The translations under genes were made by a program, and so were the position numbers. This document shows, in pieces, positions 1 to 64,000 of a DNA stretch of 64,000 nt. The notes below the pieces were generated by a model. The model was not told where the DNA came from, made no database searches, and saw only the letters and a program-made list of their open reading frames with translations. Within the stretch, counting starts at the first letter, position 1. Every line of letters begins with the position of its first letter. Source of the stretch: Candidatus Acidiferrum sp. (GTDB lineage Bacteria; Acidobacteriota; Terriglobia; Acidiferrales; UBA7541); assembly GCA_035314425.1 (NCBI GenBank), contig DATFZN010000114.1:4232-68231 (forward strand). The letters are read 5' to 3'.

Positions 1-2
1 CG

Positions 3-2501
3 ATTGCTCCTTACGCGTATTCCAGCGTCGCGGGATTTTCTCAGCATCTCGATGCCGGCAGTCAGGTCGCGTCGATCAGCAACGTTCAAACTATTCGGCC
101 AAACTTCAGCGTCACGGAAACCTTTGGCTTCATTCGCGAGAAGGTCTACAGCACGGTTTCCTCGCCGTTTACGGCTGCCTTTTTAGGTATCAATAACTTT
201 GGATCGAGTATTTTCCCTGGCATGACCATCGTCGACAATTTTGGAAACGCAGCGCCTTACAACACCGGTTGCCCCAACTCCGATCCCCAATGCGCCCTTC
301 CTGCTCCCGTGGCAAACGCCGCACTCACTTTCGGCGAAGGTGCCGCTTCCCAGGGCGCCTGGACGGGCGTTTTCCAAAACCGTTTCATGCCTTCGGGCAA
401 CGCAATCTGGACCAAGGGTAAGCACACCATCACCTTCGGTGGCAGCTACGCCTACACCCAACTCAACACCCGTGACCGTAGAACCGATTCCGGGATCATC
501 GGCATGTCTGACTTTTCCCAATTCCTACAAGGCCTGGTCACGCCTTACACTTCCGATGGGTTCGTCACCACCGCTTTCCTGCAAGGCGATGCCAACCGCT
601 ATTGGCGCTCTGGCCAAATCGGTTTGTATATCGAGGATAGGTTCGCACTCAAGCCCAATCTCAACATCACCCTCGGTCTCCGCTACGACTGGAACGGCGG
701 ACTCACAGAGAAATACGGTCGTGTCTACAACTTTGATCCTTCCCAATACGCGTTTGACGGCAATGAAGTTACTTCCACCGGCTTTCTCATCGCTGGCAAT
801 AACAAGCAATTTCCCTCGAAAGGGGTCAGCAATACGACACTCACCGGACGCCAGTGGGGTTTTGCCCCGAGACTTGGCATCGCCTGGTCACCTGAGATGT
901 TCCACGGCAAGGTGGTCGTCCGCGCTGGCGCCGGCTTTTACTATGACCGCGGCGAACTCTTTTCCTACCTCTCCCCTGGATTCGCCGCTGGTGTCATCAC
1001 CGGCGGTCCCTTCGGCGTCAACCAGGCGCCACCTTTCGTGAACTCGCAACTTTGCAAGTCCACCATCTCGCCCTACCAGGGCTTCATTGCCACTTGCGAT
1101 CCAACTCAGGTTGGTATCGGCAACGGCACGGGTGGCTCGCTTGCCAGCCCTTGGGGCGATCAATTGCAGGCTCCTCCAACCGGCAACCCCGCAAATATTA
1201 TCAACTACCTGCCCAACGTCCCTGAAATCGAAAATACCGCGCAACTGTTTGCCCTCGCCGTTTATAACCGCAAAAATAAGCTTCCCTACACCATCAACGA
1301 TACCCTCGATATCCAGTGGCAGCCTCGCAATGACCTCATGATTGACGTCGGCTACGTCGGCAACCTGGGACGCCATCAGGTCATTCCCGTCCCCTTCAAC
1401 CAGGCGCAAATCGCTAGCCCCTCGCACCCCATTAACGGCCAAGTCTATTCCTACGGCTATCAGGTCATCGCCGATCCAAATACCTTCACTCCGGCGAATT
1501 TACCTCCTGTAAACGGAATGTCTCCGGGGTCCTACCTCAACACGTACGAAGGCGGTAACATCGATTTGCGCGTTCCCTACGTCGGTTACTCTTCCGAATC
1601 GGAAAGCTACAACGCCCAAGGAATTTCGGCGTACAACGCCTTGCAAGTCCACATTGAGAAGCGTATGAGCCACGGTTTGCTGGCAGGCTTCTCCTACACC
1701 TACTCGCATGCGACAGACGAACAGAGCGCACTTGGACTGTTTTACAACGGCAACAACCCGTTGAACCTGCGAGAGGCATACGGCACTTCCGACTTCGACC
1801 GAACACACGTCTTTAACATCCATTTCGTTTACGAATTGCCCAAATTCACCTCGGACACCGCCTCCATCAAGTCCAGATTTACCAACGGCTGGGCTATCCA
1901 AGGTGTGTACGTGCTTCAGAGTGGTCAACCGTTCAGCGTCATTGACTACAGCGGTGCCGTGGGCAGCGTTTACTATGGGGTATCTGACGGCATCACGAAC
2001 CCCATCGTTCCCGTGATTCCTGGCTGCAAAGCCGTAACTGGCAAAAACGGCGTCACTCCCGGACTACCAGCCTTAGAAGCCTCCTGCTTCACCATCCCTA
2101 TCCTGGGAGCGAACGCTTTGAATGGAGCGATTCCTTCAAACGATCCCTATGAGACCGGTTTCACCACCGGCCAACGAAACATTTTTCGCCAGACTTGGCA
2201 GCGTCGTGCGGACATTTCCCTCGTGAAGATGACCACCATCACCGAACGTCTAAACCTCCGCTTCAGCATGGATGTCTTCAACATCACCAACACTCCAAGC
2301 TTTGACATCCCCATCGACGACGTTACGCAAAACCAGTATTACAACGGCTTCCCCACAGCTGGGACGCCAGTTTTGCCGTCAGGATGCGGCACCGCGAATC
2401 CCGTCAATAACTTCTACAACTGCCCGTTCGGTTTGGGGAACGTTAACAAGACCATCGGCAGCGCGCGCCAGATTCAGTTCACGCTGAAAGTGTTGTTCTA
2501 A
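3..2501 (+). CDS. TonB-dependent outer-membrane receptor, C-terminal beta-barrel part (5' end lies upstream of the window)
   Basis: The frame is open from nt 3, with no stop before the ATG at 222 used by the ORF track, so the gene is truncated by the window edge. The sequence is Gly/Tyr/Asn/Thr-rich with an alternating beta-strand pattern. It ends in ...QFTLKVLF, the terminal aromatic typical of OM barrels. A GC hairpin terminator follows. Confidence 0.8.
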   Translation: MAPYAYSSVAGFSQHLDAGSQVASISNVQTIRPNFSVTETFGFIREKVYSTVSSPFTAAFLGINNFGSSIFPGMTIVDNFGNAAPYNTGCPNSDPQCALPAPVANAALTFGEGAASQGAWTGVFQNRFMPSGNAIWTKGKHTITFGGSYAYTQLNTRDRRTDSGIIGMSDFSQFLQGLVTPYTSDGFVTTAFLQGDANRYWRSGQIGLYIEDRFALKPNLNITLGLRYDWNGGLTEKYGRVYNFDPSQYAFDGNEVTSTGFLIAGNNKQFPSKGVSNTTLTGRQWGFAPRLGIAWSPEMFHGKVVVRAGAGFYYDRGELFSYLSPGFAAGVITGGPFGVNQAPPFVNSQLCKSTISPYQGFIATCDPTQVGIGNGTGGSLASPWGDQLQAPPTGNPANIINYLPNVPEIENTAQLFALAVYNRKNKLPYTINDTLDIQWQPRNDLMIDVGYVGNLGRHQVIPVPFNQAQIASPSHPINGQVYSYGYQVIADPNTFTPANLPPVNGMSPGSYLNTYEGGNIDLRVPYVGYSSESESYNAQGISAYNALQVHIEKRMSHGLLAGFSYTYSHATDEQSALGLFYNGNNPLNLREAYGTSDFDRTHVFNIHFVYELPKFTSDTASIKSRFTNGWAIQGVYVLQSGQPFSVIDYSGAVGSVYYGVSDGITNPIVPVIPGCKAVTGKNGVTPGLPALEASCFTIPILGANALNGAIPSNDPYETGFTTGQRNIFRQTWQRRADISLVKMTTITERLNLRFSMDVFNITNTPSFDIPIDDVTQNQYYNGFPTAGTPVLPSGCGTANPVNNFYNCPFGLGNVNKTIGSARQIQFTLKVLF

Positions 2502-2530
2502 CCACTTATGGTTCCCTAAGCGATAACAAA

Positions 2531-2566
2531 AGGGGCCGGCCGACGGCCGGCTCTATTTGTTTCCTC
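2531..2566 (+). terminator. Rho-independent terminator after the receptor gene
   Basis: GCCGGCC (2535-2541) pairs with GGCCGGC (2545-2551) around a 3-nt loop, and flanking G/C bases extend the stem. It is followed by TCTATTTGTTT. Confidence 0.6.
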
Positions 2567-2677
2567 CGAATCAATTCCGAATGTAGGCGCCGGGCTTTCT
2601 AGCCCGACCCAGCTCAAACATGTCCCAACTACCGGCGCCATATCCTTAACCGTGGCTTTGGGTTTTCTCCCGCCTCG

Positions 2678-3502
2678 CTACCCTGCACTCACCTTGACCG
2701 TGAGCGTCTCCACCTTCGCCTCGGCAAATCTCTCCTGCAACTCCTGCGCTTCCCGAAAAAGCTCCCCTTCGACAAACCTGGCCGGAAACTCGAACGTCAA
2801 TCCATCTGAGGCGAACGGATACGGCTCCAAAACGAAATGTCTCTTCCCCGCGGACCGCACGTTCACCTCAGCATACCCGCCTCCCCGCAGCGGCAAGGCA
2901 TGCAGCAGATGCGCGGGCCTCGCGAAATCGACGCACGTCAGCAAAGAAAGATTATCGGTTGCCTGCAACAGCCGGAAATGATCTCGGATCGCAATGTCGC
3001 TCTTCTGTTCGAGAGCAATTGATCCATCAAGAGAAATCCCCGCCCGCAGCGACCCCTGAAACTCTTTCTGCTTCCGAAGAAACTCATCCAGCAATGGCAG
3101 CTCCTGCGCCGCGATCGTCGATCGGTCCGCATGCTCGGTCAGCAAGTTATAGGTATGCATTGAAATCAGAATGGCTGCGTAGGGGTCTTCCGCAGCAATC
3201 AGCCTCACAGCTCGGTCCCGAACCGCAAGATAATCCGCCAGGTCAATCTCTTCAAATGCCGAATACTTCCCTACTAACTCCACCGAAAATGCGCTGGGCT
3301 TTCCCTGCCGCGTGATCTGTGGCTTGGCATCACGCGCGGCCCACCCGTCATCGTGCCGGGCGATTCCCTCGAGAACGCGCTCCCGTGGTTCCGGCGGAGG
3401 AAACCGCTCGTTGCCCCATCGCGCCGCAAACGCGCCCGCCAGCCGCGCATGATCTGGATGCGTAACCAGCCACCACCCATTCCGTGTCTGCCGTCGCAAC
3501 AT
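2678..3502 (-). CDS. DUF3891-like protein (last gene of the operon)
   Basis: ATG at 3502 gives MLRRQTRNGWWLVTHPDHARLAG... The longer ORF-track start at 3787 would overlap the upstream permease gene by about 250 nt. The N-terminal W..V.H.dHa.laG pattern matches my recollection of DUF3891, so the family call is tentative. Confidence 0.55.
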   Translation of the reverse strand: MLRRQTRNGWWLVTHPDHARLAGAFAARWGNERFPPPEPRERVLEGIARHDDGWAARDAKPQITRQGKPSAFSVELVGKYSAFEEIDLADYLAVRDRAVRLIAAEDPYAAILISMHTYNLLTEHADRSTIAAQELPLLDEFLRKQKEFQGSLRAGISLDGSIALEQKSDIAIRDHFRLLQATDNLSLLTCVDFARPAHLLHALPLRGGGYAEVNVRSAGKRHFVLEPYPFASDGLTFEFPARFVEGELFREAQELQERFAEAKVETLTVKVSAG

Positions 3503-3539
3503 AACGTATCTTCGTCGCCTGCTCGTCAGTATCTTGGAC

Positions 3540-4331
3540 CTACACCGAATCCGGCCCCCTCGCCGATTCGTGCCACTTGTGCAGAAAATACCATTCCAGA
3601 AACATGACCACGAAAACAAACCCGAACCCCAAGACCGTCGTCGCCGCCACCAACGCAAACAAATAATCCGTTTGCAATTGTGATGACGCATAAAAAATCG
3701 AATACCCCAACCCGCCTTCTCCGACTCGGGCCGAACCGGCATACAGTTCGCCGGTGATCGCGCCGATGACTGCCAGTCCGCTCGCAATCCGAATCCCTAC
3801 AAACATCGACGGCACCGAATTCGGCAACCGCAGCTTGAAAAGAATTTGCTTGGCCGAAGCGTTGTGCATCAAAAACAAATCCACCAGGTTCTCATCCGCG
3901 CTGATCAATCCTTGCGTCACGTTCGCGATGATCGGCGCCAGCGAAATGATGAACGCAATCAGCGTTACCGCAGTCGCTCCGGCTCCCACCCACATCAATA
4001 TCAACGGCGAAATCGCGATGATCGGCACGGTCTGCAGCAGCAGCGTATAGGGATAAAGCATCCGCCGCACCCATCGCGATTGCGCGAACAGCAGCGCCGT
4101 CCCTATACCCACCAGGATGCTGGCTAGCAAACCTCCACCCGCTTCGATCGCCGTAATCGACAGCGCATGGAGCAGCATCGGAAATTTTCCAACCGTCGCC
4201 TTTACCACCGCCAGTGGCGAGGGCAACAGGAACGGGGCCACCTGAAAGATCCAGATCACCAGTTGCCACAAGGCCAACAAAGCCGCAAAAACAATCAGCG
4301 CGTTAGCGATCGCCGTGAAACGCTTCTTCAT
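3540..4331 (-). CDS. ABC transporter permease, NitT/TauT (SsuC/TauC/ThiX-like) family
   Basis: 263 aa with about 6 hydrophobic helices and a binding-protein-dependent transport signature region (..SRWVRRMLYPYTLLLQTVP..). Its start forms an ATGA overlap with the stop of the upstream ATPase gene. Confidence 0.85.
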   Translation of the reverse strand: MKKRFTAIANALIVFAALLALWQLVIWIFQVAPFLLPSPLAVVKATVGKFPMLLHALSITAIEAGGGLLASILVGIGTALLFAQSRWVRRMLYPYTLLLQTVPIIAISPLILMWVGAGATAVTLIAFIISLAPIIANVTQGLISADENLVDLFLMHNASAKQILFKLRLPNSVPSMFVGIRIASGLAVIGAITGELYAGSARVGEGGLGYSIFYASSQLQTDYLFALVAATTVLGFGFVFVVMFLEWYFLHKWHESARGPDSV

Positions 4332-5101
4332 TGGGCGATCGCCTCGCGCAGGGCTCTCGACACTTTCGCAACTATCCGGTCAAACTCGGTAGTCGTCCGC
4401 AACTCGGCGGTACGCTGTATCGGTAAGTCGACAGCAAAGGTAGCGTGAATCCGTCCGGGATTCGGCGCCAGCACTACGATTCTCGTCGACAGAAATACCG
4501 CCTCAATCACCGAATGCGTCACAAACACCGCGGTCCAGCTTTGTTCCCCGCGTAAACGCAATATCTCTTCATTCAGCCGGTCACGGGTCATTTCATCTAG
4601 AGCCCCAAATGGCTCGTCCATCAGCAACAACCGCGGATTTGTTGATAGCGCTCGCGCGATCGAGACCCTCATCTTCATTCCGCCGGACAATTCACGCGGA
4701 TACGCCCCTGACACTCGTTCTAGCCCTACCAGCCTGAGCAGCTCGTCCGCCCTCTTTTGCTGACGGGCTCTTGCCGCACCTTCGAGCTCGAGCCCCAAGC
4801 AAACATTCTGAAAAACCGTCCTCCAGGGCAGTAGCGTCGCATCCTGAAACACAAACGAGATGATTTCCCGGGCATTGTTCGGCGTTAGTCCATCTACTCG
4901 GATCGTTCCCTGGCTGGGCGGCGTTAAACCGGAAATCAGTTTTAGCAGCGTGGACTTCCCGCATCCGGAGGGACCGATTAGCGTAACGAATTCTCCTTTT
5001 CGAATTTCAAGTGTGAGCGGATCGAGCACGCTTCTGCCATTTGGAAATTTCTTCGCCACTCCGTCCAGTTCCACCATCAACGCCGTTTCGCTCACGGTCA
5101 T
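4328..5101 (-). CDS. ABC transporter ATP-binding protein, NitT/TauT family
   Basis: Walker A GPSGCGKST, ABC signature LSGGMKMRV and Walker B LLLMDEPF are present. ATG 5101 forms an ATGA overlap with the CocE-like stop. The ORF-track start at 5188 would overlap that gene by 90 nt. Confidence 0.9.
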   Translation of the reverse strand: MTVSETALMVELDGVAKKFPNGRSVLDPLTLEIRKGEFVTLIGPSGCGKSTLLKLISGLTPPSQGTIRVDGLTPNNAREIISFVFQDATLLPWRTVFQNVCLGLELEGAARARQQKRADELLRLVGLERVSGAYPRELSGGMKMRVSIARALSTNPRLLLMDEPFGALDEMTRDRLNEEILRLRGEQSWTAVFVTHSVIEAVFLSTRIVVLAPNPGRIHATFAVDLPIQRTAELRTTTEFDRIVAKVSRALREAIAQ

Positions 5102-6816
5102 GGCGGCGAGCCTGTGGTCGGCAGATACAGTGCGCTGGGTCTCGTCCTGTCGTGAAACACAATCTGCGTCGATCGCCGCCAATCCCATGACGTTGCCTCG
5201 GAAGACGCCACATCACTCCCAGGATTGCGATCGTAAAGTGGAAACGCGCTGCTGGCGATTTCCAGTCGTATACGCTCGTTGGCGGAAAACCGACACGAAG
5301 TCGGCTCCAACGAGAAATCCCATGCGTGAATCTTGTCGGCGGAATATTTTTCCCGACCGAACAGCCAACTCGATCGTGCAATCCCCATGCAAATGAATTC
5401 CGCCACGCCATTCGGCCGTGCGCGCACGAGTTTCGCGGTGAAGTCCGTATTCCCGAGCGAACTGGCGGCATAAAGAACCACTCGTGGAATCCCGAACACT
5501 GTAAGGGGTTCCTTGAGCGGCTCGGTCGTAAACACCAAGACGTTATTACCCAGTTCGAGTGTTGATTGATCGAATTGTCCGCTCTGAGCCCCAGGCCCAC
5601 CCGGAGCCTGCACCGGGACTTCCGGGTCATACACAAAGACATCGCAGGGCTCATCAAGTGGCGGCAACTCCAAGCGGAGCGTGCCATCGCCGCGCCGCGA
5701 ATTCGCGTGCCCGCAACTGTGTAGGTATAGTGTGTAATTCTGTCCTGTTGGAAATTCATCCGCGTGGTGCCACTGATTTTCCCCCAGCACAAAGTGCCGA
5801 ATCTGCGCTTCCGCGGAAAATGCGTCCGAATCTTTCAACCAGTGATCAAACCAGCGCAAAAGTATTGTGTCGGTATCCAGCAGCGCGTGCGGACCAAAAT
5901 CCGTCGTTCCAATTCGATCGCCCCAGGGAATGTGCTGCCAGGGACCGGCAATCAAATATTGATTTTCCCGCGCAAACTCATTGGCCGCTCCGCGCCGAAG
6001 CTGCAGAAATCCATCAATCGCGCCGCGCAAAAACATGTCATACCAGCCGGAAATGTGCAGCGCCGGCACCGCAACGCGACCGATGGACTTGCTCACATCC
6101 AGTTCGGACCAATACTTACCCGGCTGATCGTGTTCGAACCAGTCTCGTACGTACTGGGGAACTCCTTCGCCCACGAGCGCTGGATTCTCGCCAAACGGCA
6201 AATAACTTGTCTGGGCCGCCAGGTTCGCCCAAGCCTCTTCCAAGCGGTCGCTCGCTTCCCGCAATCCTTTGCGCCGCACATCCACTTTCAATAGTTGTAA
6301 TCCCCAACCGAGCGCGACTGCCAACCGTAACGCCCCATGGTGATAAAACCATCCGTGATACAAATCGCAAGCTGTCATACCGGGCGCAATGCACTTCAAC
6401 CCCGCCGGTTGCTCTGCAGCAGCCAATAATTGCGTCGCTCCCTGGTAGGAAAATCCATACATCCCGATGGCCCCATTGCATTCGGGCCTCTTGCTGAGCC
6501 ACAGAATCGTTTCCGCCCCGTCTTTTGCTTCATTGCGAAATGGATAAAATTCACCTTCGGAATCCCCACGCCCGCGCACATCCTGAATCACGACGTTGTA
6601 TCCGTGTCGTGCGAACCAGATCGGATGCGCGTACACCACCGTAGATGCAATATCTCGCCCGTAGGGCTGGCGCATGAGCAAGGCCGGTTTTGGCGACGAA
6701 CCTTTTGGGTAGTAGTGATCGGAAACCAGAGTGGTTCCATCAACGAGTTGGCATCGTACACCTCGTTCCAGCCGTACCCCGCTACCGCAATCAACGAAGT
6801 TTGCGTCGCTCGTCAT
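5098..6816 (-). CDS. CocE/NonD family alpha/beta hydrolase (S15 X-Pro dipeptidyl-peptidase-like)
   Basis: Contains ..LLMRQPYGRD.. and the nucleophile elbow GFSYQG, with a long C-terminal beta-sandwich region as in CocE/NonD. ATG 6816 forms an ATGA overlap with the creatininase-family stop at 6813. Confidence 0.8.
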   Translation of the reverse strand: MTSDANFVDCGSGVRLERGVRCQLVDGTTLVSDHYYPKGSSPKPALLMRQPYGRDIASTVVYAHPIWFARHGYNVVIQDVRGRGDSEGEFYPFRNEAKDGAETILWLSKRPECNGAIGMYGFSYQGATQLLAAAEQPAGLKCIAPGMTACDLYHGWFYHHGALRLAVALGWGLQLLKVDVRRKGLREASDRLEEAWANLAAQTSYLPFGENPALVGEGVPQYVRDWFEHDQPGKYWSELDVSKSIGRVAVPALHISGWYDMFLRGAIDGFLQLRRGAANEFARENQYLIAGPWQHIPWGDRIGTTDFGPHALLDTDTILLRWFDHWLKDSDAFSAEAQIRHFVLGENQWHHADEFPTGQNYTLYLHSCGHANSRRGDGTLRLELPPLDEPCDVFVYDPEVPVQAPGGPGAQSGQFDQSTLELGNNVLVFTTEPLKEPLTVFGIPRVVLYAASSLGNTDFTAKLVRARPNGVAEFICMGIARSSWLFGREKYSADKIHAWDFSLEPTSCRFSANERIRLEIASSAFPLYDRNPGSDVASSEATSWDWRRSTQIVFHDRTRPSALYLPTTGSPP

Positions 6817-7595
6817 TTCTGATAATTCGCCATGGCCTCTAGTGCAGCCGCCAATCGGCTTGCGGCTTGCTCGATCCACTTCGCGCCGTTCTCCGCCGTG
6901 GCAGGGCGTGGATCGCCGAGGACTCCACTTTCGGCGATGTCACGCGTCAGCCAGGCAAAGGTAGCCGCCGCGTTCTCCGGAAGCAGAAGGTCCGGCTTAT
7001 CCAGCTGCGCAATGTAGTTCACGGTGTACGCGCCGCGATCTACCAACTCCGGGACCGATGCCAGCAAATATGCTGTCTCTAGTTCTCCGGCGTGAAACCC
7101 GTACGCCTGCTCCTGCAGACTCAGTCCGTCAGAGGAAATCCCGCCCGATCCGTCGAGCGTGAAGGTCCGCAATCCGAATTCCGCACGCAAATCGCGCGCC
7201 ATGACATGAATCAACGCGCTGTTCCCGCCGTGGGTGTTGTACAAAACCAATTTCTGAAAGCCCGCGGAACGCAAACTCGCTCCGAGATCTCGAACGACGG
7301 CCATGAATGTGGCGGCACTCACAGAGAGAGTCCCAGGAAATCCCGAGTGCTCGTTGCTCTTGCCATAATGCACTGGTGGAAGCGCATAAACCGGCATGTC
7401 GGCTGGCAGCTTTTCTATCGCGTGTCCCAGCAACAGATTATTGATCAGGGTGTCGGTCGCTAGCGGCAGATGATGCCCGTGCTGCTCAATCGCCGCTGTC
7501 GGAAGAACCAGCAATGTTTTCTCCCTCGACAGCGCATCCACTTGCTTCCAATTCAGATACGCGAAGTTGCGATTGTCCGGAATCCAGGTCTTCAT
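6813..7595 (-). CDS. Creatininase-family amidohydrolase (creatinine amidohydrolase / formamide hydrolase family)
   Basis: Metal-binding N-terminal motif LPTAAIEQHGHHLPLATD, then ..HGG.. and ..HAGELET... ATGA overlaps at both ends (7592-7595 and 6813-6816). Confidence 0.8.
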   Translation of the reverse strand: MKTWIPDNRNFAYLNWKQVDALSREKTLLVLPTAAIEQHGHHLPLATDTLINNLLLGHAIEKLPADMPVYALPPVHYGKSNEHSGFPGTLSVSAATFMAVVRDLGASLRSAGFQKLVLYNTHGGNSALIHVMARDLRAEFGLRTFTLDGSGGISSDGLSLQEQAYGFHAGELETAYLLASVPELVDRGAYTVNYIAQLDKPDLLLPENAAATFAWLTRDIAESGVLGDPRPATAENGAKWIEQAASRLAAALEAMANYQK

Positions 7596-8968
7596 TTCGC
7601 CACCGCTTCCGAAGAAGCAGTCCTTGCTTCAAACGTGATCATCTTCCCCGGATTCAGCAGACCTTGGGGGTCGTAGCGGTGTTTCGCGACGAGTTGAATG
7701 TTGTCCGGCCTGTACCTTCCCCCACCCTCCACATTATTTACATGCGGATTGGCCACAAACACTCCCAACTCCTGGCAACGGTCGATCATCTCCTTTAAGC
7801 GCTCCTCCGTCGTGAAGTACACCACGGGAATCGCCCCGGGAATCACCTTGCCTTCCCCGTTCTTCATAAATTCCATATGAAACAAAAATTCGGAGCCGAA
7901 TCGCTCTTTGAGCGCCCGCATCTGCTCCCGCACGCGCTGCGGATCAAACCCGCACTGCAGGTACGTATAGGCTTCATCGTTTTTCATCGCCCAGAGAGTT
8001 GTATGGTTCCACGTATAGTCCGACAACAGCGGCCGGCTCTGCAATCCTACATAGTCTCCCGAAAGTGCAATGGCCCCACTGGCATCTCCTGCTGCCGATT
8101 CGAGCTTGTCCAGGTGTTCTGTCGCGATTAGAAAGAAAATCAGTGACCGGCCTTCCCCCGCCAGTGCCTTGATGGGCAGAAAAAAGGACGGTATGGGCCA
8201 CTCAAATGCGCTCACCAACCGCTTGGTATAGCTATCATCCACGGCGATCTGCTCGCTGAAATCGTATGCCGCCCGAAACGTGTCAAACGATACGACGCAT
8301 TGTGACCATTTGACAGCCGGCGCCAGCGCCAGCCAAATTCGTGTGATCACTCCGTTCGTTCCCCAGGCGTGCAGTATTTCATGCACCGCGTCGCCTTCTT
8401 GCTTGACGACCCGCGGTTCCGCTTCCATCGTCACCACTTCGAGCGCTCGCACGGTCTGGAAATCCCGCAAGCCGCCGTGTGCCACCGATCCGATCCCGCC
8501 GGAACCGCCAGCAATAAATCCCCCTACCGAGGCTTTCGCAAGTGTCGACGGATAGCACCGCAACTCCCAGCCGACTTTTCTCGCCTGGGTCTCGAGCACG
8601 CCCAATCGCACGCCTGGTTGGCAGACGGCTACGCCATCTGGAAGAATTTCTTCGATGGCATCCATTTTCGATAGATCAAGAACTACTCCGCCACGGAGCG
8701 GTACGGCCTGCCCATAATTCCCTGTGCCTGCGCCGCGAGTCGTTACGGGGATAGCGTGGGAATAGCAATACCCCAACACAGTTTGCACTTCTCCTGTGCT
8801 CAGCGGCTGAACCACCATCTCCGCCATTTTCCCGTCGAGCTGCTTTTTCAATACCGGCGAATACCAGTAAAAATCCTTCGATAGCTGCTCTACGACTTCC
8901 GTCTGCGTAAGCACCCGGCTCTGGTCGGCCAACAATGAGGCAAGCGCCGCGCCGTGATTGATCCCCAT
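7592..8968 (-). CDS. FAD-binding (PCMH-type, GlcD-like) oxidoreductase
   Basis: FAD-binding loop TTRGAGTGNYGQAVP and about 460 aa of FAD-linked oxidase architecture. I prefer ATG 8968, which is preceded by AAGAGGA directly after the upstream stop, over the ORF-track start at 9007. Confidence 0.8.
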   Translation of the reverse strand: MGINHGAALASLLADQSRVLTQTEVVEQLSKDFYWYSPVLKKQLDGKMAEMVVQPLSTGEVQTVLGYCYSHAIPVTTRGAGTGNYGQAVPLRGGVVLDLSKMDAIEEILPDGVAVCQPGVRLGVLETQARKVGWELRCYPSTLAKASVGGFIAGGSGGIGSVAHGGLRDFQTVRALEVVTMEAEPRVVKQEGDAVHEILHAWGTNGVITRIWLALAPAVKWSQCVVSFDTFRAAYDFSEQIAVDDSYTKRLVSAFEWPIPSFFLPIKALAGEGRSLIFFLIATEHLDKLESAAGDASGAIALSGDYVGLQSRPLLSDYTWNHTTLWAMKNDEAYTYLQCGFDPQRVREQMRALKERFGSEFLFHMEFMKNGEGKVIPGAIPVVYFTTEERLKEMIDRCQELGVFVANPHVNNVEGGGRYRPDNIQLVAKHRYDPQGLLNPGKMITFEARTASSEAVAK

Positions 8969-8979
8969 GAATCCTCTTT

Positions 8980-9459
8980 CTAGTTCCCCTTTTTCCTGCT
9001 GCTCCAACTCTTAAACGCTTTCTGCATGGTTGGATCTGTAAAAAGCGTGTTGCACAATTTTCGAAGGACCGGTCCTTCGACCAGGCAATGCATGTCCGAA
9101 CGCCGCGCAACCTCTTTCGCCGCAATATGAATCTGCAAACAGTACTTGTTCGCGTCCGCGATCGTTGCGCCAAACACCACTCGGTCCAGTTTCGCCCACA
9201 ATGCATTGGCCATGCACATCGCACACGGTTCGCACGTCGAGTACAACGTGTACCCCGCCAAACTGGGACTTTTCAATTTCTTGCAGGCCAATCGCACGGC
9301 TCGCACTTCTGCGTGCGAGGAAGGATCATTCTCAGAGATTACCGCGTTCGTTGCTCCGAGCAATCGCTCTCCGGTCTTCGTATTCACAATCAGCGCGCCG
9401 AAGGGAGCAGGGTGAGCGGTCGACATCGTCCGGGCGGTGAACTCATACACTTCGCGCAT
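8980..9459 (-). CDS. CDA-fold nucleoside/guanine deaminase (GuaD-like)
   Basis: Zinc motifs HAEVRAV and CEPCAMC. PFGALIV...NDPSSHAE resembles B. subtilis guanine deaminase. The start is taken at MREVYEF (9459); the ORF track extends to 9567. Confidence 0.75.
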   Translation of the reverse strand: MREVYEFTARTMSTAHPAPFGALIVNTKTGERLLGATNAVISENDPSSHAEVRAVRLACKKLKSPSLAGYTLYSTCEPCAMCMANALWAKLDRVVFGATIADANKYCLQIHIAAKEVARRSDMHCLVEGPVLRKLCNTLFTDPTMQKAFKSWSSRKKGN

Positions 9460-9665
9460 CCTGCCTTCGTCAAAGCTGGCAGGAGCAACAGCTTTTCCCC
9501 GGAAACTCCGCATGGCGCAATCTAGCACATCGCCACCGCGGGCCCACATGCAAAAAATTGAATCCAAAGCATCGAAGGCATGGCACGATAGCCGTCGGGG
9601 AACGGGTTAGACTACCCCCCTATTGCGCGTTCAAGTCGCCGGCAGTGCTACAAACGGGGTGAAGC

Positions 9666-10688
9666 ATGGTAGTTTTTGGGGCCTCTCGGAGACGATTCCA
9701 GTGCACGATCAAGCGCTTTTCTGTTCCGACCGTTTCCCTGCTCCTGCTGAGTTTCATTGCGCTCTCTTGCCGGGAAAAACCCGCCGCTACTCCCGGGCTT
9801 ACCCAGGTCGTTCTGCAGACAGATTGGTATCCGCAACCCGAACACGGAGGCTTTTATACCGCTTTAGTCGAGGGCTACTACAAAGAGGAGGGCTTGGACG
9901 TCACGATCCAGCCCGGTGGCCCCTACATGCAACCGTATCAACAAGTTGCGGCCGGTGCCGCGCAATTCGGCATGGGCGGCTCGGATAAAATCTTGGAATC
10001 TGTCGCTTCCGGCCAGAAATTATTAGCCGTCGCGGCCACTTTGCAGCACGACCCGCAAGGAATCATGGTGAGAGAAAGTTCGGGGGTAAAAGCCTTTGGG
10101 GATTTGAGCGGACATTCCGTGGCGGTGACACCCGGCTCGACCTGGTTTCGGTATCTAGTGGAGCGGTACAAGCTGCATGATGTGCGCGAGACGCCGGCGA
10201 TGATGAGCGTGGCAAATTTTATTGCGAATCCAGATTACATTCAGCAGGCGTTTGCGACTTCCGAGCCATTTTTCGCAAGGCAAGCAGGCGCCCAGCCGCG
10301 CTTTCTGTTGGTCAGTGACGCGGGATTTGCTCCCTATCGGGTGATGTTCACGACGCAGGATTTTGCACGAGAGCACCCAGATGTTGTTGCAAAATTCGTG
10401 AGAGCGTCGATCCGTGGTTGGCATGAATACCTCAACGATCCGAAGGCGGCCGATGATGCCGTGGCAAAATTGAATCCGGCGCTGACTCCGGAATGGATGA
10501 AATTCAGTTGGAAAGCGTTGCGCGATGGAAAGTTTGTGGCGGGGGATGATGCCAGCGGAGCAAAAATCGGACAGATGGAAACCGAGCGCTGGAACGCAAT
10601 CTACAAGCAATTGCTGGAACTAAAGGTAATTGATAAAGAGTTTGATCCGGCAACCGCCTACACGCTCGAATTCATCCCGAAGAACTAA
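9666..10688 (+). CDS. ABC transporter substrate-binding lipoprotein, NMT1/THI5 (SsuA/ThiY-like) family
   Basis: Signal peptide with ..FIALSC.. (lipobox-like) and DWYPQPEHGGFYTALVEGYYKEEGLDV, typical of the NMT1/THI5-like fold. Divergent from the transporter operon. Confidence 0.75.
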   Translation: MVVFGASRRRFQCTIKRFSVPTVSLLLLSFIALSCREKPAATPGLTQVVLQTDWYPQPEHGGFYTALVEGYYKEEGLDVTIQPGGPYMQPYQQVAAGAAQFGMGGSDKILESVASGQKLLAVAATLQHDPQGIMVRESSGVKAFGDLSGHSVAVTPGSTWFRYLVERYKLHDVRETPAMMSVANFIANPDYIQQAFATSEPFFARQAGAQPRFLLVSDAGFAPYRVMFTTQDFAREHPDVVAKFVRASIRGWHEYLNDPKAADDAVAKLNPALTPEWMKFSWKALRDGKFVAGDDASGAKIGQMETERWNAIYKQLLELKVIDKEFDPATAYTLEFIPKN

Positions 10689-11148
10689 GTGAATCGTCGA
10701 CACCGATATCTTCGTGCCAGACGGCGGGATTCCGGCTGATATAGTCTGCTAACAATTTGATGCATTCCTCGGAATCTAAATCAATCACATTCACGCCGAT
10801 AGAACGCAACCAATCGACCCCCCCTTGAAAGTTTCTGCTTTCGCCGACAACTAGCGTGCGAAAGCCGAATTGGCGAACCAGGCCGCTGCAATACCAGCAG
10901 GGCGCAAGCGTTGTCACCATAATTAAATTGCGATAGCTGCGCTGACGGCCCGCTTTGCGAAACGCGTCGGTTTCTCCGTGGACCGATGGATCGTCATGCT
11001 GAACGCGGCGATTGTGGCCTGCGCCGAGAAGGTGGCCGCTGGAGTTGAAAACAGCGGCGCCGATGGGAATGCCGCCCTCTTTCAAGCCAGTCCGGGCCTC
11101 TTCGATGGCCACGCCCAGCATGGCTTGATAGTCGAGTGTATCGTCCAT
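10672..11148 (-). CDS. Cytosine deaminase, yeast FCY1-type (CDA fold)
   Basis: GGIPIGAAV..GHNRR..HGETDAF..TTLAPCWYCSG..VVGESRNF..WHEDIGV is colinear with S. cerevisiae Fcy1 along its whole length, from memory of that sequence. Its 3' end overlaps the convergent SBP gene by 17 nt. Confidence 0.8.
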   Translation of the reverse strand: MDDTLDYQAMLGVAIEEARTGLKEGGIPIGAAVFNSSGHLLGAGHNRRVQHDDPSVHGETDAFRKAGRQRSYRNLIMVTTLAPCWYCSGLVRQFGFRTLVVGESRNFQGGVDWLRSIGVNVIDLDSEECIKLLADYISRNPAVWHEDIGVDDSLSSSG

Positions 11149-11200
11149 TCGAAGGTCCTCGTCGAAGTCAGAAAAGCCGCTACAGGCTGAACCTGTGCCA

Positions 11201-12877
11201 CTATTTTTTGTATTGGCGAACGCGGCGGATCACATTGTTGGTGGAGCTGTCATGCGCCAACTTTGGTTCCGTCGGGCTCTCGATTTCCGGGATGATGCGC
11301 TGAGCGAGAACTTTTCCGAGTTCGACGCCCCACTGGTCGAAGGAATCAATGCTCCAGACGGTTCCCGCTGTGAAGACGGAGTGTTCGTAGAGCGCGACCA
11401 ATTTCCCGAGTGCCGCCGGCGTGAGTTTTTCGAGAAGGATTGTGTTCGACGGGCGATTTCCCTCAAAGACGCGGTGCGGGATAAGCCATTCCGCCGTGCC
11501 TTCCGCTTTTACTTGTTTGGCGGTTTTGCCAAAGGCCAGAGCTTCGGTTTGCGCACAGACGTTTGCCAGAAGCATATCGTGATGACGCCCGAGCGGATTG
11601 AGTGATTCGCCGAACGCAATGAAATCACAGGGAATTAGGCGCGTGCCCTGATGGATCAATTGATAAAAAGAGTGTTGGCCGTTGGTGCCGGGCTCGCCCC
11701 AATAGATCGGACCGGTTTCATAATTGACTGTGGTGCCTGTCAGCGTGACGTGTTTCCCATTGCTCTCCATGGTCAATTGCTGGAGGTAGGCGGGAAAGCG
11801 CTTCAAATATTGCTCGTACGGAAGCACAGCGACGGTTTGCGCACCGAAGAAGTCGGTATACCAAACGCCCAGCAGACCCATCAGCACGGGCAAGTTCCCC
11901 TCAAACGGAGTCGTGCGGAAATGTTCGTCCATCTCGTGAAAACCGTCGAGCAGTTCACGAAAATTATCGGGGCCAATCGCGAGCATCGTGGAGAGGCCGA
12001 TCGCCGAATCCATGGAGTAGCGACCTCCGACCCAATCCCAGAAGCCAAACATGTTAGCGGTATCAATTCCAAACTTCGAGACTTCGGCGGCATTTGTGGA
12101 GACCGCAACGAAATGCTTGGCGACGGCTTTCTCATCGCCGCCAAGCCCCTTCAGACACCAAGCGCGAGCGCTGTGAGCGTTCGTCATCGTCTCCAAAGTT
12201 GTAAACGTTTTTGATGAAATGATAAACAAAGTTTCGGAAGGATCGAGGCCGAGGACCGCTTCGGCAAAGTCAGTAGAATCGACATTTGAGACAAAGCGGA
12301 AGGTCAAGTTGCGGTCGCTGTAGTGCTTTAACGCTTCATAGGCCATAACCGGGCCAAGATCGGAACCGCCGATTCCAGCATTGATGATGTTGCGAATGCG
12401 CTTGCCGGTGTGGCCTTTCCACGCGCCGCCGCGGATACGATTGCTAAAGTCGGCCATTTTATCCAGGACGGCATGAACATCGGGGACAACATCCTTGCCA
12501 TCCACAATGATCTTTTCGCCTTTGGGAGCACGAAGAGCAATGTGCAATACCGCGCGGTTCTCGGTGATGTTGATCTTGTCACCGCGGAACATGGCGTCAA
12601 TGTGGGCTTGCAAACCGGATTCTTTGGCAAGAGCAAGCAGCAACTTGAGGGTCTTTTCTGTGATGCGATTTTTGGAATAATCAAAAAAGATGCCGAGGGC
12701 TTCGGTGGAATATTGCTCACCGCGCTTGGGATTTTCTCGAAAAAGATCGCGAAGGTGAGTGTTGCGAATCTTCGCATGATGGGCTTTAAGATCGGCCCAA
12801 GCTTTGCGCTTCGTGAGTGGCTGGATTGGGCTGGCTTTGGAGCTTGTTTTGGGTGCTAATTTGGATTTGGAGGCCAT
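11201..12877 (-). CDS. pgi: Glucose-6-phosphate isomerase
   Basis: 558 aa, colinear with class I PGI (..FDYSKNRIT.., ..GIGGSDLGP.., ..GGRYS.., ..[15 protein letters not shown]..). Confidence 0.95.
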
Positions 12878-13038
12878 GATGGAGTTCCTTTCCTACCCCG
12901 AGAAGGGCGTCGACTGGTCGTATCGAGGAAGACAGTCTACACGAGGGTTGCCTCGATCTGCGAGCCCACCAAGCAAGAACAATCTTGGAGCAGCGCTGTC
13001 GATTGCATACCAGCGTAGATACAGGTAGCTTATTCGCC

Positions 13039-15144
13039 ATGACCCCGACGCGCGACCTCATTCTCTCGCTATTCCCAGAGGAACAACGGAGTAACAAATC
13101 GCTGCGGCAACTGGCAGTACGCGCGGAACGCTTGACCAGCGCCACTTCATTGAGTACGCGCCTGGATGCGGCGGTTGAGCTTTATACGTTTATGCGGGGG
13201 AAAGACCGGAACATTCCGCCACCCCTTCCCTGCGCACAAGGTCAGAGCAGCTTGCATGACGAACGATGGAGGAGAGAAGCGGTCTGGCTTTCCATCCTGG
13301 AAAATTCGCCAGAGATTCGCGGGCGTTACCACGATAGCCTGGCGGCGCTACTTTCCGAGACCAACGGCGTTTCGCTTTTCGCGGAATCCGGATTGCCGAG
13401 TGACCGTGGGCTGCTCGCCGAACTATCGAACCGATTCCTGGGAATTGTGCTGCCCGCGCCGAAGGAATACAGCGAACTGGCGCGGTTGTTTATCCGCATG
13501 TACCCCACGAAAGATGAAGTGGAACACTTTTTCAGCCTGCCACCAGAAAATTTCGATCGTATCGTGGCACTGGCCGCGCCGGATGAACGAGCGGAGCAAT
13601 GGCGCCCGGTGGTGGAATCGCTGATTGACGCGTTTTGCCTCCTGGGAGCGCGTGTGCAAGGGCTGGGGCTATCTGAAAAATTGCGGGTAAGGAGCAAGCC
13701 GCGGCCCGTGCAGCAATCTTCCTTCTACTTGTTGCCCCGTGCGGGGGATGTCTTTGTATTCGCGCTGCGAAGCCATGAAAACCTTCTCTCGGCCGAGCGC
13801 CAATGGCGCAACACTGTGAAGGGTTGCCGCGACGAATTGAAAATCATCGTCGAGAACATGGATAAACGCGGCGTAAATCTGGATGTGGTGTACGCGATCG
13901 ATGTGATCGAGCAGAGCCTGGGACGAATGGAAACGATCGCTGACGTGCTCGTGGCGGATCCTGGCCATGAAAAAAGGCTAGCTGCGCAAAGATTCCTACG
14001 CGAGGTGGTGCGAGGCCGTCTGGCGGACCGCAGTTTGCTGGTGCTGCTAAGCAACAGCATGCGGCTGATGTCTAAAAAGATTGTGGAGTGGGCGGGGAAG
14101 ACCGGCGAACACTACATCGCCAACAACCGCAAAGAGTATTGGCAGATGTGGAGAGCAGCATTGGGAGGCGGATTGCTGACGGTGGGAACGGCGGCGATCA
14201 AGATGGTGGTAACCCATTCCGGGTTCGGTCCGTTCGTCGAAGGCTTTCTGGCGGGAACAAATTACGCAGTGAGCTTCGTGATGTTGCAGGTGTTGGGATT
14301 GGCGTTGGCAACGAAACAGCCCTCGATGACCGGTGCCGCGCTGGCACAAATCGTACTGCGCTGCCAGCAAAGTGGAAATGACGAAGAGCTGGCTACATTT
14401 GTGGCACGAATCTTTCGAACGCAATTGGCCGCGGCTCTGGGAAACATCCTGGCAGTTGCGGCGGGAGCGATAGGATTGGGATTTTTGTGGCACGTATTGT
14501 TCGGCGCGCCGCTACTGCATGAGGAAACCGCAGAATACGCGCTAACATCGCTGAATCCAATCAAGACGGGAACTATTTTTTACGCGGCGATAACCGGGGT
14601 AATCCTCTGGTTGTCGAGCTTGATTGGTGGGTGGATCGAAAACTGGGCGGTCTACCACCGGTTGCCCGAAGCGATTGCCGAGCATCGCCTTGGGGCATTC
14701 TTGCGGCCGGAGCGATTGCAGCGCGTTTCACAGGTATTCTCAAAGAATATTTCCGGATGGGGAGGATCGATCGCGCTGGGTTACATGCTGGGAATGACCC
14801 CAACGATTGCGCGCTTCTTTGGATTGCCGCTCGATGTGCGGCACGTGACGCTCTCCACCGGAACGGTGGCCCTCGGAGCCGTGTCGCTCAGCAGGTCGAC
14901 GATGCCCGAAGGAGCGCTGTTCTGGGCAGCGATCGGGATTGCAGCAACGTTCGTGCTCAACTTGAGTGTGAGCTTTTATCTAGCGCTGAAGCTGGCGCTG
15001 AAAGCCCACGGAGCGAATCTCGGTGGAAATATCACCATCGTCAAGACAATCCTGGCAGCGTTTTTGCACTCCCCACGCGATTTCTTTTTACCTCCGCTCG
15101 ACAATCCGAACGCCCCGGTTGCCGCCAGCCAGGAAACTCATTGA
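13039..15144 (+). CDS. Large membrane protein: about 380-aa soluble helical N-domain plus about 8 TM helices; possibly the PF10136 family (misnamed site-specific recombinase)
   Basis: ATG 13039 (MTPTRDL). The C-terminal half has repeated 20-residue hydrophobic segments. The family assignment is from recollection of architecture only. Confidence 0.5.
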   Translation: MTPTRDLILSLFPEEQRSNKSLRQLAVRAERLTSATSLSTRLDAAVELYTFMRGKDRNIPPPLPCAQGQSSLHDERWRREAVWLSILENSPEIRGRYHDSLAALLSETNGVSLFAESGLPSDRGLLAELSNRFLGIVLPAPKEYSELARLFIRMYPTKDEVEHFFSLPPENFDRIVALAAPDERAEQWRPVVESLIDAFCLLGARVQGLGLSEKLRVRSKPRPVQQSSFYLLPRAGDVFVFALRSHENLLSAERQWRNTVKGCRDELKIIVENMDKRGVNLDVVYAIDVIEQSLGRMETIADVLVADPGHEKRLAAQRFLREVVRGRLADRSLLVLLSNSMRLMSKKIVEWAGKTGEHYIANNRKEYWQMWRAALGGGLLTVGTAAIKMVVTHSGFGPFVEGFLAGTNYAVSFVMLQVLGLALATKQPSMTGAALAQIVLRCQQSGNDEELATFVARIFRTQLAAALGNILAVAAGAIGLGFLWHVLFGAPLLHEETAEYALTSLNPIKTGTIFYAAITGVILWLSSLIGGWIENWAVYHRLPEAIAEHRLGAFLRPERLQRVSQVFSKNISGWGGSIALGYMLGMTPTIARFFGLPLDVRHVTLSTGTVALGAVSLSRSTMPEGALFWAAIGIAATFVLNLSVSFYLALKLALKAHGANLGGNITIVKTILAAFLHSPRDFFLPPLDNPNAPVAASQETH

Positions 15145-15229
15145 CGGCTCTGTTCGCCATTCCCAGCAGCAGAACGGAATCACGAACAGTTGAACGGTGG
15201 CACGCAATCCGGTCCGCCTATGGCCAGAT

Positions 15230-16291
15230 TTACGATGGGCAAACGCTCGTGCTGGCGCGAACCTTCAGCTGGGGCTTCACTACGAGCTGTTTCGGATAAT
15301 CAGTCTTGTTGCCGGAAGAAATTCTCTTCAGCAAGGTTTCCGCGCCGATGACCCCCATCTCACGCAGCGGCTGGTGGACTGTGGTGAGGCTAGGATTTTG
15401 ATAAGCGGCACTCTGAATGTCGTCGAATCCGATGACAGAAACGTCTTGCGGAACCCGGCGCCCGGATTCTCGAAGAGCGTGAATGGCCCCGATAGCGGAG
15501 ATGTCGTTGAAGGCAAACAACGCGGTGAACGGAACGTTGCGGGCAAGAATCTCGCGGGTGACTTCATAACCCACTTCGGGAGATGTGGAGTCGCTCTTCA
15601 TCTGGTGTTGCAGGCGGGAATCCATGGAAACACCCAGGTGTTTCGCGACGGAATGCAAAGTTTGCCAACGAATCTCCGTGTCCGAACTGAAATCCTGCCC
15701 TTTGATGAATGCAATATTTTTGTGCCCTAGTTCCTGGAGATGCTGTAGCGCGAGCGTCGCAGCCAATTCGTGGTCTAGGACGACATTGGTCACACCCGGA
15801 ACCTCCTGGTGGCCAGAGATTGCCACGATAGGAAGAGTGCAGGTTTCACTACAGGAAGTGTCCACCGCAATGATCCCTTCCACAGCGCGCTGCTGAAGAA
15901 TCAGCGGATACTCTTCGATCAGATCGGCGCGATGCCGGTGGCTGACGACCAAGTAAAAATATCCTTCCTCAAGCAGGAAGTCCTCAATACCCGACATAAC
16001 AAGCGCCGCGTACCCTTCACTGATTTCGGGCACGATGACGCCAATGGTGAAGCTTCGTTTCTGGCGGAGAGAACGAGCCATCAGGTTTGGCCGGTAATTG
16101 AGCTCGCGTGCGGCCTGTCGGACGCGTTCCTGCGTGGCCGGCGGAATGGACTTCGCCCCCGGAGATCGGTTGATCACCAAGGAAACAGTGGCGGAAGAAA
16201 CGCCCAAATACTCAGCCAGTTTCTTTAAGCTGACAGAACTGGAGCCGGCTTCCCGAATTTCTTGCGAACGCTTTTTACCAGAGTCGGACAT
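15230..16291 (-). CDS. LacI-family transcriptional regulator
   Basis: HTH VSLKKLAEYLGVSSATVSLVINRSPG followed by a periplasmic-binding-protein-like sugar-binding core. ATG 16291 is preferred because the ORF-track extension encodes an implausible hydrophobic leader. Confidence 0.85.
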   Translation of the reverse strand: MSDSGKKRSQEIREAGSSSVSLKKLAEYLGVSSATVSLVINRSPGAKSIPPATQERVRQAARELNYRPNLMARSLRQKRSFTIGVIVPEISEGYAALVMSGIEDFLLEEGYFYLVVSHRHRADLIEEYPLILQQRAVEGIIAVDTSCSETCTLPIVAISGHQEVPGVTNVVLDHELAATLALQHLQELGHKNIAFIKGQDFSSDTEIRWQTLHSVAKHLGVSMDSRLQHQMKSDSTSPEVGYEVTREILARNVPFTALFAFNDISAIGAIHALRESGRRVPQDVSVIGFDDIQSAAYQNPSLTTVHQPLREMGVIGAETLLKRISSGNKTDYPKQLVVKPQLKVRASTSVCPS

Positions 16292-16374
16292 CGAGGGTGG
16301 GTGAATTCTGTCACAGGCAAGGAGCAGGAGCAAGCAAGAGAAAAGAGCGAAACTCACGGGAAGGGGCTGTATAC

Positions 16375-16386
16375 TAAATCGATTTA
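16375..16386. promoter_or_regulatory. Candidate LacI-type operator (perfect palindrome TAAATCGATTTA, central CG)
   Basis: It lies in the divergent LacI / GH3 intergenic region. The AAnCGnTT core is typical of LacI/GalR-family operators. Confidence 0.45.
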
Positions 16387-16516
16387 TCCCAGCATACTTG
16401 AGGTCTGCCGCGGGTTTCTACCAGGATCGCGGTCCGAATTTGGAGAAGCAATTGTATCCCCAGTCACATACAGTTTCCCCACTCCCTAGGCAGGCGGGCG
16501 GGCATGGAGCCTCGAA

Positions 16517-18871
16517 ATGAAATTCCGCTCTCTGCTCTACTTTCTCTTGCTGTGCGGCACCTTTGCCGCTTCACCCGCCCGCGGACAATCGCCGGTTTCT
16601 AGGGAACAAGCTCCCTTTCGCGGATTGCCTGTGCGAAACGATTTGGCCACACTCTCAATTGAGCAGAGAGTTGAAGATCTGCTGAAAACCATGACTTTGG
16701 AAGAAAAAGTCGGGCAGTTGGTGCAGTATTCGATCGGAACGCCGACAGGACCGGGAACCGGACGCGGAGGCTACGACGAGATGGTCGCCAGCGGGCAGGT
16801 TGGATCGCTATTCAACCTCGAAAACGGCCAAGCGGTGAACCACTATCAACACATCGCCGTAGAAAAATCCCGACTGCACATACCGTTGCTGGTCGGGCTG
16901 GATGTGATTCACGGCTACCGAACAATTTTCCCGGTGCCACTCGCCATGGCCTCCACCTGGGATCCGCCGATTGTGGAACGCGCCGCACGCTTGGCGGCAG
17001 AGGAGGCAACGGCAGAGGGAGTGCGCTGGACATTTTCACCGATGGTGGATATTGCACGCGATGCGCGATGGGGACGGATGATTGAGGGAGCAGGGGAAGA
17101 TCCTTTTCTCGGCAGTGAAATCGCACGCGCGTATGTTCGTGGATATCAGAGCAAGAGGCTCGGTGCGCCGGATAGCCTGGCATCCTGCGCCAAGCATTAT
17201 GTCGGGTACGGCGCGGCCGAGGGCGGTAGGGATTACAATACCGCGGAAATTTCCGAGCACACGTTGCGGGAAATCTATTTGCCGCCATTCTATGCCGCGC
17301 TCGACGAAGATGGCGCATCCGTAATGAGTGCGTTTCATCCGCTGAATGGAGTGCCGGCGAGCGCGAACCCCTTTATCCTAAAACAGGTTTTGCGGGATGA
17401 ATGGCAGTTCCAGGGAATAGTGGTGAGCGATTGGACGTCAGTGGGGGAACTCGAGGCTCACGGAATCGCCAATGATGGCGCCACAGCAGCTCGCAAGTCG
17501 TTTACCGCGGGCGTGGACATGGATATGGAGAGCAATCTCTACCACAACTATCTGGCTGACCAAGTGAAAAACGGAAAAGTGAGTGAGGCACAGCTAGATG
17601 AAGGAGTACGGCATGTGCTGCGGGTAAAACTTGCCCTTGGGCTTTTCGATGAGCCGTATACCAATGAAACGCGCAAGCATGTTGGTCCGCTAGACAAGGA
17701 AAGTCTGGACGTTGCGCGAGTTGCCGCTGAGCGCTCGCTCGTGCTTTTGAAAAATGGAAATGGGGTTCAATCGCTATTGCCACTAAAAAAAGGACAGACC
17801 GTGGCGCTCATTGGGCCGCTAGCAGACGATGCGGTAAATATGCTGGGATCCTGGGCCGGCCGTGGGCAACCCGAGGATGTGGTTACGCTGAAAACGTCTC
17901 TGACGCGCTCCCTCGGCGCTTCGAAAGTAAAGTATGCACAAGGCGGTGGGATCCGTTCTGCGAGCGACAAAGAGATTGCAGAGGCAGTTGCAGCGGCGAA
18001 GAGGGCGAGCGTAGCGATTCTTGCCCTGGGCGAAGACGCCCGTGAGATGACCGCAGAAGCCGGGTCGCGCGCGCATTTGGATTTGCCCGGACGTCAGGAA
18101 GAATTGCTAGAAAAAGTGGTTGCGACAGGAACCCCGGTTGTTCTGGTGCTGTTCAGCGGAAGGCCTTTGACGCTGCCCTGGGCGTTTGAGCACGTGCCTG
18201 CCGTACTGGCTGCGTGGTTCCCCGGGGTGCAAGCGGGCCCCGCGCTCTATCGAATCTTGTATGGTGAGGCCAGCCCCAGCGGCAGACTAGTAGTGAGCTG
18301 GCCACGCTCCGTGGGACAACTCCCGCTTTATTACAATGCGCTCAGTACCGGGCGCCCAGCAGGTGAAGTGGATTTGAGCCACCCTCCGAAAAATGGTGAG
18401 GAGAAATATGTATCCAGATACATTGACGAACGCAATTCTCCGCAATTTCCCTTTGGCTATGGACTTTCCTATACGACGTTTGCATACGCGGCTCCAGAAG
18501 TAAGCACTCGGAAGATCAGTGCCCAGACACTCAATGATAACTTGCGAAAAAGAAACCCCGACGAGCGGCAGGACGTGATCGTGTCCGTGAACGTCACCAA
18601 TACCGGGAATGTTTCCGCGGACGAAACGGTGCAGCTCTACATTGGGTTGCGAGGCACGAGCGTCGCCGAACCGGTCAAGGCGTTAAAGGCCTTTCAACGT
18701 GTCGGGCTGGCACCCGGCGAAACGAAAAAGGTTGTTTTTGAGCTCGCACCGGAAGCATTCGCAATTTGGGGCCAGGACAATCGATGGGCAGTCGAGCCGT
18801 CCGAGGCGACAATTTGGGTCGGCCCCAACTCCGCAGTGCAAGGCGGGGTACGCCTGGAAATCGGCGATTGA
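16517..18871 (+). CDS. bglX: Glycoside hydrolase family 3 beta-glucosidase (BglX-like), Sec signal
   Basis: Signal peptide, then ..KVGQL.., GLDVIHG, RWGR, VVSDW (nucleophile region) and a C-terminal Fn3-like domain. 784 aa. Confidence 0.9.
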   Translation: MKFRSLLYFLLLCGTFAASPARGQSPVSREQAPFRGLPVRNDLATLSIEQRVEDLLKTMTLEEKVGQLVQYSIGTPTGPGTGRGGYDEMVASGQVGSLFNLENGQAVNHYQHIAVEKSRLHIPLLVGLDVIHGYRTIFPVPLAMASTWDPPIVERAARLAAEEATAEGVRWTFSPMVDIARDARWGRMIEGAGEDPFLGSEIARAYVRGYQSKRLGAPDSLASCAKHYVGYGAAEGGRDYNTAEISEHTLREIYLPPFYAALDEDGASVMSAFHPLNGVPASANPFILKQVLRDEWQFQGIVVSDWTSVGELEAHGIANDGATAARKSFTAGVDMDMESNLYHNYLADQVKNGKVSEAQLDEGVRHVLRVKLALGLFDEPYTNETRKHVGPLDKESLDVARVAAERSLVLLKNGNGVQSLLPLKKGQTVALIGPLADDAVNMLGSWAGRGQPEDVVTLKTSLTRSLGASKVKYAQGGGIRSASDKEIAEAVAAAKRASVAILALGEDAREMTAEAGSRAHLDLPGRQEELLEKVVATGTPVVLVLFSGRPLTLPWAFEHVPAVLAAWFPGVQAGPALYRILYGEASPSGRLVVSWPRSVGQLPLYYNALSTGRPAGEVDLSHPPKNGEEKYVSRYIDERNSPQFPFGYGLSYTTFAYAAPEVSTRKISAQTLNDNLRKRNPDERQDVIVSVNVTNTGNVSADETVQLYIGLRGTSVAEPVKALKAFQRVGLAPGETKKVVFELAPEAFAIWGQDNRWAVEPSEATIWVGPNSAVQGGVRLEIGD

Positions 18872-19151
18872 ACCGACAGAGGGCACAGCCGGTTTGCGGG
18901 TCGGACGGAGGGGGAGTGCGCCAGGCGACACAATTGATTGCGAAATTGAGAATACTGCCAATTTTTGACGCGTCAAGAGTCGTTTTGCACCAAGTGAGAA
19001 AACTACCCCGAGAGGATGGTCTAGCTAAGCCAATGCAGGATAAAGACTTGTTGCTCACTGAAAGGGTTTGGTCGGGCGAGTTTTCCGTGAGAATGCAGAT
19101 ACGAACGGACTCAAAGTTGCATCCAACTAGGTCGATGGTAGAATCTGTGCC

Positions 19152-20483
19152 TTGGTACCAGTCGAGAGGAGGATTGCCACGGAAAACGCATGTCTAACTA
19201 AGCCCTCTCGGCGCGACATTCTGAGGTGGGCCGGAATGGGGATGGCCGCCGCACCGTTCGCATCGAGGCTGGCTTTGGGAGCTCCTCTAGGGGGCTCGAG
19301 GAGCGCCTATGAAGGCACGGACGAAGAGTTATTTGATGACATTCAGAGGGCCGCATTTCGATTCTTCTGGAATGAGACCGACCCGCGCACGGGTCAGGTG
19401 AAAGATCGCGCGTTTCTGAATGGGAATGATTCGCGGACGATGTCGAGTATTGCCGCAACCGGCTTTGGGCTGACTTCCCTCTGTATCGCCGATTCCCGTG
19501 GATTTGCCCGGTCGCAGGATATACGCAATCGCGTTCGAACCACATTGCAGTACGTCGCGAATGATCTAGAAACTGAGCACGGTTTTTACTACCACTTTGT
19601 GGACATGAGCACCGGCAAGCGCTGGAGAAAGTGCGAATTGTCGTCGGTCGATACAGCCCTGCTCTTGTGCGGAGTTTTGACCGCACGGCAATATTTCGAA
19701 GACGCAGAAATTCAGGATCTGGCTACAAACATCTATAACCGCGTTGACTGGCCGTGGATGCTCAACAAGGGCTACGCGTTTTCGATGGGCTGGACGCCAG
19801 AGAATGGGTTCCTGAAAGCCCGATGGGATCATTACGGCGAAATGATGATGATCTATCTGCTGGGAATCGGTTCGCCGACACTTCCCGTTTCGCCGGAAAC
19901 GTGGAAAGCCTTTAGCCGCCCAAAGGTGACCTACGACGGGATTACGTTTATCGCTGGCCGGGATCCCCTTTTCACGCACCAGTATTCGCACGCGTGGTTT
20001 GACTTCCGAAACAAGGAAGATGCCTACACCAATTATTTTCAAAATTCGATCCTAGCAACCAGGGCGCACAAGCAGTTCTGCTTGTCGCTACAATCCAAAT
20101 TGGGACATTGCTGTGAGGATTTGTGGGGTATTTCGGCCTCCGACACACCCAGGGGCTATACCGCGCCACCCATCTTGGGGCCCGTGGATGGCAGCATCGT
20201 GCCCTGCGCGACCGGGGGGTCAGTTCCCTTCTTGTATGAGGATTGCGTGCAGGTGCTTCGAACGATTCGCGCCAGGTACTCGCAAAAGGGCTGGGGATTG
20301 TACGGATTCGTCGATGCGTTCAATCCGTCCGCTGGATGGTATGACACAGACGTTCTGGGGATCGACCTGGGCATAACCATGCTCATGATTGAGAATTACC
20401 GGACCGCGCTGCCGTGGAACACATTCATGCTGAATCAGGAAGCCCAAGCGGGAATGTTGCGAGCAGGATTCCAATACGTTTAG
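19152..20483 (+). CDS. Tat-exported alpha/alpha-toroid glycosidase-like protein (PF10091 putative glucoamylase / GH144 endo-beta-1,2-glucanase-like)
   Basis: Twin-arginine motif SRRDILRW followed by an h-region. About 440 aa, with the FFWNETDPRTGQVKDR motif. Adjacent to a GH3 gene, as in described GH144 loci. The start is uncertain: TTG 19152 is the only canonical in-frame start upstream of the RR motif, and a strong GAGAGGAGG at 19163-19172 has no canonical start at normal spacing. Confidence 0.5.
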   Translation: MVPVERRIATENACLTKPSRRDILRWAGMGMAAAPFASRLALGAPLGGSRSAYEGTDEELFDDIQRAAFRFFWNETDPRTGQVKDRAFLNGNDSRTMSSIAATGFGLTSLCIADSRGFARSQDIRNRVRTTLQYVANDLETEHGFYYHFVDMSTGKRWRKCELSSVDTALLLCGVLTARQYFEDAEIQDLATNIYNRVDWPWMLNKGYAFSMGWTPENGFLKARWDHYGEMMMIYLLGIGSPTLPVSPETWKAFSRPKVTYDGITFIAGRDPLFTHQYSHAWFDFRNKEDAYTNYFQNSILATRAHKQFCLSLQSKLGHCCEDLWGISASDTPRGYTAPPILGPVDGSIVPCATGGSVPFLYEDCVQVLRTIRARYSQKGWGLYGFVDAFNPSAGWYDTDVLGIDLGITMLMIENYRTALPWNTFMLNQEAQAGMLRAGFQYV

Positions 20484-20566
20484 AAGTTTCCGCCGCTTAC
20501 GATTCCAAGATAAGCAATGCTACCCTCGCCCGCGGGCATATCTTCGGACCAAATAGCAAAGAAAAA

Positions 20567-20603
20567 CTGCCAACGAGTGGGGTGAATCAGCTCTCGTTGG
20601 CAG
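20567..20603. terminator. Bidirectional rho-independent terminator between convergent genes
   Basis: Perfect 11-bp stem CTGCCAACGAG / CTCGTTGGCAG with a 15-nt loop. It is followed by CGTTTCCTTTT on the plus strand and preceded by AAATAGCAAAGAAAAA, which reads as a T-tract on the minus strand. Confidence 0.6.
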
Positions 20604-20809
20604 CGTTTCCTTTTACAAACGGAAGCACGGGGGTTAAACGCGCATCCGGCAAACTGTCTGGCGATATCGCACCACATCCTTAAGTAAATCGGTTAAGCAC
20701 AATATTCGGGGGCAGTATAGACACAAGAAATTTGAATGTCAATCATGAGTTTTACGTAGCCGGCCAACTGCACTCGAAGCTAGCCAAACGGACTCTCACG
20801 GACCAAAAA

Positions 20810-22612
20810 TTAACGTTTGACGGAAGCGGTTGGACGGATTTTCTCAGTTGAGACTATGCCTTGGCCTTCTTGAAGGGCATAGAAATGGTCGGCATCCAGG
20901 TTCACAATGGTCTCTATTTTTCCGGAAGGCCAACGAACTTCGAGGCTGTCGATTTTGCTGGCCTTGCCAAGGCCGAAATGGGCGCGCTGGTCGCTTTGTG
21001 AAAGGTAGCTGCCGCCGCTGTGAATTTCCTCGGTTTGGGTTACCCCGCCTGCCGTTAATTTAAGTCGAGCGCCGATGGCCATGCGATTGCTTTTCGTGCC
21101 AGCCAGTTCGAAGCTTATCCAGTGCTGGCCAGGAATCCCGGGATTTCGCAAAATCTGCGGAGCCCCCACAAGATTTTCAACGACGAGGTCCATATTGCCA
21201 TCGTTGAAGAGGTCGCCCGCGGCAAGACCTCGCGAGACTTGCGGGAGCAGAATGGCAGGGCCGCTTTGGTCACTGGCGTCGCAGAAGGTGCCATTGCCCT
21301 GGTTGTATTGAACTAGTTTTGGTTCTTGATAGCGAGCAGCGGAAGGCAACGAATCCACTTGCGGATAAACGTGACCGGTTGCGGTGACGAGATCGAGCCA
21401 ACCGTCATTATCGAGATCAATGAAAACGATTCCCCACTTCACATAGGGGACAGAGGGCAAGCCAATACCCGCAGCGTAGGAGACATCCTGAAAATCCCAG
21501 TTGCCGTCGTTACGATAGAGCGGGGTGTTGTCCATAGAGAAATTCGTAACGGCTAGCGAAGGGCGACCCGTGTGGAGATAATCGCCAACGGCGACGCCCA
21601 TAGCTGCTTGCTCGTGGCCGTCTTCACCGAGCGCAGTGCCAGACTCGAGACCAATATCGGTGAATTTGCCGTTGCCATCGTTGCGATACAGAAAGCCTGC
21701 AGTCGAATCGTTGGCCACATAAATGTCCGGGCGACCGGTGTTGCTGAAGTCCGCCCAGATTGTGGTGAGGCCGTAGTAGCCGCCGGGATCGTCAACCCCA
21801 GCTTTCTTGGACACGTCAGTGAATGTACCGTTGCCGTTGTTGTGGAACAGCGAGTCGCCCGAACCCTTCAGGCCACGAGGGCCGCATTGCACATCGAGGC
21901 CCATGTATTTGCACGTCGCAGTGCTGCCAAAGACGGGAAGGCGGTGGAGGTCAAGATCGACATAGTTGGTGACCATGAGATCCACAAAGCCGTCGCCATC
22001 GTAATCGCCGAAGGCTGCACCGGTCGACCAGCGTCCATCAGTGACGCCGGCTTTCTTGCCGATGTCGGTGAAAGTACCGTCACCGTTGTTGTGATAGAGA
22101 ACGTTTCCCCCGTAGCAGGTTAAATAGATATCTGGCCAACCGTCGTTGTCGAAGTCGGCTACGGCACCGCCCATAACGTAACACGGGAAACCGACGCCGG
22201 CTTTGTCGGTCACATCCGTGAATGTGCCGTCATGATTGTTGTGGTAAAGAGCGCTGCGCGCTTTCCCTCCATTCAGAGCGGATTCGGCGGTGGGAGCATT
22301 GGTGAAATAAATATCGAGCCAACCATCGCGATCGTAATCGAGAAGCAAGACGCCTCCGCTCATGGATTCAATGATGTACCGGCTCTCGGGAGAAGAGGAA
22401 TGCGAGAAAGTAATGAGACTCTTTTGAGTGATGTCTTCGAGTTGCGGAATGGGACGGTCTTTACAGCGGATGGATTTAGCGGTGGGCGGCGGAGCAGTGC
22501 CTTGAGCAATTCCCTGCCCGGCTGAATTCCCGCCGGTGGTGAGAACGAAGAAGGTGATCAGAGAGAAAAGAGTGAGTAGGCGCGGAAAGACTGCCGTGCA
22601 ATTCATCGCCAA
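20810..22612 (-). CDS. CRTAC1-family protein (FG-GAP/VCBS repeats + ASPIC/UnbV domain), secreted
   Basis: Signal peptide, six or more repeats of the ..NNGDGTFTDV..KAGV.. type, and a C-terminal ..IGARL..GG....E...G.GYLSQSD..HFGLG.. ASPIC/UnbV signature. Confidence 0.85.
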   Translation of the reverse strand: MAMNCTAVFPRLLTLFSLITFFVLTTGGNSAGQGIAQGTAPPPTAKSIRCKDRPIPQLEDITQKSLITFSHSSSPESRYIIESMSGGVLLLDYDRDGWLDIYFTNAPTAESALNGGKARSALYHNNHDGTFTDVTDKAGVGFPCYVMGGAVADFDNDGWPDIYLTCYGGNVLYHNNGDGTFTDIGKKAGVTDGRWSTGAAFGDYDGDGFVDLMVTNYVDLDLHRLPVFGSTATCKYMGLDVQCGPRGLKGSGDSLFHNNGNGTFTDVSKKAGVDDPGGYYGLTTIWADFSNTGRPDIYVANDSTAGFLYRNDGNGKFTDIGLESGTALGEDGHEQAAMGVAVGDYLHTGRPSLAVTNFSMDNTPLYRNDGNWDFQDVSYAAGIGLPSVPYVKWGIVFIDLDNDGWLDLVTATGHVYPQVDSLPSAARYQEPKLVQYNQGNGTFCDASDQSGPAILLPQVSRGLAAGDLFNDGNMDLVVENLVGAPQILRNPGIPGQHWISFELAGTKSNRMAIGARLKLTAGGVTQTEEIHSGGSYLSQSDQRAHFGLGKASKIDSLEVRWPSGKIETIVNLDADHFYALQEGQGIVSTEKIRPTASVKR

Positions 22613-22712
22613 GGCCTTTTACGCATACTGCAAAGATAGCAGAAGGGACGCCGGAGTCGCCAAGGGCGGAGGGAATGCCGTGAAAAAACGAGCGTAGCAG
22701 GATTTAGTGTAA

Positions 22713-22722
22713 GGAGCGCTCC
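22713..22722. promoter_or_regulatory. Candidate LacI-type operator (palindrome GGAGCGCTCC; core GAGCGCTC identical to the symmetric lac operator core)
   Basis: It lies in the divergent region between the CRTAC1-like gene (start 22612) and the LacI gene (start 22823). Confidence 0.35.
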
Positions 22723-22822
22723 ATAATTCTGTACAATGGGAGCAACTAAGGAAATGAAGCGTTGGCGAGGCGCTGCGTTTCGCGACGTACATCGCCGCTT
22801 AAGTTGAGGAACCGCCGCTCGG

Positions 22823-23866
22823 ATGAATCCTAAAAAAAAGCCCTCCATACAAAAACAAGGTGCAGTTACATTGAAGGCAGTAGCCAACTCTCTGGGGCTT
22901 ACTGCAGGGACCGTATCCGTCGTACTTAATAATTCCAAGAGCGCGAGTTCAATTCCCGAACACACACGAAATCGAATCCTCGAAGCAGCGCGCAAACTTA
23001 AATATCGGCCAAATTTTGTGGCCCGTTCGTTGCGTGTAAAGCGCACGTTCACCGTCGGCGTAATCACGGAAGAGTTTGGTGATGCCTACGGCGGCGGGGT
23101 ACTGAGCGGCATAGAAACCTATCTTCGCGAGAACAATTACTTTTTGCTTGCCGTGGCGCATCGCCACGACCTGAGGTTGCAACAGAGCTATGCGGAACTG
23201 CTCACATCCCGAGGCGTCGAGGGCTTGATTACCATCGATACTTCGGTCGACGATCCCCCACTGGTTCCCACAATTGCGGTGGCCGGGCACAAAAGAGTCG
23301 AAAACGTCACCAATATCATTCTGGATCATCGTACGGCAGCGGAACTTGCGCTGAAACACCTCAAGGAGTTGGGGCATCGACGGATTGCCTTCTTGCGCGG
23401 CCAGGAAAAGAGCTCGGACTCAGCCACACGCTGGGAAGCGTTGCGCGAAGTCGCAATCGAATTGGGAATCGATCTTATTCCAGAACTGGTTTTGCAGATT
23501 GAAGGAACCGATTCGACACCGGATCTTGGATATCCGTACGGAAAAAGATTGATGGAGACAAATATCCCGTTTACGGCGCTAATGGCGTACAACGATATCT
23601 CTGCGATCGGTGCAATGAAGGCATTCAAGGACGCACATTTACGAGTGCCGCAAGACGTTTCGATCGTGGGATTCGACGATATTTCAATCGCATCTTTTTC
23701 CATTCCACCGCTCACAACGATTCGCCAGCCGCTAAAGGAGATGGGACGAATCGCCGCGAAAACCGTGGTTGGTTTAATTGAACAACAGGAAGATTACGTC
23801 GAAGAGATCGCCGTCGAGCCCAAATTAATTGCACGCGGATCGACGGCGCCCCCAAGACAGCTGTAA
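22823..23866 (+). CDS. LacI-family transcriptional regulator
   Basis: HTH VTLKAVANSLGLTAGTVSVVLNNSKS plus a sugar-binding core. Paralogous in layout to 15230..16291. Confidence 0.85.
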   Translation: MNPKKKPSIQKQGAVTLKAVANSLGLTAGTVSVVLNNSKSASSIPEHTRNRILEAARKLKYRPNFVARSLRVKRTFTVGVITEEFGDAYGGGVLSGIETYLRENNYFLLAVAHRHDLRLQQSYAELLTSRGVEGLITIDTSVDDPPLVPTIAVAGHKRVENVTNIILDHRTAAELALKHLKELGHRRIAFLRGQEKSSDSATRWEALREVAIELGIDLIPELVLQIEGTDSTPDLGYPYGKRLMETNIPFTALMAYNDISAIGAMKAFKDAHLRVPQDVSIVGFDDISIASFSIPPLTTIRQPLKEMGRIAAKTVVGLIEQQEDYVEEIAVEPKLIARGSTAPPRQL

Positions 23867-24050
23867 AGGCTTGCAGCGGGTAGTATGTCTGTTAGGAACT
23901 AAAAGAACAGAACGAACAGTTCAACTTGAAACAGTATTCGAAGCACAACTGTGCAGATTTTTCGCCGGCGCACAGTGATAAAATGAAGTTTCAAGAACTA
24001 CAGGCTATCCTCTTCCGCTCCGATCAGGTTACCTAAGAGGGACAAGAATC

Positions 24051-25559
24051 ATGCCGCGAAAAATAGAAGTCACCGAGTTGATTTTGCGAGACGCGCACCA
24101 GAGTCTGCTGGCAACGCGCATGGCAATGGAAGACATGGTACCGGCGTGTGAGGATATTGATAAAGCGGGATTCTGGAGCGTGGAGTGCTGGGGCGGGGCG
24201 ACGTTTGATGCTTGCATCAGGTACCTGAACGAAGATCCGTGGGAGCGATTGCGGACATTTCGGCAATTGATGCCAAACTCGCGGCTGCAGATGCTGTTGC
24301 GCGGGCAGAACCTGTTGGGATACCGGCATTATGAAGACACAGTGGTCGACCGCTTCGTCGCGAAAGCGGCGGAGAACGGGATGGATGTGTTCCGCGTGTT
24401 CGATGCGCTGAACGATGTGCGAAATGTGAAGCGTGCGATTGCGGCGGTGAAAAAAGTTGGGAAGCACGCGCAAGGGACGATCTGCTATACAGTGAGTCCC
24501 CTGCACACGGTCGAGGGTTATGTGGACATGGCGAAGCAGTTGATGGATCTTGATTGCGATTCGCTCTGCATCAAAGACATGGCAGCGCTGCTGAAGCCGA
24601 AGCCTGCGTACGACATTGTGAAAGCGATTAAAGAAACGCTGGGCGAGCAAGTGCGAATTCATGTGCATGTACACGCCACCACCGGCGTGACACTGGTATC
24701 GCTGATGAAGGCGATTGAAGCGGGAGCCGATGCGGTCGATACTGCGATCAGTTCGTTGAGCCTCGGGCCAGGACATAATCCGACAGAAAGTTTAGTGGAG
24801 ATGCTGGAAGGAACAGAATACACGACGGAATTGGATAAGAGCCGGTTGCTGAGAATTAAGGAGCACTTCGAGAAAGTGCGGCCAAAATATACGGAATTTC
24901 TTTCCAATATAACCGGCGTGGACACGGAGATTTTCAACAGCCAGATTCCCGGTGGAATGATTTCGAATATGGAAAGCCAACTAAAGCAGCAAGGAGCGGC
25001 AGATCGAGTGAAAGAAGTTCTGGAGGAAGTGCCTCGAGTTCGCAAGGACGCGGGCTATCCGCCGCTGGTGACGCCTTCGAGCCAGATCGTCGGTACGCAG
25101 GCTGTGTTCAACGTACTGATGGGCCGCTATAAGGTGATTACCGCAGAATTTGCGGATCTGATGCTCGGATATTACGGAAAGACGCTTGGCGAGCGGGACA
25201 TTACCGTGCTGGCGCAGTGCGAGAAGCAGACGAAGAAATCGCCGATTATGATGCGGCCTGCGGATTTGCTGAAGCCGGAGTGGGAGGCTTTGCGGGCGGC
25301 TGCTGTAAATCTGGATGGATGCGATGGGTCGGATGAAGATGTGCTGACTTGCGCGATGTTCCCGAAGGTAGCACCAACGTTTTTTGCGGAACGGGCGCAG
25401 GGGCCAAAAAGCGTAGCGAAGGATCCGGCAATTGCAGCCGCAAGCACGGTTGCCGCCGGAGCTTCCGGCGCGCCGGGAAGTGGTCCGGTACGCGAAACGA
25501 TTAAATACGAAGTGAAGCTCGATGGAAAAACTCATCAGGTAACTGTTTCACCTGCGTAG
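24051..25559 (+). CDS. Methylmalonyl-CoA carboxyltransferase 5S subunit-like (pyruvate/oxaloacetate carboxyltransferase domain, no biotinyl domain)
   Basis: TIM-barrel carboxyltransferase motifs ELILRDAHQS, CIKDMAALL (carbamyl-Lys motif) and HVHVHATTG. The 502-aa length matches the 5S subunit. OadA/PycB-type proteins carry a C-terminal biotinyl domain, which is absent here. Confidence 0.8.
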   Translation: MPRKIEVTELILRDAHQSLLATRMAMEDMVPACEDIDKAGFWSVECWGGATFDACIRYLNEDPWERLRTFRQLMPNSRLQMLLRGQNLLGYRHYEDTVVDRFVAKAAENGMDVFRVFDALNDVRNVKRAIAAVKKVGKHAQGTICYTVSPLHTVEGYVDMAKQLMDLDCDSLCIKDMAALLKPKPAYDIVKAIKETLGEQVRIHVHVHATTGVTLVSLMKAIEAGADAVDTAISSLSLGPGHNPTESLVEMLEGTEYTTELDKSRLLRIKEHFEKVRPKYTEFLSNITGVDTEIFNSQIPGGMISNMESQLKQQGAADRVKEVLEEVPRVRKDAGYPPLVTPSSQIVGTQAVFNVLMGRYKVITAEFADLMLGYYGKTLGERDITVLAQCEKQTKKSPIMMRPADLLKPEWEALRAAAVNLDGCDGSDEDVLTCAMFPKVAPTFFAERAQGPKSVAKDPAIAAASTVAAGASGAPGSGPVRETIKYEVKLDGKTHQVTVSPA

Positions 25560-25570
25560 GGGGCAGTACG

Positions 25571-27118
25571 ATGAAGAGCATGGAGCAACGCGTTGTAGAA
25601 TTGCGGCGCCGCCGTGGCGAGGTGGAAGCGGGAGGTGGTGCGGAAAGAATCGAAAAGCAAAGAAAATCAGGGAAGCTCACCGCAAGAGATCGTATTTCTG
25701 AGTTGTGTGACCCCAATTCATTCCAAGAATCAGGTCTATTTGCCGAACATCGCTCCGTTCTGTTTGGAATGGAGGGCAAGACCTTCCCTGCCGATGGCGT
25801 GATCACCGGCGCAGGAACAGTGCTGGGGCGGCGCGTTCACCTGGCAAGCCAGGATTTCACGGTGGCTGGCGGTTCCGCAGGCGAAGTGCATTCCGAAAAA
25901 GTGGCCGAATCGATGGAGCAGGCTATCAAGACCGGCACTCCCTTTGTGTTTATGAACGACTCGGGCGGCGCGCGCGTGCAGGAAGGTATCGATTCCCTTT
26001 CCGGGTACGGCAAGGTATTTTTCCAAAACGTGAGTTTAAGTGGAGTTGTTCCGCAGATTTCGTTGATCTGCGGGCCGTGTGCGGGCGGCGCTGCGTACTC
26101 ACCGGCGCTGACGGATTTCATTATTCAGACGCGGAAAGCACAGATGTTTATTACCGGACCGAACGTGATCAAGCAAGTGACCGGCGAAGATGTCACAGCC
26201 GAGCAGTTGGGTGGAGCGGATACGCATATGGGGCGGTCAGGCGTAATTCACTTCATTGCAGAGGACGATAAGCATGCCTTGTTGATATGCAAAAAACTGT
26301 TGAGCTTCTTGCCGTCAAACAATGCGGAGGATCCACCAGAACTGCCGAGTGATGGAAATGTTGACGAGAATCCTACGCTGAACAAGATTGTGCCGGTGGA
26401 TTCGAAACAGGCCTATGACGTTCGTGAAGTGATCGGGAACATTATTGATTCGCAGGATTTTCTGGAAGTGCAATCGGGATATGCACCGAATATCGTGGTG
26501 GGATTCGCCAGGTTGATTGGACGAACGATCGGGATCATTGCGAACCAACCTTCCGCCATGTCTGGAGTTCTCGATATCAATGCCTCTGATAAAGCGGCCA
26601 GCTTCGTGCGATTTTGCAATGCGTTCAATATTCCGCTTGTGACGTTTGTAGATGTACCGGGATTTTTGCCAGGTGTGGACCAGGAATATGGCGGGATTAT
26701 TCGGCACGGGGCGAAAATGTTGTTCGCGTATTCGGCAGCGACAGTTCCGAAGCTGACGATTATTCTGCGCAAGGCGTTTGGCGGCGCGTATCTGGCGATG
26801 TGCGGGCGAGACTTGGGAGCGGACCGCGTGTACGCGTGGCCGACGGCGGAAGTGGCGGTGATGGGAGCCGAAGGCGCGGCTGAAATCGTTTTCAAGAAAG
26901 AGATAGCCACCGCGAAGGATTCGGCGGCGAAACGAAAAGAAATGATCGAGCAATACCGGGAAGCGTTCGCCAACCCATACGTAGCAGCGGGTCGGAGGTT
27001 AGTTGATGACATCATTGAACCAGCATCGACTCGACGGGTGCTGGCGCAGGCTTTGGAATTTCTGCACACGAAGCGCGAACTGCGGCCGCCGAAGAAGCAT
27101 GGATTGATTCCGCTGTGA
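25571..27118 (+). CDS. Methylmalonyl-CoA carboxyltransferase 12S subunit / propionyl-CoA carboxylase beta-type carboxyltransferase
   Basis: Motifs DSGGARVQEG, CGPCAGGAAYSPALTDF and GIIRHGAKML. 515 aa. Confidence 0.9.
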   Translation: MKSMEQRVVELRRRRGEVEAGGGAERIEKQRKSGKLTARDRISELCDPNSFQESGLFAEHRSVLFGMEGKTFPADGVITGAGTVLGRRVHLASQDFTVAGGSAGEVHSEKVAESMEQAIKTGTPFVFMNDSGGARVQEGIDSLSGYGKVFFQNVSLSGVVPQISLICGPCAGGAAYSPALTDFIIQTRKAQMFITGPNVIKQVTGEDVTAEQLGGADTHMGRSGVIHFIAEDDKHALLICKKLLSFLPSNNAEDPPELPSDGNVDENPTLNKIVPVDSKQAYDVREVIGNIIDSQDFLEVQSGYAPNIVVGFARLIGRTIGIIANQPSAMSGVLDINASDKAASFVRFCNAFNIPLVTFVDVPGFLPGVDQEYGGIIRHGAKMLFAYSAATVPKLTIILRKAFGGAYLAMCGRDLGADRVYAWPTAEVAVMGAEGAAEIVFKKEIATAKDSAAKRKEMIEQYREAFANPYVAAGRRLVDDIIEPASTRRVLAQALEFLHTKRELRPPKKHGLIPL

Positions 27119-27128
27119 GGCACCGAGA

Positions 27129-27452
27129 ATGAAAATGGTAAAACAAACGAAGGCGGATTTGGAAGCGGAAGTACAGGGGCTACGCCTGCGGGTCGAAAGA
27201 CTGGAGGCGATGCTAGCTGCTTCTCCCTCGAAACTCCCTGAGAATTCTGCTGCTGCCGTCGGTGCAACTAAACCAAGAGTGGATGAAGGCATCACGCCGG
27301 AGATTGTGTCGGCGATTACAGCGGCAGTGGCAGCATTTTTGGGTAAGCGAGCGACGATCCATCAGATCCGGCTGACCGGAACGACGGCGTGGGCGATGCA
27401 GGGACGCGCAACGGTCCAGGCCTCGCACGGAATTAGCAGATGGTCTCGATAG
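27129..27452 (+). CDS. Small accessory protein in the OadG/MmdD position (coiled-coil N-terminus, no membrane anchor)
   Basis: 107 aa, tightly packed between the 12S and biotin-carrier genes. ITPEIVSAITAAVAAFLG resembles the conserved OadG-family segment. The N-terminus is a heptad-like KADLEAEVQGLRLRVERLEAML. Confidence 0.55.
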   Translation: MKMVKQTKADLEAEVQGLRLRVERLEAMLAASPSKLPENSAAAVGATKPRVDEGITPEIVSAITAAVAAFLGKRATIHQIRLTGTTAWAMQGRATVQASHGISRWSR

Positions 27453-27466
27453 GCTCAGGGTGATTC

Positions 27467-27856
27467 ATGAAACTCAAGGTGACGGTGGACGGAAAAGTGT
27501 ATGAGGTGGAAGTAGAAGTTGCGCCAGAGCCCACGCCAGTGCTGCCGACATTCATAGTGCAGAGCGCTGCAGCGGCGGTGCCCGCAGGCGGCGGTGCCGG
27601 CGGATCTTGCATCTCCGGTGGCGCAGAAGAAGACTTGGACGAGGCCAAAGTTTGCCGCAGCCCCATTTCCGGGATTGTGGTGAAATCAAACGTGCGATTG
27701 GGACAGACGATTGAGCCGGGAGATTTGCTGTTTGTGCTGGAAGCAATGAAGATGGAGACGGAGGTGACGGCGCCCGTTGCTGGAAAAGTTGCACAAGTAA
27801 AAGTGAATAAGGGCGACAGCGTGAAAAGCGGGCAGGTGGTGCTGGTATGGGCATAG
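27467..27856 (+). CDS. Biotin carboxyl carrier protein (1.3S-like)
   Basis: Biotinylation motif VLEAMKMETEV in a C-terminal biotinyl/lipoyl fold, with an Ala/Pro/Gly linker. 129 aa. Confidence 0.9.
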   Translation: MKLKVTVDGKVYEVEVEVAPEPTPVLPTFIVQSAAAAVPAGGGAGGSCISGGAEEDLDEAKVCRSPISGIVVKSNVRLGQTIEPGDLLFVLEAMKMETEVTAPVAGKVAQVKVNKGDSVKSGQVVLVWA

Positions 27857-28320
27857 AGGCAGAAGCGATCCATGTGAAGGACGTGCCGGGATTTTTGTTT
27901 GTTGATCATATAGCCGTATCGGTGAAACAGGGAGATTTGGAAAAGCAGGTGGCGGTTTACAAGGCGATGGGATTTACGGAGGTTCATCGCGAAGATGTGC
28001 TGGGAACAGATCAGGTGCGGGAAGTGTTGCTGCGGATCGGCGATGGGCCGAACTTGATTCAGTTGCTCGAACCGCTTTCGGCGGATTCTCCCGTGAGCAA
28101 GCAGATTGCGAAAAACGGCGGACGCGGAGGATTCGCGCACATGGCCTTACGCGTAGCGGATATCCAGAAGGCGTTCGACGCGCTGAAGCAAAAGGGATTT
28201 CAGATTATTGATGCGGCGCCGCGAGCGGGATCGCGTAATACAACGGTATTTTTTGTGCATCCGAAGACGACCGAAGCTGCGGCGCTGGGTTATTTGATTG
28301 AGGTTGTGCAGGAGGGTTGA
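27847..28320 (+). CDS. mce: Methylmalonyl-CoA epimerase (VOC/glyoxalase fold)
   Basis: HIAVSV..., ..IQLLEP.. and GGFAHMALRVADI..FFVHPK are colinear with MCE. Overlaps the preceding gene by 10 nt. Confidence 0.85.
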   Translation: MGIEAEAIHVKDVPGFLFVDHIAVSVKQGDLEKQVAVYKAMGFTEVHREDVLGTDQVREVLLRIGDGPNLIQLLEPLSADSPVSKQIAKNGGRGGFAHMALRVADIQKAFDALKQKGFQIIDAAPRAGSRNTTVFFVHPKTTEAAALGYLIEVVQEG

Positions 28321-28322
28321 AA

Positions 28323-29546
28323 ATGTGGGAAGAGTTCCCGCCAATCTCGACGGAGGAGTGGGAAGCCGCGATTCGCGCAGATTTGAAGGGTGCGGATTAT
28401 GCCAAGAAGTTCGACTGGCAAACGGAAGAAGGGATTGCGGTAAGGCCGTATTACAGGCGCGAAGATTTGCCGGGAAGTACCGGACAAGCGCGGTTTATGG
28501 GAAGGTGGAAAGTAGGGAGGGCGGCGGAAATTCCAGCCGATGCTGTGCGCGGGGATTTCTTGCATGAACAGGGCGCGAATTCGGTCCAGGAAATCGGGTA
28601 CTCTCTGGCGGAATCGGCGGGCAAACGTAACACGTTTGTGCTCGCGGTGGGCAGCAATTACTTCATGGAAATTGCGAAGCTGCGCGCGGCTCGGCAATTG
28701 TGGGCACGGATATCGGACTTGCCGATGGTCATCTGGTCGCGAACTTCGTATGCAAATAAGAGTTTGTATGATCCTTCGGCGAATTTGATGCGATGCACGA
28801 CGGAGGCAATGAGCGCGATTTTTGGTGGATGCGATTACCTCATCGTGGAAGCCGCACGGTTCGCGCAACATCTGGCAGAAAGTTTGCCGAGAATACTGGC
28901 AGAAGAGGCGCATTTCAATCAGGTGTCAGATCCCGCAGGGGGATCGTATTACGTGGAGTCGCTGACGGCCGCGATTGCGGCGGAAGCGTGGAAGGTCTAC
29001 GAGGAAGGTCTAGCCAATCGGGATACAGCGATTGCGGCGTCGCGCACGGCCAAAGAGAAAGCGGTGGCTCTGCGAAAGCGCACTCTGGTTGGCGTGAATA
29101 ACTATCCAGATTTGACCGAGACGATTCCCCAAGGCTCAAAGCTACCTCATGATTCAGCGCCACGGCTGTCTCAACCGTTTGAAGCAATAAGGCAACGGGT
29201 GGAAAAGTCGGGAAAGCGGCCCGTTGTCTTGCTGCTACAGCGCGGCGATTTGAAGATGCGAATGGCGCGGGCGAACTTTGCACTGAACTTTTTTGGGTGC
29301 GCGGGTTTTGAGATACGGAGTTCCGACAAAATCGAGGCTGCGGATTTGATTGTGCTGTGCAGCTCGGATGCGGAATATCTGGCGTTGGCGAAGGAAGTTG
29401 TGCCGCAGACGAAGGCGCCGGTGCTTGTGGCGGGAAATCCAAAAGAACAGATCGAACTGTTGCGCGCCGCGGGCGTGAAGGACTTCGTCTACGTCGGAGT
29501 AAATGCGGTGGAAGTGCTCTCGCGATGGCAGGAGGCACTGGTATGA
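28323..29546 (+). CDS. mutA: Methylmalonyl-CoA mutase small (beta, MutA-like) subunit, unusually compact
   Basis: MCM-family segments (..[17 protein letters not shown].., ..[13 protein letters not shown]..) plus a C-terminal Rossmann-like domain that lacks the DxHxxG cobalamin motif. ATG 28323 is preceded by GGAGGG. The stop overlaps the mutB start (ATGA). Confidence 0.75.
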
Positions 29547-31606
29547 ACCGCGCGGATTGGAAGACGCAGGAAGGAATCAAGGTGAAACCGCTGTACACGG
29601 CGGCGGATCTGGCAGCAATTGAGCACCTAGATTATGCAGCAGGACTACCTCCCTTTTTGCGCGGGCCGTACAGCTCGATGTACGCGATGCAGCCGTGGAC
29701 GATTCGGCAGTACGCGGGATTTTCGACGGCGGAGGATTCGAACGCGTTTTACCGACAGAACTTGGCGGCGGGGCAAAAAGGATTGAGCGTGGCGTTTGAT
29801 CTGGCAACGCACCGCGGGTACGACTCCGATCATCCGCGCGTAAAAGGCGATGTCGGTAAAGCCGGCGTGGCGATCGACAGCGTTGAGGACATGAAGATTC
29901 TGTTCGACCGGATTCCGCTGGATCAGATGTCCGTCTCGATGACGATGAACGGGGCGGTGCTGCCGATCATGGCGTTTTATATTGTGGCGGCCGAAGAACA
30001 AGGCGTTGCGACGCAAAAACTGACAGGGACGATTCAGAACGACATCTTGAAAGAGTTCATGGTGCGGAACACGTACATTTATCCGCCGAAGCCTTCGATG
30101 CGAATCGTCGGAGATATTTTTCGCTACAGTGCGGCGAAGATGCCGAAGTTCAATTGCATCTCGATTTCCGGATATCACATGCAGGAAGCGGGTGCAACGG
30201 CGGATATCGAGTTAGCGTACACCTTAGCCGATGGACTGGAATATTTGCGGACGGGATTGCACGCGGGGCTCGATATCGACGAATTTGCGCCGCGGCTGAG
30301 TTTTTTCTGGGCGATTGGCATGAACCATTTTATGGAGATCGCCAAGATGCGGGCCGCGCGGCTTCTATGGGCCAAACTGGTAAAACAGTTCAACCCGAAA
30401 AATCCCAAATCGATGGCGCTGCGGGCACATTCGCAGACTTCGGGGTGGAGCTTAAGCGCGCAGGACGTTTATAACAACGTGATTCGCACAACGGTGGAAG
30501 CGATGGCTGCGGCGATGGGCGGAACGCAATCGTTGCACACAAATGCGCTCGACGAGGCCCTGGCGTTGCCGACAGATTATTCGGCACGAATTGCGCGAAA
30601 CACTCAAATTTATTTGCAGCAAGAAACAGGAATTTGCCACGTGGTCGACCCGTGGGGCGGAAGCTACTATGTGGAATCACTGACGGCAGAATTGGCGGCA
30701 AAAGCGTGGACGTTGATCGAGGAGGTTGAAAAGCTTGGCGGAATGACGCGCGCAATTGAGACAGGCTTGCCAAAGATGCGGATTGAAGAAGCGGCGGCGC
30801 GGCGCCAGGCGCATATTGATTCCGGCAGCGAGACGATTGTTGGCGTCAATAAATATGCGGTGGACGATGAGAAGCCGCTGGAAGTCCGAATCGTAGATAA
30901 CGCGGCGGTGCGAGAAAATCAGTTGGCGCGATTAAAGGAGATGCGGGGGAAGCGGAACTCGGCGGAAGTGGAGACGGCGCTCTGCTCGTTGACGAAATGC
31001 GCGGAAAGCGGCGAAGGAAACTTGCTGGAACTGGCCGTCGACGCGGCACGCAAACGCGCTACACTAGGCGAAATCTCCTATGCGCTGGAGAAGGTTTTTG
31101 CAAGGTACAAAGCGGTGAACCATACCATTTCCGGAGTGTATTCGTCGGAGAGTCGGCAGGATCCGGAATTTCTAAAGGCTCGCTTGCTCACGGAACAATT
31201 CGAAAAAAGCGAGGGGCGGCGTCCGCGGATTCTGGTAGCCAAGATGGGACAAGACGGGCACGATCGCGGCGCGAAGGTGATTGCGACGGCCTTTGCTGAC
31301 TTGGGATTCGACGTAGACCTGGGACCCCTTTTTCAGACGCCGGAAGAAGTGGCGCGGATGGCAGTCGAAAATGACGTGCACATTCTTGGCGTGTCAACAC
31401 TGGCGGGCGGGCACATGACGCTGGTGCCGGAACTGATTCAGGAATTGAAGAGGCTGGGACGCGAGGACATCCTCGTTGTCGTGGGCGGCGTGGTTCCTCC
31501 GCAAGATTTTGCGGCGCTGCGACAAGCGGGCGCAGCAGGAATCTTCGGACCGGGAACACGCATACCACTTTCTGCACAAGAAATACTGCACCGATTGCTG
31601 GAGTAG
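29543..31606 (+). CDS. mutB: Methylmalonyl-CoA mutase large (alpha) subunit with B12-binding domain
   Basis: Motifs ..[13 protein letters not shown].., ..[20 protein letters not shown].. and the cobalamin motif [11 protein letters not shown]. The start is at MNRADWK (29543), not the ORF-track 29357. Confidence 0.95.
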
Positions 31607-31609
31607 CCG

Positions 31610-32620
31610 TTGCGGACGCGCCGACTGGCCGCTGAACAATATATTTCGGGAGTCCTCCAGGGCGACCTGGCCACCTTGGCGAGGACAATCACGGTCGTCG
31701 AGAGCGACCTACCCTCCGATGGTGAACTCGCTCTAGAAATTCTGGATTCCCTGCTTCCCCATACAGGCAAATCGCGACGCATAGGAATTACTGGCGTGCC
31801 CGGCGTCGGTAAGAGCACCTTCATCGACAAAATTGGATTGCACATCATTCGCGATCGCGGCGAGAAACTGGCCGTGCTCAGTGTAGACCCTTCAAGCCCT
31901 ATTACAGGCGGGAGTATTTTGGGCGACAAGACGCGAATGGAGCGACTGGCCGCGGAGCCCCACGCGTTCATTCGACCGTCGCCATCCAGAGGATCATGGG
32001 GCGGAGTGGCAGGAAGAACGCGGGAGACGATACTGGTGTGCGAGGCTGCGGGTTTTAACAACATCTTGGTGGAAACAGTGGGAGTTGGTCAATCAGAAAT
32101 TGCGGTGCGAACGATGACAGATTTCCTGCTGCTGCTCTTGCTTCCCGGAGCCGGCGACCAACTGCAAGGAATCAAGCGTGGGATTTTAGAGTTGGTCGAT
32201 GCGATTGCGATCAATAAAGCTGATGGAGAGCAACTTACTCGCGCACAGTTGGCGAAGGAGGATTACCAGAGCGCGTTGCATCTGTTTGCTCCCGGCGCGG
32301 GTGGATGGAATCCGCCAGTGATGCTCTCGAGCGCAGATACGGGTGCGGGGGTCAAAGAGATTTGGGAATGCATTTTGCGGCACGAGCAATTTCAGAGTGA
32401 AAACGGGTTGCGGGCGGAGATACGGAAGGAGCAGTCGTTGTCGGCCATGCGGCAGATGATTTCTGCGGAACTTGAGACGGCGTTCCGGCGGGATCCAGCG
32501 GTTGCAGGGAAGTTGCGACAGGTGGAGGCGCAGGTAAGGGAGGGGAGGATGACCTCGTTTGCGGGAGCGAAGGTATTGTTGGGGGAGTTTTGGCGCGGTG
32601 TGGCAGAGAAAGAAAGATAA
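31610..32620 (+). CDS. meaB: Methylmalonyl-CoA mutase-associated GTPase MeaB (ArgK)
   Basis: P-loop GVPGVGKST, ..VETVGVGQSE.. and NKAD. TTG start 4 nt after the mutB stop. Confidence 0.9.
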   Translation: MRTRRLAAEQYISGVLQGDLATLARTITVVESDLPSDGELALEILDSLLPHTGKSRRIGITGVPGVGKSTFIDKIGLHIIRDRGEKLAVLSVDPSSPITGGSILGDKTRMERLAAEPHAFIRPSPSRGSWGGVAGRTRETILVCEAAGFNNILVETVGVGQSEIAVRTMTDFLLLLLLPGAGDQLQGIKRGILELVDAIAINKADGEQLTRAQLAKEDYQSALHLFAPGAGGWNPPVMLSSADTGAGVKEIWECILRHEQFQSENGLRAEIRKEQSLSAMRQMISAELETAFRRDPAVAGKLRQVEAQVREGRMTSFAGAKVLLGEFWRGVAEKER

Positions 32621-32727
32621 GATTTAGCAAAGGTGTCGGAAGACATGCGGCGAAAAGGAAGGTAAACCCAAGCACAGTCAAGCTGGGCTGTGCCGTGGAA
32701 AACCAAAGATAGGCACGAAGGAGCATC

Positions 32728-33600
32728 ATGCGAATGTTGATTGGGGTTTTGTTGCTGGCGGCGCTCGCGGCAACCGGAGCGAATGGGCAGAGTGCCAAGC
32801 TTTCAACGAAATGGGAAGAATTGACGGCGGCGGATTTTCGAGATGCGATTGCCAGAGCACAGGGAACGTGCTTGCTGCCATTTGGAATTTTGGAAAAGCA
32901 TGGACCACATTTGCCTCTGGGAACGGATTTATTGAATGTGCGTTACGTTTCCGAGCATGCCGCGCAGCAAGAGTATGTGGTTATTTTTCCGCAATATTTT
33001 GCTGGGCAGATATTTGAGGCGCGGCACGAACCGGGAACGATTGCCTATAGCGCGGAAATTCAAATGAAACTATTGCAGGAAACGACGGATGAAATGGCGC
33101 GCAATGGCTGCAAAAAAGTGATTATTGTGAACGGGCATGGCGGCAACGAGGATCTGCTTCCCTACTTTGCGCAAACGCAGCTGGCCAAGCCGCATGATTA
33201 CGTTGTGTATGTCCAGTGGGGGCACGAGGCCACGAAAAAAGTAGGCGGCGAAAAAAGTGGCCCGGACTGGCATGCTGGCGAAACCGAGACTTCCAACATG
33301 ATCGTGACGAATCCGGGCCTGGTACACATCGATCGTGCAGGCGAAGAATCGGGAGCGGATCAGCGACGAGTGAAATTGCCGGAAAGCGTGTACACGGGAA
33401 TCTGGTGGTATGCGCGTTTTCCGAATCATTATTCGGGCAATGGCGCTACCGCAACGAAGGAACAAGGGCTGGAAGACATTACCAGTTGGATCAACACGCT
33501 GGTGCACGCCATTAACGCCGTTAAGGCCGATGACGAAAGTTTGAAGTTACAGAAAGAGTTTTATGAAAAAAGCGAGCACCCGCTCGATACGGCGCATTGA
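32728..33600 (+). CDS. Creatininase-family amidohydrolase, exported paralog
   Basis: Sec signal MRMLIGVLLLAALAATGANGQ, then LLPFGILEKHGPHLPLGTD, NGHGGN and HAGETETS. Confidence 0.75.
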   Translation: MRMLIGVLLLAALAATGANGQSAKLSTKWEELTAADFRDAIARAQGTCLLPFGILEKHGPHLPLGTDLLNVRYVSEHAAQQEYVVIFPQYFAGQIFEARHEPGTIAYSAEIQMKLLQETTDEMARNGCKKVIIVNGHGGNEDLLPYFAQTQLAKPHDYVVYVQWGHEATKKVGGEKSGPDWHAGETETSNMIVTNPGLVHIDRAGEESGADQRRVKLPESVYTGIWWYARFPNHYSGNGATATKEQGLEDITSWINTLVHAINAVKADDESLKLQKEFYEKSEHPLDTAH

Positions 33601-33662
33601 GGTTCGAGGCGATAGGCGGGAAAGCAGGGCTCAATCACATTCAATTCTACGACGAAAAGAGA

Positions 33663-34040
33663 CTAGCGGTTACGGCGGAGAGCATCGATCAAGTTGGCAA
33701 GAATCTGATTGTTGGGGGGTTCGAGATCGAAAAATTCAATTCCCATACCGACTCGCGGTTTGACGATGCGAACCACGATGAAGGCTTCCAAAACTTCATT
33801 TTTGCGAATAAGTCTCATACGGGCGCGAGCGTTGAGGGGTAGCTGTTTACTGGTACACACAAAGCATCCACCCAAAGAGAGGTCGGACGTTACCCCCTCA
33901 ACTTGCTTCCCGGTTTCCATTTCAATGAGTTCGACGTCCGCAGCAAACGGGTAGCGGATGGTGTAGCGGCGGTCCCGGACTCCGACAAGTCGGGGAGCAA
34001 GTATGCCATTGCGATTGGACATGGAGATGACCTTACTCAA
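33663..34040 (-). CDS. PilZ-domain c-di-GMP receptor (single domain)
   Basis: Canonical RRYTIR (RRxxxR) and DLSLGG (DxSxxG) motifs. 125 aa. Confidence 0.8.
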   Translation of the reverse strand: MSKVISMSNRNGILAPRLVGVRDRRYTIRYPFAADVELIEMETGKQVEGVTSDLSLGGCFVCTSKQLPLNARARMRLIRKNEVLEAFIVVRIVKPRVGMGIEFFDLEPPNNQILANLIDALRRNR

Positions 34041-34300
34041 GCGATCCTCAGCGATGAGACAACACTCATGATTTACCCCTGGCGCGAGGTATTTGCTCGT
34101 CTAAGTGTGTCCGAACGGAGGGCTTTTGCAAATCGTCGCGAGGGCCCCAGGAGCCAAAAAGTAACTGTGAATTCAGCCAGTGGATCCGCTTGATTCAACT
34201 CAAGATGCTATTAGTGGGAAGGACAAGCGACGGTACCCGGACGACTATTTCGCTAAATCGACGTGTTACCCTGTGCCGTAGCCATCTTCAAGCGACACCT

Positions 34301-35131
34301 ATGCGCACGGAGCGAATGCGTCAAAGCGACCGAGTCAGCCTGGAAGTCCAGGTCGAGGCGTCGTGGCTAGATAGCGGCGGCGGGCAGATTCGTTTGCCAG
34401 CGCACACCCTGTTGATCAGCCGGAATGGTGGAGTGATCCGCTTGGCGGAGAAAATATTTCCCGGGCAAGAAATCGTACTTCATCGCAAGCTCGAAGGCGA
34501 CCAAACGAAAAGTGCGCGAGCCCGCATCATGGCGGAAATTGACCGGGAGCCTGACGGGTTTATCTACGCGGTAGCGATTCTGGATCAACGGGTTGATTTC
34601 TGGGAGATCGAATTCCCTTCTCCGCACAAGGCGGAAGAGGCTTTGGCAAGGATGTTGATGGAGTGCAGTTTCTGCCAGCGGCGCGAAGTGGTCTATCTCA
34701 ATGAAATGGAGTTGAAATCGTTCGAAGTGCGGCGCTGCGTGGCACGGCTGTGCAAGCATTGCGATTCCCCGTCCATTTGGATCGAGGCTCATTCGGAACC
34801 GAAGATTGAGGAAACGCTACCATCACGATCTGCAGTGGAAGAACGTGTACTGCCGCGAAGAAACCGCACGCGGGTGAAGGCGCGGGTGTTGGCTTGTATT
34901 CGCAGGCGCGGATTTCAGGAAGAAGTTGCGGTTTGCGAAGACTTGTCTAAGGGCGGAATTAGCTTTCGCAGTCGAAATAAGTATCCAGAAGGAACGCGGT
35001 TAGAGGTTGCAGTGCCGTATACACCGGGAGCTGGAGCCATTTTCGTGCCAATACGCATTGTGTTCTCGCAGCCGATCGCGGCGGCGGGACTGTTTCGGCA
35101 CGGGGCCGCGTATGTGCGGCCGCCGGAGTAG
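34301..35131 (+). CDS. PilZ-like / zinc-ribbon / PilZ protein
   Basis: The C-terminal PilZ has RRNRTR and DLSKGG. The N-terminal PilZ-like domain has RQSDR but a degenerate second motif (LISRNG). A central CSFC...CKHC cysteine pair-of-pairs is present. The start is uncertain (34301, 34316, or ORF-track TTG 34190). Confidence 0.7.
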   Translation: MRTERMRQSDRVSLEVQVEASWLDSGGGQIRLPAHTLLISRNGGVIRLAEKIFPGQEIVLHRKLEGDQTKSARARIMAEIDREPDGFIYAVAILDQRVDFWEIEFPSPHKAEEALARMLMECSFCQRREVVYLNEMELKSFEVRRCVARLCKHCDSPSIWIEAHSEPKIEETLPSRSAVEERVLPRRNRTRVKARVLACIRRRGFQEEVAVCEDLSKGGISFRSRNKYPEGTRLEVAVPYTPGAGAIFVPIRIVFSQPIAAAGLFRHGAAYVRPPE

Positions 35132-35314
35132 CAGGCCTAGCCCCAAAAATCCTGAATCAAATTGCTCGCCGAGCTAACGCCGGTATCTAAATTATGGATT
35201 CGGTCGGGGCGCCAGGATGGCTTGCCAGTTGATGATGGCGTTCCAGAGCATCCGTTGATCGCCGCGGTTAAAGTCGCGACGCAGGATTTAGCTCGTCAAG
35301 GACAAGACAGGCAT

Positions 35315-35331
35315 GAGGGCCCAGTGCCCTC
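35315..35331 (-). terminator. Possible terminator hairpin after cheX
   Basis: GAGGGC / GCCCTC stem with a 5-nt loop, 9 nt after the cheX stop. The downstream U-tract is interrupted (AUGCCUGUCUUGUCCUUG). Confidence 0.35.
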
Positions 35332-35339
35332 TGACCAAA

Positions 35340-35843
35340 TTAGTCGAGGGCGGCGACGGTGTCGCGTTCGCGTCGGCGGCGATGCAGGTAATGCATCGCA
35401 ATATTTAAGTAGATCTGGCCACAGGGCGTCTCAATACAAATGACCATCGCTTCGGTCTCGACATTTCCGGAGAGGCCCTGCTCACTCACATGAATTTCTG
35501 GGGGGAACACTTTGAAGCGAAAACCCGCATCATTCAGCAATGTGACAGAATTGCCGATAACCATGTTTGCGAGTTCGCAAACAGTCTCTCGGACAACTTG
35601 TTCGCTCGCGGCCACGGGTGAGCCGGCCAGCGCGCTGGCAACACTGATTGCGACCTCCGGAGCAAGATCGAGAATGACACGCCCTTCGATATCACCCTTG
35701 ATCGCAATCAGCGCGGCGATGCCTTTGCGGCGATAGGTATCCTCTTCCATCGTGAGGTCGAGGATCTTTGTCGGTGCTTGCAGAGATTCAGCGAAAACAG
35801 CATCCGCGGCGTTTATAAACGGTTGGATCAGTTCCATTCTCAT
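35340..35843 (-). CDS. cheX: CheX-type CheY-P phosphatase
   Basis: Single CheC/CheX active-site motif E-x2-N-x22-P (ELANMVIGNS...VFPP) and N-terminal ..PFINAADAVF.. as in CheX. ATGA overlap with cheY. Confidence 0.75.
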   Translation of the reverse strand: MRMELIQPFINAADAVFAESLQAPTKILDLTMEEDTYRRKGIAALIAIKGDIEGRVILDLAPEVAISVASALAGSPVAASEQVVRETVCELANMVIGNSVTLLNDAGFRFKVFPPEIHVSEQGLSGNVETEAMVICIETPCGQIYLNIAMHYLHRRRRERDTVAALD

Positions 35844-36292
35844 CGGTGGCCCTCTTCCGCGAGCGCGACCGGCCCGCTTGGTGCATTCGGGTCATCACCC
35901 AAAACGTAACGTAGAATCTCATACAAGACTTCCGGTTTCACCGGTTTCTGGACGAAATGCTTTGCGCCCTTTTGCAGAGCAGCCAGAATATTTTCCTGAT
36001 AGCCAACGGAAGACACCATGACAATGCGGGCGTTGGAATGTTGCCGAACGATGCGTTCGACGGCTTCAATGCCCTCCATTTGCGGCATGGTGATGTCCAT
36101 CAGCACGATGTCGGCTTTGGTGCGGTTGTACTCCGCAATGGCGGTGAGGCCATCGCCCGCCTCGCCAGCAACCTCGCCGCCGAAAAGCTCAATCATCTTG
36201 ATGAGATTTTTGCGAGCGAAGACGGAGTCGTCCACGACCAAGTAGCGGACGGGTTGATTGTCGCTCCGAAGTAAAGGTGCAAACTGTTGCAT
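35840..36292 (-). CDS. cheY: CheY-like single-domain response regulator
   Basis: Receiver motifs LVVDDS, DIVLMDITMP, MVSS and VQKP. Confidence 0.85.
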   Translation of the reverse strand: MQQFAPLLRSDNQPVRYLVVDDSVFARKNLIKMIELFGGEVAGEAGDGLTAIAEYNRTKADIVLMDITMPQMEGIEAVERIVRQHSNARIVMVSSVGYQENILAALQKGAKHFVQKPVKPEVLYEILRYVLGDDPNAPSGPVALAEEGHR

Positions 36293-36319
36293 AAACTTCT
36301 CCTTTGGCCCCGCACGTCG

Positions 36320-37471
36320 TCAGACGCGTGGAGTCGAAACTGGTGTCCTATCGTTCTTTTCCGCGCGATCACTTTTCTCGAGCTTTTCCTGCGCATCGGT
36401 TTTTTCTGTATTGCCGCGATCAGAAGCGAATTGAGTAATCAGAAACTGGCTGAGCCCATCAAGTGGAATAATTTTTGAGGCGTAGCCCTTATTGATCGCG
36501 GCACGGGGCATGCCTGGGACCACGCAGGTATCTTCGCTTTGCGCGATGGTTACGCCGCCAGCTGAGCGAATCGCGCCCAAACCTTCCGCGCCGTCTTCAC
36601 CCATGCCAGTCATGAGCACGCCGACGGCGGTCAAACCAAACTCTTGGGCGACGGAATGAAACAGAACGTCCACCGAGGGGCGATGGCCATTGATCGGAAG
36701 ACCATCGGAAAGAATCACCATTTCACCCCGCGGCATGCGCCGGACCATCATGTGTCGATTGCCGGGACAGATCAACACGCGGCCGGCGATCAGGAGATCG
36801 CCGGACTTCGCCTCCTGCACATCGACAGCGCAACATTCATCAAGGCGACGCGCAAACATTTCCGTGAAACCTTCGGGCATGTGCTGTACGACCACGAATG
36901 TGGCCGGAAACTCTACGGGAATTTGTGAGAGCAGATATTGCAAGGCATTGGGACCACCGGTAGAGATACCAATTGCGATTACGCGATTGGGTTGAACGGC
37001 CGGCCGGCCGCGTTTTTTGTGAAGTGGAGGAAGTTCGATCTCTGCCCGCGGAATTGCTTTTGTTCCCCCCGCCCGTTTGGCTACCTTGATTTTTTCGATG
37101 AGCTGGACTGCAACCGTTTCGAGATGACCAGTAGCGGCATCCTTTGGCTTCGGAACGAAATCGATTGCGCCAAGTGCCAGGGCTTTGAACGTGGAGTAGG
37201 CGCCTTCCTTCGAATGGGTGCTGAAAACAATTACGGGGAGCGGCGCGCTACGCATGATCATGCGCAGTGTCTCAATTCCATCCATGCGCGGCATTTCTAA
37301 ATCGAGGGTGACGACGTCGGGACGCAACTCGGCAATTTTGCGCAGAGCAAACGCGCCGTCCATTGCCGTACCCACGACCTCAACATCGGGATCGCGTTCG
37401 AGAATCAATGGAATCAACTTCCGCATGAGCGCAGAGTCGTCCACCACCAGCACTCGGACCCGTTCTCTCAT
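36320..37471 (-). CDS. cheB: Protein-glutamate methylesterase CheB (REC + methylesterase)
   Basis: REC (VLVVDDS, DVVTLDLEMP) plus catalytic GISTGGP, VVQHMP and GMGEDG. Confidence 0.95.
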   Translation of the reverse strand: MRERVRVLVVDDSALMRKLIPLILERDPDVEVVGTAMDGAFALRKIAELRPDVVTLDLEMPRMDGIETLRMIMRSAPLPVIVFSTHSKEGAYSTFKALALGAIDFVPKPKDAATGHLETVAVQLIEKIKVAKRAGGTKAIPRAEIELPPLHKKRGRPAVQPNRVIAIGISTGGPNALQYLLSQIPVEFPATFVVVQHMPEGFTEMFARRLDECCAVDVQEAKSGDLLIAGRVLICPGNRHMMVRRMPRGEMVILSDGLPINGHRPSVDVLFHSVAQEFGLTAVGVLMTGMGEDGAEGLGAIRSAGGVTIAQSEDTCVVPGMPRAAINKGYASKIIPLDGLSQFLITQFASDRGNTEKTDAQEKLEKSDRAEKNDRTPVSTPRV

Positions 37472-39561
37472 GCGATGGCTCCAAGTGGAATGGCACGAGA
37501 CAATCTCGAAAGAATTGCCGGAACGCTCAGAATCAAAACGACCGTGCCGTCGCCGAGGATCGAAGCACCACTGACGAGGTCGCTCGAGACGATTTCCCCT
37601 GGTAGAGCTTTTATGACCAATTCTTCTTCTCCAACCATGGTGTCGACCAGCAGGCCAAACCGTTTTTCAGCAATTCCAATCACAATTACAAAGCTTTTTT
37701 TCTTTAAAAGACTGCTCGGCTCGACAGAATGGATCCCTTTGATGGAGTTCAACCGGACGAGTGTCAAGATCTGGTCCCGTAGACGGAGGACTTCCCGCTG
37801 GTCGACACGCTGAATCTCTTGATCAGAGATGCGCGTGATTTCCACGACCGCGGAAAGCGGTACGGCAAATAATCGCCCGCCCACTCGAAACAAAAGAGTC
37901 TGAATGCTGGCAAGGGTCAAGGGGACGCGTAGAAGCATGGTCGTTCCCTTTTTTTTCGAGCTGGAAACGTGGACTGTACCCTTCAGCCGATCGAGAACGG
38001 TCCGGACCACGTCCATGCCAACGCCGCGGCCGGAGATTTCGGTGATTTCACTTGCGGTGCTGAAGCCGGATTCGAAGATGAGATTCAAAACGTCTGGCTC
38101 AGTTAAACGGTCGGCATCTTCTTTTTTGATCAGCCCACTGCGAACGGCCTGGGCCCGGATGAGATCGAGGTCAATCCCGCGACCATCGTCACGGACTTCA
38201 ATGACAACTTGGGTTCCTTGATGATACGCGTTCAGGTAAACAGTGCCGCGTGCGGGCTTGCCCGCGTTCAGGCGCTCCTCGGCAGGTTCGATGCCGTGGT
38301 CGACTGCGTTGCGGACGAGGTGAGTCAGTGGCTCTGCAAGAGCATCCAAAATGCTTTTGTCGAGGTCGGTATGTTCGCCTGCAACCTCGAGCGCGATATC
38401 TTTGCCGCAAAGTTTTGCGACATCTCGAACCACTCGTGGGAAGCGTCGGAACAACTGTTCGACTGGAACCATACGAATCTTCAAGACGCATTTGTGCAAT
38501 TCATCGAGAATGCGCGATTGGAAAGCCAGTGTTTCAGCCAACTTTGCGCGAACCGGATCGCGTGCGTGGTCTACATCAAATTCGGCAAGGGTCCGGTTGA
38601 GCATGGATTTGCCGATGATGAGTTCGCCGACGAGGTTCATCACGGCATCGATGCGAGAGGAATCGACGCGCAGTGAACTCTCGGCAAGTGCCGCGACAGC
38701 GGAAGAACCAGACTGACCCTTGGCTTCAATTGCCGCAGAGTCTGACCTGGTAGCGTGTTCCACAGCTTGTGCTTCCAGAATATCTCCCAAAAGCTGATGT
38801 TCGGCGCCTTCATCCTGAGCGGCATTCTCGATTCGGACATCGGAGACGATCGAGGGGATACGGCAGCGATGCGAAACGTGGTCCATGGGATGAGTACTGG
38901 CAACGGCTGCTTCGACAATGTCGACTTGGGAGGCAGCGAGGTTGTCCTCTGGGCGGAGGGCGATGACCGTGCCACAAGCGTGAAGTACATTGCGAACGAG
39001 TTGAAATGCCGCAGCTCGCATGGCGCTGTCCGGGTCGATGCGCAATGCAATGTTGTAAACGCTACTCCCGTTCAGCCGGGCTTCAGAGATCATCAGCCGT
39101 TCGTACTCGCTCCATTGAAACTCCGCAGGGACCATGCCCATTTGCCGATTGGGCTTTACACATTTTTCTGCAGGGGACTCGAGAAGCCCGTGAATCAGAA
39201 GCCGTAAGGCTGCCGGCGCTGGGGGTTCGATTTGCCGCTGGTAGCAGCTCAACATATTTTCAAAGGTGTCGACGGAAGAAAGGATAGCTTCAGCGAGTTG
39301 TACACCCTGCGACTGGCTAATCTGCAGGGTCAAGACATCCTCAAGTTCATGAGCAATTTCACTCAATTTGCTAAAGCCACATGCGGCGGAGTCACCTTTT
39401 AGAGTGTGAATTGCACGGCGCAGGCTACGCAAAAGCTCCTCATCGGCGGGATGCTTCTCGAGTCTTAAACCAGAATCATTGATGGTCTGCAGAAGTTCCG
39501 ACGCACTCTCAAAAAAGAGCGCGCGAAGCTCCGAATTCCGTTCATCGGGCAGGAAACTCAA
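37468..39561 (-). CDS. cheA: Chemotaxis histidine kinase CheA (Hpt-dimerisation-HATPase-CheW)
   Basis: Hpt AIHTLKGDSA; HLVRNAVDHGIE, DDGRGID and GRGVGMDVV; C-terminal CheW-like domain. Confidence 0.95.
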   Translation of the reverse strand: MSFLPDERNSELRALFFESASELLQTINDSGLRLEKHPADEELLRSLRRAIHTLKGDSAACGFSKLSEIAHELEDVLTLQISQSQGVQLAEAILSSVDTFENMLSCYQRQIEPPAPAALRLLIHGLLESPAEKCVKPNRQMGMVPAEFQWSEYERLMISEARLNGSSVYNIALRIDPDSAMRAAAFQLVRNVLHACGTVIALRPEDNLAASQVDIVEAAVASTHPMDHVSHRCRIPSIVSDVRIENAAQDEGAEHQLLGDILEAQAVEHATRSDSAAIEAKGQSGSSAVAALAESSLRVDSSRIDAVMNLVGELIIGKSMLNRTLAEFDVDHARDPVRAKLAETLAFQSRILDELHKCVLKIRMVPVEQLFRRFPRVVRDVAKLCGKDIALEVAGEHTDLDKSILDALAEPLTHLVRNAVDHGIEPAEERLNAGKPARGTVYLNAYHQGTQVVIEVRDDGRGIDLDLIRAQAVRSGLIKKEDADRLTEPDVLNLIFESGFSTASEITEISGRGVGMDVVRTVLDRLKGTVHVSSSKKKGTTMLLRVPLTLASIQTLLFRVGGRLFAVPLSAVVEITRISDQEIQRVDQREVLRLRDQILTLVRLNSIKGIHSVEPSSLLKKKSFVIVIGIAEKRFGLLVDTMVGEEELVIKALPGEIVSSDLVSGASILGDGTVVLILSVPAILSRLSRAIPLGAIA

Positions 39562-40463
39562 GAATTATCCTCGATTCGCTTATAGGCAGTGCCGTTATTT
39601 TCGTGAACCATCTTGAATTTCTGGGTCAATCCGAAAAGGCTCTCGGCGTGGCCGACGAATAAGTAGCCACCCGGATTCAAGCAATGCCAGAACTTTTCGA
39701 TCAAACGCTTTTGTTCTGCTTCATCGAAATAGATCATGACGTTGCGGCAAAGGATGATGTCGTTGCGGCGGGGCAAAAACTCGGTCTTGAGATTATGGAA
39801 GTCGAATTGGACCAAATCCTTGAGCTGTTTCTTTACCGCGTACCTATCGCTGGACTTTTCGAAATAGCGCAGACGAGTGGTGTAATCCACTGGTTCCATC
39901 TGAATTTCTGTATAAAGACCTTCCTGACCAGTGCGCAAGCTTGCGTAGCTGATGTCGGAGGCGACAATTTCCAGCTTCCAAGGAGGCGGAATCATCGGCT
40001 TCGGCGAAGGCATCTCGAACGGCAATGGATTCCGCAGGTAGTAGTACGCCAACGCATCGCAAATCAGAATGGCCACGGAATATGGTTCCTGGCCTGCAGA
40101 ACAACCCGCGCTCCAAACCCGCAAATTCCAGTCGCGCCGTTCTTGTTTACGGTGAAGAATTTCTTCCAAAACATTCTTTTGCAGGAGATCGAGTTGCGGA
40201 CGATTGCGAAAAAAACTGGTTTCGTTAACAGTTAAATTTTCAAGCAGAAGGGCGAGTTCGGCTCTTCCCTCGCGACTGGTCAAAAGGCGGTAATAGCTGT
40301 AAAAGGACTCGATTTGACACGCCTTCAGTCTCCGCTGCAGGCGGTCTTTCAGGAAGTGCGAGCGGCGTTCATCGAAATACATGCCGCATTCCTGATAGAC
40401 GAGGGTCTGGAGGAGTTTTAGTTCTGCTTCAGTAAGCTGAACCTGCGCAGTGATCGTTCCCAT
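39558..40463 (-). CDS. cheR: Chemotaxis methyltransferase CheR
   Basis: N-terminal helical CheR domain, ETSFFRN, and SAM-binding VWSAGCSAGQEPYS. Confidence 0.95.
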   Translation of the reverse strand: MGTITAQVQLTEAELKLLQTLVYQECGMYFDERRSHFLKDRLQRRLKACQIESFYSYYRLLTSREGRAELALLLENLTVNETSFFRNRPQLDLLQKNVLEEILHRKQERRDWNLRVWSAGCSAGQEPYSVAILICDALAYYYLRNPLPFEMPSPKPMIPPPWKLEIVASDISYASLRTGQEGLYTEIQMEPVDYTTRLRYFEKSSDRYAVKKQLKDLVQFDFHNLKTEFLPRRNDIILCRNVMIYFDEAEQKRLIEKFWHCLNPGGYLFVGHAESLFGLTQKFKMVHENNGTAYKRIEDNS

Positions 40464-40517
40464 AATGTAGGTGCGTCGAGCCTTTCGAACGGTAACATTT
40501 CCAAGATTTTTGGAAAT

Positions 40518-41003
40518 CTATGTCGGAATTGCGACCGGCTCCGCGGCCTCCTCGAGCTTCTTGAATTCCGGTTGACGCAGAAGACGCGGAATATCCAAGA
40601 TGATGACCAGCCGGCCTTTTAACTTTCCGACTCCGGTGACGTAGCTGGACTCACCCTCCGCGAAAACGGTACCCGGTGCTTCGATTTCCGAGGGTGGAAT
40701 TTTCAAAACCTCCGAAGCGGAGCTAACGATCAGGCCCAGAAGTTTATTCCCCAATTCCACAACCAGAATTCGATTTCGCTTATCGCTTTTGACATCTTTG
40801 TCGCCAAACCGCTTACGCAGATCCATAACCGGAATAATCTTCCCGCGAAGATTGATCACCCCTTCGATGGCTTCAGGTGCATTGGGCACCGAAGTAATTT
40901 CCGGGACGCGGACAATTTCCCGCACGGAAGCGATACGCACCCCGTACGTTTCATTGCCGATCCGAAATCCGACTACTTGATGGTCTTTCTCCATGGTTCG
41001 CAC
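40518..41003 (-). CDS. cheW: CheW coupling protein
   Basis: Motifs ..VVGFRIGNETYGVRIASVREIV.. and INLRGKIIPVMDLR. 161 aa. Confidence 0.9.
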   Translation of the reverse strand: MRTMEKDHQVVGFRIGNETYGVRIASVREIVRVPEITSVPNAPEAIEGVINLRGKIIPVMDLRKRFGDKDVKSDKRNRILVVELGNKLLGLIVSSASEVLKIPPSEIEAPGTVFAEGESSYVTGVGKLKGRLVIILDIPRLLRQPEFKKLEEAAEPVAIPT

Positions 41004-41009
41004 TGTTTC

Positions 41010-43019
41010 TTAGGACTGGCTCACTTCGGCGTATTCGAATTCATTTGCACCAGACTGTGAAGAGCGACGATGGCTAGGGATTGCGTCGCGACGATGGCGA
41101 ACTTGCCCGGCGCGATCGATGACAAACTGGTCCATATTGTCCAGAAGATTTCTGGAAAGCTTCAACATTTGCTCGGCGGCAGCCGAAAGCTCCGTTGAAC
41201 TGGAAGCCGATTGCTGAACGAGTTCACGCATCTTGTCCATGGCGCGGACAACGGCTTGCGCACCGGAAGCCTGCTCTTCAACCGCGGAACTGATCTCCTG
41301 GGTAATTTCGGTGAGGCGATTGGTCGCCTTGGCAATCTGCGAAGAACCCACAGACTGCTCGTTGGTGGCTGCGCCGATTTCCTGAGAAAACTTGTAGACC
41401 TCCGTAACCACATCAGAGATTTTGTGGAGTGCCGTGCCCAGGTCATTTCCAAAGCCCAAACCTTCTTCCACGATCCGCGTACTCTGTTCCATGTTTTCGA
41501 CCGCCTGACGAGCCTCGCGCTGAATGCTCTGAATCAGGTCCGCGATTTCTTTCGTTGATTGTGTGGACTTTTCCGCTAGTTTCCGAACTTCGTCGGCGAC
41601 GACGGCAAATCCGAGTCCATGTTCGCCGGCGCGGGCGGCTTCGATCGCAGCGTTCAACGCCAGAAGATTGGTTTGTTCGGCAAGGTCATCGATGACTTCA
41701 ATGATTTTTCCGATGTCATCGGCGCGGTGACCAAGAATATTGATGATTTCCGCGGAAGACTGGATGGAACGGTTAGTGCGATTCAAGCCATCGGTGGTCT
41801 TCTCCATGGTGGCAATGCCAGTGACCACCTCTTCTCTCGAACGGTTCGCGATATCCAGAAGAACTTTGGCGGTATCTGCAACGCGCTGGATCGAAGTGAC
41901 CATCTGATCGATGGAAGCCGAGGTTTCTGCAACGCTGCTAGCCTGCACCTGCGTGTTCTTCACGACGTTTTGAACGTTTACGCTCATCTCATGCATCGTG
42001 CTGGTCACTTCCTCAATGGCGGAAGAAGCTTGCACGCTGACCTTGGCCGATTCATCGGCAGCGCCGGCGACTTGGTTGGACCCGGCGGATACTTGCGAAG
42101 CGCCGTCGCGGGTGGAGCGAACAATCTGTTGGAGTCCATGCGACATGCGCGCGAACGCGTTGCCGAGCGTGTCGCGCTTGGATCGCGGAGCGACTTCGAT
42201 GGTCAAATCGCCTTCGGCAACCGCCATGGAAACGGTGGCCATTTCCTTCAGATACGCGACCATGTTGTTGAAAGTGGTGGCCAGCGCGCCGATTTCGTCG
42301 TTGCGATGGATATCAATGTTCTGGTCCAGGTCCCCGGCATCGCCAATCTCGCGGGCCACAGCAATCAAATGCTGGAGAGGTTCGGTGATGGATTTTGCCG
42401 TGCGCACTGCGGTGATGCCGATGAATATCATGGCGCAAAGTGTTCCCACGAGGATAAAGATCAAACTGACGGTGCTGGCGCGGCGGGCCGCATCCTGAGA
42501 ATCGCTGAGGGCTTTACTCATGTCCGTATTGGCCTGATCGAGAACTGTGGAAGACTTGGTGAGCCAGGAAGACGGATCTTTCTGAAGATAGAAAATCTGT
42601 AGATCAGAAACGGTGGCATCGCCAGAATCAACTTGGTGCCGCTTGGCAAGCAGAGGTTTCGCAAAATTATCTGCCCAATTGGCTTCGGTGCTCTCGACCT
42701 GAATCAGAGCAGTGCGTAGAAAGTCGTTGTTTGTCTGCGACTGGGCACGCTTGACCAAATCACTCAGTTCGGAGAATCCGCGGTTAACTTTTTCTTCGTC
42801 GCGTGGATCGCCGCTCAGTAGAAAATTATTCAGGTTCAAGCGGTTGATCATGATCTGATAACGCGCCGCTTCTGCGGTGCGCACACTCTCAAGTGTGGAT
42901 GCGGCTTCAGCACTGGCCGACCGCGCTTTCCAAATGGTGGCGAGGTCAACCATCAAGAGAATGGCGAGAATCGCCAGGATCGCCCCGAAACTTCGATATA
43001 GTCGATTTCCGATCGTCAT
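41010..43019 (-). CDS. Methyl-accepting chemotaxis protein with CHASE3-like periplasmic domain and HAMP
   Basis: Conserved hairpin [36 protein letters not shown]. Two TM segments bracket an approximately 170-aa domain with NNFLLSGDPRDEEKV (CHASE3-like). ATG 43019 is preceded by GGAGGAAG. Confidence 0.9.
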   Translation of the reverse strand: MTIGNRLYRSFGAILAILAILLMVDLATIWKARSASAEAASTLESVRTAEAARYQIMINRLNLNNFLLSGDPRDEEKVNRGFSELSDLVKRAQSQTNNDFLRTALIQVESTEANWADNFAKPLLAKRHQVDSGDATVSDLQIFYLQKDPSSWLTKSSTVLDQANTDMSKALSDSQDAARRASTVSLIFILVGTLCAMIFIGITAVRTAKSITEPLQHLIAVAREIGDAGDLDQNIDIHRNDEIGALATTFNNMVAYLKEMATVSMAVAEGDLTIEVAPRSKRDTLGNAFARMSHGLQQIVRSTRDGASQVSAGSNQVAGAADESAKVSVQASSAIEEVTSTMHEMSVNVQNVVKNTQVQASSVAETSASIDQMVTSIQRVADTAKVLLDIANRSREEVVTGIATMEKTTDGLNRTNRSIQSSAEIINILGHRADDIGKIIEVIDDLAEQTNLLALNAAIEAARAGEHGLGFAVVADEVRKLAEKSTQSTKEIADLIQSIQREARQAVENMEQSTRIVEEGLGFGNDLGTALHKISDVVTEVYKFSQEIGAATNEQSVGSSQIAKATNRLTEITQEISSAVEEQASGAQAVVRAMDKMRELVQQSASSSTELSAAAEQMLKLSRNLLDNMDQFVIDRAGQVRHRRDAIPSHRRSSQSGANEFEYAEVSQS

Positions 43020-43098
43020 TGCGTCACTTCCTCCACTCCGCCAACCGCGCTTCGAGGCCGTGCTTCGCTCATCGGCAGCGCAAAACAAACAAATCTAA

Positions 43099-43407
43099 CT
43101 ATTGACCGAAATTGAATTCGATCAGTTGCGAGGTTTCTTCAGGCGCAGCGTCAAATCGCCATTCCTTAACCGCTTCCAAGCACGGCTGAACCAGGACGGG
43201 AGAGCCGCCAACAGCGCGAACACTTTTAACGTGACCGTCCGGAGCGATCACGGCTTCCACCTTGACCTTCCCGGTAATATTCATCTTGCGAGCCAGATCC
43301 GGGTAAACGGGAGTGACTTTCGTTTTCGCCTTGCGCCTGCCTTCTTCGGCTTGCTGAGCACTGGCTAAAGATCCCGCCAAAACAAATATTGCTGCTCCCG
43401 TAACCAT
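43099..43407 (-). CDS. Small secreted TonB C-terminal-domain protein
   Basis: Signal peptide MVTGAAIFVLAGSLASAQQ, then PVYPDLARKMNITGKVKVEAVIAPDGHV..V.. (TonB_C fold). ATG 43407 is preceded by GGAGAAAG. The ORF-track start at 43524 would place the sigma-54 promoter inside the gene. Confidence 0.75.
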   Translation of the reverse strand: MVTGAAIFVLAGSLASAQQAEEGRRKAKTKVTPVYPDLARKMNITGKVKVEAVIAPDGHVKSVRAVGGSPVLVQPCLEAVKEWRFDAAPEETSQLIEFNFGQ

Positions 43408-43479
43408 TTTCTTTCTCCATCGAACACATGTCCGCACTTCGGACCTCCTGGGCGAGGGAAAGTCCCCCACCAAGGAAAA

Positions 43480-43496
43480 GGCAAGTGCAGTGCCAA
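43480..43496 (-). promoter_or_regulatory. Sigma-54 (-24/-12) promoter, near consensus
   Basis: The minus strand reads TTGGCACTGCACTTGCC (TGGCAC-N5-TTGC) with correct GG/GC spacing, about 75 nt upstream of ATG 43407. Confidence 0.7.
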
Positions 43497-43794
43497 GTTC
43501 AGGGGGTTTCTGGAGAAAGTCCAAAGAACCTCGGCGGCGGCCGCAAGCCCCTCAGAGGAATGGGGATATGCTTTCGCAAAGAACGGCGCCGGTCTTTTAT
43601 TTCATGCGCCAACGTCTCAGGTACCCGCCGAAACTACGAAATGGATCTCACGCTGAGACAATTCGCTTCAAACAGGGTTAGCCCCAGGTAACGCATCCGC
43701 CGCAGCCCAAGGATGAGTGATTGACTCAGATTGAGATTGCTCAGTAGCTTTGAAGTGTGCAGTCTTAACTTGAGACAGAGAGACCTTACCCCGT

Positions 43795-46122
43795 ATGCGT
43801 GGACGAAAGACTACAACTTCTCGCCGCAGCTCCGCGGTCCGTGGCCGGACCCATTCCGGCCAGGTTGCATCTGATTACGCACAGGAATTAATGAACCTGG
43901 CGGTTGCCGCGGCAAATTCACGGGAATTGCCAGCGTTTCTTGCTGGATTTGCCTCACGCGCGGCCGAAATGCTGGACGCCCAATGGGTCGGGGTCGGCGA
44001 GATTATTGGCAGCCGAGTTGAACTGTATTCGCCGGTGCAGGAATTCCCGGCTAGCCCGGCGGTATGGGACTGGTTGCTGCTAAATATTCCCTGCAAGCGA
44101 GATAGCCTCGAGGTAGTCACGGTTCCGGCAGGCGCCGGCCACTGCGCGTTCTTTCCGATTTATGCCAGCGACGGCGAATTGATGGGCACGCTCTGCCTGC
44201 TGCGGGCTGAACCGAAGTTTTCGGCCGCGCAGGAGCGCCTCTTGACAGCCCTGGCCAGCCATGCGGCGCTTTCCATGGAGAAGGTGCGGCGCTTTTCGCA
44301 GCTGGAGCGCTCGAAGAAGCAATGGGTCGAAGATATTGATGCGATCAGCGACTATATCGTGGTGCACGACCAAAGCTGGAAAATTGTGCGCACCAACAGG
44401 ACATTGGCGACGCATCTCGGCAGGCCACCCGCGGCACTAGTCGGCGAGCCCATGGCCAACCTCCGGAATATCGCAGAAACGGGCAGCGCGCTACCCTGCC
44501 CTTTTTGCAAGAACACCAAGCAAGCACGAGAAGAATATATCGCCACGGCGGAAGGGCGCACATTTTTGGTTTCCACTTCACGAACGCCGGGAGCGGTCGA
44601 AGAAGAAACACGCACGATTCACGTACTGAAGGACATTACCGATCGCCGGGAAGCAGAGCGCCGCTACCGGGAATTATTCGACAGCATTCAAGAAGGATTG
44701 TTTTTTGCCACGCCGGATGGACAATTCTTGGATGTGAATGATGCCATGGTTCGTATGTTAGGTTACGATTCGCGCGAAGAGTTGTTGCGCGCGGACGTTA
44801 GCCCGCACCTTTATCCCACCGTTGCGGCCAAGGATCGGTTCGTGCGCGCGATTGCCGAGCGAGGTGCGCTGCGCAATTACGAAGAGACCCTCCGCCGAAA
44901 AGACGGCAGCCTGCTGCACACCATGCAGAACATTAGCGCGGTGCGAGATGCCCAGGGAAGAGTGGTGCAAACACGGGGATTGATGCTCGATGTGACAGAA
45001 CAAAAAATGTTTCAGTCGCAACTGCAGCGAGAGCGCGACTTTAACCAGAAAATTCTGAATACCACGCAGAGCATGATTCTGGTGTTGGATACGGCGGGAT
45101 TGATCAGCTACGTGAATAAGCGGTGCTACGAAGCGGGATATAAGGAAGAAGAGCTCATCGGTCACCGGCTCGAGAATTGGATCGACTTCTCGCATCGGAT
45201 TGACTTCGAAGCCGCTTTGCAGACCACGGCACTTGGCCACCAGGTAGAAAATTTGGAATTGCGCGTCGCCCGAAGCGATGGATCGATGGGACATTTTTCG
45301 ATCAGCCTCAGCCCTATGCGCGATGAGTCGAAGCAGGTAAACAGCGTTGTCGTGGTAATGACGGACATCACCGACGCAGCTTTGCTGCAGGCAAAACTCG
45401 CCCATTCCGAAAAGATGGCAACAATTGGGCAATTGGTTTCTGGCGTGGCGCATGAAGTGAACAACCCGCTGGCGGCTATCTTAGGATTTACCGATTTGTT
45501 GCTGGAAAACCCGGAGGTGCCAGAAGCCGCGCGAGAAGATCTGCGGATTATTCTGCAGGAAACTCAGCGCACGAAAGAGATTGTCCAGGATCTTTTGAGT
45601 TTCGCGCGCCAGCGTCCGGCACAGCGCGAAGCGGTCCAAATCAACGCCATTCTCCGACAGACAATCAAGCTCCGGAGTTACGATTTTTCGAGCCACGGGG
45701 TGGAGGTGGTGGAGGAATTTGACGAGAGTATTGCTCCAACACTGGGCGACGGACAACAGCTGCAACAAGTCTTTCTCAATATATTGAACAACGCGTACGA
45801 TGCCATACAAGAGTCCGGAAATCACGGACAGATTCGCATACGGACACGCCGGACACAGGATTCGGTGGAGGTGGCCTTTATCGATAATGGCATTGGCCTT
45901 ACCGAGCCGGAACGGATCTTTGATCCATTTTTCACGACCAAGCAGGTAGGAAAAGGCACTGGCCTCGGGCTGAGCATTTGTTACGGCATTGTGCGGGCCC
46001 ACGGCGGAGAAATTCTTTGTTGGAACAACGCCCAAGATTCTGGAAGCACGTTCGTCGTGCGATTGCCGCAAACCTCCGAATCAGCATTGGCAGCTGCTGC
46101 AGCGAAAGAGGCATCGCGATGA
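43795..46122 (+). CDS. Cytoplasmic sensor histidine kinase (GAF + three PAS-like + HisKA + HATPase)
   Basis: No TM segments. H-box VAHEVNNPL, N-box NILNNAYDA and G-boxes DNGIG / KGTGLGLSICYGIV. PAS-like segments begin near residues 185, 290 and 420. Confidence 0.9.
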   Translation: MRGRKTTTSRRSSAVRGRTHSGQVASDYAQELMNLAVAAANSRELPAFLAGFASRAAEMLDAQWVGVGEIIGSRVELYSPVQEFPASPAVWDWLLLNIPCKRDSLEVVTVPAGAGHCAFFPIYASDGELMGTLCLLRAEPKFSAAQERLLTALASHAALSMEKVRRFSQLERSKKQWVEDIDAISDYIVVHDQSWKIVRTNRTLATHLGRPPAALVGEPMANLRNIAETGSALPCPFCKNTKQAREEYIATAEGRTFLVSTSRTPGAVEEETRTIHVLKDITDRREAERRYRELFDSIQEGLFFATPDGQFLDVNDAMVRMLGYDSREELLRADVSPHLYPTVAAKDRFVRAIAERGALRNYEETLRRKDGSLLHTMQNISAVRDAQGRVVQTRGLMLDVTEQKMFQSQLQRERDFNQKILNTTQSMILVLDTAGLISYVNKRCYEAGYKEEELIGHRLENWIDFSHRIDFEAALQTTALGHQVENLELRVARSDGSMGHFSISLSPMRDESKQVNSVVVVMTDITDAALLQAKLAHSEKMATIGQLVSGVAHEVNNPLAAILGFTDLLLENPEVPEAAREDLRIILQETQRTKEIVQDLLSFARQRPAQREAVQINAILRQTIKLRSYDFSSHGVEVVEEFDESIAPTLGDGQQLQQVFLNILNNAYDAIQESGNHGQIRIRTRRTQDSVEVAFIDNGIGLTEPERIFDPFFTTKQVGKGTGLGLSICYGIVRAHGGEILCWNNAQDSGSTFVVRLPQTSESALAAAAAKEASR

Positions 46123-46517
46123 GCGTTCGAACGGAGACGAAAGTCTTGGCGCCTATTCTGCTCATTGAAGATGAGGATTCTGTGCGCGCGTTTGTGCGCT
46201 CGGCGCTCGAGCGTCGTGGATATTCTGTCGTGCAGGCATCATCGGGCACGCAAGGGGTAGAGCAACTGGCCTCGGCACACTATGCCGGGGTGATTTCCGA
46301 CATTCGCATGCCCGGCAAGGTCAACGGCGCGGATATTCATCAATGGATACAAAAGAATCGACCAGAATTAGCGGAGAGAATCATTTTGATCAGTGGCGAT
46401 ACAGCGAATAGCGAAACGCAGTCATTGCTTCGTGGTAGTTCCACACCTTGCATTGAAAAACCGTTTCGTGTTCAACACTTGATTTCTATCGTGGAGAAGA
46501 CATTCGGAAAACCATGA
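46119..46517 (+). CDS. Single-domain response regulator (canonical receiver)
   Basis: Motifs ILLIEDED, VISDIRMP, LISGD and IEKPF. ATGA overlaps with both neighbouring genes. The ORF-track start at 45978 lies inside the kinase gene. Confidence 0.85.
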   Translation: MSVRTETKVLAPILLIEDEDSVRAFVRSALERRGYSVVQASSGTQGVEQLASAHYAGVISDIRMPGKVNGADIHQWIQKNRPELAERIILISGDTANSETQSLLRGSSTPCIEKPFRVQHLISIVEKTFGKP

Positions 46518-47938
46518 GCGACGACCTAAAAACCAAACTTCTGGTAGTGGACGATGAGCAGAGCATCCGTAAGCTGTGCATGACCATCGGAAACTCGTTG
46601 GGCTTTTTATGCCATGAAGCCGAGAGCGCAGAGATTGCTGCCACGCGACTAGAAACCGATCCGCCTGACCTGGTACTGACGGACTTAAAGCTCCCCAATC
46701 AGTCTGGTGTGGAATTGCTGAAACAGATTCGCACTGTTTTGCCTCGGGCCGAAATTGCCATCATGACCGGACACGGTTCGATTGAGTCTGCAGTCGATGC
46801 GATGAAACTCGGCGCATACGACTATATCGAAAAGCCCTTTCGAGTCGAGAAGTTGCGGCTCTTGCTGCAACGCATGGCCGAAAAGGTGCGCTTGGTAAAT
46901 GAAAACGCCTTCTTGCGCGAACGAGTCAACACCGAGGAAAACGTGGATGGGATTATCGGCAGTTCCTCGGCGATGCAAGATGTTCTGCGAATGATTTCGC
47001 GGTTGAAAGACACCCGGACACCCGTCCTGATTTCAGGGGAAAGCGGCACGGGAAAAGAACTGGTTGCACGCGCCATTCACTTCCGCGGAGCCATGGCCCA
47101 GACCCCGTTTGTGGCGGTGGATTGCGGTTCGTTGGTCCCCACACTGATGGAAAGCGAACTTTTTGGTTATGAGAAAGGCGCATTTACCGGTGCCACAAAA
47201 TCTAAATCCGGATTGTTCGCCTCTGCAAACGGCGGAAGCATATTCCTCGATGAAATCGGGGAAATTCCGCTGGAGATGCAGGCAAAACTCCTTCGCGTGT
47301 TGCAGGAGAAAGAGGTGCGGCCGGTTGGTAGCAACGATCGGGTCAGCATCGACGTTCGCGTGATTGCGGCAACCAATCGAGATTTGGAAGCTGCCTATCG
47401 CGACGGAACGTTTCGAAAGGACCTCTATTTCCGATTGAACGTGGTTACCGTTCATTTGCCTCCGCTGCGGGACAGGCGTTCGGATATTCCTGTCCTCGTC
47501 CATTATTTTTTGAATCGCTACGCGCCCGGCGCGCATGTACATGTAACCCCTGCGGCGATGAAGAGCCTGCTGCAATACGACTGGCCAGGCAATGTGCGTG
47601 AACTAGAGAATTGTGTCGCCCGCGCATTGACGCTCGGCGATCAAGAGGTCATCGATGTAAAGGACTTGCCACCTGCCATTCGAGCGGAACAAAGCCTCAC
47701 CCAGAGCCTGGCAGTGGAGGAGGCGAGCTCCCTTTCCACCACGGCGTTGGCGGAGATGGAAAAAATGACTATTTTGCGCGTTTTCGAGCAAGCACACGGA
47801 GACAAAGCACTGGCTGGAAAAATGTTGGGAATCAGCCGTGCCACGCTCTACAGAAAATTAAAGCGATACAATATTCCACCCCGCGGCAGCACGGAACAGA
47901 TTGAAAAAGAGGCGGAAATCCATTCGGTAGAACAATGA
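46514..47938 (+). CDS. Sigma-54-dependent transcriptional activator (NtrC family: REC + AAA+ + Fis-type HTH)
   Basis: Walker A GESGTGKE, the sigma-54 contact loop GAFTGA, and the C-terminal HTH GISRATLYRKLKRY. Confidence 0.95.
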   Translation: MSDDLKTKLLVVDDEQSIRKLCMTIGNSLGFLCHEAESAEIAATRLETDPPDLVLTDLKLPNQSGVELLKQIRTVLPRAEIAIMTGHGSIESAVDAMKLGAYDYIEKPFRVEKLRLLLQRMAEKVRLVNENAFLRERVNTEENVDGIIGSSSAMQDVLRMISRLKDTRTPVLISGESGTGKELVARAIHFRGAMAQTPFVAVDCGSLVPTLMESELFGYEKGAFTGATKSKSGLFASANGGSIFLDEIGEIPLEMQAKLLRVLQEKEVRPVGSNDRVSIDVRVIAATNRDLEAAYRDGTFRKDLYFRLNVVTVHLPPLRDRRSDIPVLVHYFLNRYAPGAHVHVTPAAMKSLLQYDWPGNVRELENCVARALTLGDQEVIDVKDLPPAIRAEQSLTQSLAVEEASSLSTTALAEMEKMTILRVFEQAHGDKALAGKMLGISRATLYRKLKRYNIPPRGSTEQIEKEAEIHSVEQ

Positions 47939-48095
47939 GCCGTCTCACGCGGTAGCGGCCGGGGATCAAAGTTTCAAATTGCAAGTGAGACACAATCGTT
48001 TCAGTGTGAGACTCAGGTCACTAATTAGGCCCGAAGGAAGTTTTTAAGCTCTTTTGTTTCTGTTACATTCCTGAAAATCAGACCAACTCAGATTT

Positions 48096-48112
48096 TGGTT
48101 CTCGGCGTGCAT
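48096..48112 (+). promoter_or_regulatory. Sigma-54-like -24/-12 element (TGGTTCTCGGCGTGCAT)
   Basis: GG (48097-98) and GC (48109-10) are at consensus spacing with T at -14. It lies 73 nt upstream of ATG 48185, which is preceded by GAGGGA. It shares the CGTGCAT -12 box with 50772..50788. Confidence 0.5.
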
Positions 48113-48184
48113 CCTTCCCCGTGGGGCGGTATGTCCCGTATTGCGCTGGGCGTGTCTTTTCATAAGCGTGAGGGAACCTAAGGA

Positions 48185-48517
48185 ATGTCGCTGATCGCCG
48201 ATGAACGCGAATGCGCAAAACAATTGGCAAAGTTTTTTCCGGACTTGCCTGCAACTCGCTTCCTGGTCCGAGTGCAATCTGCTAGGCCCGGTCGAGAGAA
48301 ACTGCAGGAATCGACGGTAGTCGAATTTGGCATGGGGCAATTCGCAATCTTCACGACATCGCTACCGCTGGAGTTTGATGAACGCATCCGATTGGTTCAG
48401 CACAGTGGGGGGAAGCCGGTGGAAGCGGAAGTGATTGCTTTGCAATATCACGAAGGAATGAAAGCAGTGGCCGTGCGGTTTGTGGAAGGCACCTGGGACT
48501 GGATAATGCAGCCGTGA
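48185..48517 (+). CDS. Hypothetical small protein (beta-rich; faint PilZ-like pattern without c-di-GMP motifs)
   Basis: Good SD. The stop overlaps the next start (GTGA). No recognisable catalytic or binding motif. Confidence 0.6.
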   Translation: MSLIADERECAKQLAKFFPDLPATRFLVRVQSARPGREKLQESTVVEFGMGQFAIFTTSLPLEFDERIRLVQHSGGKPVEAEVIALQYHEGMKAVAVRFVEGTWDWIMQP

Positions 48518-49959
48518 ACAAAATGATAACAACATTAAATTTGCAAGCACCTCAGAAGCCAGATAACTCGCGAAATGCGCAATGGGAAGAAAACCGCTCG
48601 GTTTTTCCCATTTACATCGCGCTGGCCAAGCACCTTCAAATTGAAATTCCGTTTCCGCAAAACAAGCGCGTTTTGCCGGAGAAGGCGGAACTTGAACTGT
48701 TCACTCAGGTTGATACCTGGCTAAATGCCATGGATCAACAAGTGATGGTGCATCAATTGCGCCACCTTCTTCAGATGACTACGCTGAACGCCAGCGAAAG
48801 CGGCTTGCGCGGGCTGATCATGCGACATCTGAAGAAATCCGGCAAGACTCTCGCGGATCGAGACAAGATTGATTTCCTATTGGTTCAATACTTCGCGCTC
48901 TGCGCCCCGGCTAAAATCTTTCACAAGCAAATCGAACTGGTGGACGTGGCGCAGGTCATGAAACCTGTTTTTGGTGAGGTGAGCACAGCGCCGCTGCCGT
49001 GGTGTGAGCCGCTTGAAAAAATGATTCATTCTCTGCGAACCTTCAAGAGCCTGCGCGATATTCTGAAAACCAATTTTATCGAACAAGGGCGGCGGGTAAA
49101 AGAAACCGCAGGCAATATGTTCTACGATCCGAGTGCCATGTTGGCTTTTGTGCAATTCAATTTCCTCTTGCGCCGGACACTTATCGAGTTGATGCACGCA
49201 GATTTGATCTACATCCGATCCGGGATCAATCATCTGGAAACTGCTGGTGCCAAGACCATCGATTGTCAATCCTTTGGATTGACAGCGTCTGAACCGGTTG
49301 CGAAGGTTCGCCAATATGCCGACGAATGGAAGCAGCCATTCCAGAAGGAATACACCGAACGGTCCGTGAATCAGGCTTTCGACAAGCTTCTGGCTCTGCG
49401 CGCGGACATCGAGCGCGCCGTTGAAAAGGTCTTGGGGAAGCCACTTGAGCCAGCTCCTGCGTCCACTTCAGGGGCAAAACTCGAGCCCCATTCGCCAGCA
49501 AAGGCTGCAGAGGTCAAAACGTCTCCGGCGGCAATAATGAATGAATCTGCAGAACCAGAGCTGGACTTCGAATCCTGTATGGAACAGATTTGGGAGCAGC
49601 TTATCTCCGCACCGCCCTCTCGAGGACGTTCCATGACCACTGTAAAGGTGGGAGGCGCGCGAGTGCTGATGTCTTCCTGGGAAGTGACTGCGTTTGTCAG
49701 TGAAGATGGTTCCGCGGCGGAAGATCTACGACGCGCCGTGGTTGCGCGCGCAATGGTCACCGCAGCCACGGAAAAAGCGAAGACTTCACCCACGACGGCC
49801 AATCTCGAGCGCGTACTCCCTATTGCCCGGGTCGAAGTTTCGCGCTTGCAGGAACGCGTGGAACTAGCCAAACAAGCCAAGGACACAGAAGCTGCCGTGA
49901 ATCTGGGCATCAGCACGAAGAGATTGCTGTCCGCTTTAGACGAAGCCGAGAAGCTTTGA
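48514..49959 (+). CDS. Hypothetical 481-aa soluble protein (helical N-domain, Pro/Ala/Ser linker, C-terminal coiled-coil-rich domain)
   Basis: Long uninterrupted ORF, co-directional and translationally coupled. No TM segment, signal peptide or known motif recognised. Confidence 0.7.
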   Translation: MNKMITTLNLQAPQKPDNSRNAQWEENRSVFPIYIALAKHLQIEIPFPQNKRVLPEKAELELFTQVDTWLNAMDQQVMVHQLRHLLQMTTLNASESGLRGLIMRHLKKSGKTLADRDKIDFLLVQYFALCAPAKIFHKQIELVDVAQVMKPVFGEVSTAPLPWCEPLEKMIHSLRTFKSLRDILKTNFIEQGRRVKETAGNMFYDPSAMLAFVQFNFLLRRTLIELMHADLIYIRSGINHLETAGAKTIDCQSFGLTASEPVAKVRQYADEWKQPFQKEYTERSVNQAFDKLLALRADIERAVEKVLGKPLEPAPASTSGAKLEPHSPAKAAEVKTSPAAIMNESAEPELDFESCMEQIWEQLISAPPSRGRSMTTVKVGGARVLMSSWEVTAFVSEDGSAAEDLRRAVVARAMVTAATEKAKTSPTTANLERVLPIARVEVSRLQERVELAKQAKDTEAAVNLGISTKRLLSALDEAEKL

Positions 49960-50007
49960 TTCGCTGCCAAAGAAGCTCATCAAGCGCACGGGATTCGGGA
50001 GCCCATT

Positions 50008-50691
50008 TTGCGAAACACGAGTGTCTTAATTTTGACCGACGATTCCGAGTTTGCCCGGCTGCTCAGCGCTTGTTGGCAGACAGAACGTCAATTGCCTGGC
50101 CTCTCTGTGCTCACCAGCGATTTATGGAAAGGCGGCGAGAATGTTGCCCCAGACCTGATCGTAATCGGCCCACTAAAAGAAGATAAATTCGCGAGCGTGA
50201 TGCGTTCGATCGGCTCGAACACGGCAGTTATTTTTTGCGCTACTTCCGAACACAAGGATTTTGGGCTGCTCCGCAAACGCTACCCCAGGTTACTGCACCT
50301 ACCCCTGCGTGAGGACTGGACCCAGATGATTCTCTTGCTTGCCGGTGAATCGCTAAAGCGTACGGAAGCACTCAAAATTGCGAAGCAAGCGGAACGCAAC
50401 GCCTCGCTGAGCGCCAATCAGGCGACGCTCGGCCGCTACATGATGGATATGAAACGCAATATGAACAACGCGCTGACTTCGCTGCTAGGTAACGCTGAAT
50501 TGTTGTTGCTGGAACCTGGACAACTTTCCGGGCAATCCTTGGCGCAGATAAAGACGATTCACACTATGGCCCTGCGCATCAACGAAATCGTCCAAAGATT
50601 CTCATCGCTCGCCAGTGAAATGCGGGACGCTGAGACGCCTTCTCAGAGTGAGACCGAGGAATCCATCTCGCCGCATTTTACCCCCCGATAG
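50008..50691 (+). CDS. Pseudo-receiver + HisKA/DHp-like domain with Lys in place of the phospho-His; no ATPase domain
   Basis: TTG start preceded by GGGAG. VLILTDDSEF...DLIVIGP is a receiver fold with Gly at the phospho-Asp position. LGRYMMDMKRNMNNALTSLLGNAELLLLE aligns with IGQLVSGVAHEVNNPLAAILGFTDLLLEN of the kinase at 43795, with H replaced by K. Confidence 0.7.
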   Translation: MRNTSVLILTDDSEFARLLSACWQTERQLPGLSVLTSDLWKGGENVAPDLIVIGPLKEDKFASVMRSIGSNTAVIFCATSEHKDFGLLRKRYPRLLHLPLREDWTQMILLLAGESLKRTEALKIAKQAERNASLSANQATLGRYMMDMKRNMNNALTSLLGNAELLLLEPGQLSGQSLAQIKTIHTMALRINEIVQRFSSLASEMRDAETPSQSETEESISPHFTPR

Positions 50692-50771
50692 GGCCAGACA
50701 CCTCCACGATAACTCCCCTGCTTTCAAATACTTAATAGGATTCGACAACAGTTGAGAAAGAGCCGCAAAGC

Positions 50772-50788
50772 TGGCTGTCAACGTGCAT
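50772..50788 (+). promoter_or_regulatory. Sigma-54-like -24/-12 element (TGGCTGTCAACGTGCAT)
   Basis: GG (50773-74) and GC (50785-86) are at consensus spacing, with the same CGTGCAT -12 box as 48096..48112. It lies immediately upstream of the first gene of chemosensory cluster 2. Confidence 0.5.
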
Positions 50789-50797
50789 TTTTCTACT

Positions 50798-51187
50798 ATG
50801 GAGAAGTACGCGGAGCAACTGCACGTGCCCAAAATAGTGCTGATCGTCGATGATTCACCCGCTCAGGTGAAGCTGATTCAAGGGCTTCTCGAGCCCGAAG
50901 GTTATTGCCCAGTGGGCTTGAGTGACCCAAAACGCGTGGAGGAGATGATCACCTCAGAGCGGCCGAGTGTGATTTTGCTCGATGTAGTGATGCCCGAGCG
51001 AAACGGGTTTCAGGTATGCCGGGAATTGAAAAGCAGCAACGACTTCAATTCTATCCCGGTCATCCTGGTCACCTCCAAAGACACAGCAAGCGATCGTTAC
51101 TGGGGAGAGCAGCAGGGTGCCGACGGTTACGTAACAAAACCCTTCACACGGGAAGAATTATTGCGCGCGGTTCGACGGTTTGCGTAA
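50798..51187 (+). CDS. Single-domain response regulator (PilG/PilH position)
   Basis: Motifs VLIVDDS, VILLDVVMP, LVTSK and VTKPF. The start is uncertain. The ORF-track GTG 50783 lies inside the -12 box, and ATG 50798 would be nearly leaderless. GTG 50825 has GGAG 9 nt upstream. Confidence 0.85.
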   Translation: MEKYAEQLHVPKIVLIVDDSPAQVKLIQGLLEPEGYCPVGLSDPKRVEEMITSERPSVILLDVVMPERNGFQVCRELKSSNDFNSIPVILVTSKDTASDRYWGEQQGADGYVTKPFTREELLRAVRRFA

Positions 51188-51205
51188 GAGGCCAGAGGAA
51201 ACGGA

Positions 51206-51736
51206 ATGAACGAAGACTTTCATCTTGTACCGATGCCCGCCGACGCGGAGATGGTCGATCTGCTGGAGGCCCTTGGGCCAATCGCCGAGCGCCCGCCGGA
51301 ATCGCAATATTGCGTTTTTCGCAGCGGTCGGGAACGGTTTTGCTTGCCGGTGTTAGACGTGGAGGAGGTAGTGGAATGGCCGCTGATTACACCCTTGCCA
51401 TTGTCGCCAGCCTATGTCCTGGGAATTTTCAATCTGCGTGGCGCCATCGTTCCGCTGATTGATATCGCGTTGACGGAAGGCCGTAGGACGGGATTGTTGC
51501 CAAAGCACGTGGTGGTCGCTTCGCTTCGCCCGGATGGTCATCATGAGGAAATACGGGTTGCGATCGCAGCGGACGAAGTCGTCGGAACCTACTCCGTGAA
51601 CGAAGAAGAAGATTTGTTGGAGCAAGCGCCGGAAAACGTGCCGCATTGCATTGGGATGTTGCGCCACGAAGACCGGTTGGCGCTGGTTATTGATCTTCGC
51701 CGGCTGTTGGAAGTGTACCCCGGTCCGAGTATTTAA
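51206..51736 (+). CDS. CheW-like coupling protein (PilI position)
   Basis: Motifs ..[19 protein letters not shown].. and [13 protein letters not shown]. Confidence 0.85.
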
Positions 51737-51765
51737 AAGTTTTCGAGAGAGCTTGGGAGGTAGGA

Positions 51766-53214
51766 ATGAAATCGCGACTGAGCACTAACATCTGGACGCT
51801 GGCCATCCTGAACGCCGTCGTATTCTTTGTGGTACTGGGATTGGCATTCAGCGCAGGACGCCAGGCAAACGGCGCATCTATTTTCGATGTCGGGGCTATG
51901 CCCAGCGGAGCGAGCGGAAACTTGATCTTCGCGCTGGTACTGGCCGTGGCCACCAGCATGTTCCTGGCGTGGAGATTAGGAAACGCCATACTCTCCCCAG
52001 TGAATGAGCTCGCCGCGTTCTCCGAACGGCTGGCGGCGGGTGATTCGAAAGCGCGCGCCGATGTCAGCTCAAACGACGAGTTTGGGCATATCGCAGAAAA
52101 CCTGAATCGCGCCGTTGCCCGCGTCTCGAAGGCCGCCAACAACCAGGAAGCCACCGAATCACTGCAGCGCAGCATCACAGATCTGCTTGCCGTCATCAAC
52201 CAGGTCGCCCGCGGAGATCTGACCCTGCGCGGCAAGGTCACCAACGACGCCCTCGGCAACGTTTCCGACTCGATCAACTACATGCTCGAGAATTTCACTA
52301 AGGTGCTAGAACGCGTTCGTAAAGCCGCTATGGAAGTCACCGCCTGCTCGAACAATATCCTCGTGGCTGCCGATCAGATGCAGGCCGGCGCGACGCAACA
52401 GGACCAGGAAATTACCAATACGTCGAGCGCGGTGGAGGAGCTTACCGTCTCGATGAAACAAGTGTCCAACAACGCGGAAGCCAGCGCAGAAGCGGCTCGC
52501 CGTGCACTCGATGCCGCTGAACAGGGTAATCGCGCCGTGCGCGACACGCTCGATGGCATGCAGCGAATTCGTTCTTCCGTGCAGGCGACCGCGAAGAAGA
52601 TCAAGTCTCTCGGAGACCGTTCGCTGGAAATCTCCGAAATCATCAACGTGATCAACGACATCACCGAACAGACCAACCTGCTGGCACTAAACGCCGCAAT
52701 TGAAGCAGCGCGCGCCGGTGAGGCAGGCCGTGGCTTCGCGGTGGTCGCCGACGAAGTTCGTAAATTGGCGGAGCACTCACGCAGCGCAACGAAAGATATC
52801 GCGGCACTGATTAAGGCGATTCAGGCCGAGACCAACGAAGCCGTGGTGGTCATGGAGGAAGGCACCAAGGAAGTGGAATCCGGAGCAACCCTCGCTGATC
52901 AGGCGGGACGCGCGCTCGACGCAATTTCGAGCGTGGTTCGCCAGTCGGCGGAACTTGTGCAAGAGATTTCACTCGCTTCCAAACAGCAGGTTCGCGGTAC
53001 AGAAGGGGTCGCGCACGCCATGCAGATCATTTCCAACATTACGCGCCAGACCTCTCAGGGTACACGCGGCACGGTGGCCACGGTAAGCCAACTGGTCAAA
53101 CTCTCTGACCAGCTAAACGAAGCGCTGGCTCAATTCCGGGCAAACTCAAAGACCAACAGTAGCTCGGCCATGGGAGATTCGCAGCATCCCGTCCCAGCGG
53201 GCGCTTTGCGGTAA
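51766..53214 (+). CDS. Methyl-accepting chemotaxis protein with minimal (about 20-aa) periplasmic loop + HAMP (PilJ position)
   Basis: Hairpin [36 protein letters not shown]. Two TM helices (residues about 9-30 and 52-72). Confidence 0.9.
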
Positions 53215-53274
53215 GGCAAATAGTGTTTCGGCGTTTCGGTGAGATCGAACGATCGAGGCAAGAGCGGGACGGTT

Positions 53275-54159
53275 ATGAGCGATCGCCACGGGGCGGGACA
53301 CAGTTTGACCGAACACGAACTGAGCGAGATCCGCATGCTGATCGAAGAGCGGACAGGCATACGTTTCGACGAGTCGCGCGAGAGATTTTTCTCCACGCGA
53401 GTCCGTGAACATCTGCACGCAAACGGTTTTCACCACGGCAGCGAGTTGGTCAGGGCGATCCGCAAGAGCAATGTGGAATATGAGGCACTGCTTGAACGGT
53501 TGCTAACCCAGGAAACATCGTTCTTCCGCTATCCCGCGGTGTTCGATGCGTTTGAGAAAAGAGTTTTGCCGGAACTGCACGCCAAGAACTTCTGGAAGAG
53601 CCCGCGGACGCTTCGGGTGTGGAGCGCTGGGTGTTCCACCGGCGAGGAGCCCTACTCCATCGCGATCACCATACTCGACACCCTTTCTTTGGCGGATGCG
53701 TGGAACGTGGAAATCCTGGCGACCGATGTGGGCCGTCACGCGCTGAAACATGCAGAACGCGGAGTGTATTCTGGCCGCAGTATTTCCAGTGTGAAAGCTT
53801 CGCAGCTTGCCGCACATTTCACAGTGGCAAAAGATGGGCATCAAGTGAAGCCTCGCGTCCGCAAGTTGGTTAGTTTCGCACAGATGAACTTGGCGTCACC
53901 CGTTTATTTGGGTCGCATGGACTTGATTTTCTGCATGAATGTTCTTATTTACTTTTCGGAAGCGCGGTGTGCCGCACTCGTACAGCGGTTTTATGAAGCG
54001 CTGGAGCCCGGTGGATATCTTTTTCTCGGGCATTCTGAGTCCATTTCGAAGATGACGGTGAAATTTCAGGCCATCGTTTTGGGTGATTGCATCTTGTATC
54101 GCAAGCCATTGGCGGATGAAATGCAAAAGCACGAATTGGTGGCGGAGGGACGCGGGTGA
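53275..54159 (+). CDS. CheR-type methyltransferase (PilK position)
   Basis: Motifs ETSFFRY and VWSAGCSTGEEPYS. The start is ATG 53275 or ORF-track GTG 53239. Confidence 0.9.
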   Translation: MSDRHGAGHSLTEHELSEIRMLIEERTGIRFDESRERFFSTRVREHLHANGFHHGSELVRAIRKSNVEYEALLERLLTQETSFFRYPAVFDAFEKRVLPELHAKNFWKSPRTLRVWSAGCSTGEEPYSIAITILDTLSLADAWNVEILATDVGRHALKHAERGVYSGRSISSVKASQLAAHFTVAKDGHQVKPRVRKLVSFAQMNLASPVYLGRMDLIFCMNVLIYFSEARCAALVQRFYEALEPGGYLFLGHSESISKMTVKFQAIVLGDCILYRKPLADEMQKHELVAEGRG

Positions 54160-57155
54160 GCGGTCCGGACCAAGAAGCCGTCGAGCTTTTCCTCCAGGAA
54201 GCATCCGAGCACCTGCAGTATCTGCGGGAATACGTCAGCGTGCTTCAAGACGCTTCGCCACGTCACGAAGATGTGGAGCGCCTGTACATCGCCGCACACA
54301 CGCTAAAGGGCACTTCTGCCAGTTATGGCTTTCCGCGCTTTTCTGAAGTTGCCGGCAAGCTTGCGCACATTTTCCAATATGCGCTGAATGCTCCGCTCGG
54401 CGACGATCTACACGGCCCGCTAACCGAGTTCCTTTCCGACGGCATCTCCCTGCTCGAAACCAGCTTGCTCGAGATTAGTGACACCGGTCAGGAAAATATC
54501 GAGGACGCAACCGCGTTTAAGGAACGCTATCGTTTTGCGTTTCCCGTCGAACCACCGCCACTCAATTTGGCGCCGCTCGAACCTCGTGTGGAAGAGCCGC
54601 AAGAGGCACAGGATAACTCACCATTTGAGCCGTCGGAGGCCATTCACACGGGGTTGACCGGTTCCTATTTCGATGCCCTGCCTGCCGACGACGAAGTCCC
54701 GGGCGAGATTATCGAGTTTTTCCAGCCCGAGGCAGAAGAGCATTTGCAAATCGTCAGCGACTGTCTGCTTTCGCTTGAAGGCAATAACAACCCTGAAGAT
54801 ATCAATCGGTTGTTTAGGGCGATCCACACGGTAAAGGGCTCGGCGGCCCAGGTTGGACTGCGGCGGCTGGGCGCGATCGCACATCGCGTGGAAGACTTGA
54901 TCGGACGCCTGCGTGATCAAGAAATTCAGCCTTCCCCGGCGGTCGTGGATCTATGCCTTGCGTCAGTCGACGTGCTGAAGAAGACCTTGCATCGCGAGTG
55001 GAAAGACGAATCGGAAATGCGCGCGGGGGTCGATTCCCTTCTGGGCCGTATTGCGACCTTCGCGCCCGAAGAGTCCGAGGAAGGGCCCGGGCAGCCTGCG
55101 CCGACAGAGCAAAACGAGCTCGCAAGCGAAGAGGCGGCAGTGGCCGTCGAGGAGCCGCGCGCGAATAAACCTGCTACGACTCGGGCGCAGAAACAAGCCG
55201 TTGCGGCAAAATCGGTGCGCATCGCGCTTGGTCGCCTGGATCGCATGATGAACACAGTCGGCGAACTGGTAATCAATCGCACGAAAATGGTCGGCCGGGT
55301 CGCAGAACTGGAAAAGTTGATCGACACCCTGAGCTTTTCGAAGGAACGATTGCAAGGCAAAGTCAGCGAGTTTCAGGACAAGTACGAATTTAACCGGATT
55401 CGAGCAATCCAACCCGGTACGCCCTGGGCAAATCGGCAGACTCAGCAGATGTTGACTAGCGCAGCGGCAGGCGATGGCTCCATCTTCAGTGATTTTGGTG
55501 AACTGGAGATGGACCGCTACGATGATTTTAATATCTTGTCGCGTTCGATGACGGAAATTTCCGCCGACGTGAACGAAGTCCTTGCGCAACTTGAAGGATT
55601 CATCGGGAGAGTGGAAGGCGATATCGACGAATTCACCAAGCTTGCACATCACTTACAGGACGAGATTACCGCCGCACGTATGGTGCCCATTGGTACTCTC
55701 TATTCGCTGCTGTCGCGCACGGTTCGAGATGCAGCCAAATCAGCCAAAAAACAAGTCGAGATGGATCTCTCGGGCAGCGAGACGGAACTCGACAATAACA
55801 TCATTCAGCAAATCTCTGATCCGCTGGTGCACTTGGTACGTAATTCCGTTGCGCACGGCATTGAACCAACCGAAGATCGTGCGCGCAACGGCAAGCCCGA
55901 ACAGGGCAAGATTCTGCTTCGTGCCTATCATCGCGGCAATCACATTTACATCGAAGTCGAGGATGATGGTCGCGGAATCGATTACGAGCGCGTCAAGCAT
56001 AGTGCAATTGAATCCGGATTGGTTTCACCGGAAACCGCTGGCCGTTTAACGGAGCGCGACCTCCGCGAAATGCTTTTCCATCCGGGTTTTTCCACCGCTT
56101 CCGTCAAGACTGAATTGGCCGGTCGGGGAGTCGGACTCGACGTCGTTCGATCCAACCTCAACGCGCTAAACGGTGAAATTGAAGTTCAGAGTGTGGCAAA
56201 TCAAGGAACGAAGTTTACCCTAAAGGTTCCACTGACACTTATTATTTCCCCGGCTTTGTTCGTGCGTTGCGGTTCGAATCACTTTGCGATTCCGCTCGCC
56301 GTCGTGGAAGAGATTCGTCGTATCCGATCCGACGAAATCGAGGATGTTGGCGGAAAGCTGCTGACAAAAGTTCGCGACGTAGTTACGGAAGTGGTGCGGT
56401 TGGATTCTTATCTTGGTTTGCCTCCCCTCGAGCCAATGAATGGATATTTCCGCATGGTCGTGGCCAACGCGGGAACACGGCAGGTTGGCGTCGTCGTTGA
56501 GGAAGTGATCGGCAAAGACGAAATCGTGATCAAGAGCCTTGGCGAATATCTGCGCAGAATCAAATTGTTCCCAGGCACGACCATCGCACCTGACGGCAGC
56601 TTGATTCTGTTACTCGATCTCAATCGCATGGTGGCGACCGAACCGAATGAGCGTCGCGCAGTACAAGCCAGTGCCAGCGCAGCTCGCGTATTTGCCCCGG
56701 GCTCCGAAGCCATCGCTCAAGGCACAATTCCTGTGGACGCGATCGATCGGGTTGACCAGGAACGCGTCGTCGTCATCGTGGACGATTCTATCAGCGTGCG
56801 CAAATTTGTGGCCCGGATGCTGGAAAAGAATGGCTATCGTGTGAAGCTTGCGGCCGATGGATTGGAAGCCGCTGAGCTTATCACCCAGCAGGGATGCCAT
56901 TTGGTCATTACCGACCTCGAAATGCCGCGCATGACCGGTTATGAATTGATGGCCCAATTGCGGCAGAACCCGATCACCAGAAGAATTCCGGTCATGGTAG
57001 TCACTTCACGAGCCGGCGCAAAACACCGTGAGCGCGCGCTCAAGGAAGGCGCGACTTCATTCCTGACAAAGCCAGTGCAGGAAGACCAACTGCTGTTCGC
57101 AGTGGAACAACTGATTGGGACGGAGGCGGCACGGCCAGTCGTGCCAGTTGGATAG
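54156..57155 (+). CDS. Hybrid CheA (ChpA-like): two Hpt domains + dimerisation + HATPase + CheW + C-terminal receiver
   Basis: Hpt1 AAHTLKGTSA and Hpt2 AIHTVKGSAA; HLVRNSVAHGIE, DDGRGID and GRGVGLDVV; a CheW-like domain; and a receiver (VVIVDDS, LVITDLEMP, TKP). 999 aa. Confidence 0.95.
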   Translation: MSGPDQEAVELFLQEASEHLQYLREYVSVLQDASPRHEDVERLYIAAHTLKGTSASYGFPRFSEVAGKLAHIFQYALNAPLGDDLHGPLTEFLSDGISLLETSLLEISDTGQENIEDATAFKERYRFAFPVEPPPLNLAPLEPRVEEPQEAQDNSPFEPSEAIHTGLTGSYFDALPADDEVPGEIIEFFQPEAEEHLQIVSDCLLSLEGNNNPEDINRLFRAIHTVKGSAAQVGLRRLGAIAHRVEDLIGRLRDQEIQPSPAVVDLCLASVDVLKKTLHREWKDESEMRAGVDSLLGRIATFAPEESEEGPGQPAPTEQNELASEEAAVAVEEPRANKPATTRAQKQAVAAKSVRIALGRLDRMMNTVGELVINRTKMVGRVAELEKLIDTLSFSKERLQGKVSEFQDKYEFNRIRAIQPGTPWANRQTQQMLTSAAAGDGSIFSDFGELEMDRYDDFNILSRSMTEISADVNEVLAQLEGFIGRVEGDIDEFTKLAHHLQDEITAARMVPIGTLYSLLSRTVRDAAKSAKKQVEMDLSGSETELDNNIIQQISDPLVHLVRNSVAHGIEPTEDRARNGKPEQGKILLRAYHRGNHIYIEVEDDGRGIDYERVKHSAIESGLVSPETAGRLTERDLREMLFHPGFSTASVKTELAGRGVGLDVVRSNLNALNGEIEVQSVANQGTKFTLKVPLTLIISPALFVRCGSNHFAIPLAVVEEIRRIRSDEIEDVGGKLLTKVRDVVTEVVRLDSYLGLPPLEPMNGYFRMVVANAGTRQVGVVVEEVIGKDEIVIKSLGEYLRRIKLFPGTTIAPDGSLILLLDLNRMVATEPNERRAVQASASAARVFAPGSEAIAQGTIPVDAIDRVDQERVVVIVDDSISVRKFVARMLEKNGYRVKLAADGLEAAELITQQGCHLVITDLEMPRMTGYELMAQLRQNPITRRIPVMVVTSRAGAKHRERALKEGATSFLTKPVQEDQLLFAVEQLIGTEAARPVVPVG

Positions 57156-57162
57156 ACGAGCC

Positions 57163-58302
57163 ATGACCAGTAGCGCACAAAAGAAGTTCCGAGTGCTCGT
57201 CGTGGACGATTCCGCTTTCATGCGGAAAGTTCTCGAGTCTATTTTCAATTCAGACGACCAATTGCAGGTAGTCGGCCACGCCAAGGATGGCCGCGAAGCG
57301 ATCACGCTCTCGGAATCCCTTAAACCTGATGTCATCACCATGGACATCAATATGCCGCATGTCGACGGGCTGCAGGCCACAGCGCATATCATGACGAACA
57401 ACCCGCGGCCGATTGTGGTGGTTAGCTCAGAAACCCGCGAAGGAGCCTTCAGCGCTCTGAAGGCATTGGAACTTGGCGCAATCGAGTTTGTGACCAAGCC
57501 AACCAGCGGCATTGATCTGGACATGCAGAGTATTAAAGAGGATTTGCTGCGTAAAGTTCGGATGGCTGCGAAAGTTCGGGTCGTGCGAACAGCATCACGT
57601 CAGGCAAGCACGATACAGTCTCGAACTCTGCCCGCAACCTCAACACCCGCTCAGGCAGAGCCCCTGGCTGCACCTTCGCGAACCATGAGCGTTGCGACTG
57701 ATCTTCGCTTCCCGGTTGTGGTGCTCGGTGCATCAACTGGAGGTCCTGCAACAATCATGCGCATGGCGCCCGGTTTTACGCGCGATTTTCCGGCGGCAGT
57801 CATCCTCGTTCAACACATGCCAGCAGCATTTACTACCCAATATGCTGTGCAACTTGCAGAGTTCACCAACATCCGTGTGAAAGAAGCGGAAAATGGTGAA
57901 GCGGTTGGGCCCGGTACTCTCTATATTTGTCCCGGTGGGCAGCATCTCCGCGTTTCGCAAACGGGACGCATTCAGCTCGACGCAACAACCGGGCGAATCG
58001 AAGGATATCTACCCAACATCGATGTGACCCTGGAATCTGTGGCAAGTTTTGCCGGTCCGATGGGCATCGGCGTAATCCTGACCGGGATGGGGAGTGATGG
58101 CGCTCGCGGCGCACGGCTAATTAAGTCTGCCGGTGGGATTGTTTTCGCCCAGGACGAAGCGACTTCCGTAATTTTCGGTATGCCAGCAGAAGCGATTAAG
58201 ACCGGTGCAGTCGAACAAGTATTGGGAATTGACGACCTGTATCCCGCGATTGAAAAGCGAGTTCTCAGCCTCAGCCGCGCGATGCCAGCAGGAGTGCTCT
58301 GA
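57163..58302 (+). CDS. CheB-type methylesterase (REC + methylesterase; ChpB position)
   Basis: Motifs VLVVDDS, DVITMDINMP, GASTGGP, LVQHMP and GMGSDG. The start is at MTSSAQKK (57163). Confidence 0.95.
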   Translation: MTSSAQKKFRVLVVDDSAFMRKVLESIFNSDDQLQVVGHAKDGREAITLSESLKPDVITMDINMPHVDGLQATAHIMTNNPRPIVVVSSETREGAFSALKALELGAIEFVTKPTSGIDLDMQSIKEDLLRKVRMAAKVRVVRTASRQASTIQSRTLPATSTPAQAEPLAAPSRTMSVATDLRFPVVVLGASTGGPATIMRMAPGFTRDFPAAVILVQHMPAAFTTQYAVQLAEFTNIRVKEAENGEAVGPGTLYICPGGQHLRVSQTGRIQLDATTGRIEGYLPNIDVTLESVASFAGPMGIGVILTGMGSDGARGARLIKSAGGIVFAQDEATSVIFGMPAEAIKTGAVEQVLGIDDLYPAIEKRVLSLSRAMPAGVL

Positions 58303-58841
58303 TGCGTTTCGAACCCACGCATAAGATTCCGGCGGCGCGCAGCGAACAGATCATACTTTTTCGCAGTAGCTCCCAGCTTTTTGCGGTTTCCTCTGCTTCC
58401 GTACAAGAAGTACGCAGCGTCGATAGTCTCGCTGGCCTGGCCAGCGAAATCAACGTGCCGAACATTCGCAAAGTACGTCACATGCTCCGACGAGCAGAGC
58501 GCACCATCTATGTGGTCAACGTGGCATTGCATTTTGGATTGAAACCTTCACCGGCTGGCCTGATTTTCCTTCTCCGTAGATCGCGCATCGCACTGCTCTT
58601 GGACGGAATCGAGAAGATGAGCACCATGACACGCCTACAGGCCCTGCCCGCAGCTTTCACTCACGAAGAGCGCCATTGGTACCGGGGATTGACGGTTTTG
58701 GAACAAAACGTGTTTCCGGTGATAAATCCCACAGGCTTTTTGACCGCAGAAGAATTTCTGCAATTGGATTTGGCAGTCGAAAAGAAGGCGCACGATGCCG
58801 CAGCTCCCCCGGTTGAACCTGAAATTGGATTGGCGCTATGA
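58302..58841 (+). CDS. CheW-like domain protein (divergent; ChpC position)
   Basis: ..ILFRSSSQLFAVSSASVQEV.. has a CheW-like topology. Coupled by a TGATG overlap upstream and an ATGA overlap downstream. Confidence 0.7.
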   Translation: MRFEPTHKIPAARSEQIILFRSSSQLFAVSSASVQEVRSVDSLAGLASEINVPNIRKVRHMLRRAERTIYVVNVALHFGLKPSPAGLIFLLRRSRIALLLDGIEKMSTMTRLQALPAAFTHEERHWYRGLTVLEQNVFPVINPTGFLTAEEFLQLDLAVEKKAHDAAAPPVEPEIGLAL

Positions 58842-59320
58842 CGTGGACCGACCAAATCGATTCACACTCTTGCGTGCTGCTACGCATCGGTGATCGCACG
58901 TTTGCGCTTCCTGCCGATCAGGTGGCCGAGCTTGTCGCCCCTAGCCGCATTTTTCGTTTCCCTCATCGCACCAAAGAAATCGACGGTGTCATTTTGCGGC
59001 GTGGGCGGGTGGTTCCCGTGTGCGATCTCGCGGAAAAGCTCACGGGCCAGCGCTTGGTCTCCAGACGCTTTTACCTGATTGCCTGGAGGCAGCTGGCCAG
59101 CTCGAAAGAAACCGTAGCGTTGCCGGTGAGCGGCGAATGTGAATTGATCCGCGCGGATCTTACCCCTGCCAGCCCGACAGATTCGGCGCATGTAGCGGGA
59201 TGGCTGTCGCACCAAGGCGAAGTGATCGAAGTATTAAATCTTCAAGCGCTTACGCCAGAAATAATACTTGCTCGCCAAGCGAGTTCGGAACGGGCGGCGC
59301 TTGCGGAAGTGCTACCATGA
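58838..59320 (+). CDS. CheW-like domain protein (divergent, second tandem copy)
   Basis: Motifs ..VLLRIGDRTFALPADQVAELV.. and ILRRGRVVPVCDL. Confidence 0.7.
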   Translation: MTWTDQIDSHSCVLLRIGDRTFALPADQVAELVAPSRIFRFPHRTKEIDGVILRRGRVVPVCDLAEKLTGQRLVSRRFYLIAWRQLASSKETVALPVSGECELIRADLTPASPTDSAHVAGWLSHQGEVIEVLNLQALTPEIILARQASSERAALAEVLP

Positions 59321-60102
59321 TCTTTCCTGGAAAACCCGCCAAGATTCTACTGATTGACAGCAACGTGCTTTTTGCCAAGCGCCTTGGCGATGCCCTGAAA
59401 CGAGAGGGCTTTGAGGTCATTTCGACAACGCAAGCGGCATTTGCTTTGACAACCTTGGAGTACGACGCTCCATCAGCAATCGTGTGTTCCAGCAGTATGC
59501 GCGAAATGGGCGCATTGGAGTTGGCAAAAGTCGTTCGTGCAGATGCAAAGAACGCCAACCTACCGATTATCGCGATGGGTGACGGCAGCCAGAGGGCGTT
59601 GATGGAGGCCTTTCAAGCTGGATGCGATGATTACATCGATCGCCATCTTTCGCCCGCGACCATCGCCAATCACATCAAGAACATCGTCGTCAGCAAGATT
59701 GATGGCTTCCAGCCAACTCAAATGCTGGGTCAGGCGGACACCAGCTTAAGTGGAAATTTGACCCACCACGACCTCACCGGAGTGATGCAAATGCTTGGTC
59801 AGGCTCACCAAACTGGCGCGTTAACGATCAACGCCGGTGACACGGATGCGGTGATATTTTTTGACGCCGGTGAGATTACCCACGCGGAGTGCGGATCGCT
59901 GTTTGGCGATGAAGCTGTGCTGCATATCCTGAAAAACTGCGTGCAGTGTGGCAACGGAGTTTACAAGTTTGTTTACGGTGCTGCTTCCGGGCAGCGCACC
60001 GTTTTGCGCTCAGCCACGGACCTTATGTTGGACGCCATGCGCGAGTATGACGAAGTGGTTCGCGACATGAGCGACGATTTCGCGGACAAGGAGGCTCAAT
60101 GA
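59317..60102 (+). CDS. Pseudo-receiver + DUF4388 (PATAN-type) domain protein
   Basis: Receiver fold with Ser at the phospho-Asp position (AIVCSSSMREMG), and T87 and K109 equivalents also replaced. The C-terminal LSGNLTHHDLTGVMQMLGQAHQTGALTINAGDTDAVIFFDAGEITHAE..GDEAV..IL matches the DUF4388 pattern. The start is at 59317 (ATGA overlap), not the ORF-track 59200. Confidence 0.75.
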   Translation: MIFPGKPAKILLIDSNVLFAKRLGDALKREGFEVISTTQAAFALTTLEYDAPSAIVCSSSMREMGALELAKVVRADAKNANLPIIAMGDGSQRALMEAFQAGCDDYIDRHLSPATIANHIKNIVVSKIDGFQPTQMLGQADTSLSGNLTHHDLTGVMQMLGQAHQTGALTINAGDTDAVIFFDAGEITHAECGSLFGDEAVLHILKNCVQCGNGVYKFVYGAASGQRTVLRSATDLMLDAMREYDEVVRDMSDDFADKEAQ

Positions 60103-60929
60103 GCGAAACCATCGCTATGCCACCCCTCGGGACGGTCGAAAAAGGGCATGTTCCCACAGTTTATTTCATAGATGACAGCGCCACGATGCGCGAAGTCATC
60201 AAGATCGCGTTTCGTCGCGAGAACATTCACGTCATCACCTGCGCCGAGGCATCTTCCGCGCTGGGGCAATTCGATGAACATCCCCCGGATATCGTCATCA
60301 CGGATGTAATCATGCCGGATCAGGACGGCTACTCGGTCTGCAGCCAGATCAAACAGAATCCTCTCTACGCAAAGATTCCTGTAATCCTCATGTCCGGCGT
60401 CGTGAACAAGAATGTTGCGGATCGCGCGGTAGCCGTGCAAGCCGATGAGCTGGTACGCAAGCCGTTTCAGCCGCAGGAGCTGATCGCTCGCGTGAAAAAT
60501 CTTCTAGGCCAATCGAATCCGCGGCCGCAGCCCAAAGAAGAGCATTCTCCTGCTGTGCCGTCGCTCAGCAATTTATTTTCGGCTGCACCCTCAAATCCAC
60601 CGGCCGCACTGCGCCTGGTTCCGGTACCACCTCTGGTTCCCACGCCTCCGCCAAACGAACCCCCGCCGCCGGATTCGGTTTGGCCGCGGGCACTTGCGGA
60701 AGCATTTCTGCAGCAAAATCCCGGTGCCCCGCCGCAGCAACCTGCGCAGCCGGTGACCAGCCCTCCTGCCGCTCGCCCAAATGCCACCCCGGCCGATGCC
60801 ATCAGATTGCGAGCGGAAATTGCCCGCCTTGACCTACTCGTCAAGAAACTGCAAACCGAACTCCAGATCGAGCGGCAATATAATCAAGCGCTGGAGTTGC
60901 ACGTGCGCAGCTTGATTCAGATCGATTGA
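60099..60929 (+). CDS. Response regulator: canonical receiver + approximately 100-aa Pro-rich low-complexity region + short C-terminal coiled coil
   Basis: Motifs YFIDDS, DIVITDVIMP, LMSG and VRKPF, then PRPQPKEE...PPPNEPPPPD...PPQQPAQPVTSPPAARP, then RLRAEIARLDLLVKKLQTELQIERQYNQALE. Confidence 0.8.
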   Translation: MSETIAMPPLGTVEKGHVPTVYFIDDSATMREVIKIAFRRENIHVITCAEASSALGQFDEHPPDIVITDVIMPDQDGYSVCSQIKQNPLYAKIPVILMSGVVNKNVADRAVAVQADELVRKPFQPQELIARVKNLLGQSNPRPQPKEEHSPAVPSLSNLFSAAPSNPPAALRLVPVPPLVPTPPPNEPPPPDSVWPRALAEAFLQQNPGAPPQQPAQPVTSPPAARPNATPADAIRLRAEIARLDLLVKKLQTELQIERQYNQALELHVRSLIQID

Positions 60930-61048
60930 AGGCAAATTTGATCGTGGAAACTGTCTTGATTCGCGATCTCCGATGGTCCAGTTGACGGTTCTCAGTGAAT
61001 TGGATAGCCTCGCCTTGCTTTTCCGCGCTCGTGAGGGAGTTTGAGGTC

Positions 61049-61465
61049 ATGAAGACGCAAAACAAAAAATTACTTTCTCGCCGCGCGTTTGCCCAACGAG
61101 CAGCCCTGCTGTCAGCCGGTGCGGGACTTGCGCCTGCTAGCCGCATTCTCCCGACGATTGCTTCTGCGGAGGGATCGGTTCAATCGCCAGCCAACCTTCC
61201 AAAGCTTTCTGCCGAGGGACAATCAGAAGCAGAAGCTCGCTACCAACTCGCTTTAAGCAGATATGGCTCACGCTTGAATGAGGAGCAAAAGAAAACCGTA
61301 AAGCTGATGTGCTGTATGGCGCAACCTGGACTAGAACGCCTTCGCTCCTTTTCGCTAAAAAACGGCGATGTCCCGGATCTTTTCTTAAAGCCACTTGTCG
61401 AGCGGGAGAAGCAATCTCCCGGAATGATATCGGGCACATCCTCTGCCATTCGGAAACAATCCTAA
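61049..61465 (+). CDS. Small Tat-signal protein (about 138 aa), possible amidase partner
   Basis: SRRAFAQ twin-arginine motif, h-region AALLSAGAGLAPA and an ASA cleavage site. It ends 9 nt before the amidase gene. The start is at MKTQNKK (61049). Confidence 0.65.
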   Translation: MKTQNKKLLSRRAFAQRAALLSAGAGLAPASRILPTIASAEGSVQSPANLPKLSAEGQSEAEARYQLALSRYGSRLNEEQKKTVKLMCCMAQPGLERLRSFSLKNGDVPDLFLKPLVEREKQSPGMISGTSSAIRKQS

Positions 61466-61474
61466 GGAGCATGA

Positions 61475-62890
61475 ATGCTCGCAGCTTCCGTTCTCTACCA
61501 ATCGCTAGGCGAACTAGCTAAAAAAATCGAAGCGAAACAAATCTCCCCGGTCGAGCTCACGGAAAGCTATCTCGATCGTAGTCAAAAGCTCGGACCAAAA
61601 CTGAATGCTTACGCGCAACTTACCCCGGAAATCGCCCTCGAGCAGGCAGAAGCAGCAGAAAAAGAGATTCACCGCGGCCATTATCGCGGCCCACTGCACG
61701 GAATTCCCTACGCGGCGAAAGATCTGCTGGCAGTGAAGGGAATTCCAACGACATGCGGCGCAAAACCGTACGCGAATCAGGTTTTCGACTACCACGCTAC
61801 CGTGATCGAGCATCTCAATCATGCGGGCGCTGTCATGATTGGCAAAGCGTCAATGATCGAACTTGCCGGCGCAATGGGATACATGTATGCAAGAGCGTCC
61901 TTGCAAGGTGAATGCAAGAATCCCTGGGATACAACTTGCTGGACCGGCGGATCATCCTCGGGTTCTGCCGCAATTGTTTCCGCGGGCCTTGCCGCGTTCA
62001 CAATTGGGACCGAAACATGGGGATCGATCGTCTGCCCAGCAGCCTTTTGCGGCGTCAGCGGACTCCGCCCTACCTTTGGCCGCGTCAGCCGCTATGGCGC
62101 CATGGCTCTGGCCTATTCGATGGATAAAATCGGACCGATCGCGCGATCCGCGGAAGATTGCACGCGTATTTTTGCGGCGATTGCTGGCCACGATCCACAT
62201 GACCTCGACACTCTTCCTGTTGATAAAGCCGCCTTCACGTATTCACCTTCCGCGGAGTTGAACAGTCGCAGGTTAAAAGTTGGATGGCTCACCAACGCCT
62301 GGAAGCAGACCGACTACGAACCGTCTTTGGCAAAAGTGTTGGATGCAACTCACAAAGTCTTGCAGAAACGATTTCCAGGGATGAAAGATGCTGAGCTTCC
62401 GGCGGGGCCGTGGGAGGATGCCGCGAATGTCATTCTGCACTGCGAAGTTGCTTCAGCATTCGCGCCGTTGATCGATTCGGGACGTTTGCGAGAACTCTCC
62501 GATCCGTTAGGTCAAGTTGGTGGCTACATCAGCCAGACGATTTCTGGCGCTGACTATACAACTGCCTTGCGCGTACGTGAGATCCTTCAACAAACGATCC
62601 GAACACTGTTCGAGTCTTACGATGTTCTGGTCGCCGCGGCACAACCCGTCCCCGCAACTTCACTTGAACTGAATCTCCTCACGGGTTTGTCCTTCGCCGA
62701 TCTCTTGGGAGGCATCGGGAATCTCTGCGGTTTGCCGGCCCTTTCTGTTCCCTGCGGATTTACAGAAAAGAAGCTCCCCGTCGGCATTCAGTTCGTTGCG
62801 AGAGCTGGCAACGACGCGGCGGTACTCCAGGCTGGCCGGGCGTTTCAGCAAGCCACGGATTGGCACCACAAGCACCCCAACCTTGAATAA
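61475..62890 (+). CDS. Amidase-signature (AS) family amidase, no signal peptide
   Basis: AS motif GGSSSGSAA and KD.. (PYAAKDLL). 471 aa. AAGGAG lies 5 nt upstream of the ATG. Confidence 0.9.
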   Translation: MLAASVLYQSLGELAKKIEAKQISPVELTESYLDRSQKLGPKLNAYAQLTPEIALEQAEAAEKEIHRGHYRGPLHGIPYAAKDLLAVKGIPTTCGAKPYANQVFDYHATVIEHLNHAGAVMIGKASMIELAGAMGYMYARASLQGECKNPWDTTCWTGGSSSGSAAIVSAGLAAFTIGTETWGSIVCPAAFCGVSGLRPTFGRVSRYGAMALAYSMDKIGPIARSAEDCTRIFAAIAGHDPHDLDTLPVDKAAFTYSPSAELNSRRLKVGWLTNAWKQTDYEPSLAKVLDATHKVLQKRFPGMKDAELPAGPWEDAANVILHCEVASAFAPLIDSGRLRELSDPLGQVGGYISQTISGADYTTALRVREILQQTIRTLFESYDVLVAAAQPVPATSLELNLLTGLSFADLLGGIGNLCGLPALSVPCGFTEKKLPVGIQFVARAGNDAAVLQAGRAFQQATDWHHKHPNLE

Positions 62891-62927
62891 CTTTCACAGT
62901 GGACCTTGATAGTTGCATGACAAGGAA

Positions 62928-64000
62928 TCAGTAGCCGCCTCCCGATTCAAGTCTCGCTCCCAGCATTTCGCGGGCAGCACGTAGAAGCGCCGACCTGCTA
63001 AACGGTTTAGTCAACAGGCGAACGCCAGGATCGGCGTCGGCCATCTCCGTTGCTGCATGTTCGCTATAGCCTGACATGAAAATGACCCGAACGTTCGGTT
63101 GTTCGTGCTGCAGATTCACGGCCAATTCCTGGCCGGTCATTCCTGGCATCACCATATCGGTTACCAACAATTCGATTTTCCCGGCGTTTTGACGCGCGAG
63201 TTCGATGGCTTCCCTGCCATTTTTCGCTTCGATCACCTTGTAACCGCCCGATTCAAGAAATTGTCTGGCGATTTCTCGCACGTCGGCCTCATCTTCCGTG
63301 AGCAACACAGTTTCCGTGCCACTCGGAATTTCCGCAGTTGGCTTGGGAACTCCGACTTGCTCCTCGGCCTGATCTACGCGGGGCAAGTAAATCTTGAAGC
63401 ACGTGCCCTTCCCGAGTTCACTGTAAACCCAGATGAAGCCACCGCTTTGTTTGACGATCCCGTAAACCGTGGCCAATCCTAACCCAGTGCCTTTTCCTTT
63501 TTCCTTGGTAGTAAAGAACGGTTCGAAAATGTGCGCCTGCGTCTCCGCATCCATGCCCGTTCCGCTGTCGGAAACAGTAAGTTGTACGTACTTTCCTGGC
63601 TTCATCAATGGATGACTTGACGTGTAGCCATGATCCAGCTCCGCGTTGGCAGTTTCGATCAAAAGCTTTCCGCCGTTGGTCATGGCGTCACGCGCGTTCA
63701 CGGCGAGATTCATGATGACTTGTTCCATCTGGCTGGCATCGGCACGAATCGCTCCGAGTCTTTCCGAAGCGCATATCGAAAGATCAATATCTTCCCCAAT
63801 CAACCGCGGCAGGAGCTTCCCCATTTCGTCGACGATCGAATTCAGGTTGATAATCTGCGGCTGCAACACTTGCATGCGACTAAACGCCAGCAGTTGCCGC
63901 GTGAGTGAAGCGGCACGGTCCGCGGAGCTGTCAATCTGCTGTATTTTCCGGCTTATACTATCTGTCGGCGATAATACATTCAGCAGCAGTTCGGTGTGGC
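62928..64000 (-). CDS. Hybrid sensor histidine kinase, C-terminal part (HisKA end, HATPase, receiver); the 5' end lies beyond the window
   Basis: The minus-strand frame stays open past the ORF-track ATG (63875) to nt 64000 and encodes ...ADRAASLTRQLLAFSRMQVLQPQ, the end of a DHp domain. This is followed by NLAVNARDA, DSGTGMD, GKGTGLGLATVYGIV and a receiver (VLLTEDE, LLVTDMVMP, TKPF). Confidence 0.85.
   Translation of the reverse strand, partial: HTELLLNVLSPTDSISRKIQQIDSSADRAASLTRQLLAFSRMQVLQPQIINLNSIVDEMGKLLPRLIGEDIDLSICASERLGAIRADASQMEQVIMNLAVNARDAMTNGGKLLIETANAELDHGYTSSHPLMKPGKYVQLTVSDSGTGMDAETQAHIFEPFFTTKEKGKGTGLGLATVYGIVKQSGGFIWVYSELGKGTCFKIYLPRVDQAEEQVGVPKPTAEIPSGTETVLLTEDEADVREIARQFLESGGYKVIEAKNGREAIELARQNAGKIELLVTDMVMPGMTGQELAVNLQHEQPNVRVIFMSGYSEHAATEMADADPGVRLLTKPFSRSALLRAAREMLGARLESGGGY

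Follow-up and report, generated by a model that had tools for sequence, protein, structure and literature searches.

A candidate sigma-54-dependent accessory module between a two-component operon and a pilus-type chemosensory cluster in Acidobacteriota

Introduction

Single-domain PilZ adaptors such as MapZ/PA4608, PilZ/PA2960, MotI/DgrA and YcgR are small cytoplasmic proteins built as six-stranded split barrels, and MapZ is reported to be a lone PilZ protein that acts on a chemosensory component, CheR1 (PMC6370697). In kinases of the HisKA type, the acidic residue next to the phospho-accepting histidine (H+1) is required only for kinase activity and the Asn/Thr at H+4 only for phosphatase activity, and a His to Ala mutant retains most of its phosphatase activity, as holds for both CrdS and EnvZ (PMC3510030). 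Phosphatase activity of the EnvZ DHp domain without the catalytic domain is likewise cited there (PMC3510030). Receiver-like domains devoid of the phospho-Asp and Lys are found in Caulobacter ShkA (REC1), FrzS and KaiA; the pseudo-receiver of ShkA, which lies beside a DHp domain, is reported to bind c-di-GMP (PMC7010744). At the level of gene clusters, Che3 of M. xanthus with CrdS/CrdA places a che cluster beside a histidine kinase and a sigma-54 activator, the activator forming a signalling node (PMC3147164), and the Pil-Chp system of P. aeruginosa and the cyanobacterial Pix/Tax systems define a pilus-type arrangement with a hybrid CheA. Here we describe three adjacent genes of an uncultured acidobacterial lineage that touch on each of these systems.

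Results

Three genes between a two-component operon and chemosensory cluster 2

The window, i.e. the whole stretch of DNA analysed, comprises 64,000 nt from Candidatus Acidiferrum sp. (GCA_035314425.1, contig DATFZN010000114.1, positions 4,232-68,231, forward strand), and its own numbering is used below. The three ORFs of 110, 481 and 227 codons listed in the initial annotation, together with their GTGA overlap and 48-nt gap, are present exactly as it described them:

48185-48517, forward strand: g1, 110 aa, ATG start, AAGGA 4 nt upstream
48514-49959, forward strand: g2, 481 aa, GTG start overlapping the TGA of g1 as GTGA
50008-50691, forward strand: g3, 227 aa, TTG start, GGGAG upstream
46514-47938, forward strand: NtrC-type sigma-54 enhancer-binding protein with REC, AAA+ sigma-54 interaction and Fis-type HTH domains

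The gap lies between g2 and g3. The overlap of g1 and g2, in the form (G/A/T)TGA, is retained at 141 of 152 loci, and by this arrangement the two genes are evidently translationally coupled. Curated family matches were found for none of the three proteins, all of their homologs are annotated as "hypothetical" and the lineage is uncultured. Homologs number more than 3697 for g2, 47 for g1 and 5836 for g3 (E ≤ 0.001; the best 120, at ≥ 71% identity, are clear orthologs and the weaker matches may reflect HisKA similarity only), and because of these counts we regard g1, g2 and g3 as real genes under selection and not as chance ORFs. They had been described as free of transmembrane segments and signal peptides, which is borne out by the maximum Kyte-Doolittle 19-mer values (1.07-1.26) and by inspection of the N-termini.

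Upstream, a complete che cluster 1 (MCP-CheW-CheR-CheA-CheB-CheY-CheX) diverges from an operon encoding a PAS histidine kinase (HK), a response regulator (RR) and the NtrC-type protein, which has Pfam matches to Sigma54_activat (E 2e-69), Response_reg and HTH_8 and is the presumed activator of the module. Downstream lies cluster 2, CheY-CheW-MCP-CheR-CheA[2 Hpt+REC]-CheB-CheW-CheW-REC/PATAN-REC. Its CheY-CheW-MCP-CheR-CheA-CheB order is that of Pil-Chp and Pix/Tax, its CheA is likewise a hybrid with two Hpt stretches and a C-terminal receiver (Pfam: Hpt, H-kinase_dim, HATPase_c, CheW, Response_reg), and a REC-PATAN protein follows, all of which suggests a system of the pilus type. The receiver of this hybrid CheA could already act as a phosphate sink, a point that counts against the role considered below for g3. 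Unlike in Pil-Chp and Pix/Tax, type IV pilus genes are absent from the 64-kb window, the likeness lying in domain content and gene order, and "Pil-Chp-like" and "output module" are therefore inferred labels. FimL, FimV and ChpC-E, accessory proteins of pilus-type systems, are presumably unrelated to g1-g3. The locus also departs from Che3 in that CheY and CheX are both encoded within cluster 1 and a second che cluster lies downstream, whereas Che3 has no counterpart of g1-g2-g3. Among the known CheY-P phosphatases CheZ, CheC and CheX none is encoded in cluster 2, CheX being present in cluster 1.

Conservation of gene order

Across the best 80 genome loci the order HK-RR-NtrC-g1-g2-g3-CheY-CheW-MCP-CheR-CheA-CheB-REC/PATAN was found within contig coverage, with few gaps (e.g. 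loci L006 and L076). All 80 belong to the Acidoferrales, their g2 identity lying at 66-87%, so that some of the synteny reflects common descent and is no independent evidence; the order persists, though, down to 30-36% g2 identity. In GTDB species-representative genomes the scan confirmed at least 590 matches, and metagenome sequences number in the thousands. The initial annotation had made its reading depend on co-occurrence with chemosensory genes in other genomes, and CheY/CheW indeed follow the module wherever the flank is long enough (75/75 genome-scan and 50/50 metagenome-scan loci, 125/125 together), down to a g2 identity of about 30%. An NtrC-type gene precedes it in 76/79 and 44/47 such loci, and the module is tied to HK-RR-NtrC as tightly as to cluster 2. 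The constant member of the module is g2; g1 and g3 are each missing from some lineages, che-linked loci included, and therefore neither is obligatory.

Two conserved promoter elements and a shared repeat

The module had been placed between two sigma-54-like promoters. Both were found, at positions conserved across relatives, and each is accompanied by copies of one hexamer:

48096-48111, forward strand: P1, sigma-54-type -24/-12 element TGGTTCTCGGCGTGCA, 89 nt upstream of g1, GG-N10-GC spacing
47942-48012, no strand assigned: upstream-activator-like repeats of P1 (GTCTCA at 47942, TGAGAC at 47986 and 48007), preceding the -24 element by 90-155 nt
50772-50787, forward strand: P2, sigma-54-type -24/-12 element TGGCTGTCAACGTGCA, preceding chemosensory cluster 2
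50631-50654, no strand assigned: two TGAGAC copies (50631, 50649) within the 3' end of the g3 coding sequence, preceding P2 by about 125-140 nt
43614-43659, no strand assigned: GTCTCA/TGAGAC pair upstream of the PAS histidine-kinase operon
50825-51187, forward strand: CheY-like first gene of cluster 2 (Pfam Response_reg), revised GTG start

Both P1 and P2 show the -24 GG and -12 GC at canonical spacing and conserved position, with spacers that vary in sequence in each. P1 keeps its place as TGG-N9-TGC in 80/80 genome-scan loci; TGG and (C)GTGCA never change, and the element stays in place where foreign genes are inserted between NtrC and g1 (L019, L031). P2 is conserved as TGGC(C/T)GCTGACGTGCA in all 78 genome-scan loci that reach CheY and is followed by a conserved leader containing GGAG. 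Since a loose sigma-54 pattern shows no enrichment in the window (15 occurrences, 10.5 expected), the case for P1 and P2 as promoters rests on their positional conservation. In divergent loci without g1 a more canonical TGGC-N8-TTGCT/A lies immediately 5' of g2, and where g1 and/or g3 are missing TGGC-N8-TTGC and 2-3 TGAGAC repeats are found directly upstream of g2. The CheY-like GTG start has a conserved GCGGAG Shine-Dalgarno sequence and continues as GTG-CAG-AAA-AAA; a start at 50783, given by mechanical ORF calling, was rejected, as it falls inside P2 and other loci have in-frame stops upstream.

The P1 repeats occupy fixed positions near -155, -110 and -88; two or more sites are present in 127/141 loci, against a background frequency of 0.13 TGAGAC/GTCTCA per 210 nt, and they persist in deeply divergent loci. 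Near -130 of P2 a TGAGAC is found in 126/133 loci, where DNA-level and protein-level constraint are inseparable because the repeats overlap the conserved SQxETE tail of g3. At least two fixed-position sites precede the HK gene in 97/105 related loci, and clusters of the hexamer within 80 nt occur only three times in the 64-kb window, at P1, at P2 and at the HK operon. The enhancer-binding protein and the sites about 80-150 nt upstream that go with sigma-54 promoters are thus found as the adjacent NtrC-type gene and the fixed TGAGAC repeats, and binding of the repeats by this activator is assumed. Judged by conservation, the g1-g3 module and cluster 2 each have a -24/-12 promoter of their own, and with upstream TGAGAC repeats common to both, the co-expression of module and cluster that had been suggested gains support.

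g1, a possible degenerate PilZ-fold protein

The 110-aa protein was initially called beta-rich, and its AF2 model (pLDDT 82.6) contains six strands, arranged as a PilZ-like split barrel behind an N-terminal helix with an invariant LAxFFP motif. Foldseek against the PDB returned mostly PilZ domains as top matches (MotI/DgrA, Alg44, BcsA, PA0012, YcgR) with E 6e-3 to 8e-2, prob 0.97-1.00 and TM 0.44-0.59, none reaching E ≤ 1e-3, and flavin-reductase split barrels score about as well. In its size, its cytoplasmic location and its modelled barrel g1 resembles the single-domain PilZ adaptors, yet it differs from them in several respects. None of 23 g1 homologs matches Pfam PilZ (PF07238), even at E ≤ 10. 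The RxxxR c-di-GMP motif before strand 1 is cut to one invariant Arg, R25, position 29 being R/Q/N/L, and at the (D/N)xSxxG site the stretch E47-(F/Y)-(G/A/C/S)-x-x-(Q/E) is found in its place, with both the Ser and the Gly positions unconserved. The N-terminal helix is its own, and its apparent partner is g2 and not a pilus ATPase or CheR. This weak fold match would make g1 a degenerate PilZ-fold protein without both canonical c-di-GMP motifs; PA2960/XAC1133, the non-binding PilZ type, is similar in its missing motifs.

g2, the orphan core protein

The family of g2 comprises 565 representatives at 50% clustering. The AF2 model (pLDDT 87.9, pTM 0.70) divides the protein into three parts:

Residues 16-307: N-domain, basic, all-alpha, pI 9.0
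Residues 308-351: disordered Pro/Ala/Ser linker, variable
Residues 352-481: C-domain, a helix, a beta-hairpin and three long helices

The helical N-domain and Pro/Ala/Ser linker of the first description hold; for its coiled-coil-rich C-terminus, "helical bundle" is the better label in view of the helices and hairpin of the model. Homologs range from 446 to 785 aa, and the disordered tether varies in length. No sequence match was found in Pfam, NCBIfam or the PDB, even with a 48-sequence profile, and none in PADLOC; no fold match was found in the PDB or BFVD (best E 0.22 and 0.022, TM ≤ 0.2), and no catalytic motif was recognised. R83, R220 and E390 are invariant and R116, K118, D120 and Y126 nearly so. 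A few distant homologs share these invariant residues and occur singly, in unrelated surroundings devoid of che genes, and therefore the g2 family is not intrinsically chemosensory. g2 yields no functional clue, which counts against the mechanism proposed below.

g3, a probable HisKA/DHp protein without a kinase domain

g3 consists of a receiver-like N-domain followed by a predicted HisKA/DHp domain (about residues 135-205). The HisKA score (E 9e-5, 22.9 bits) is under the Pfam cut-off of 26.9, and many close homologs carry a precomputed PF00512 match. No HATPase_c domain is found in g3 or its 227-aa homologs, the protein ending about 25 residues past the DHp hairpin. Like EnvZ domain A and CrdS, the C-terminal half appears to combine a HisKA-type H-box and a hairpin of two helices with an Asn at His+4, the residue tied to phosphatase activity, which is present in 246/247 copies matching the H-box pattern; unlike them, g3 is naturally stand-alone, is fused to an Asp-less receiver-like domain, has N/S/G at H+1 in this clade, and its activity is putative. 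A divergent clade has Asp at H+1 and so carries the full kinase-type H-D-x-x-N motif, which fits phosphotransfer as well as a phosphatase role.

In the window copy the H-box position 150 is R (CGC) instead of the phospho-accepting His. The His is kept in 119 of the 120 best-matching homologs and, among locus copies whose H-box can be recognised, in 122/123. An identical R150 protein is found on 8 contigs that come from at least 6 samples; H150R is a real allele, peculiar to this lineage. The initial term "pseudo-signalling" is therefore only partly right, since the family conserves the phospho-His that the window copy lacks. A second loss, H to P, is found at L155, and these two independent losses are compatible with a His-independent function.

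The N-domain has a receiver-like beta-alpha pattern and an acidic pair, and resembles the pseudo-receivers of ShkA, FrzS and KaiA in its apparent lack of the phospho-Asp and Lys. The phospho-Asp position is an invariant G54 (Gly in 130/130 locus copies in which the motif was found) and the Lys position is V/L. It differs from the pseudo-receivers in domain order and context, and no ligand motif was identified. No Pfam Response_reg (PF00072) match was obtained; hhalign pairs it in register with seven receivers of the window (TDD / DLIVIG / CATS), at a weak score (probability 2.9%, E 0.015), and a profile of the family gives a weak match to a designed alpha/beta protein. From its domain content, the probable role of g3 is that of a kinase-less phosphatase or phosphoryl sink.

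No confident homology to characterised families, which would have refuted the first description of the module, was encountered: the sequence and fold searches with g2 are negative, the predicted model of g1 is weakly PilZ-like and the HisKA similarity of g3 is sub-threshold.

Discussion

Based on our data we propose, with a confidence that stops just short of an even chance, that g1-g2-g3 form a sigma-54-dependent operon which is a conserved accessory of a Terriglobia (Acidobacteriota) signalling supercluster and acts as follows. The adjacent NtrC-type activator would bind the TGAGAC repeats and turn on module and cluster 2 jointly. g1, a PilZ-fold adaptor that would have lost its canonical c-di-GMP motifs, would form a stoichiometric complex with g2, and such a complex is probable. 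g2, an orphan protein whose two domains are joined by a flexible tether, would be the scaffold or effector core, its invariant Arg, Lys and Asp residues suggesting a conserved binding site. g3, devoid of an ATPase domain and retaining the HisKA phosphatase Asn, would act on a receiver domain as phosphatase or phosphoryl sink; its likely target would be a CheY-type protein of cluster 2, which lacks the known phosphatases, and an alternative one the neighbouring RR/NtrC pair.

RetS acts on GacS via DHp contacts, and by analogy the module could belong to the two-component system and not to cluster 2, as a primary HK-RR-NtrC regulon with feedback in which g3 heterodimerises with the PAS kinase or dephosphorylates RR/NtrC. 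The NtrC-type gene directly 5' of the module in nearly all loci with enough flank and the TGAGAC repeats ahead of the HK operon, which suggest autoregulation, would agree with such a scheme, as would the 30% identity (E 3e-5) between the DHp domains of g3 and the neighbouring HK, the weak match of the g3 family profile to the RetS DHp, and locus L179, where the two-component genes and g1-g2-g3 are followed by a gene on the opposite strand and not by CheY. Che3 with CrdS and the NtrC-like CrdA provides a precedent (PMC3147164). However, L117 keeps g1-g2-g3 and cluster 2 where the 7.6 kb upstream contain neither an HK nor an RR nor NtrC, che genes follow the module in every scan locus with enough flank, the alignment shows different residues on helix 1 below the His (AAILGF in the HK, TSLLGN in g3), and g1 and g2 are left unexplained. 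Taken together, we consider this scheme rather unlikely.

PilZ-fold proteins frequently pair with enzymes or motors, and it is conceivable that g2 is an enzyme or ligand binder of a new family (e.g. for a nucleotide or a phosphorylated small molecule) with g1 as its PilZ-like regulatory subunit, linked to chemosensing only via shared regulation. The basic N-domain and the existence of stand-alone homologs, which have the invariant or near-invariant charged residues R83, R116, K118, D120, R193, K196, R220, D250 and E390 in common with the che-linked ones, speak for it. Set against these are the lack of a catalytic motif or of a fold match to any enzyme, an all-alpha build with a variable-length disordered tether that is more typical of scaffolds, and the lack of small-molecule metabolism genes associated with g2, and we hold it to be improbable. 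That the three genes are functionally unrelated passengers, their fixed position reflecting shared ancestry of close genomes as the Acidoferrales origin of the best 80 loci might suggest, is highly implausible, as order, coupling, promoter and repeats persist to 30-36% g2 identity while neighbours are inserted or lost, and within the 64-kb window the module shares the cis-motif with the flanking signalling operons only.

Returning to the accessory operon, since g2 has no counterpart among known sequence families or solved structures, the module probably represents a signalling accessory not described so far, present in hundreds of uncultured soil Acidobacteria. A bolder reading, possible but on the doubtful side, is that g2 represents a family with a fold unrepresented among solved structures and is the hub of an undescribed acidobacterial chemosensory branch, in which g1 as PilZ-derived adaptor and g3 as kinase-less DHp would link the sigma-54 two-component system and the pilus-type Che system to a new output.

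Acidobacteriota rank with the most abundant bacteria of soils, and their sensing and movement are almost uncharacterised; in this group the module has a fixed place in a large signalling supercluster. As an abundant and well-folded family that has neither a Pfam entry nor a structural neighbour, g2 is a good target for structure determination and for the definition of a new domain. If our reading of g3 is true, it would be a natural histidine-kinase dimerisation domain that shed its kinase and in two lineages lost even the His, which would allow phosphatase or decoy functions independent of the His, so far known mainly from engineered mutants, to be tested directly. The conserved layout of promoter and TGAGAC repeats would offer a compact and testable sigma-54 regulon.

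The three-gene module and its surroundings

The genes g1, g2 and g3 occupy the + strand between the gene of an NtrC-type sigma-54 activator, which together with a PAS-type histidine kinase and a response regulator forms a two-component system, and the second of two chemosensory (che) gene clusters.

Genes of the module (ORF listing) and of its surroundings (Pfam), in window positions
35340-43088, - strand: che cluster 1, complete (MCP, CheW, CheR, CheA, CheB, CheY, CheX)
35340-35843, - strand: cluster-1 CheX-family phosphatase, closing the cluster after CheY
35840-36292, - strand: cluster-1 CheY
from 43795, divergent from cluster 1: GAF/PAS histidine kinase
46116-46517, divergent from cluster 1: single-domain response regulator
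46514-47938, divergent from cluster 1: NtrC-type sigma-54 activator
48185-48517, + strand: g1, 110 aa
48514-49959, + strand: g2, 481 aa, GTG start
50008-50691, + strand: g3, 227 aa, TTG start preceded by GGGAG
after g3: che cluster 2 (CheY, CheW, MCP, CheR, CheA, CheB, two CheW-like proteins, REC-PATAN protein, receiver protein)

The three ORFs proposed in the initial annotation are present, and both of its claims on their spacing hold, as the stop of g1 and the start of g2 share a GTGA and g2 is separated from g3 by 48 nt. It had also described the products as lacking transmembrane segments and signal peptides; no 19-mer of g1, g2 or g3 exceeds a Kyte-Doolittle value of 1.3, and none of the three starts with a signal-peptide-like stretch. 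By source names the window falls within the uncultured "Candidatus Acidoferrum/Acidiferrum" (Acidobacteriota, Terriglobia, order Acidiferrales). All three are conserved genes. More than 3697 homologs of g2 were found, the top 120 of which (at least 75% identity) are all unnamed or "hypothetical" and carry no Pfam domain, and 1.84 billion cluster representatives, searched exhaustively, yielded 565 relatives, 230 of them with E <= 1e-30. The database search gave 47 homologs of g1, and for g3 5836 matches (E <= 0.001), the 120 listed among them (at least 71% identity) being clear orthologs. The g2 start is in-frame and overlapped by the g1 stop in 141 of 152 loci.

CheA of cluster 2 carries two Hpt domains and a C-terminal receiver, its REC-PATAN protein is of the DUF4388/PatA_N type and its final receiver protein has a Pro-rich tail. 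Pfam recognised no CheZ, CheC or CheX in cluster 2 and no pilus genes within the 64-kb window, the remainder of which is metabolic. As cluster 1 encodes both CheY and CheX, it is ruled out as a CheY-less analogue of Che3. The product of the last gene of cluster 2 (60099-60929) is a receiver joined by a long Pro-rich linker to a short C-terminal helical part, an architecture that resembles that of the polarity regulator RomR, orthologs of which have been reported in Acidobacteria (PMC3441718). Unconnected with the module is a 719-aa protein at 12985-15144 with a Pfam match to SpecificRecomb (site-specific recombinase, E 4e-179).

Conservation of gene order

Scanning GTDB with one genome for each species gave at least 590 confirmed matches, the best 80 of which are Acidoferrales/Acidobacteriota MAGs with the order HK-RR-NtrC-g1-g2-g3-CheY-CheW-MCP-CheR-CheA-CheB-REC/PATAN as far as the contigs reach, gaps in this order being few (e.g. 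loci L006 and L076). Distant homologs served as seeds for a metagenome scan, which added 80 loci with g2 30-77% identical to the window copy.

Gene content around g2 in the loci whose flanks reach far enough (genome scan; metagenome scan)
che genes downstream: 75/75; 50/50
NtrC upstream: 76/79; 44/47
g1 present: 79/80; 56/67
g3 present: 78/78; 47/62

Co-occurrence with chemosensory genes, which the initial annotation had put forward as a check, is thus complete among the sufficiently flanked loci of both scans. g2 is the constant core of the module, and some lineages dispense with g1, some with g3, and some with both (L095, L104 and L160 are examples). Looked up one by one, the most distant g2 representatives (28-35% identity) include genes that stand alone in unrelated surroundings (L087 to L090, with a Terriglobia MAG among them, and L177 and L178).

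Five loci with the Acidoferrales gene order and g2 67-76% identical to the window copy (L024, L027, L029, L037, L065) are titled Eremiobacteraceae, Verrucomicrobiia, Eisenbacteria or Dormiibacterota (SMAG TPA assemblies), which is probably due to mis-binning or mislabelling rather than to horizontal transfer. In one MAG (MFD02134.bin.3.246) the whole supercluster is present on each of two contigs (L003 and L004), their g2 copies being 85% and 83% identical to that of the window, which suggests that the supercluster is duplicated or that the bin mixes strains.

Promoter elements and their upstream repeats

Two sigma-54-like elements noticed in the initial annotation could be located, TGGTTCTCGGCGTGCA at 48096 before g1 (P1) and TGGCTGTCAACGTGCA at 50772 before cluster-2 CheY (P2), both with sigma-54 spacing. 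The loose sigma-54 pattern by itself is not enriched in the window (15 observed vs 10.5 expected); the weight of P1 and P2 comes from their position. In 79 of 80 genome loci an element of the P1 type, in which TGG and (C)GTGCA never vary and the spacer does, precedes g1 by 117-140 nt, and L076, in which g1 was not detected, has one too; the P2-type TGGC(C/T)GCTGACGTGCA stands directly upstream of CheY in all 78 genome loci that reach this gene.

Unbiased 7-mer counting uncovered a core, TGAGAC/GTCTCA, common to the regions upstream of P1 and P2. It occupies fixed positions, at about -155, -110 and -88 from P1 (two or more sites in 127/141 loci) and at about -130 and -145 from P2 (126/133 loci), the background being 0.13 sites per 210 nt. 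The 64-kb window holds only three clusters of this core, upstream of P1, of P2 and of the kinase operon. The third (43614-43659 and about 43770) is conserved in 97 of 105 loci, a pattern that suggests that the two-component system regulates its own expression; a -24/-12 element was not seen before the PAS-kinase operon. Where g1 is missing from deeply divergent loci, a more canonical TGGC-N8-TTGC(T/A) stands directly before g2, and 2-3 TGAGAC repeats 80-110 nt upstream of that element.

In several loci 1.5-4.8 kb of extra DNA separates NtrC from P1 (L019, 6851-9109; L031, 5562-8312; also L016, L023, L026 and L027), with foreign genes such as one for a Ser/Thr kinase-TPR protein in L019 and one for an Ig-domain protein in L031. 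The insertions leave P1 attached to g1 and g1-g3 untouched, which argues for an independent promoter for the module. No sigma-70-like promoter was found on the + strand around the module, where terminator-like hairpins are no commoner than in shuffled sequence. A riboswitch in the g1 leader was rejected, as Rfam returned nothing relevant there at E <= 1.

The mechanical (longest-ORF) start of cluster-2 CheY, GTG 50783, falls inside P2. The real start is put at GTG 50825 (gene end 51187, 120 aa) on the evidence of a conserved leader (GGAGAAC ... GCGGAG, 8-10 nt, then GTG CAG AAA AAA) and of stop codons that interrupt the frame in other loci. In public annotations the identical CheY sequence is called with 134, 129 or 120 aa.

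g2 is an orphan protein with two predicted domains

In the AlphaFold2 model of g2 (48 diverse homologs, 28-71% identity; pLDDT 87.9, pTM 0.70), residues 16-307 form an all-alpha N-domain and 308-351 a disordered Pro/Ala/Ser linker, these two being features that the initial annotation had read from the sequence; the C-domain (352-481) comprises one helix, a beta-hairpin, a further short helix and three long ones. Both domains are highly conserved and the linker poorly, and differences in linker length account for homologs of up to 785 aa. R83, R220 and E390 are invariant and W24, Y34, W69, D74, R116, K118, D120, Y126, R193, K196, N216, D250, W272 and Y280 nearly so; none of these positions varies in the stand-alone clade. 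The N-domain is basic (pI 9.0).

The homology and Foldseek comparison that had been suggested for the module disclosed no confident match of g2 to a known family. Foldseek with the whole model matched nothing in the PDB (best E 0.22, TM <= 0.2) or, at E <= 1e-3, in BFVD, and PDB searches with the single sequence and the profile were empty. Pfam and NCBIfam scans of g1, g2 and g3 returned solely a sub-threshold HisKA in g3, Pfam detected no fused or hidden domain in the 48 diverse g2 homologs or in the 10 longest (600-785 aa), and PADLOC defence models found nothing in the module. A degenerate Hpt protein of the FimL kind was rejected (hhalign probability 0.14% vs 43 Hpt domains of these loci).

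g1 has a predicted PilZ-like fold

The model of g1 (23-sequence alignment, pLDDT 82.6) consists of an N-terminal helix followed by six strands. Its top PDB fold matches are PilZ domains (MotI/DgrA 5vx6, Alg44 4rt1, BcsA 4p00, PA0012 8u0i, YcgR 5y6f), at modest scores (E 6e-3 to 8e-2, TM 0.5-0.6) and interleaved with flavin-reductase split barrels. Even at a cut-off of E <= 10, none of the 23 homologs is recognised by the PilZ profile of Pfam. Neither c-di-GMP motif is kept: in the Arg pair R25 is invariant and the second Arg is not conserved, and E47-x-(G/A/C/S)-x-x-(E/Q) stands in place of DxSxxG. The LAxFFP helix, R25, E42, E47, E63-F64 and W106 are invariant. Because the predicted fold is PilZ-like, while the profile match is missing and the c-di-GMP motifs are lost, we call g1 a putative degenerate PilZ-fold protein and do not file it as a member of the family; it would work like PilZ proteins, whereas membership is not demonstrable. 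A 313-aa protein just past cluster 1 (34190-35131) ends in a bona fide PilZ domain (Pfam E 4e-13), and canonical PilZ proteins therefore coexist with the degenerate g1 in the same genome.

g3 carries a probable kinase-derived hairpin

Residues 135-205 of g3 probably form a HisKA-type hairpin (Pfam E 9e-5, below cut-off) that shares 30% identity with the DHp of the neighbouring kinase (E 3e-5), and an ATPase domain is absent. PDB searches with the single sequence and the profile gave weak matches to RetS and a designed protein and nothing else. The N-terminal half displays a receiver-like pattern (VLILTDD ... PDLIVIGP ... VIFCATS ... LHxPL) with an invariant Gly at the phospho-Asp position and the Lys missing; in profile-profile comparison it aligns in register with seven receivers of the window, at scores that are not significant.

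The initial annotation had reported that g3 has no phospho-His, which is correct for this copy, where residue 150 is Arg (codon CGC), and does not extend to the family: the His is kept by 119/120 database homologs, and by 122/123 of the locus copies whose H-box can be recognised. Codon 150 (50455-50457) encodes Arg in this lineage only, and the identical R150 protein is found on 8 contigs; its exact recurrence in at least six independent samples rules out a sequencing error. A second, independent loss, His to Pro, was found in metagenome locus L155. At His+4 an Asn is almost universal, and His+1 is N, S or G in this clade and Asp in a divergent clade. Willett and Kirby examined four kinases, CrdS, two homologs and HK853, in which an acidic residue at His+1 was required for kinase activity only and Asn/Thr at His+4 for phosphatase activity only; a His to Ala mutant retained most phosphatase activity, and EnvZ phosphatase activity without the catalytic domain is cited in the same study (PMC3510030). 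Judging from its sequence, g3 is probably HisKA-derived, but here it fails two defining features of a kinase, the His and the ATPase domain. On the - strand at 62928-63875, outside the conserved supercluster, a 315-aa ORF with HATPase_c from residue 46, a receiver and no HisKA match looks like the converse of g3, a kinase without a recognisable DHp.

Discussion

From the established anatomy, coupling, synteny and cis-elements of the module we infer a mechanism in which the adjacent NtrC-type activator would bind the TGAGAC repeats, drive the module and cluster 2 from the sigma-54 promoters, and probably autoregulate its own operon. PilZ-fold proteins are typically adaptors, and on this ground, together with the translational coupling, g1 and g2 may form a complex. 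g2 itself would be a scaffold or effector with two tethered domains and a charged site that is conserved, and g3 a kinase-less DHp protein that could serve as phosphatase or sink for a receiver; we favour a target in cluster 2 because this cluster alone is without a CheX/C/Z-type phosphatase. This composite of activator control, g1-g2 complex, g2 scaffold or effector and g3 acting on cluster 2 is put forward tentatively, as plausible and still somewhat doubtful. The narrower statement that g1-g2-g3 is a conserved sigma-54-dependent accessory operon of the che/two-component supercluster is, in our judgement, highly probable.

The main rival holds that the module serves the two-component system and not cluster 2, g3 being a DHp decoy or phosphatase for the pair of response regulator and NtrC. 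Locus L179 has the two-component system and g1-g2-g3 followed by a gene on the opposite strand that is not CheY; L117 has the module and che genes and no two-component system in 7.6 kb upstream. With che genes downstream throughout the loci counted, we regard this rival as rather unlikely. That g2 is a new enzyme or ligand-binding protein may be entertained in view of its invariant charged residues; given searches that returned no enzyme fold, we deem it improbable. That g1-g3 are mere passengers is hardly credible for genes kept in one order, with g1 and g2 overlapping in most loci.

The overall logic of the model has precedents in Che3 with CrdS/CrdA (PMC3147164), in DHp-only phosphatase activity (PMC3510030), in MapZ with CheR1 (PMC6370697) and in the ShkA pseudo-receiver as ligand sensor (PMC7010744); none of these has the g1-g2-g3 gene set. 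Our literature search found no study of the module, of the function of similar modules or of signalling in this lineage. The module, known from uncultured organisms only and offering no mechanistic handle on g2, is solidly real and widespread; we rate it as an accessory part of chemosensory/two-component signalling, built around the orphan protein family of g2.

Follow-up and report, generated by a model that had tools for sequence, protein, structure and literature searches.

A pseudo-receiver joined to a HisKA-type DHp hairpin in a sigma-54-type che-like operon of Acidobacteriota, and its candidate role as a His-independent regulator of receiver domains

In CrdS, HK853 and other HisKA kinases, kinase activity alone requires the acidic residue that follows the phospho-acceptor His (H+1), and phosphatase activity alone requires the Asn or Thr at H+4 (PMC3510030). 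The half-life of phospho-CrdA is 53.5 min without CrdS and 0.7 min with the wild-type protein, and the CrdS mutants H371A, E372A and N375A give half-lives of 2.6 min, 0.4 min and 47.6 min, respectively (PMC3510030). HisKA phosphatase activity does not depend strictly on the His (PMC12632262), and EnvZ and HK853 deprived of their CA domain are still phosphatases according to work cited in PMC7005713. In Myxococcus xanthus, CrdS and its partner CrdA are also part of a larger circuit, in which the che-like system Che3 is coupled genetically to a kinase and an NtrC-type sigma-54 activator, and the control point is dephosphorylation of the activator (PMC3147164). Pseudo-kinases and pseudo-receivers are common among bacterial signalling proteins, and their mechanism is mostly obscure. 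Here, we describe a gene in which both are fused in one minimal protein, a constant component of an operon widespread among soil Acidobacteria.

The window, by which we mean the whole 64,000-nucleotide stretch of Candidatus Acidiferrum DNA that was analysed, encodes a pseudo-receiver joined via one continuous helix to a HisKA-type DHp hairpin, without an ATPase domain. This gene product is a small relic of a two-component sensor kinase and, by likeness to DHp domains, presumably a dimer. The gene and the parts of its product are:

49997..50001, + strand: Shine-Dalgarno-like GGGAG, 6 nt 5' of the TTG start, read from the sequence
50008..50691, + strand: pseudo-receiver-DHp open reading frame, 227 aa, TTG start, stop included; identical protein on independent contigs
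50008..50316, + strand: pseudo-receiver domain, residues 1-103 (AlphaFold2 model, Foldseek, hhalign register)
50167..50169, + strand: Gly54 codon, at the phospho-Asp position (hhalign register, orthologue conservation)
50317..50427, + strand: connector, residues 104-140, in which receiver alpha5 runs unbroken into DHp helix 1 (single helix 104-168 in the AlphaFold2 model)
50428..50634, + strand: HisKA-type DHp helical hairpin, residues 141-209 (sub-threshold Pfam HisKA match, BLASTP, AlphaFold2)
50455..50457, + strand: Arg150 codon CGC, at the phospho-acceptor His position and one transition from CAC (BLASTP register)
50464..50469, + strand: Asn153-Asn154 (H+3 and H+4), invariant in 80/80 syntenic orthologues (role of H+4 per PMC3510030)
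50635..50688, + strand: acidic C-terminal tail, modelled with low confidence (pLDDT 61-67, AlphaFold2)

A sequence-only reading of the window had proposed a pseudo-receiver followed by a DHp domain that lacks both its phospho-acceptor His and an ATPase domain. For the window copy this overall anatomy is borne out, and the TTG-initiated frame of 227 aa is genuine. The AlphaFold2 model of the whole protein has a mean pLDDT of 89.5. Its N-terminal domain comprises five strand/helix units, with strands at residues 5-9, 31-35, 50-53, 73-78 and 95-99 (b1 to b5), and both this secondary structure and Foldseek point to the (beta-alpha)5 CheY-like fold. The top Foldseek match in the PDB is AmiR, and LvrB (REC-DHp-CA) is also among the top matches, together with EutV, WspR, RssB and many receiver domains (TM-scores 0.6-0.75, target-normalised). 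In the model, helix alpha2 of the pseudo-receiver is shrunk to a single turn.

Pfam Response_reg (PF00072) matches neither the window protein nor any of 90 family members, and the receiver assignment is therefore based on fold, not sequence. The motifs that had been read as receiver remnants, L9-T10-D11-D12 and D49-L-I-V-I-G54-P55, are present as described. The acidic pair after beta1 is D11-D12, with D11 kept in 80/80 syntenic orthologues, and the phospho-Asp position is Gly54 in the same 80/80. Gly54 is placed by this conservation and by a weak profile-profile alignment (hhalign) with the seven true receivers of the window (E 0.002, probability 14%), in which D11/D12 match the acidic pair, G54 falls at the invariant phospho-Asp and P55 coincides with the Pro of the 'MP' motif. 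Among 95 family representatives, residue 54 is Gly in 69, Ala in 11, Asp in 7 and Glu in 3. The beta5 Lys is absent from the window protein, which reads L98-P99-L100, and the family carries Pro or Arg at position 99.

The helices of the DHp hairpin span residues 104-168 and 175-209 (pLDDT around 90), and Ala recurs at 121/125/128/132/139 of the connector, a spacing that fits a coiled coil. Pfam HisKA (PF00512) scores the window protein at 22.9 bits (E 9e-5) against a gathering threshold of 26.9 bits, and matches 80 of 90 family members at E<=0.01, the best at E 6.9e-9. BLASTP aligns the hairpin with the DHp of the histidine kinase at 43795..46122, its nearest homologue in the window (E 3e-5, 30% identity over 81 residues). 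No HATPase_c/CA domain is matched by Pfam in the window protein, which ends 18 residues past the hairpin. In the tail, the motif E-x-x-S-Q-x-E-T-E (E209, S212, Q213, T216) is kept in family members with His and with Pro at the phospho-acceptor position alike. Searched against PDB sequences, neither the family profile nor the isolated DHp hit anything beyond designed proteins and noise, and NCBIfam yielded nothing of use.

The phospho-acceptor position needs one correction. The sequence-only reading had HE of the kinase replaced by KR, with Lys in place of the phospho-His. Its register was off by one: BLASTP sets A552-H553-E554-V-N-N of the kinase opposite K149-R150-N151-M-N-N, so that His becomes Arg150 and Glu becomes Asn151. 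Lys149 precedes the His position and is the Arg/Lys conserved there across the family. Shifting the register reveals no His in the window protein itself, where Arg fills the position, but His stands there in 119/120 of the closest homologues. Indeed, because His is kept in most orthologues, the idea of a dead DHp fits only the window lineage and the clades with Pro, not the family as a whole.

Residue 150 is His in 50 and Pro in 30 of 80 syntenic loci, and among 95 representatives it is His in 79 and Pro in 8, the remainder being Ser, Asn, Arg, Leu, Glu or Thr. In the tree of the syntenic loci, Pro150 occupies one clade of 28 and two further loci (L045 and L046), so that Pro has replaced His about three separate times; independent losses of the His number about four. 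The Pro codons are varied (CCG 17, CCC 11, CCA 1, CCT 1), and Pro itself is therefore held by selection. His is strictly retained within its own clade (50/50), and therefore has some importance there. Arg150 is limited to the window lineage, whether among the closest homologues, the syntenic loci or in the tree. Sequencing error is ruled out at this codon, since three separate metagenome assemblies from JGI, besides the record of the window, contain the identical protein; Arg150 is also found in cluster members from ENA and an SRA run. Relative to the nearest His-bearing orthologue, the whole gene has a dN/dS of 0.07 and its DHp part one of 0.02. The window gene is still under purifying selection, and the former value rules out a pseudogene. 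Given the repeated loss of His among its relatives, the protein probably acts without being phosphorylated.

A second histidine, H185 in helix 2, was considered as a hidden phospho-acceptor. It is conserved in the 80 syntenic orthologues, but was rejected on the 95 representatives, where the residue is His in 53 and Arg in 29.

What surrounds position 150 has changed far less. Residues 139-170 and 180-204 are almost invariant across the 80 orthologues, whatever residue stands at 150. The H+1 position, acidic in kinases, is Asn151 in the window protein and Ser (57), Asn (19), Gly (2) or Thr (2) in the syntenic orthologues, with no acidic residue in any of the 80; Asp or Glu occurs there in only about 7 of 95 representatives. 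In the same set of 95, Asn is found at H+3 in 84 and at H+4 in 88. The positions that set receiver specificity in kinases are H+7, +8, +11, +12 and +15. Here they read T/S/G/N/L in all 80 orthologues, versus A/A/G/F/L in the neighbouring kinase. Because these positions are invariant, covariation between the DHp and receivers across the 80 orthologues did not single out a partner receiver. At position +4 of its helix alpha1, the adjacent CheY has an unusual polar Gln/Glu, with Asn at H+12 as its counterpart in the DHp; in the neighbouring kinase, the H+12 residue is Phe, paired with Ile/Val in the other regulators.

The gene is the third of a sigma-54-type che-like operon and lies directly downstream of the operon's own kinase/response regulator/activator module. 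The surrounding features are:

43795..46122, + strand: GAF/PAS histidine kinase (Pfam, BLASTP, synteny)
46119..46517, + strand: single-domain response regulator between kinase and activator (Pfam, synteny)
46514..47938, + strand: NtrC-type sigma-54 activator (REC-AAA+-HTH), candidate substrate and operon regulator (synteny)
47942..48012, + strand: GTCTCAC / GTGAGAC repeats (at 47942, 47985 and 48006), candidate activator binding sites
48096..48111, + strand: sigma-54-type -24/-12 element of GG-N10-GC form, TGGTTC-TCGGC-GTGCA, preceding the operon and comparably placed in 79/79 loci
48185..48517, + strand: u110, conserved unknown protein, first gene of the operon (synteny)
48514..49959, + strand: u481, conserved unknown protein, its start overlapping the stop of u110 (synteny)
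50783..51187, + strand: CheY-like single-domain response regulator, immediately downstream of the pseudo-receiver-DHp gene, candidate substrate (Pfam)
51206..58302, + strand: Che core of CheW, MCP, CheR, hybrid CheA (two Hpt domains and a C-terminal receiver) and CheB (Pfam, synteny)

Sequence comparison shows the family to be large, uncharacterised and conserved across Acidobacteriota. Homologue searches retrieved 5836 clusters at 90% identity (E<=1e-3) and 202 clusters at 50% identity (E<=1e-10), and none of the best 150 of these 202 cluster representatives exceeds 272 aa. Literature searches found no description of it. Species-representative genomes hold at least 578 relatives, and in the best 80 loci, at 43-88% identity to the window protein, a common gene order was found: histidine kinase, response regulator, sigma-54 activator, two unknowns, pseudo-receiver-DHp, CheY, CheW, MCP, CheR, hybrid CheA and CheB. 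The kinase is present in most of these loci, with a minority lacking a qualifying kinase match, and the CheY-like gene adjoins the pseudo-receiver-DHp gene in 79/80. Even members at 28-32% identity are accompanied by the sigma-54 activator and the Che core. In two distant members (L084 and L085), CheW rather than CheY lies directly downstream, and an adjacent CheY is therefore not a universal neighbour.

The same reading had also suggested sigma-54/EBP control of the gene, and here conservation upholds it. A -24/-12 consensus of TGG[CT]NN-N5-[GT]TGCA precedes the first operon gene in 79/79 loci, where the spacer varies and the element is kept. It was identified only through this cross-locus conservation; a scan of the window for the sigma-54 consensus with up to two mismatches did no better than chance. 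Upstream of the element, a TGAGACG core occurs in 75 of 79 intergenic regions. The u481 stop at 49959 is separated from the start of the pseudo-receiver-DHp gene by 48 nt, and by about 30-65 nt in the 28 loci in which a u481 frame was called. With the promoter element conserved and the gene so close behind u481, the feedback role once suggested for a sigma-54-controlled gene is plausible. Profile searches with u110 and u481 gave no Pfam or PDB match. Pfam finds no CheX, CheC or CheZ in the che cluster around the gene, and in the second che cluster of the window, a CheX (35340-35843) adjoins its CheY. Elsewhere in the window, the frame at 62928..63875 (- strand) was considered as a split kinase, with CA and REC and without a DHp. 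It stays open to the window end and reads through DHp helix 2, and by its sequence it is an ordinary hybrid kinase cut by the window edge.

Our best reading, which we put forward tentatively, is that the DHp works independently of the His on one of the receiver domains of the cluster, and most likely does so as a dedicated phosphatase. Its conserved job would need no His phosphorylation. The DHp face would dock a phosphorylated receiver, the candidates being the CheY-like regulator encoded next to it and the receiver of the sigma-54 activator. Dephosphorylation would then be sped up by the invariant Asn154 at H+4, in the way of bifunctional HisKA kinases acting as phosphatases, and a regulatory input would come from the pseudo-receiver through the shared helix. 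With expression from an activator-dependent promoter, the outcome would be negative feedback or signal termination, and the protein may be a stand-in for the CheX/CheZ missing from the cluster. Certain observations run against a phosphatase. Nucleotide-bound CA boosts the HisKA phosphatase activity of HK853 and EnvZ (PMC7005713), and the window protein has no CA. Some kinases cease to be phosphatases once the His is gone, as PleC H610A does (PMC3510030), and Pro or Arg at this position might have the same effect. Further, the role of the invariant Asn-Asn pair need not be catalytic, and the pair could serve the structure or a binding surface. We regard as possible, and on balance doubtful, the wider proposition that these proteins form a new class of dedicated His-independent phospho-receiver phosphatases in Acidobacteria, each a bare DHp with pseudo-receiver input, convergent with CheZ/CheX and closing a feedback loop between che array and sigma-54 activator. 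If this were true, the natural His, Pro and Arg variants would be a series in which the H+4 amide alone suffices for DHp phosphatase chemistry.

The same DHp face could instead hold the receiver of the activator, CheY or CheA one-to-one and without catalysis, so as to sequester it, scaffold it or link the Che array to the sigma-54 activator. We think such a binder unlikely, yet several observations speak for it. The DHp surface is invariant regardless of residue 150, the activator and Che core always co-occur with the family, even in members at 28-32% identity, conservation of helix alpha1 in the activator receiver matches that of the DHp, and the conserved tail motif could serve as a docking peptide. 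Pro at a catalytic position is also easier to square with binding than with catalysis. However, the retention of Asn at H+4 together with the near absence of an acidic H+1 is the signature that separates phosphatase from kinase activity in HisKA proteins (PMC3510030), and a pure binder has no obvious need of it. The sequence-only reading had favoured titration of a kinase, in which the dead DHp would heterodimerise with the DHp of the kinase at 43795 or dock on CheA, inhibiting it as RetS inhibits GacS. The two DHp domains are homologous, most of the 80 loci retain the kinase in synteny, and the gene is under an activator presumably fed by this kinase, so that kinase inhibition would close a feedback loop. 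Nevertheless, we consider titration improbable: the two domains are no more alike than generic HisKA domains, three of five alpha1 specificity positions differ, the long Ala-rich connector helix suggests a stable homodimer, and the invariance of Asn154 is left unexplained. The invariant H+4 Asn, the rarity of an acidic H+1 and the kinase-unlike specificity residues all favour action on a receiver over kinase titration.

Retention of the His in nearly all of the closest homologues and throughout the His clade raises a different prospect, namely that His-bearing orthologues are histidine phosphotransferases. These would relay phosphate between receivers, for example from the CheA receiver to the activator, in the manner of Spo0B/ChpT, and the Arg and Pro forms would be dead or repurposed. 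A hybrid CheA and several receivers in the cluster supply the raw material of a phosphorelay. Still, the His was lost about four times while synteny, the DHp surface and the phospho-Asp sites of the neighbouring regulators stayed the same, the Arg copy is under strong purifying selection, and Spo0B and ChpT have a CA-like domain and an invariant His; the chance of a phosphotransferase seems slim. The uniqueness of Arg to the window lineage might even suggest a gene that decays, functionless, after loss of the His. This we hold to be scarcely credible, as the frame is intact, several independent assemblies carry the identical protein, the low dN/dS extends to the DHp and every other invariant residue is retained.

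Whichever reading holds, the family offers natural mutagenesis at a phospho-acceptor position, with His, Pro or Arg and all else unchanged. A phosphatase role would show that a DHp can be pared down to a signal terminator that stands alone, and would explain how a che-like system copes without CheZ, CheX and CheC. As a binder or kinase titrator, the protein would be a compact model of DHp-mediated regulation. Either way, it hints at how a chemosensory array is wired to a sigma-54 activator, in a phylum with almost no signalling genetics.

Of the described systems, the bifunctional HisKA kinases M. xanthus CrdS, E. coli EnvZ and T. maritima HK853 share with the window protein a homologous hairpin and the H+4 Asn. 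Their His is helpful but not essential, and EnvZ and HK853 still dephosphorylate their regulators once the CA is gone (PMC3510030, PMC7005713, PMC12632262). Unlike them, the window protein stands alone at 227 aa, with neither sensor nor CA and with a pseudo-receiver as input; in its family, the acidic H+1 is almost absent, the H+5 Pro has become Ala, and the His has given way to Arg in this protein and to Pro in whole clades. The Che3/CrdS-CrdA system resembles the operon in its coupling of che-like components to a kinase and an activator, yet there CheA3 destabilises phosphorylated CrdA, and the system lacks both a CheY and a pseudo-receiver-DHp protein. Rhodospirillum centenum CheS3 (REC1-REC2(pseudo)-PAS-HWE kinase) also has a receiver upstream of a kinase core and an Asp-less receiver, and the che3 cluster in which it is encoded contains a hybrid CheA and a single-domain CheY (PMC3868531). 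CheS3, however, is a working HWE kinase with a phosphorylatable REC1, PAS, His and CA, and it phosphorylates CheY3, whereas the window protein is of the HisKA class, lacks phospho-Asp and CA, and belongs to a family in which the His is variable or absent.

Other likenesses are of a more general kind. The pseudo-histidine kinases DivL, RetS and RocA are kinase-derived proteins that have lost phosphoryl chemistry and signal via DHp contacts, but they keep a (pseudo-)CA and sensor domains, and none is a minimal pseudo-receiver-DHp protein or part of a che operon. Spo0B and ChpT likewise present a DHp-like four-helix bundle that docks receivers without kinase activity; the difference lies in their invariant His and CA-like alpha/beta domain, where the window family has lost the His repeatedly and has no second domain. 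In AmiR, KaiA and FrzS, an Asp-less CheY-like domain is followed by a long dimerising helix, and the outputs are an ANTAR domain, a KaiC-binding bundle and a coiled coil rather than a HisKA DHp. In CheZ, a dimeric helical bundle inserts an amide side chain, and a C-terminal peptide tethers CheY. With CheX, CheC and CheZ, the window protein shares no Pfam match and no sequence kinship, and the likeness is one of design only. Nevertheless, its function may be analogous to theirs, as it combines a helical bundle with an invariant Asn and a tail that is conserved, and it adjoins a CheY just as CheX does in the other che cluster of the window.

The protein encoded at 50008-50691 is a minimal pseudo-receiver–DHp pseudo-kinase and a fixed component of a che-like operon. 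The reading frame is as an earlier, sequence-only reading had described it, and lies among the following features.

47942-48012, upstream of the che-like operon: GTCTCAC/GTGAGAC repeats, with a TGAGAC core in 75 of 79 loci
48096-48111, upstream of the che-like operon: sigma-54-type -24/-12 element TGGTTC-N5-GTGCA, kept in 79 of 79 loci
48185-60929, plus strand: che-like cluster
48185-48517, plus strand: u110, 110 aa
48514-49959, plus strand: u481, 481 aa, its start overlapping the stop of u110
50008-50691, plus strand: the pseudo-kinase, 227 aa, TTG start, GGGAG motif 6 nt upstream of the start

An AlphaFold2 model built from a 90-sequence family alignment (mean pLDDT 89.5) shows five beta-strands, interspersed with helices, across residues 5-99; beyond these, one helix of 65 residues (104-168) is joined by a short loop to another (175-209). 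Foldseek matched the protein to receiver domains in the PDB by the dozen (TM 0.6-0.75); its matches include EutV, WspR, RssB, the pseudo-receiver–coiled-coil protein AmiR and the REC-DHp-CA protein LvrB. Model and matches together indicate that the N-terminal half is a CheY-like fold, the last helix of which is predicted to continue directly into a DHp hairpin. We hold this anatomy, and the family membership described below, with high confidence. The last 18 residues (50635-50688), modelled with low confidence, carry a conserved E-x-x-S-Q-x-E-T-E motif. By analogy with CheZ, whose C-terminal peptide binds CheY, this tail could be a docking peptide.

It is by fold, rather than sequence, that the receiver can be recognised: PF00072 fails to match any of 90 family members, and profile-profile alignment with the seven true receivers of the window is weak (E 0.002). 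In the register of that alignment, D11-D12 form the acidic pair, P55 is the 'MP' proline, and G54 occupies the invariant phospho-Asp position; the beta5 Lys is absent. The Gly and the missing Lys make this a pseudo-receiver, in agreement with the sequence-only reading. In Pfam the sole match was HisKA, to residues 147-202 and below threshold (22.9 bits against a 26.9-bit cut-off), with no Response_reg or ATPase domain. NCBIfam returned nothing meaningful. Judged by eye, the receiver of a REC-DUF4388 protein at 59200-60102 appears to be a further pseudo-receiver, having 'LIDSN' at the acidic pair, Ser for the phospho-Asp ('IVCSSS') and 'DRH' for 'TKP' at beta5.

A protein search found relatives in 5836 clusters at E<=1e-3. 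In the best 120, every protein is about 227 aa in length and shares 71-100% identity with the target; their source is Candidatus Acidiferrum/Acidoferrum, and no annotation goes beyond 'signal transduction histidine kinase' or 'hypothetical'. When representatives at 50% identity were searched exhaustively, 202 clusters emerged at E<=1e-10. The best 150 of these reach 272 aa at most, so that, among the matches listed, the missing ATPase domain, also noted in the sequence-only reading, is a family property. Species-representative genomes hold at least 578 relatives, of which the best 80 are all from MAGs, nearly all labelled Acidobacteriota. No description of the family was found in the literature searched.

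Synteny was assessed by tblastn at the 80 best loci, with the window's neighbouring proteins as queries. Essentially every locus shows, in the same order and strand, a PAS/GAF kinase, a single-domain response regulator, an NtrC-type activator, u110, u481 and the target, followed by a CheY-like regulator, CheW, MCP, CheR, hybrid CheA and CheB. This arrangement persists as target identity drops from 88% to 43%. Among family members at 28-36% identity, an activator and/or CheW or a single-domain regulator still lies alongside; in two of these, the next gene is CheW, not CheY. In every one of the 80 syntenic loci the target comes after the u110 and u481 genes, and searches of Pfam, NCBIfam and PDB sequences found no match for either protein. 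The u481 protein, rich in invariant Trp, Arg and Pro and variable in its low-complexity central part, is not universal among the distant members, where it is absent or swapped for other uncharacterised proteins. One MAG (MFD02134.bin.3.246) carries two complete cluster copies on two contigs (L005 and L006, with targets 81% and 80% identical to the window protein); either the cluster is truly duplicated or the bin is mixed.

As the sequence-only reading had supposed, the operon very probably depends on sigma-54. A simple consensus scan for sigma-54 promoters was uninformative. Comparison of the region between the activator gene and u110 across 79 loci revealed a TGG[CT]NN-N5-[GT]TGCA element in every one, with fixed spacing and a variable spacer sequence. 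Downstream, u110 and u481 overlap, and 48 nt separate u481 from the target start (about 30-65 nt across the loci measured).

The che-like cluster contains no CheX, CheC or CheZ. A 276-aa protein (60099-60929) combines a canonical receiver with a C-terminal half of about 140 aa lacking a Pfam match, and is followed at the cluster end by a 156-aa reading frame (60995-61465), also without a Pfam match. A second, canonical che cluster (35340-43088, minus strand) encodes CheX, CheY, CheB, CheA (with a weak, sub-threshold P2 match), CheR, CheW and MCP; unlike in the plus-strand cluster, CheX lies directly beside its own CheY. A PilZ-domain protein (34190-35131) sits beside its CheX end, and a protein with a TonB C-terminal domain (43099-43524) lies between the two clusters. 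A 315-aa frame listed at 62928-63875 on the minus strand (HATPase_c plus receiver) might be taken for a CA-REC gene without DHp. Its frame remains open to the window end at 64000, through DHp helix 2, and it is therefore an ordinary hybrid histidine kinase cut off by the window.

The phospho-His substitution had been read as HE replaced by KR, which is one residue out. In a BLASTP comparison with the kinase at 43795 (E 3e-5), the kinase's A552-H553-E554-V-N-N-P-L pairs with K149-R150-N151-M-N-N-A-L of the target. Arg150 (CGC, 50455-50457) thus stands at the phospho-His position and Asn151 at the acidic H+1 position; Lys149 corresponds to the Arg/Lys found before the His across the family. Arg150 is a real variant. 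An identical protein occurs on contigs of three JGI metagenome samples besides the window's own record, one JGI contig differing from the window by a single nucleotide within the gene, and Arg150 recurs in cluster members retrieved from ENA and from an SRA run. Of the 120 best-listed homologues, 119 have His here, with Arg only in the window's own cluster. The 80 syntenic orthologues divide into 50 with His and 30 with Pro, and 95 full-length representatives into 79 with H, eight with P, and the rest with S, N, R, L, E or T. By neighbour joining, 28 of the Pro forms group in a single clade, the other two (L045, L046) are tips placed within His branches, and the window's Arg form falls between His forms. 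The topology implies about four independent losses of the His. His is encoded by CAC or CAT, and Pro by CCG, CCC, CCA and CCT, a diversity that shows Pro itself to be maintained. A second conserved His, H185 in helix 2, was rejected as an alternative acceptor because it is His/Arg across the wider family. In the Pro clade (L054-L083), the upstream kinase match starts at around -5.5 kb rather than -6.2 kb, about 0.7 kb nearer the target, and several loci lack a match to the single-domain regulator, so the sensor module may differ between His and Pro clades.

His and Pro clades alike show almost no variation at residues 139-170 and 180-204, where the invariant positions include G142, N153, N154, A155, L156, T157, S158, G161, N162 and L165-L168; position 150 is the sole clean switch within the DHp core (family consensus R-[H/P]-[S/N/G]-x-N-N-A-L-T-S-x-L-G-N-A-E-L-L-L-L). 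Asp or Glu at H+1 occurs in none of the 80 syntenic orthologues and in about seven of the 95 representatives, whereas the phosphatase-specific Asn at H+4 is never lost in the 80. In HisKA kinases, the acidic residue beside the His serves kinase activity only and the H+4 Asn/Thr phosphatase activity only, and loss of the His affects phosphatase activity modestly (PMC3510030). Willett and Kirby measured a CrdA~P half-life of 0.7 min with wild-type CrdS and 53.5 min without CrdS, against 2.6 min with H371A, 0.4 min with E372A and 47.6 min with N375A (PMC3510030). A recent review notes that the His is not essential to HisKA phosphatase activity, and reports that only 0.9% of HisKA domains lack it (PMC12632262). 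EnvZ and HK853 without their CA domains retain phosphatase activity, which bound nucleotide stimulates (PMC7005713, citing Zhu et al. 2000, Liu et al. 2017). With the H+1 acid almost gone, the ATPase domain gone, the His repeatedly lost and the Asn kept, the family pattern fits specialisation in one half of a bifunctional kinase: its phosphatase function or, at the least, its receiver docking.

The best-supported mechanism, which we advance tentatively, is that a His-independent DHp dimer docks onto one of the cluster's phospho-receivers and uses Asn154 to promote dephosphorylation of that receiver, while the pseudo-receiver regulates the DHp through the shared helix. Expression from an activator-dependent promoter would then give feedback or signal termination. 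The substrate candidates are the adjacent CheY-like regulator and the activator receiver. At the positions that govern receiver specificity in kinases (H+7, +8, +11, +12 and +15) the target has an invariant T/S/G/N/L, as opposed to A/A/G/F/L in the neighbouring kinase. The CheY-like regulator carries an unusual polar residue at alpha1 +4 (Gln in 45 and Glu in 31 of 79), which would suit the Asn at H+12; this residue is Ile in the activator and Val in the single-domain regulator. The activator receiver is the most conserved of the cluster, with an invariant alpha1, and of the neighbours it is the activator that the most distant family members still have beside them. Covariation cannot pick between the two because the DHp positions do not vary.

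A purely non-catalytic binder or connector is the nearest rival, and we consider it somewhat unlikely. Titration of the kinase through DHp heterodimerisation, proposed in the sequence-only reading, finds support in nothing more specific than homology and synteny, and strikes us as improbable. That His-bearing forms act as a Spo0B/ChpT-like phosphotransferase is less probable again, because the His has been lost several times with no other change to the system. As for gene decay, selection on the window copy is strongly purifying (dN/dS 0.07 when set against the nearest orthologue with His and 0.02 within the DHp, compared with 0.05 between pairs of His-bearing orthologues), and we give decay almost no credence.

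Set against known classes, the target has no CA domain, His or acidic H+1 residue of a functional kinase, and no Asp, Lys or profile match of a true receiver; nor does it classify as Spo0B/ChpT or as CheX/CheC/CheZ. Its closest known counterparts include the DHp of bifunctional HisKA kinases working in phosphatase mode, and the pseudo-kinases DivL, RetS and RocA. R. centenum CheS3, a receiver/pseudo-receiver–PAS–kinase, likewise belongs to a che-like cluster with a hybrid CheA and CheY (PMC3868531). At the level of the circuit, the likeness is to M. xanthus Che3 with CrdS-CrdA, in which the control point is dephosphorylation of an NtrC-type activator (PMC3147164).
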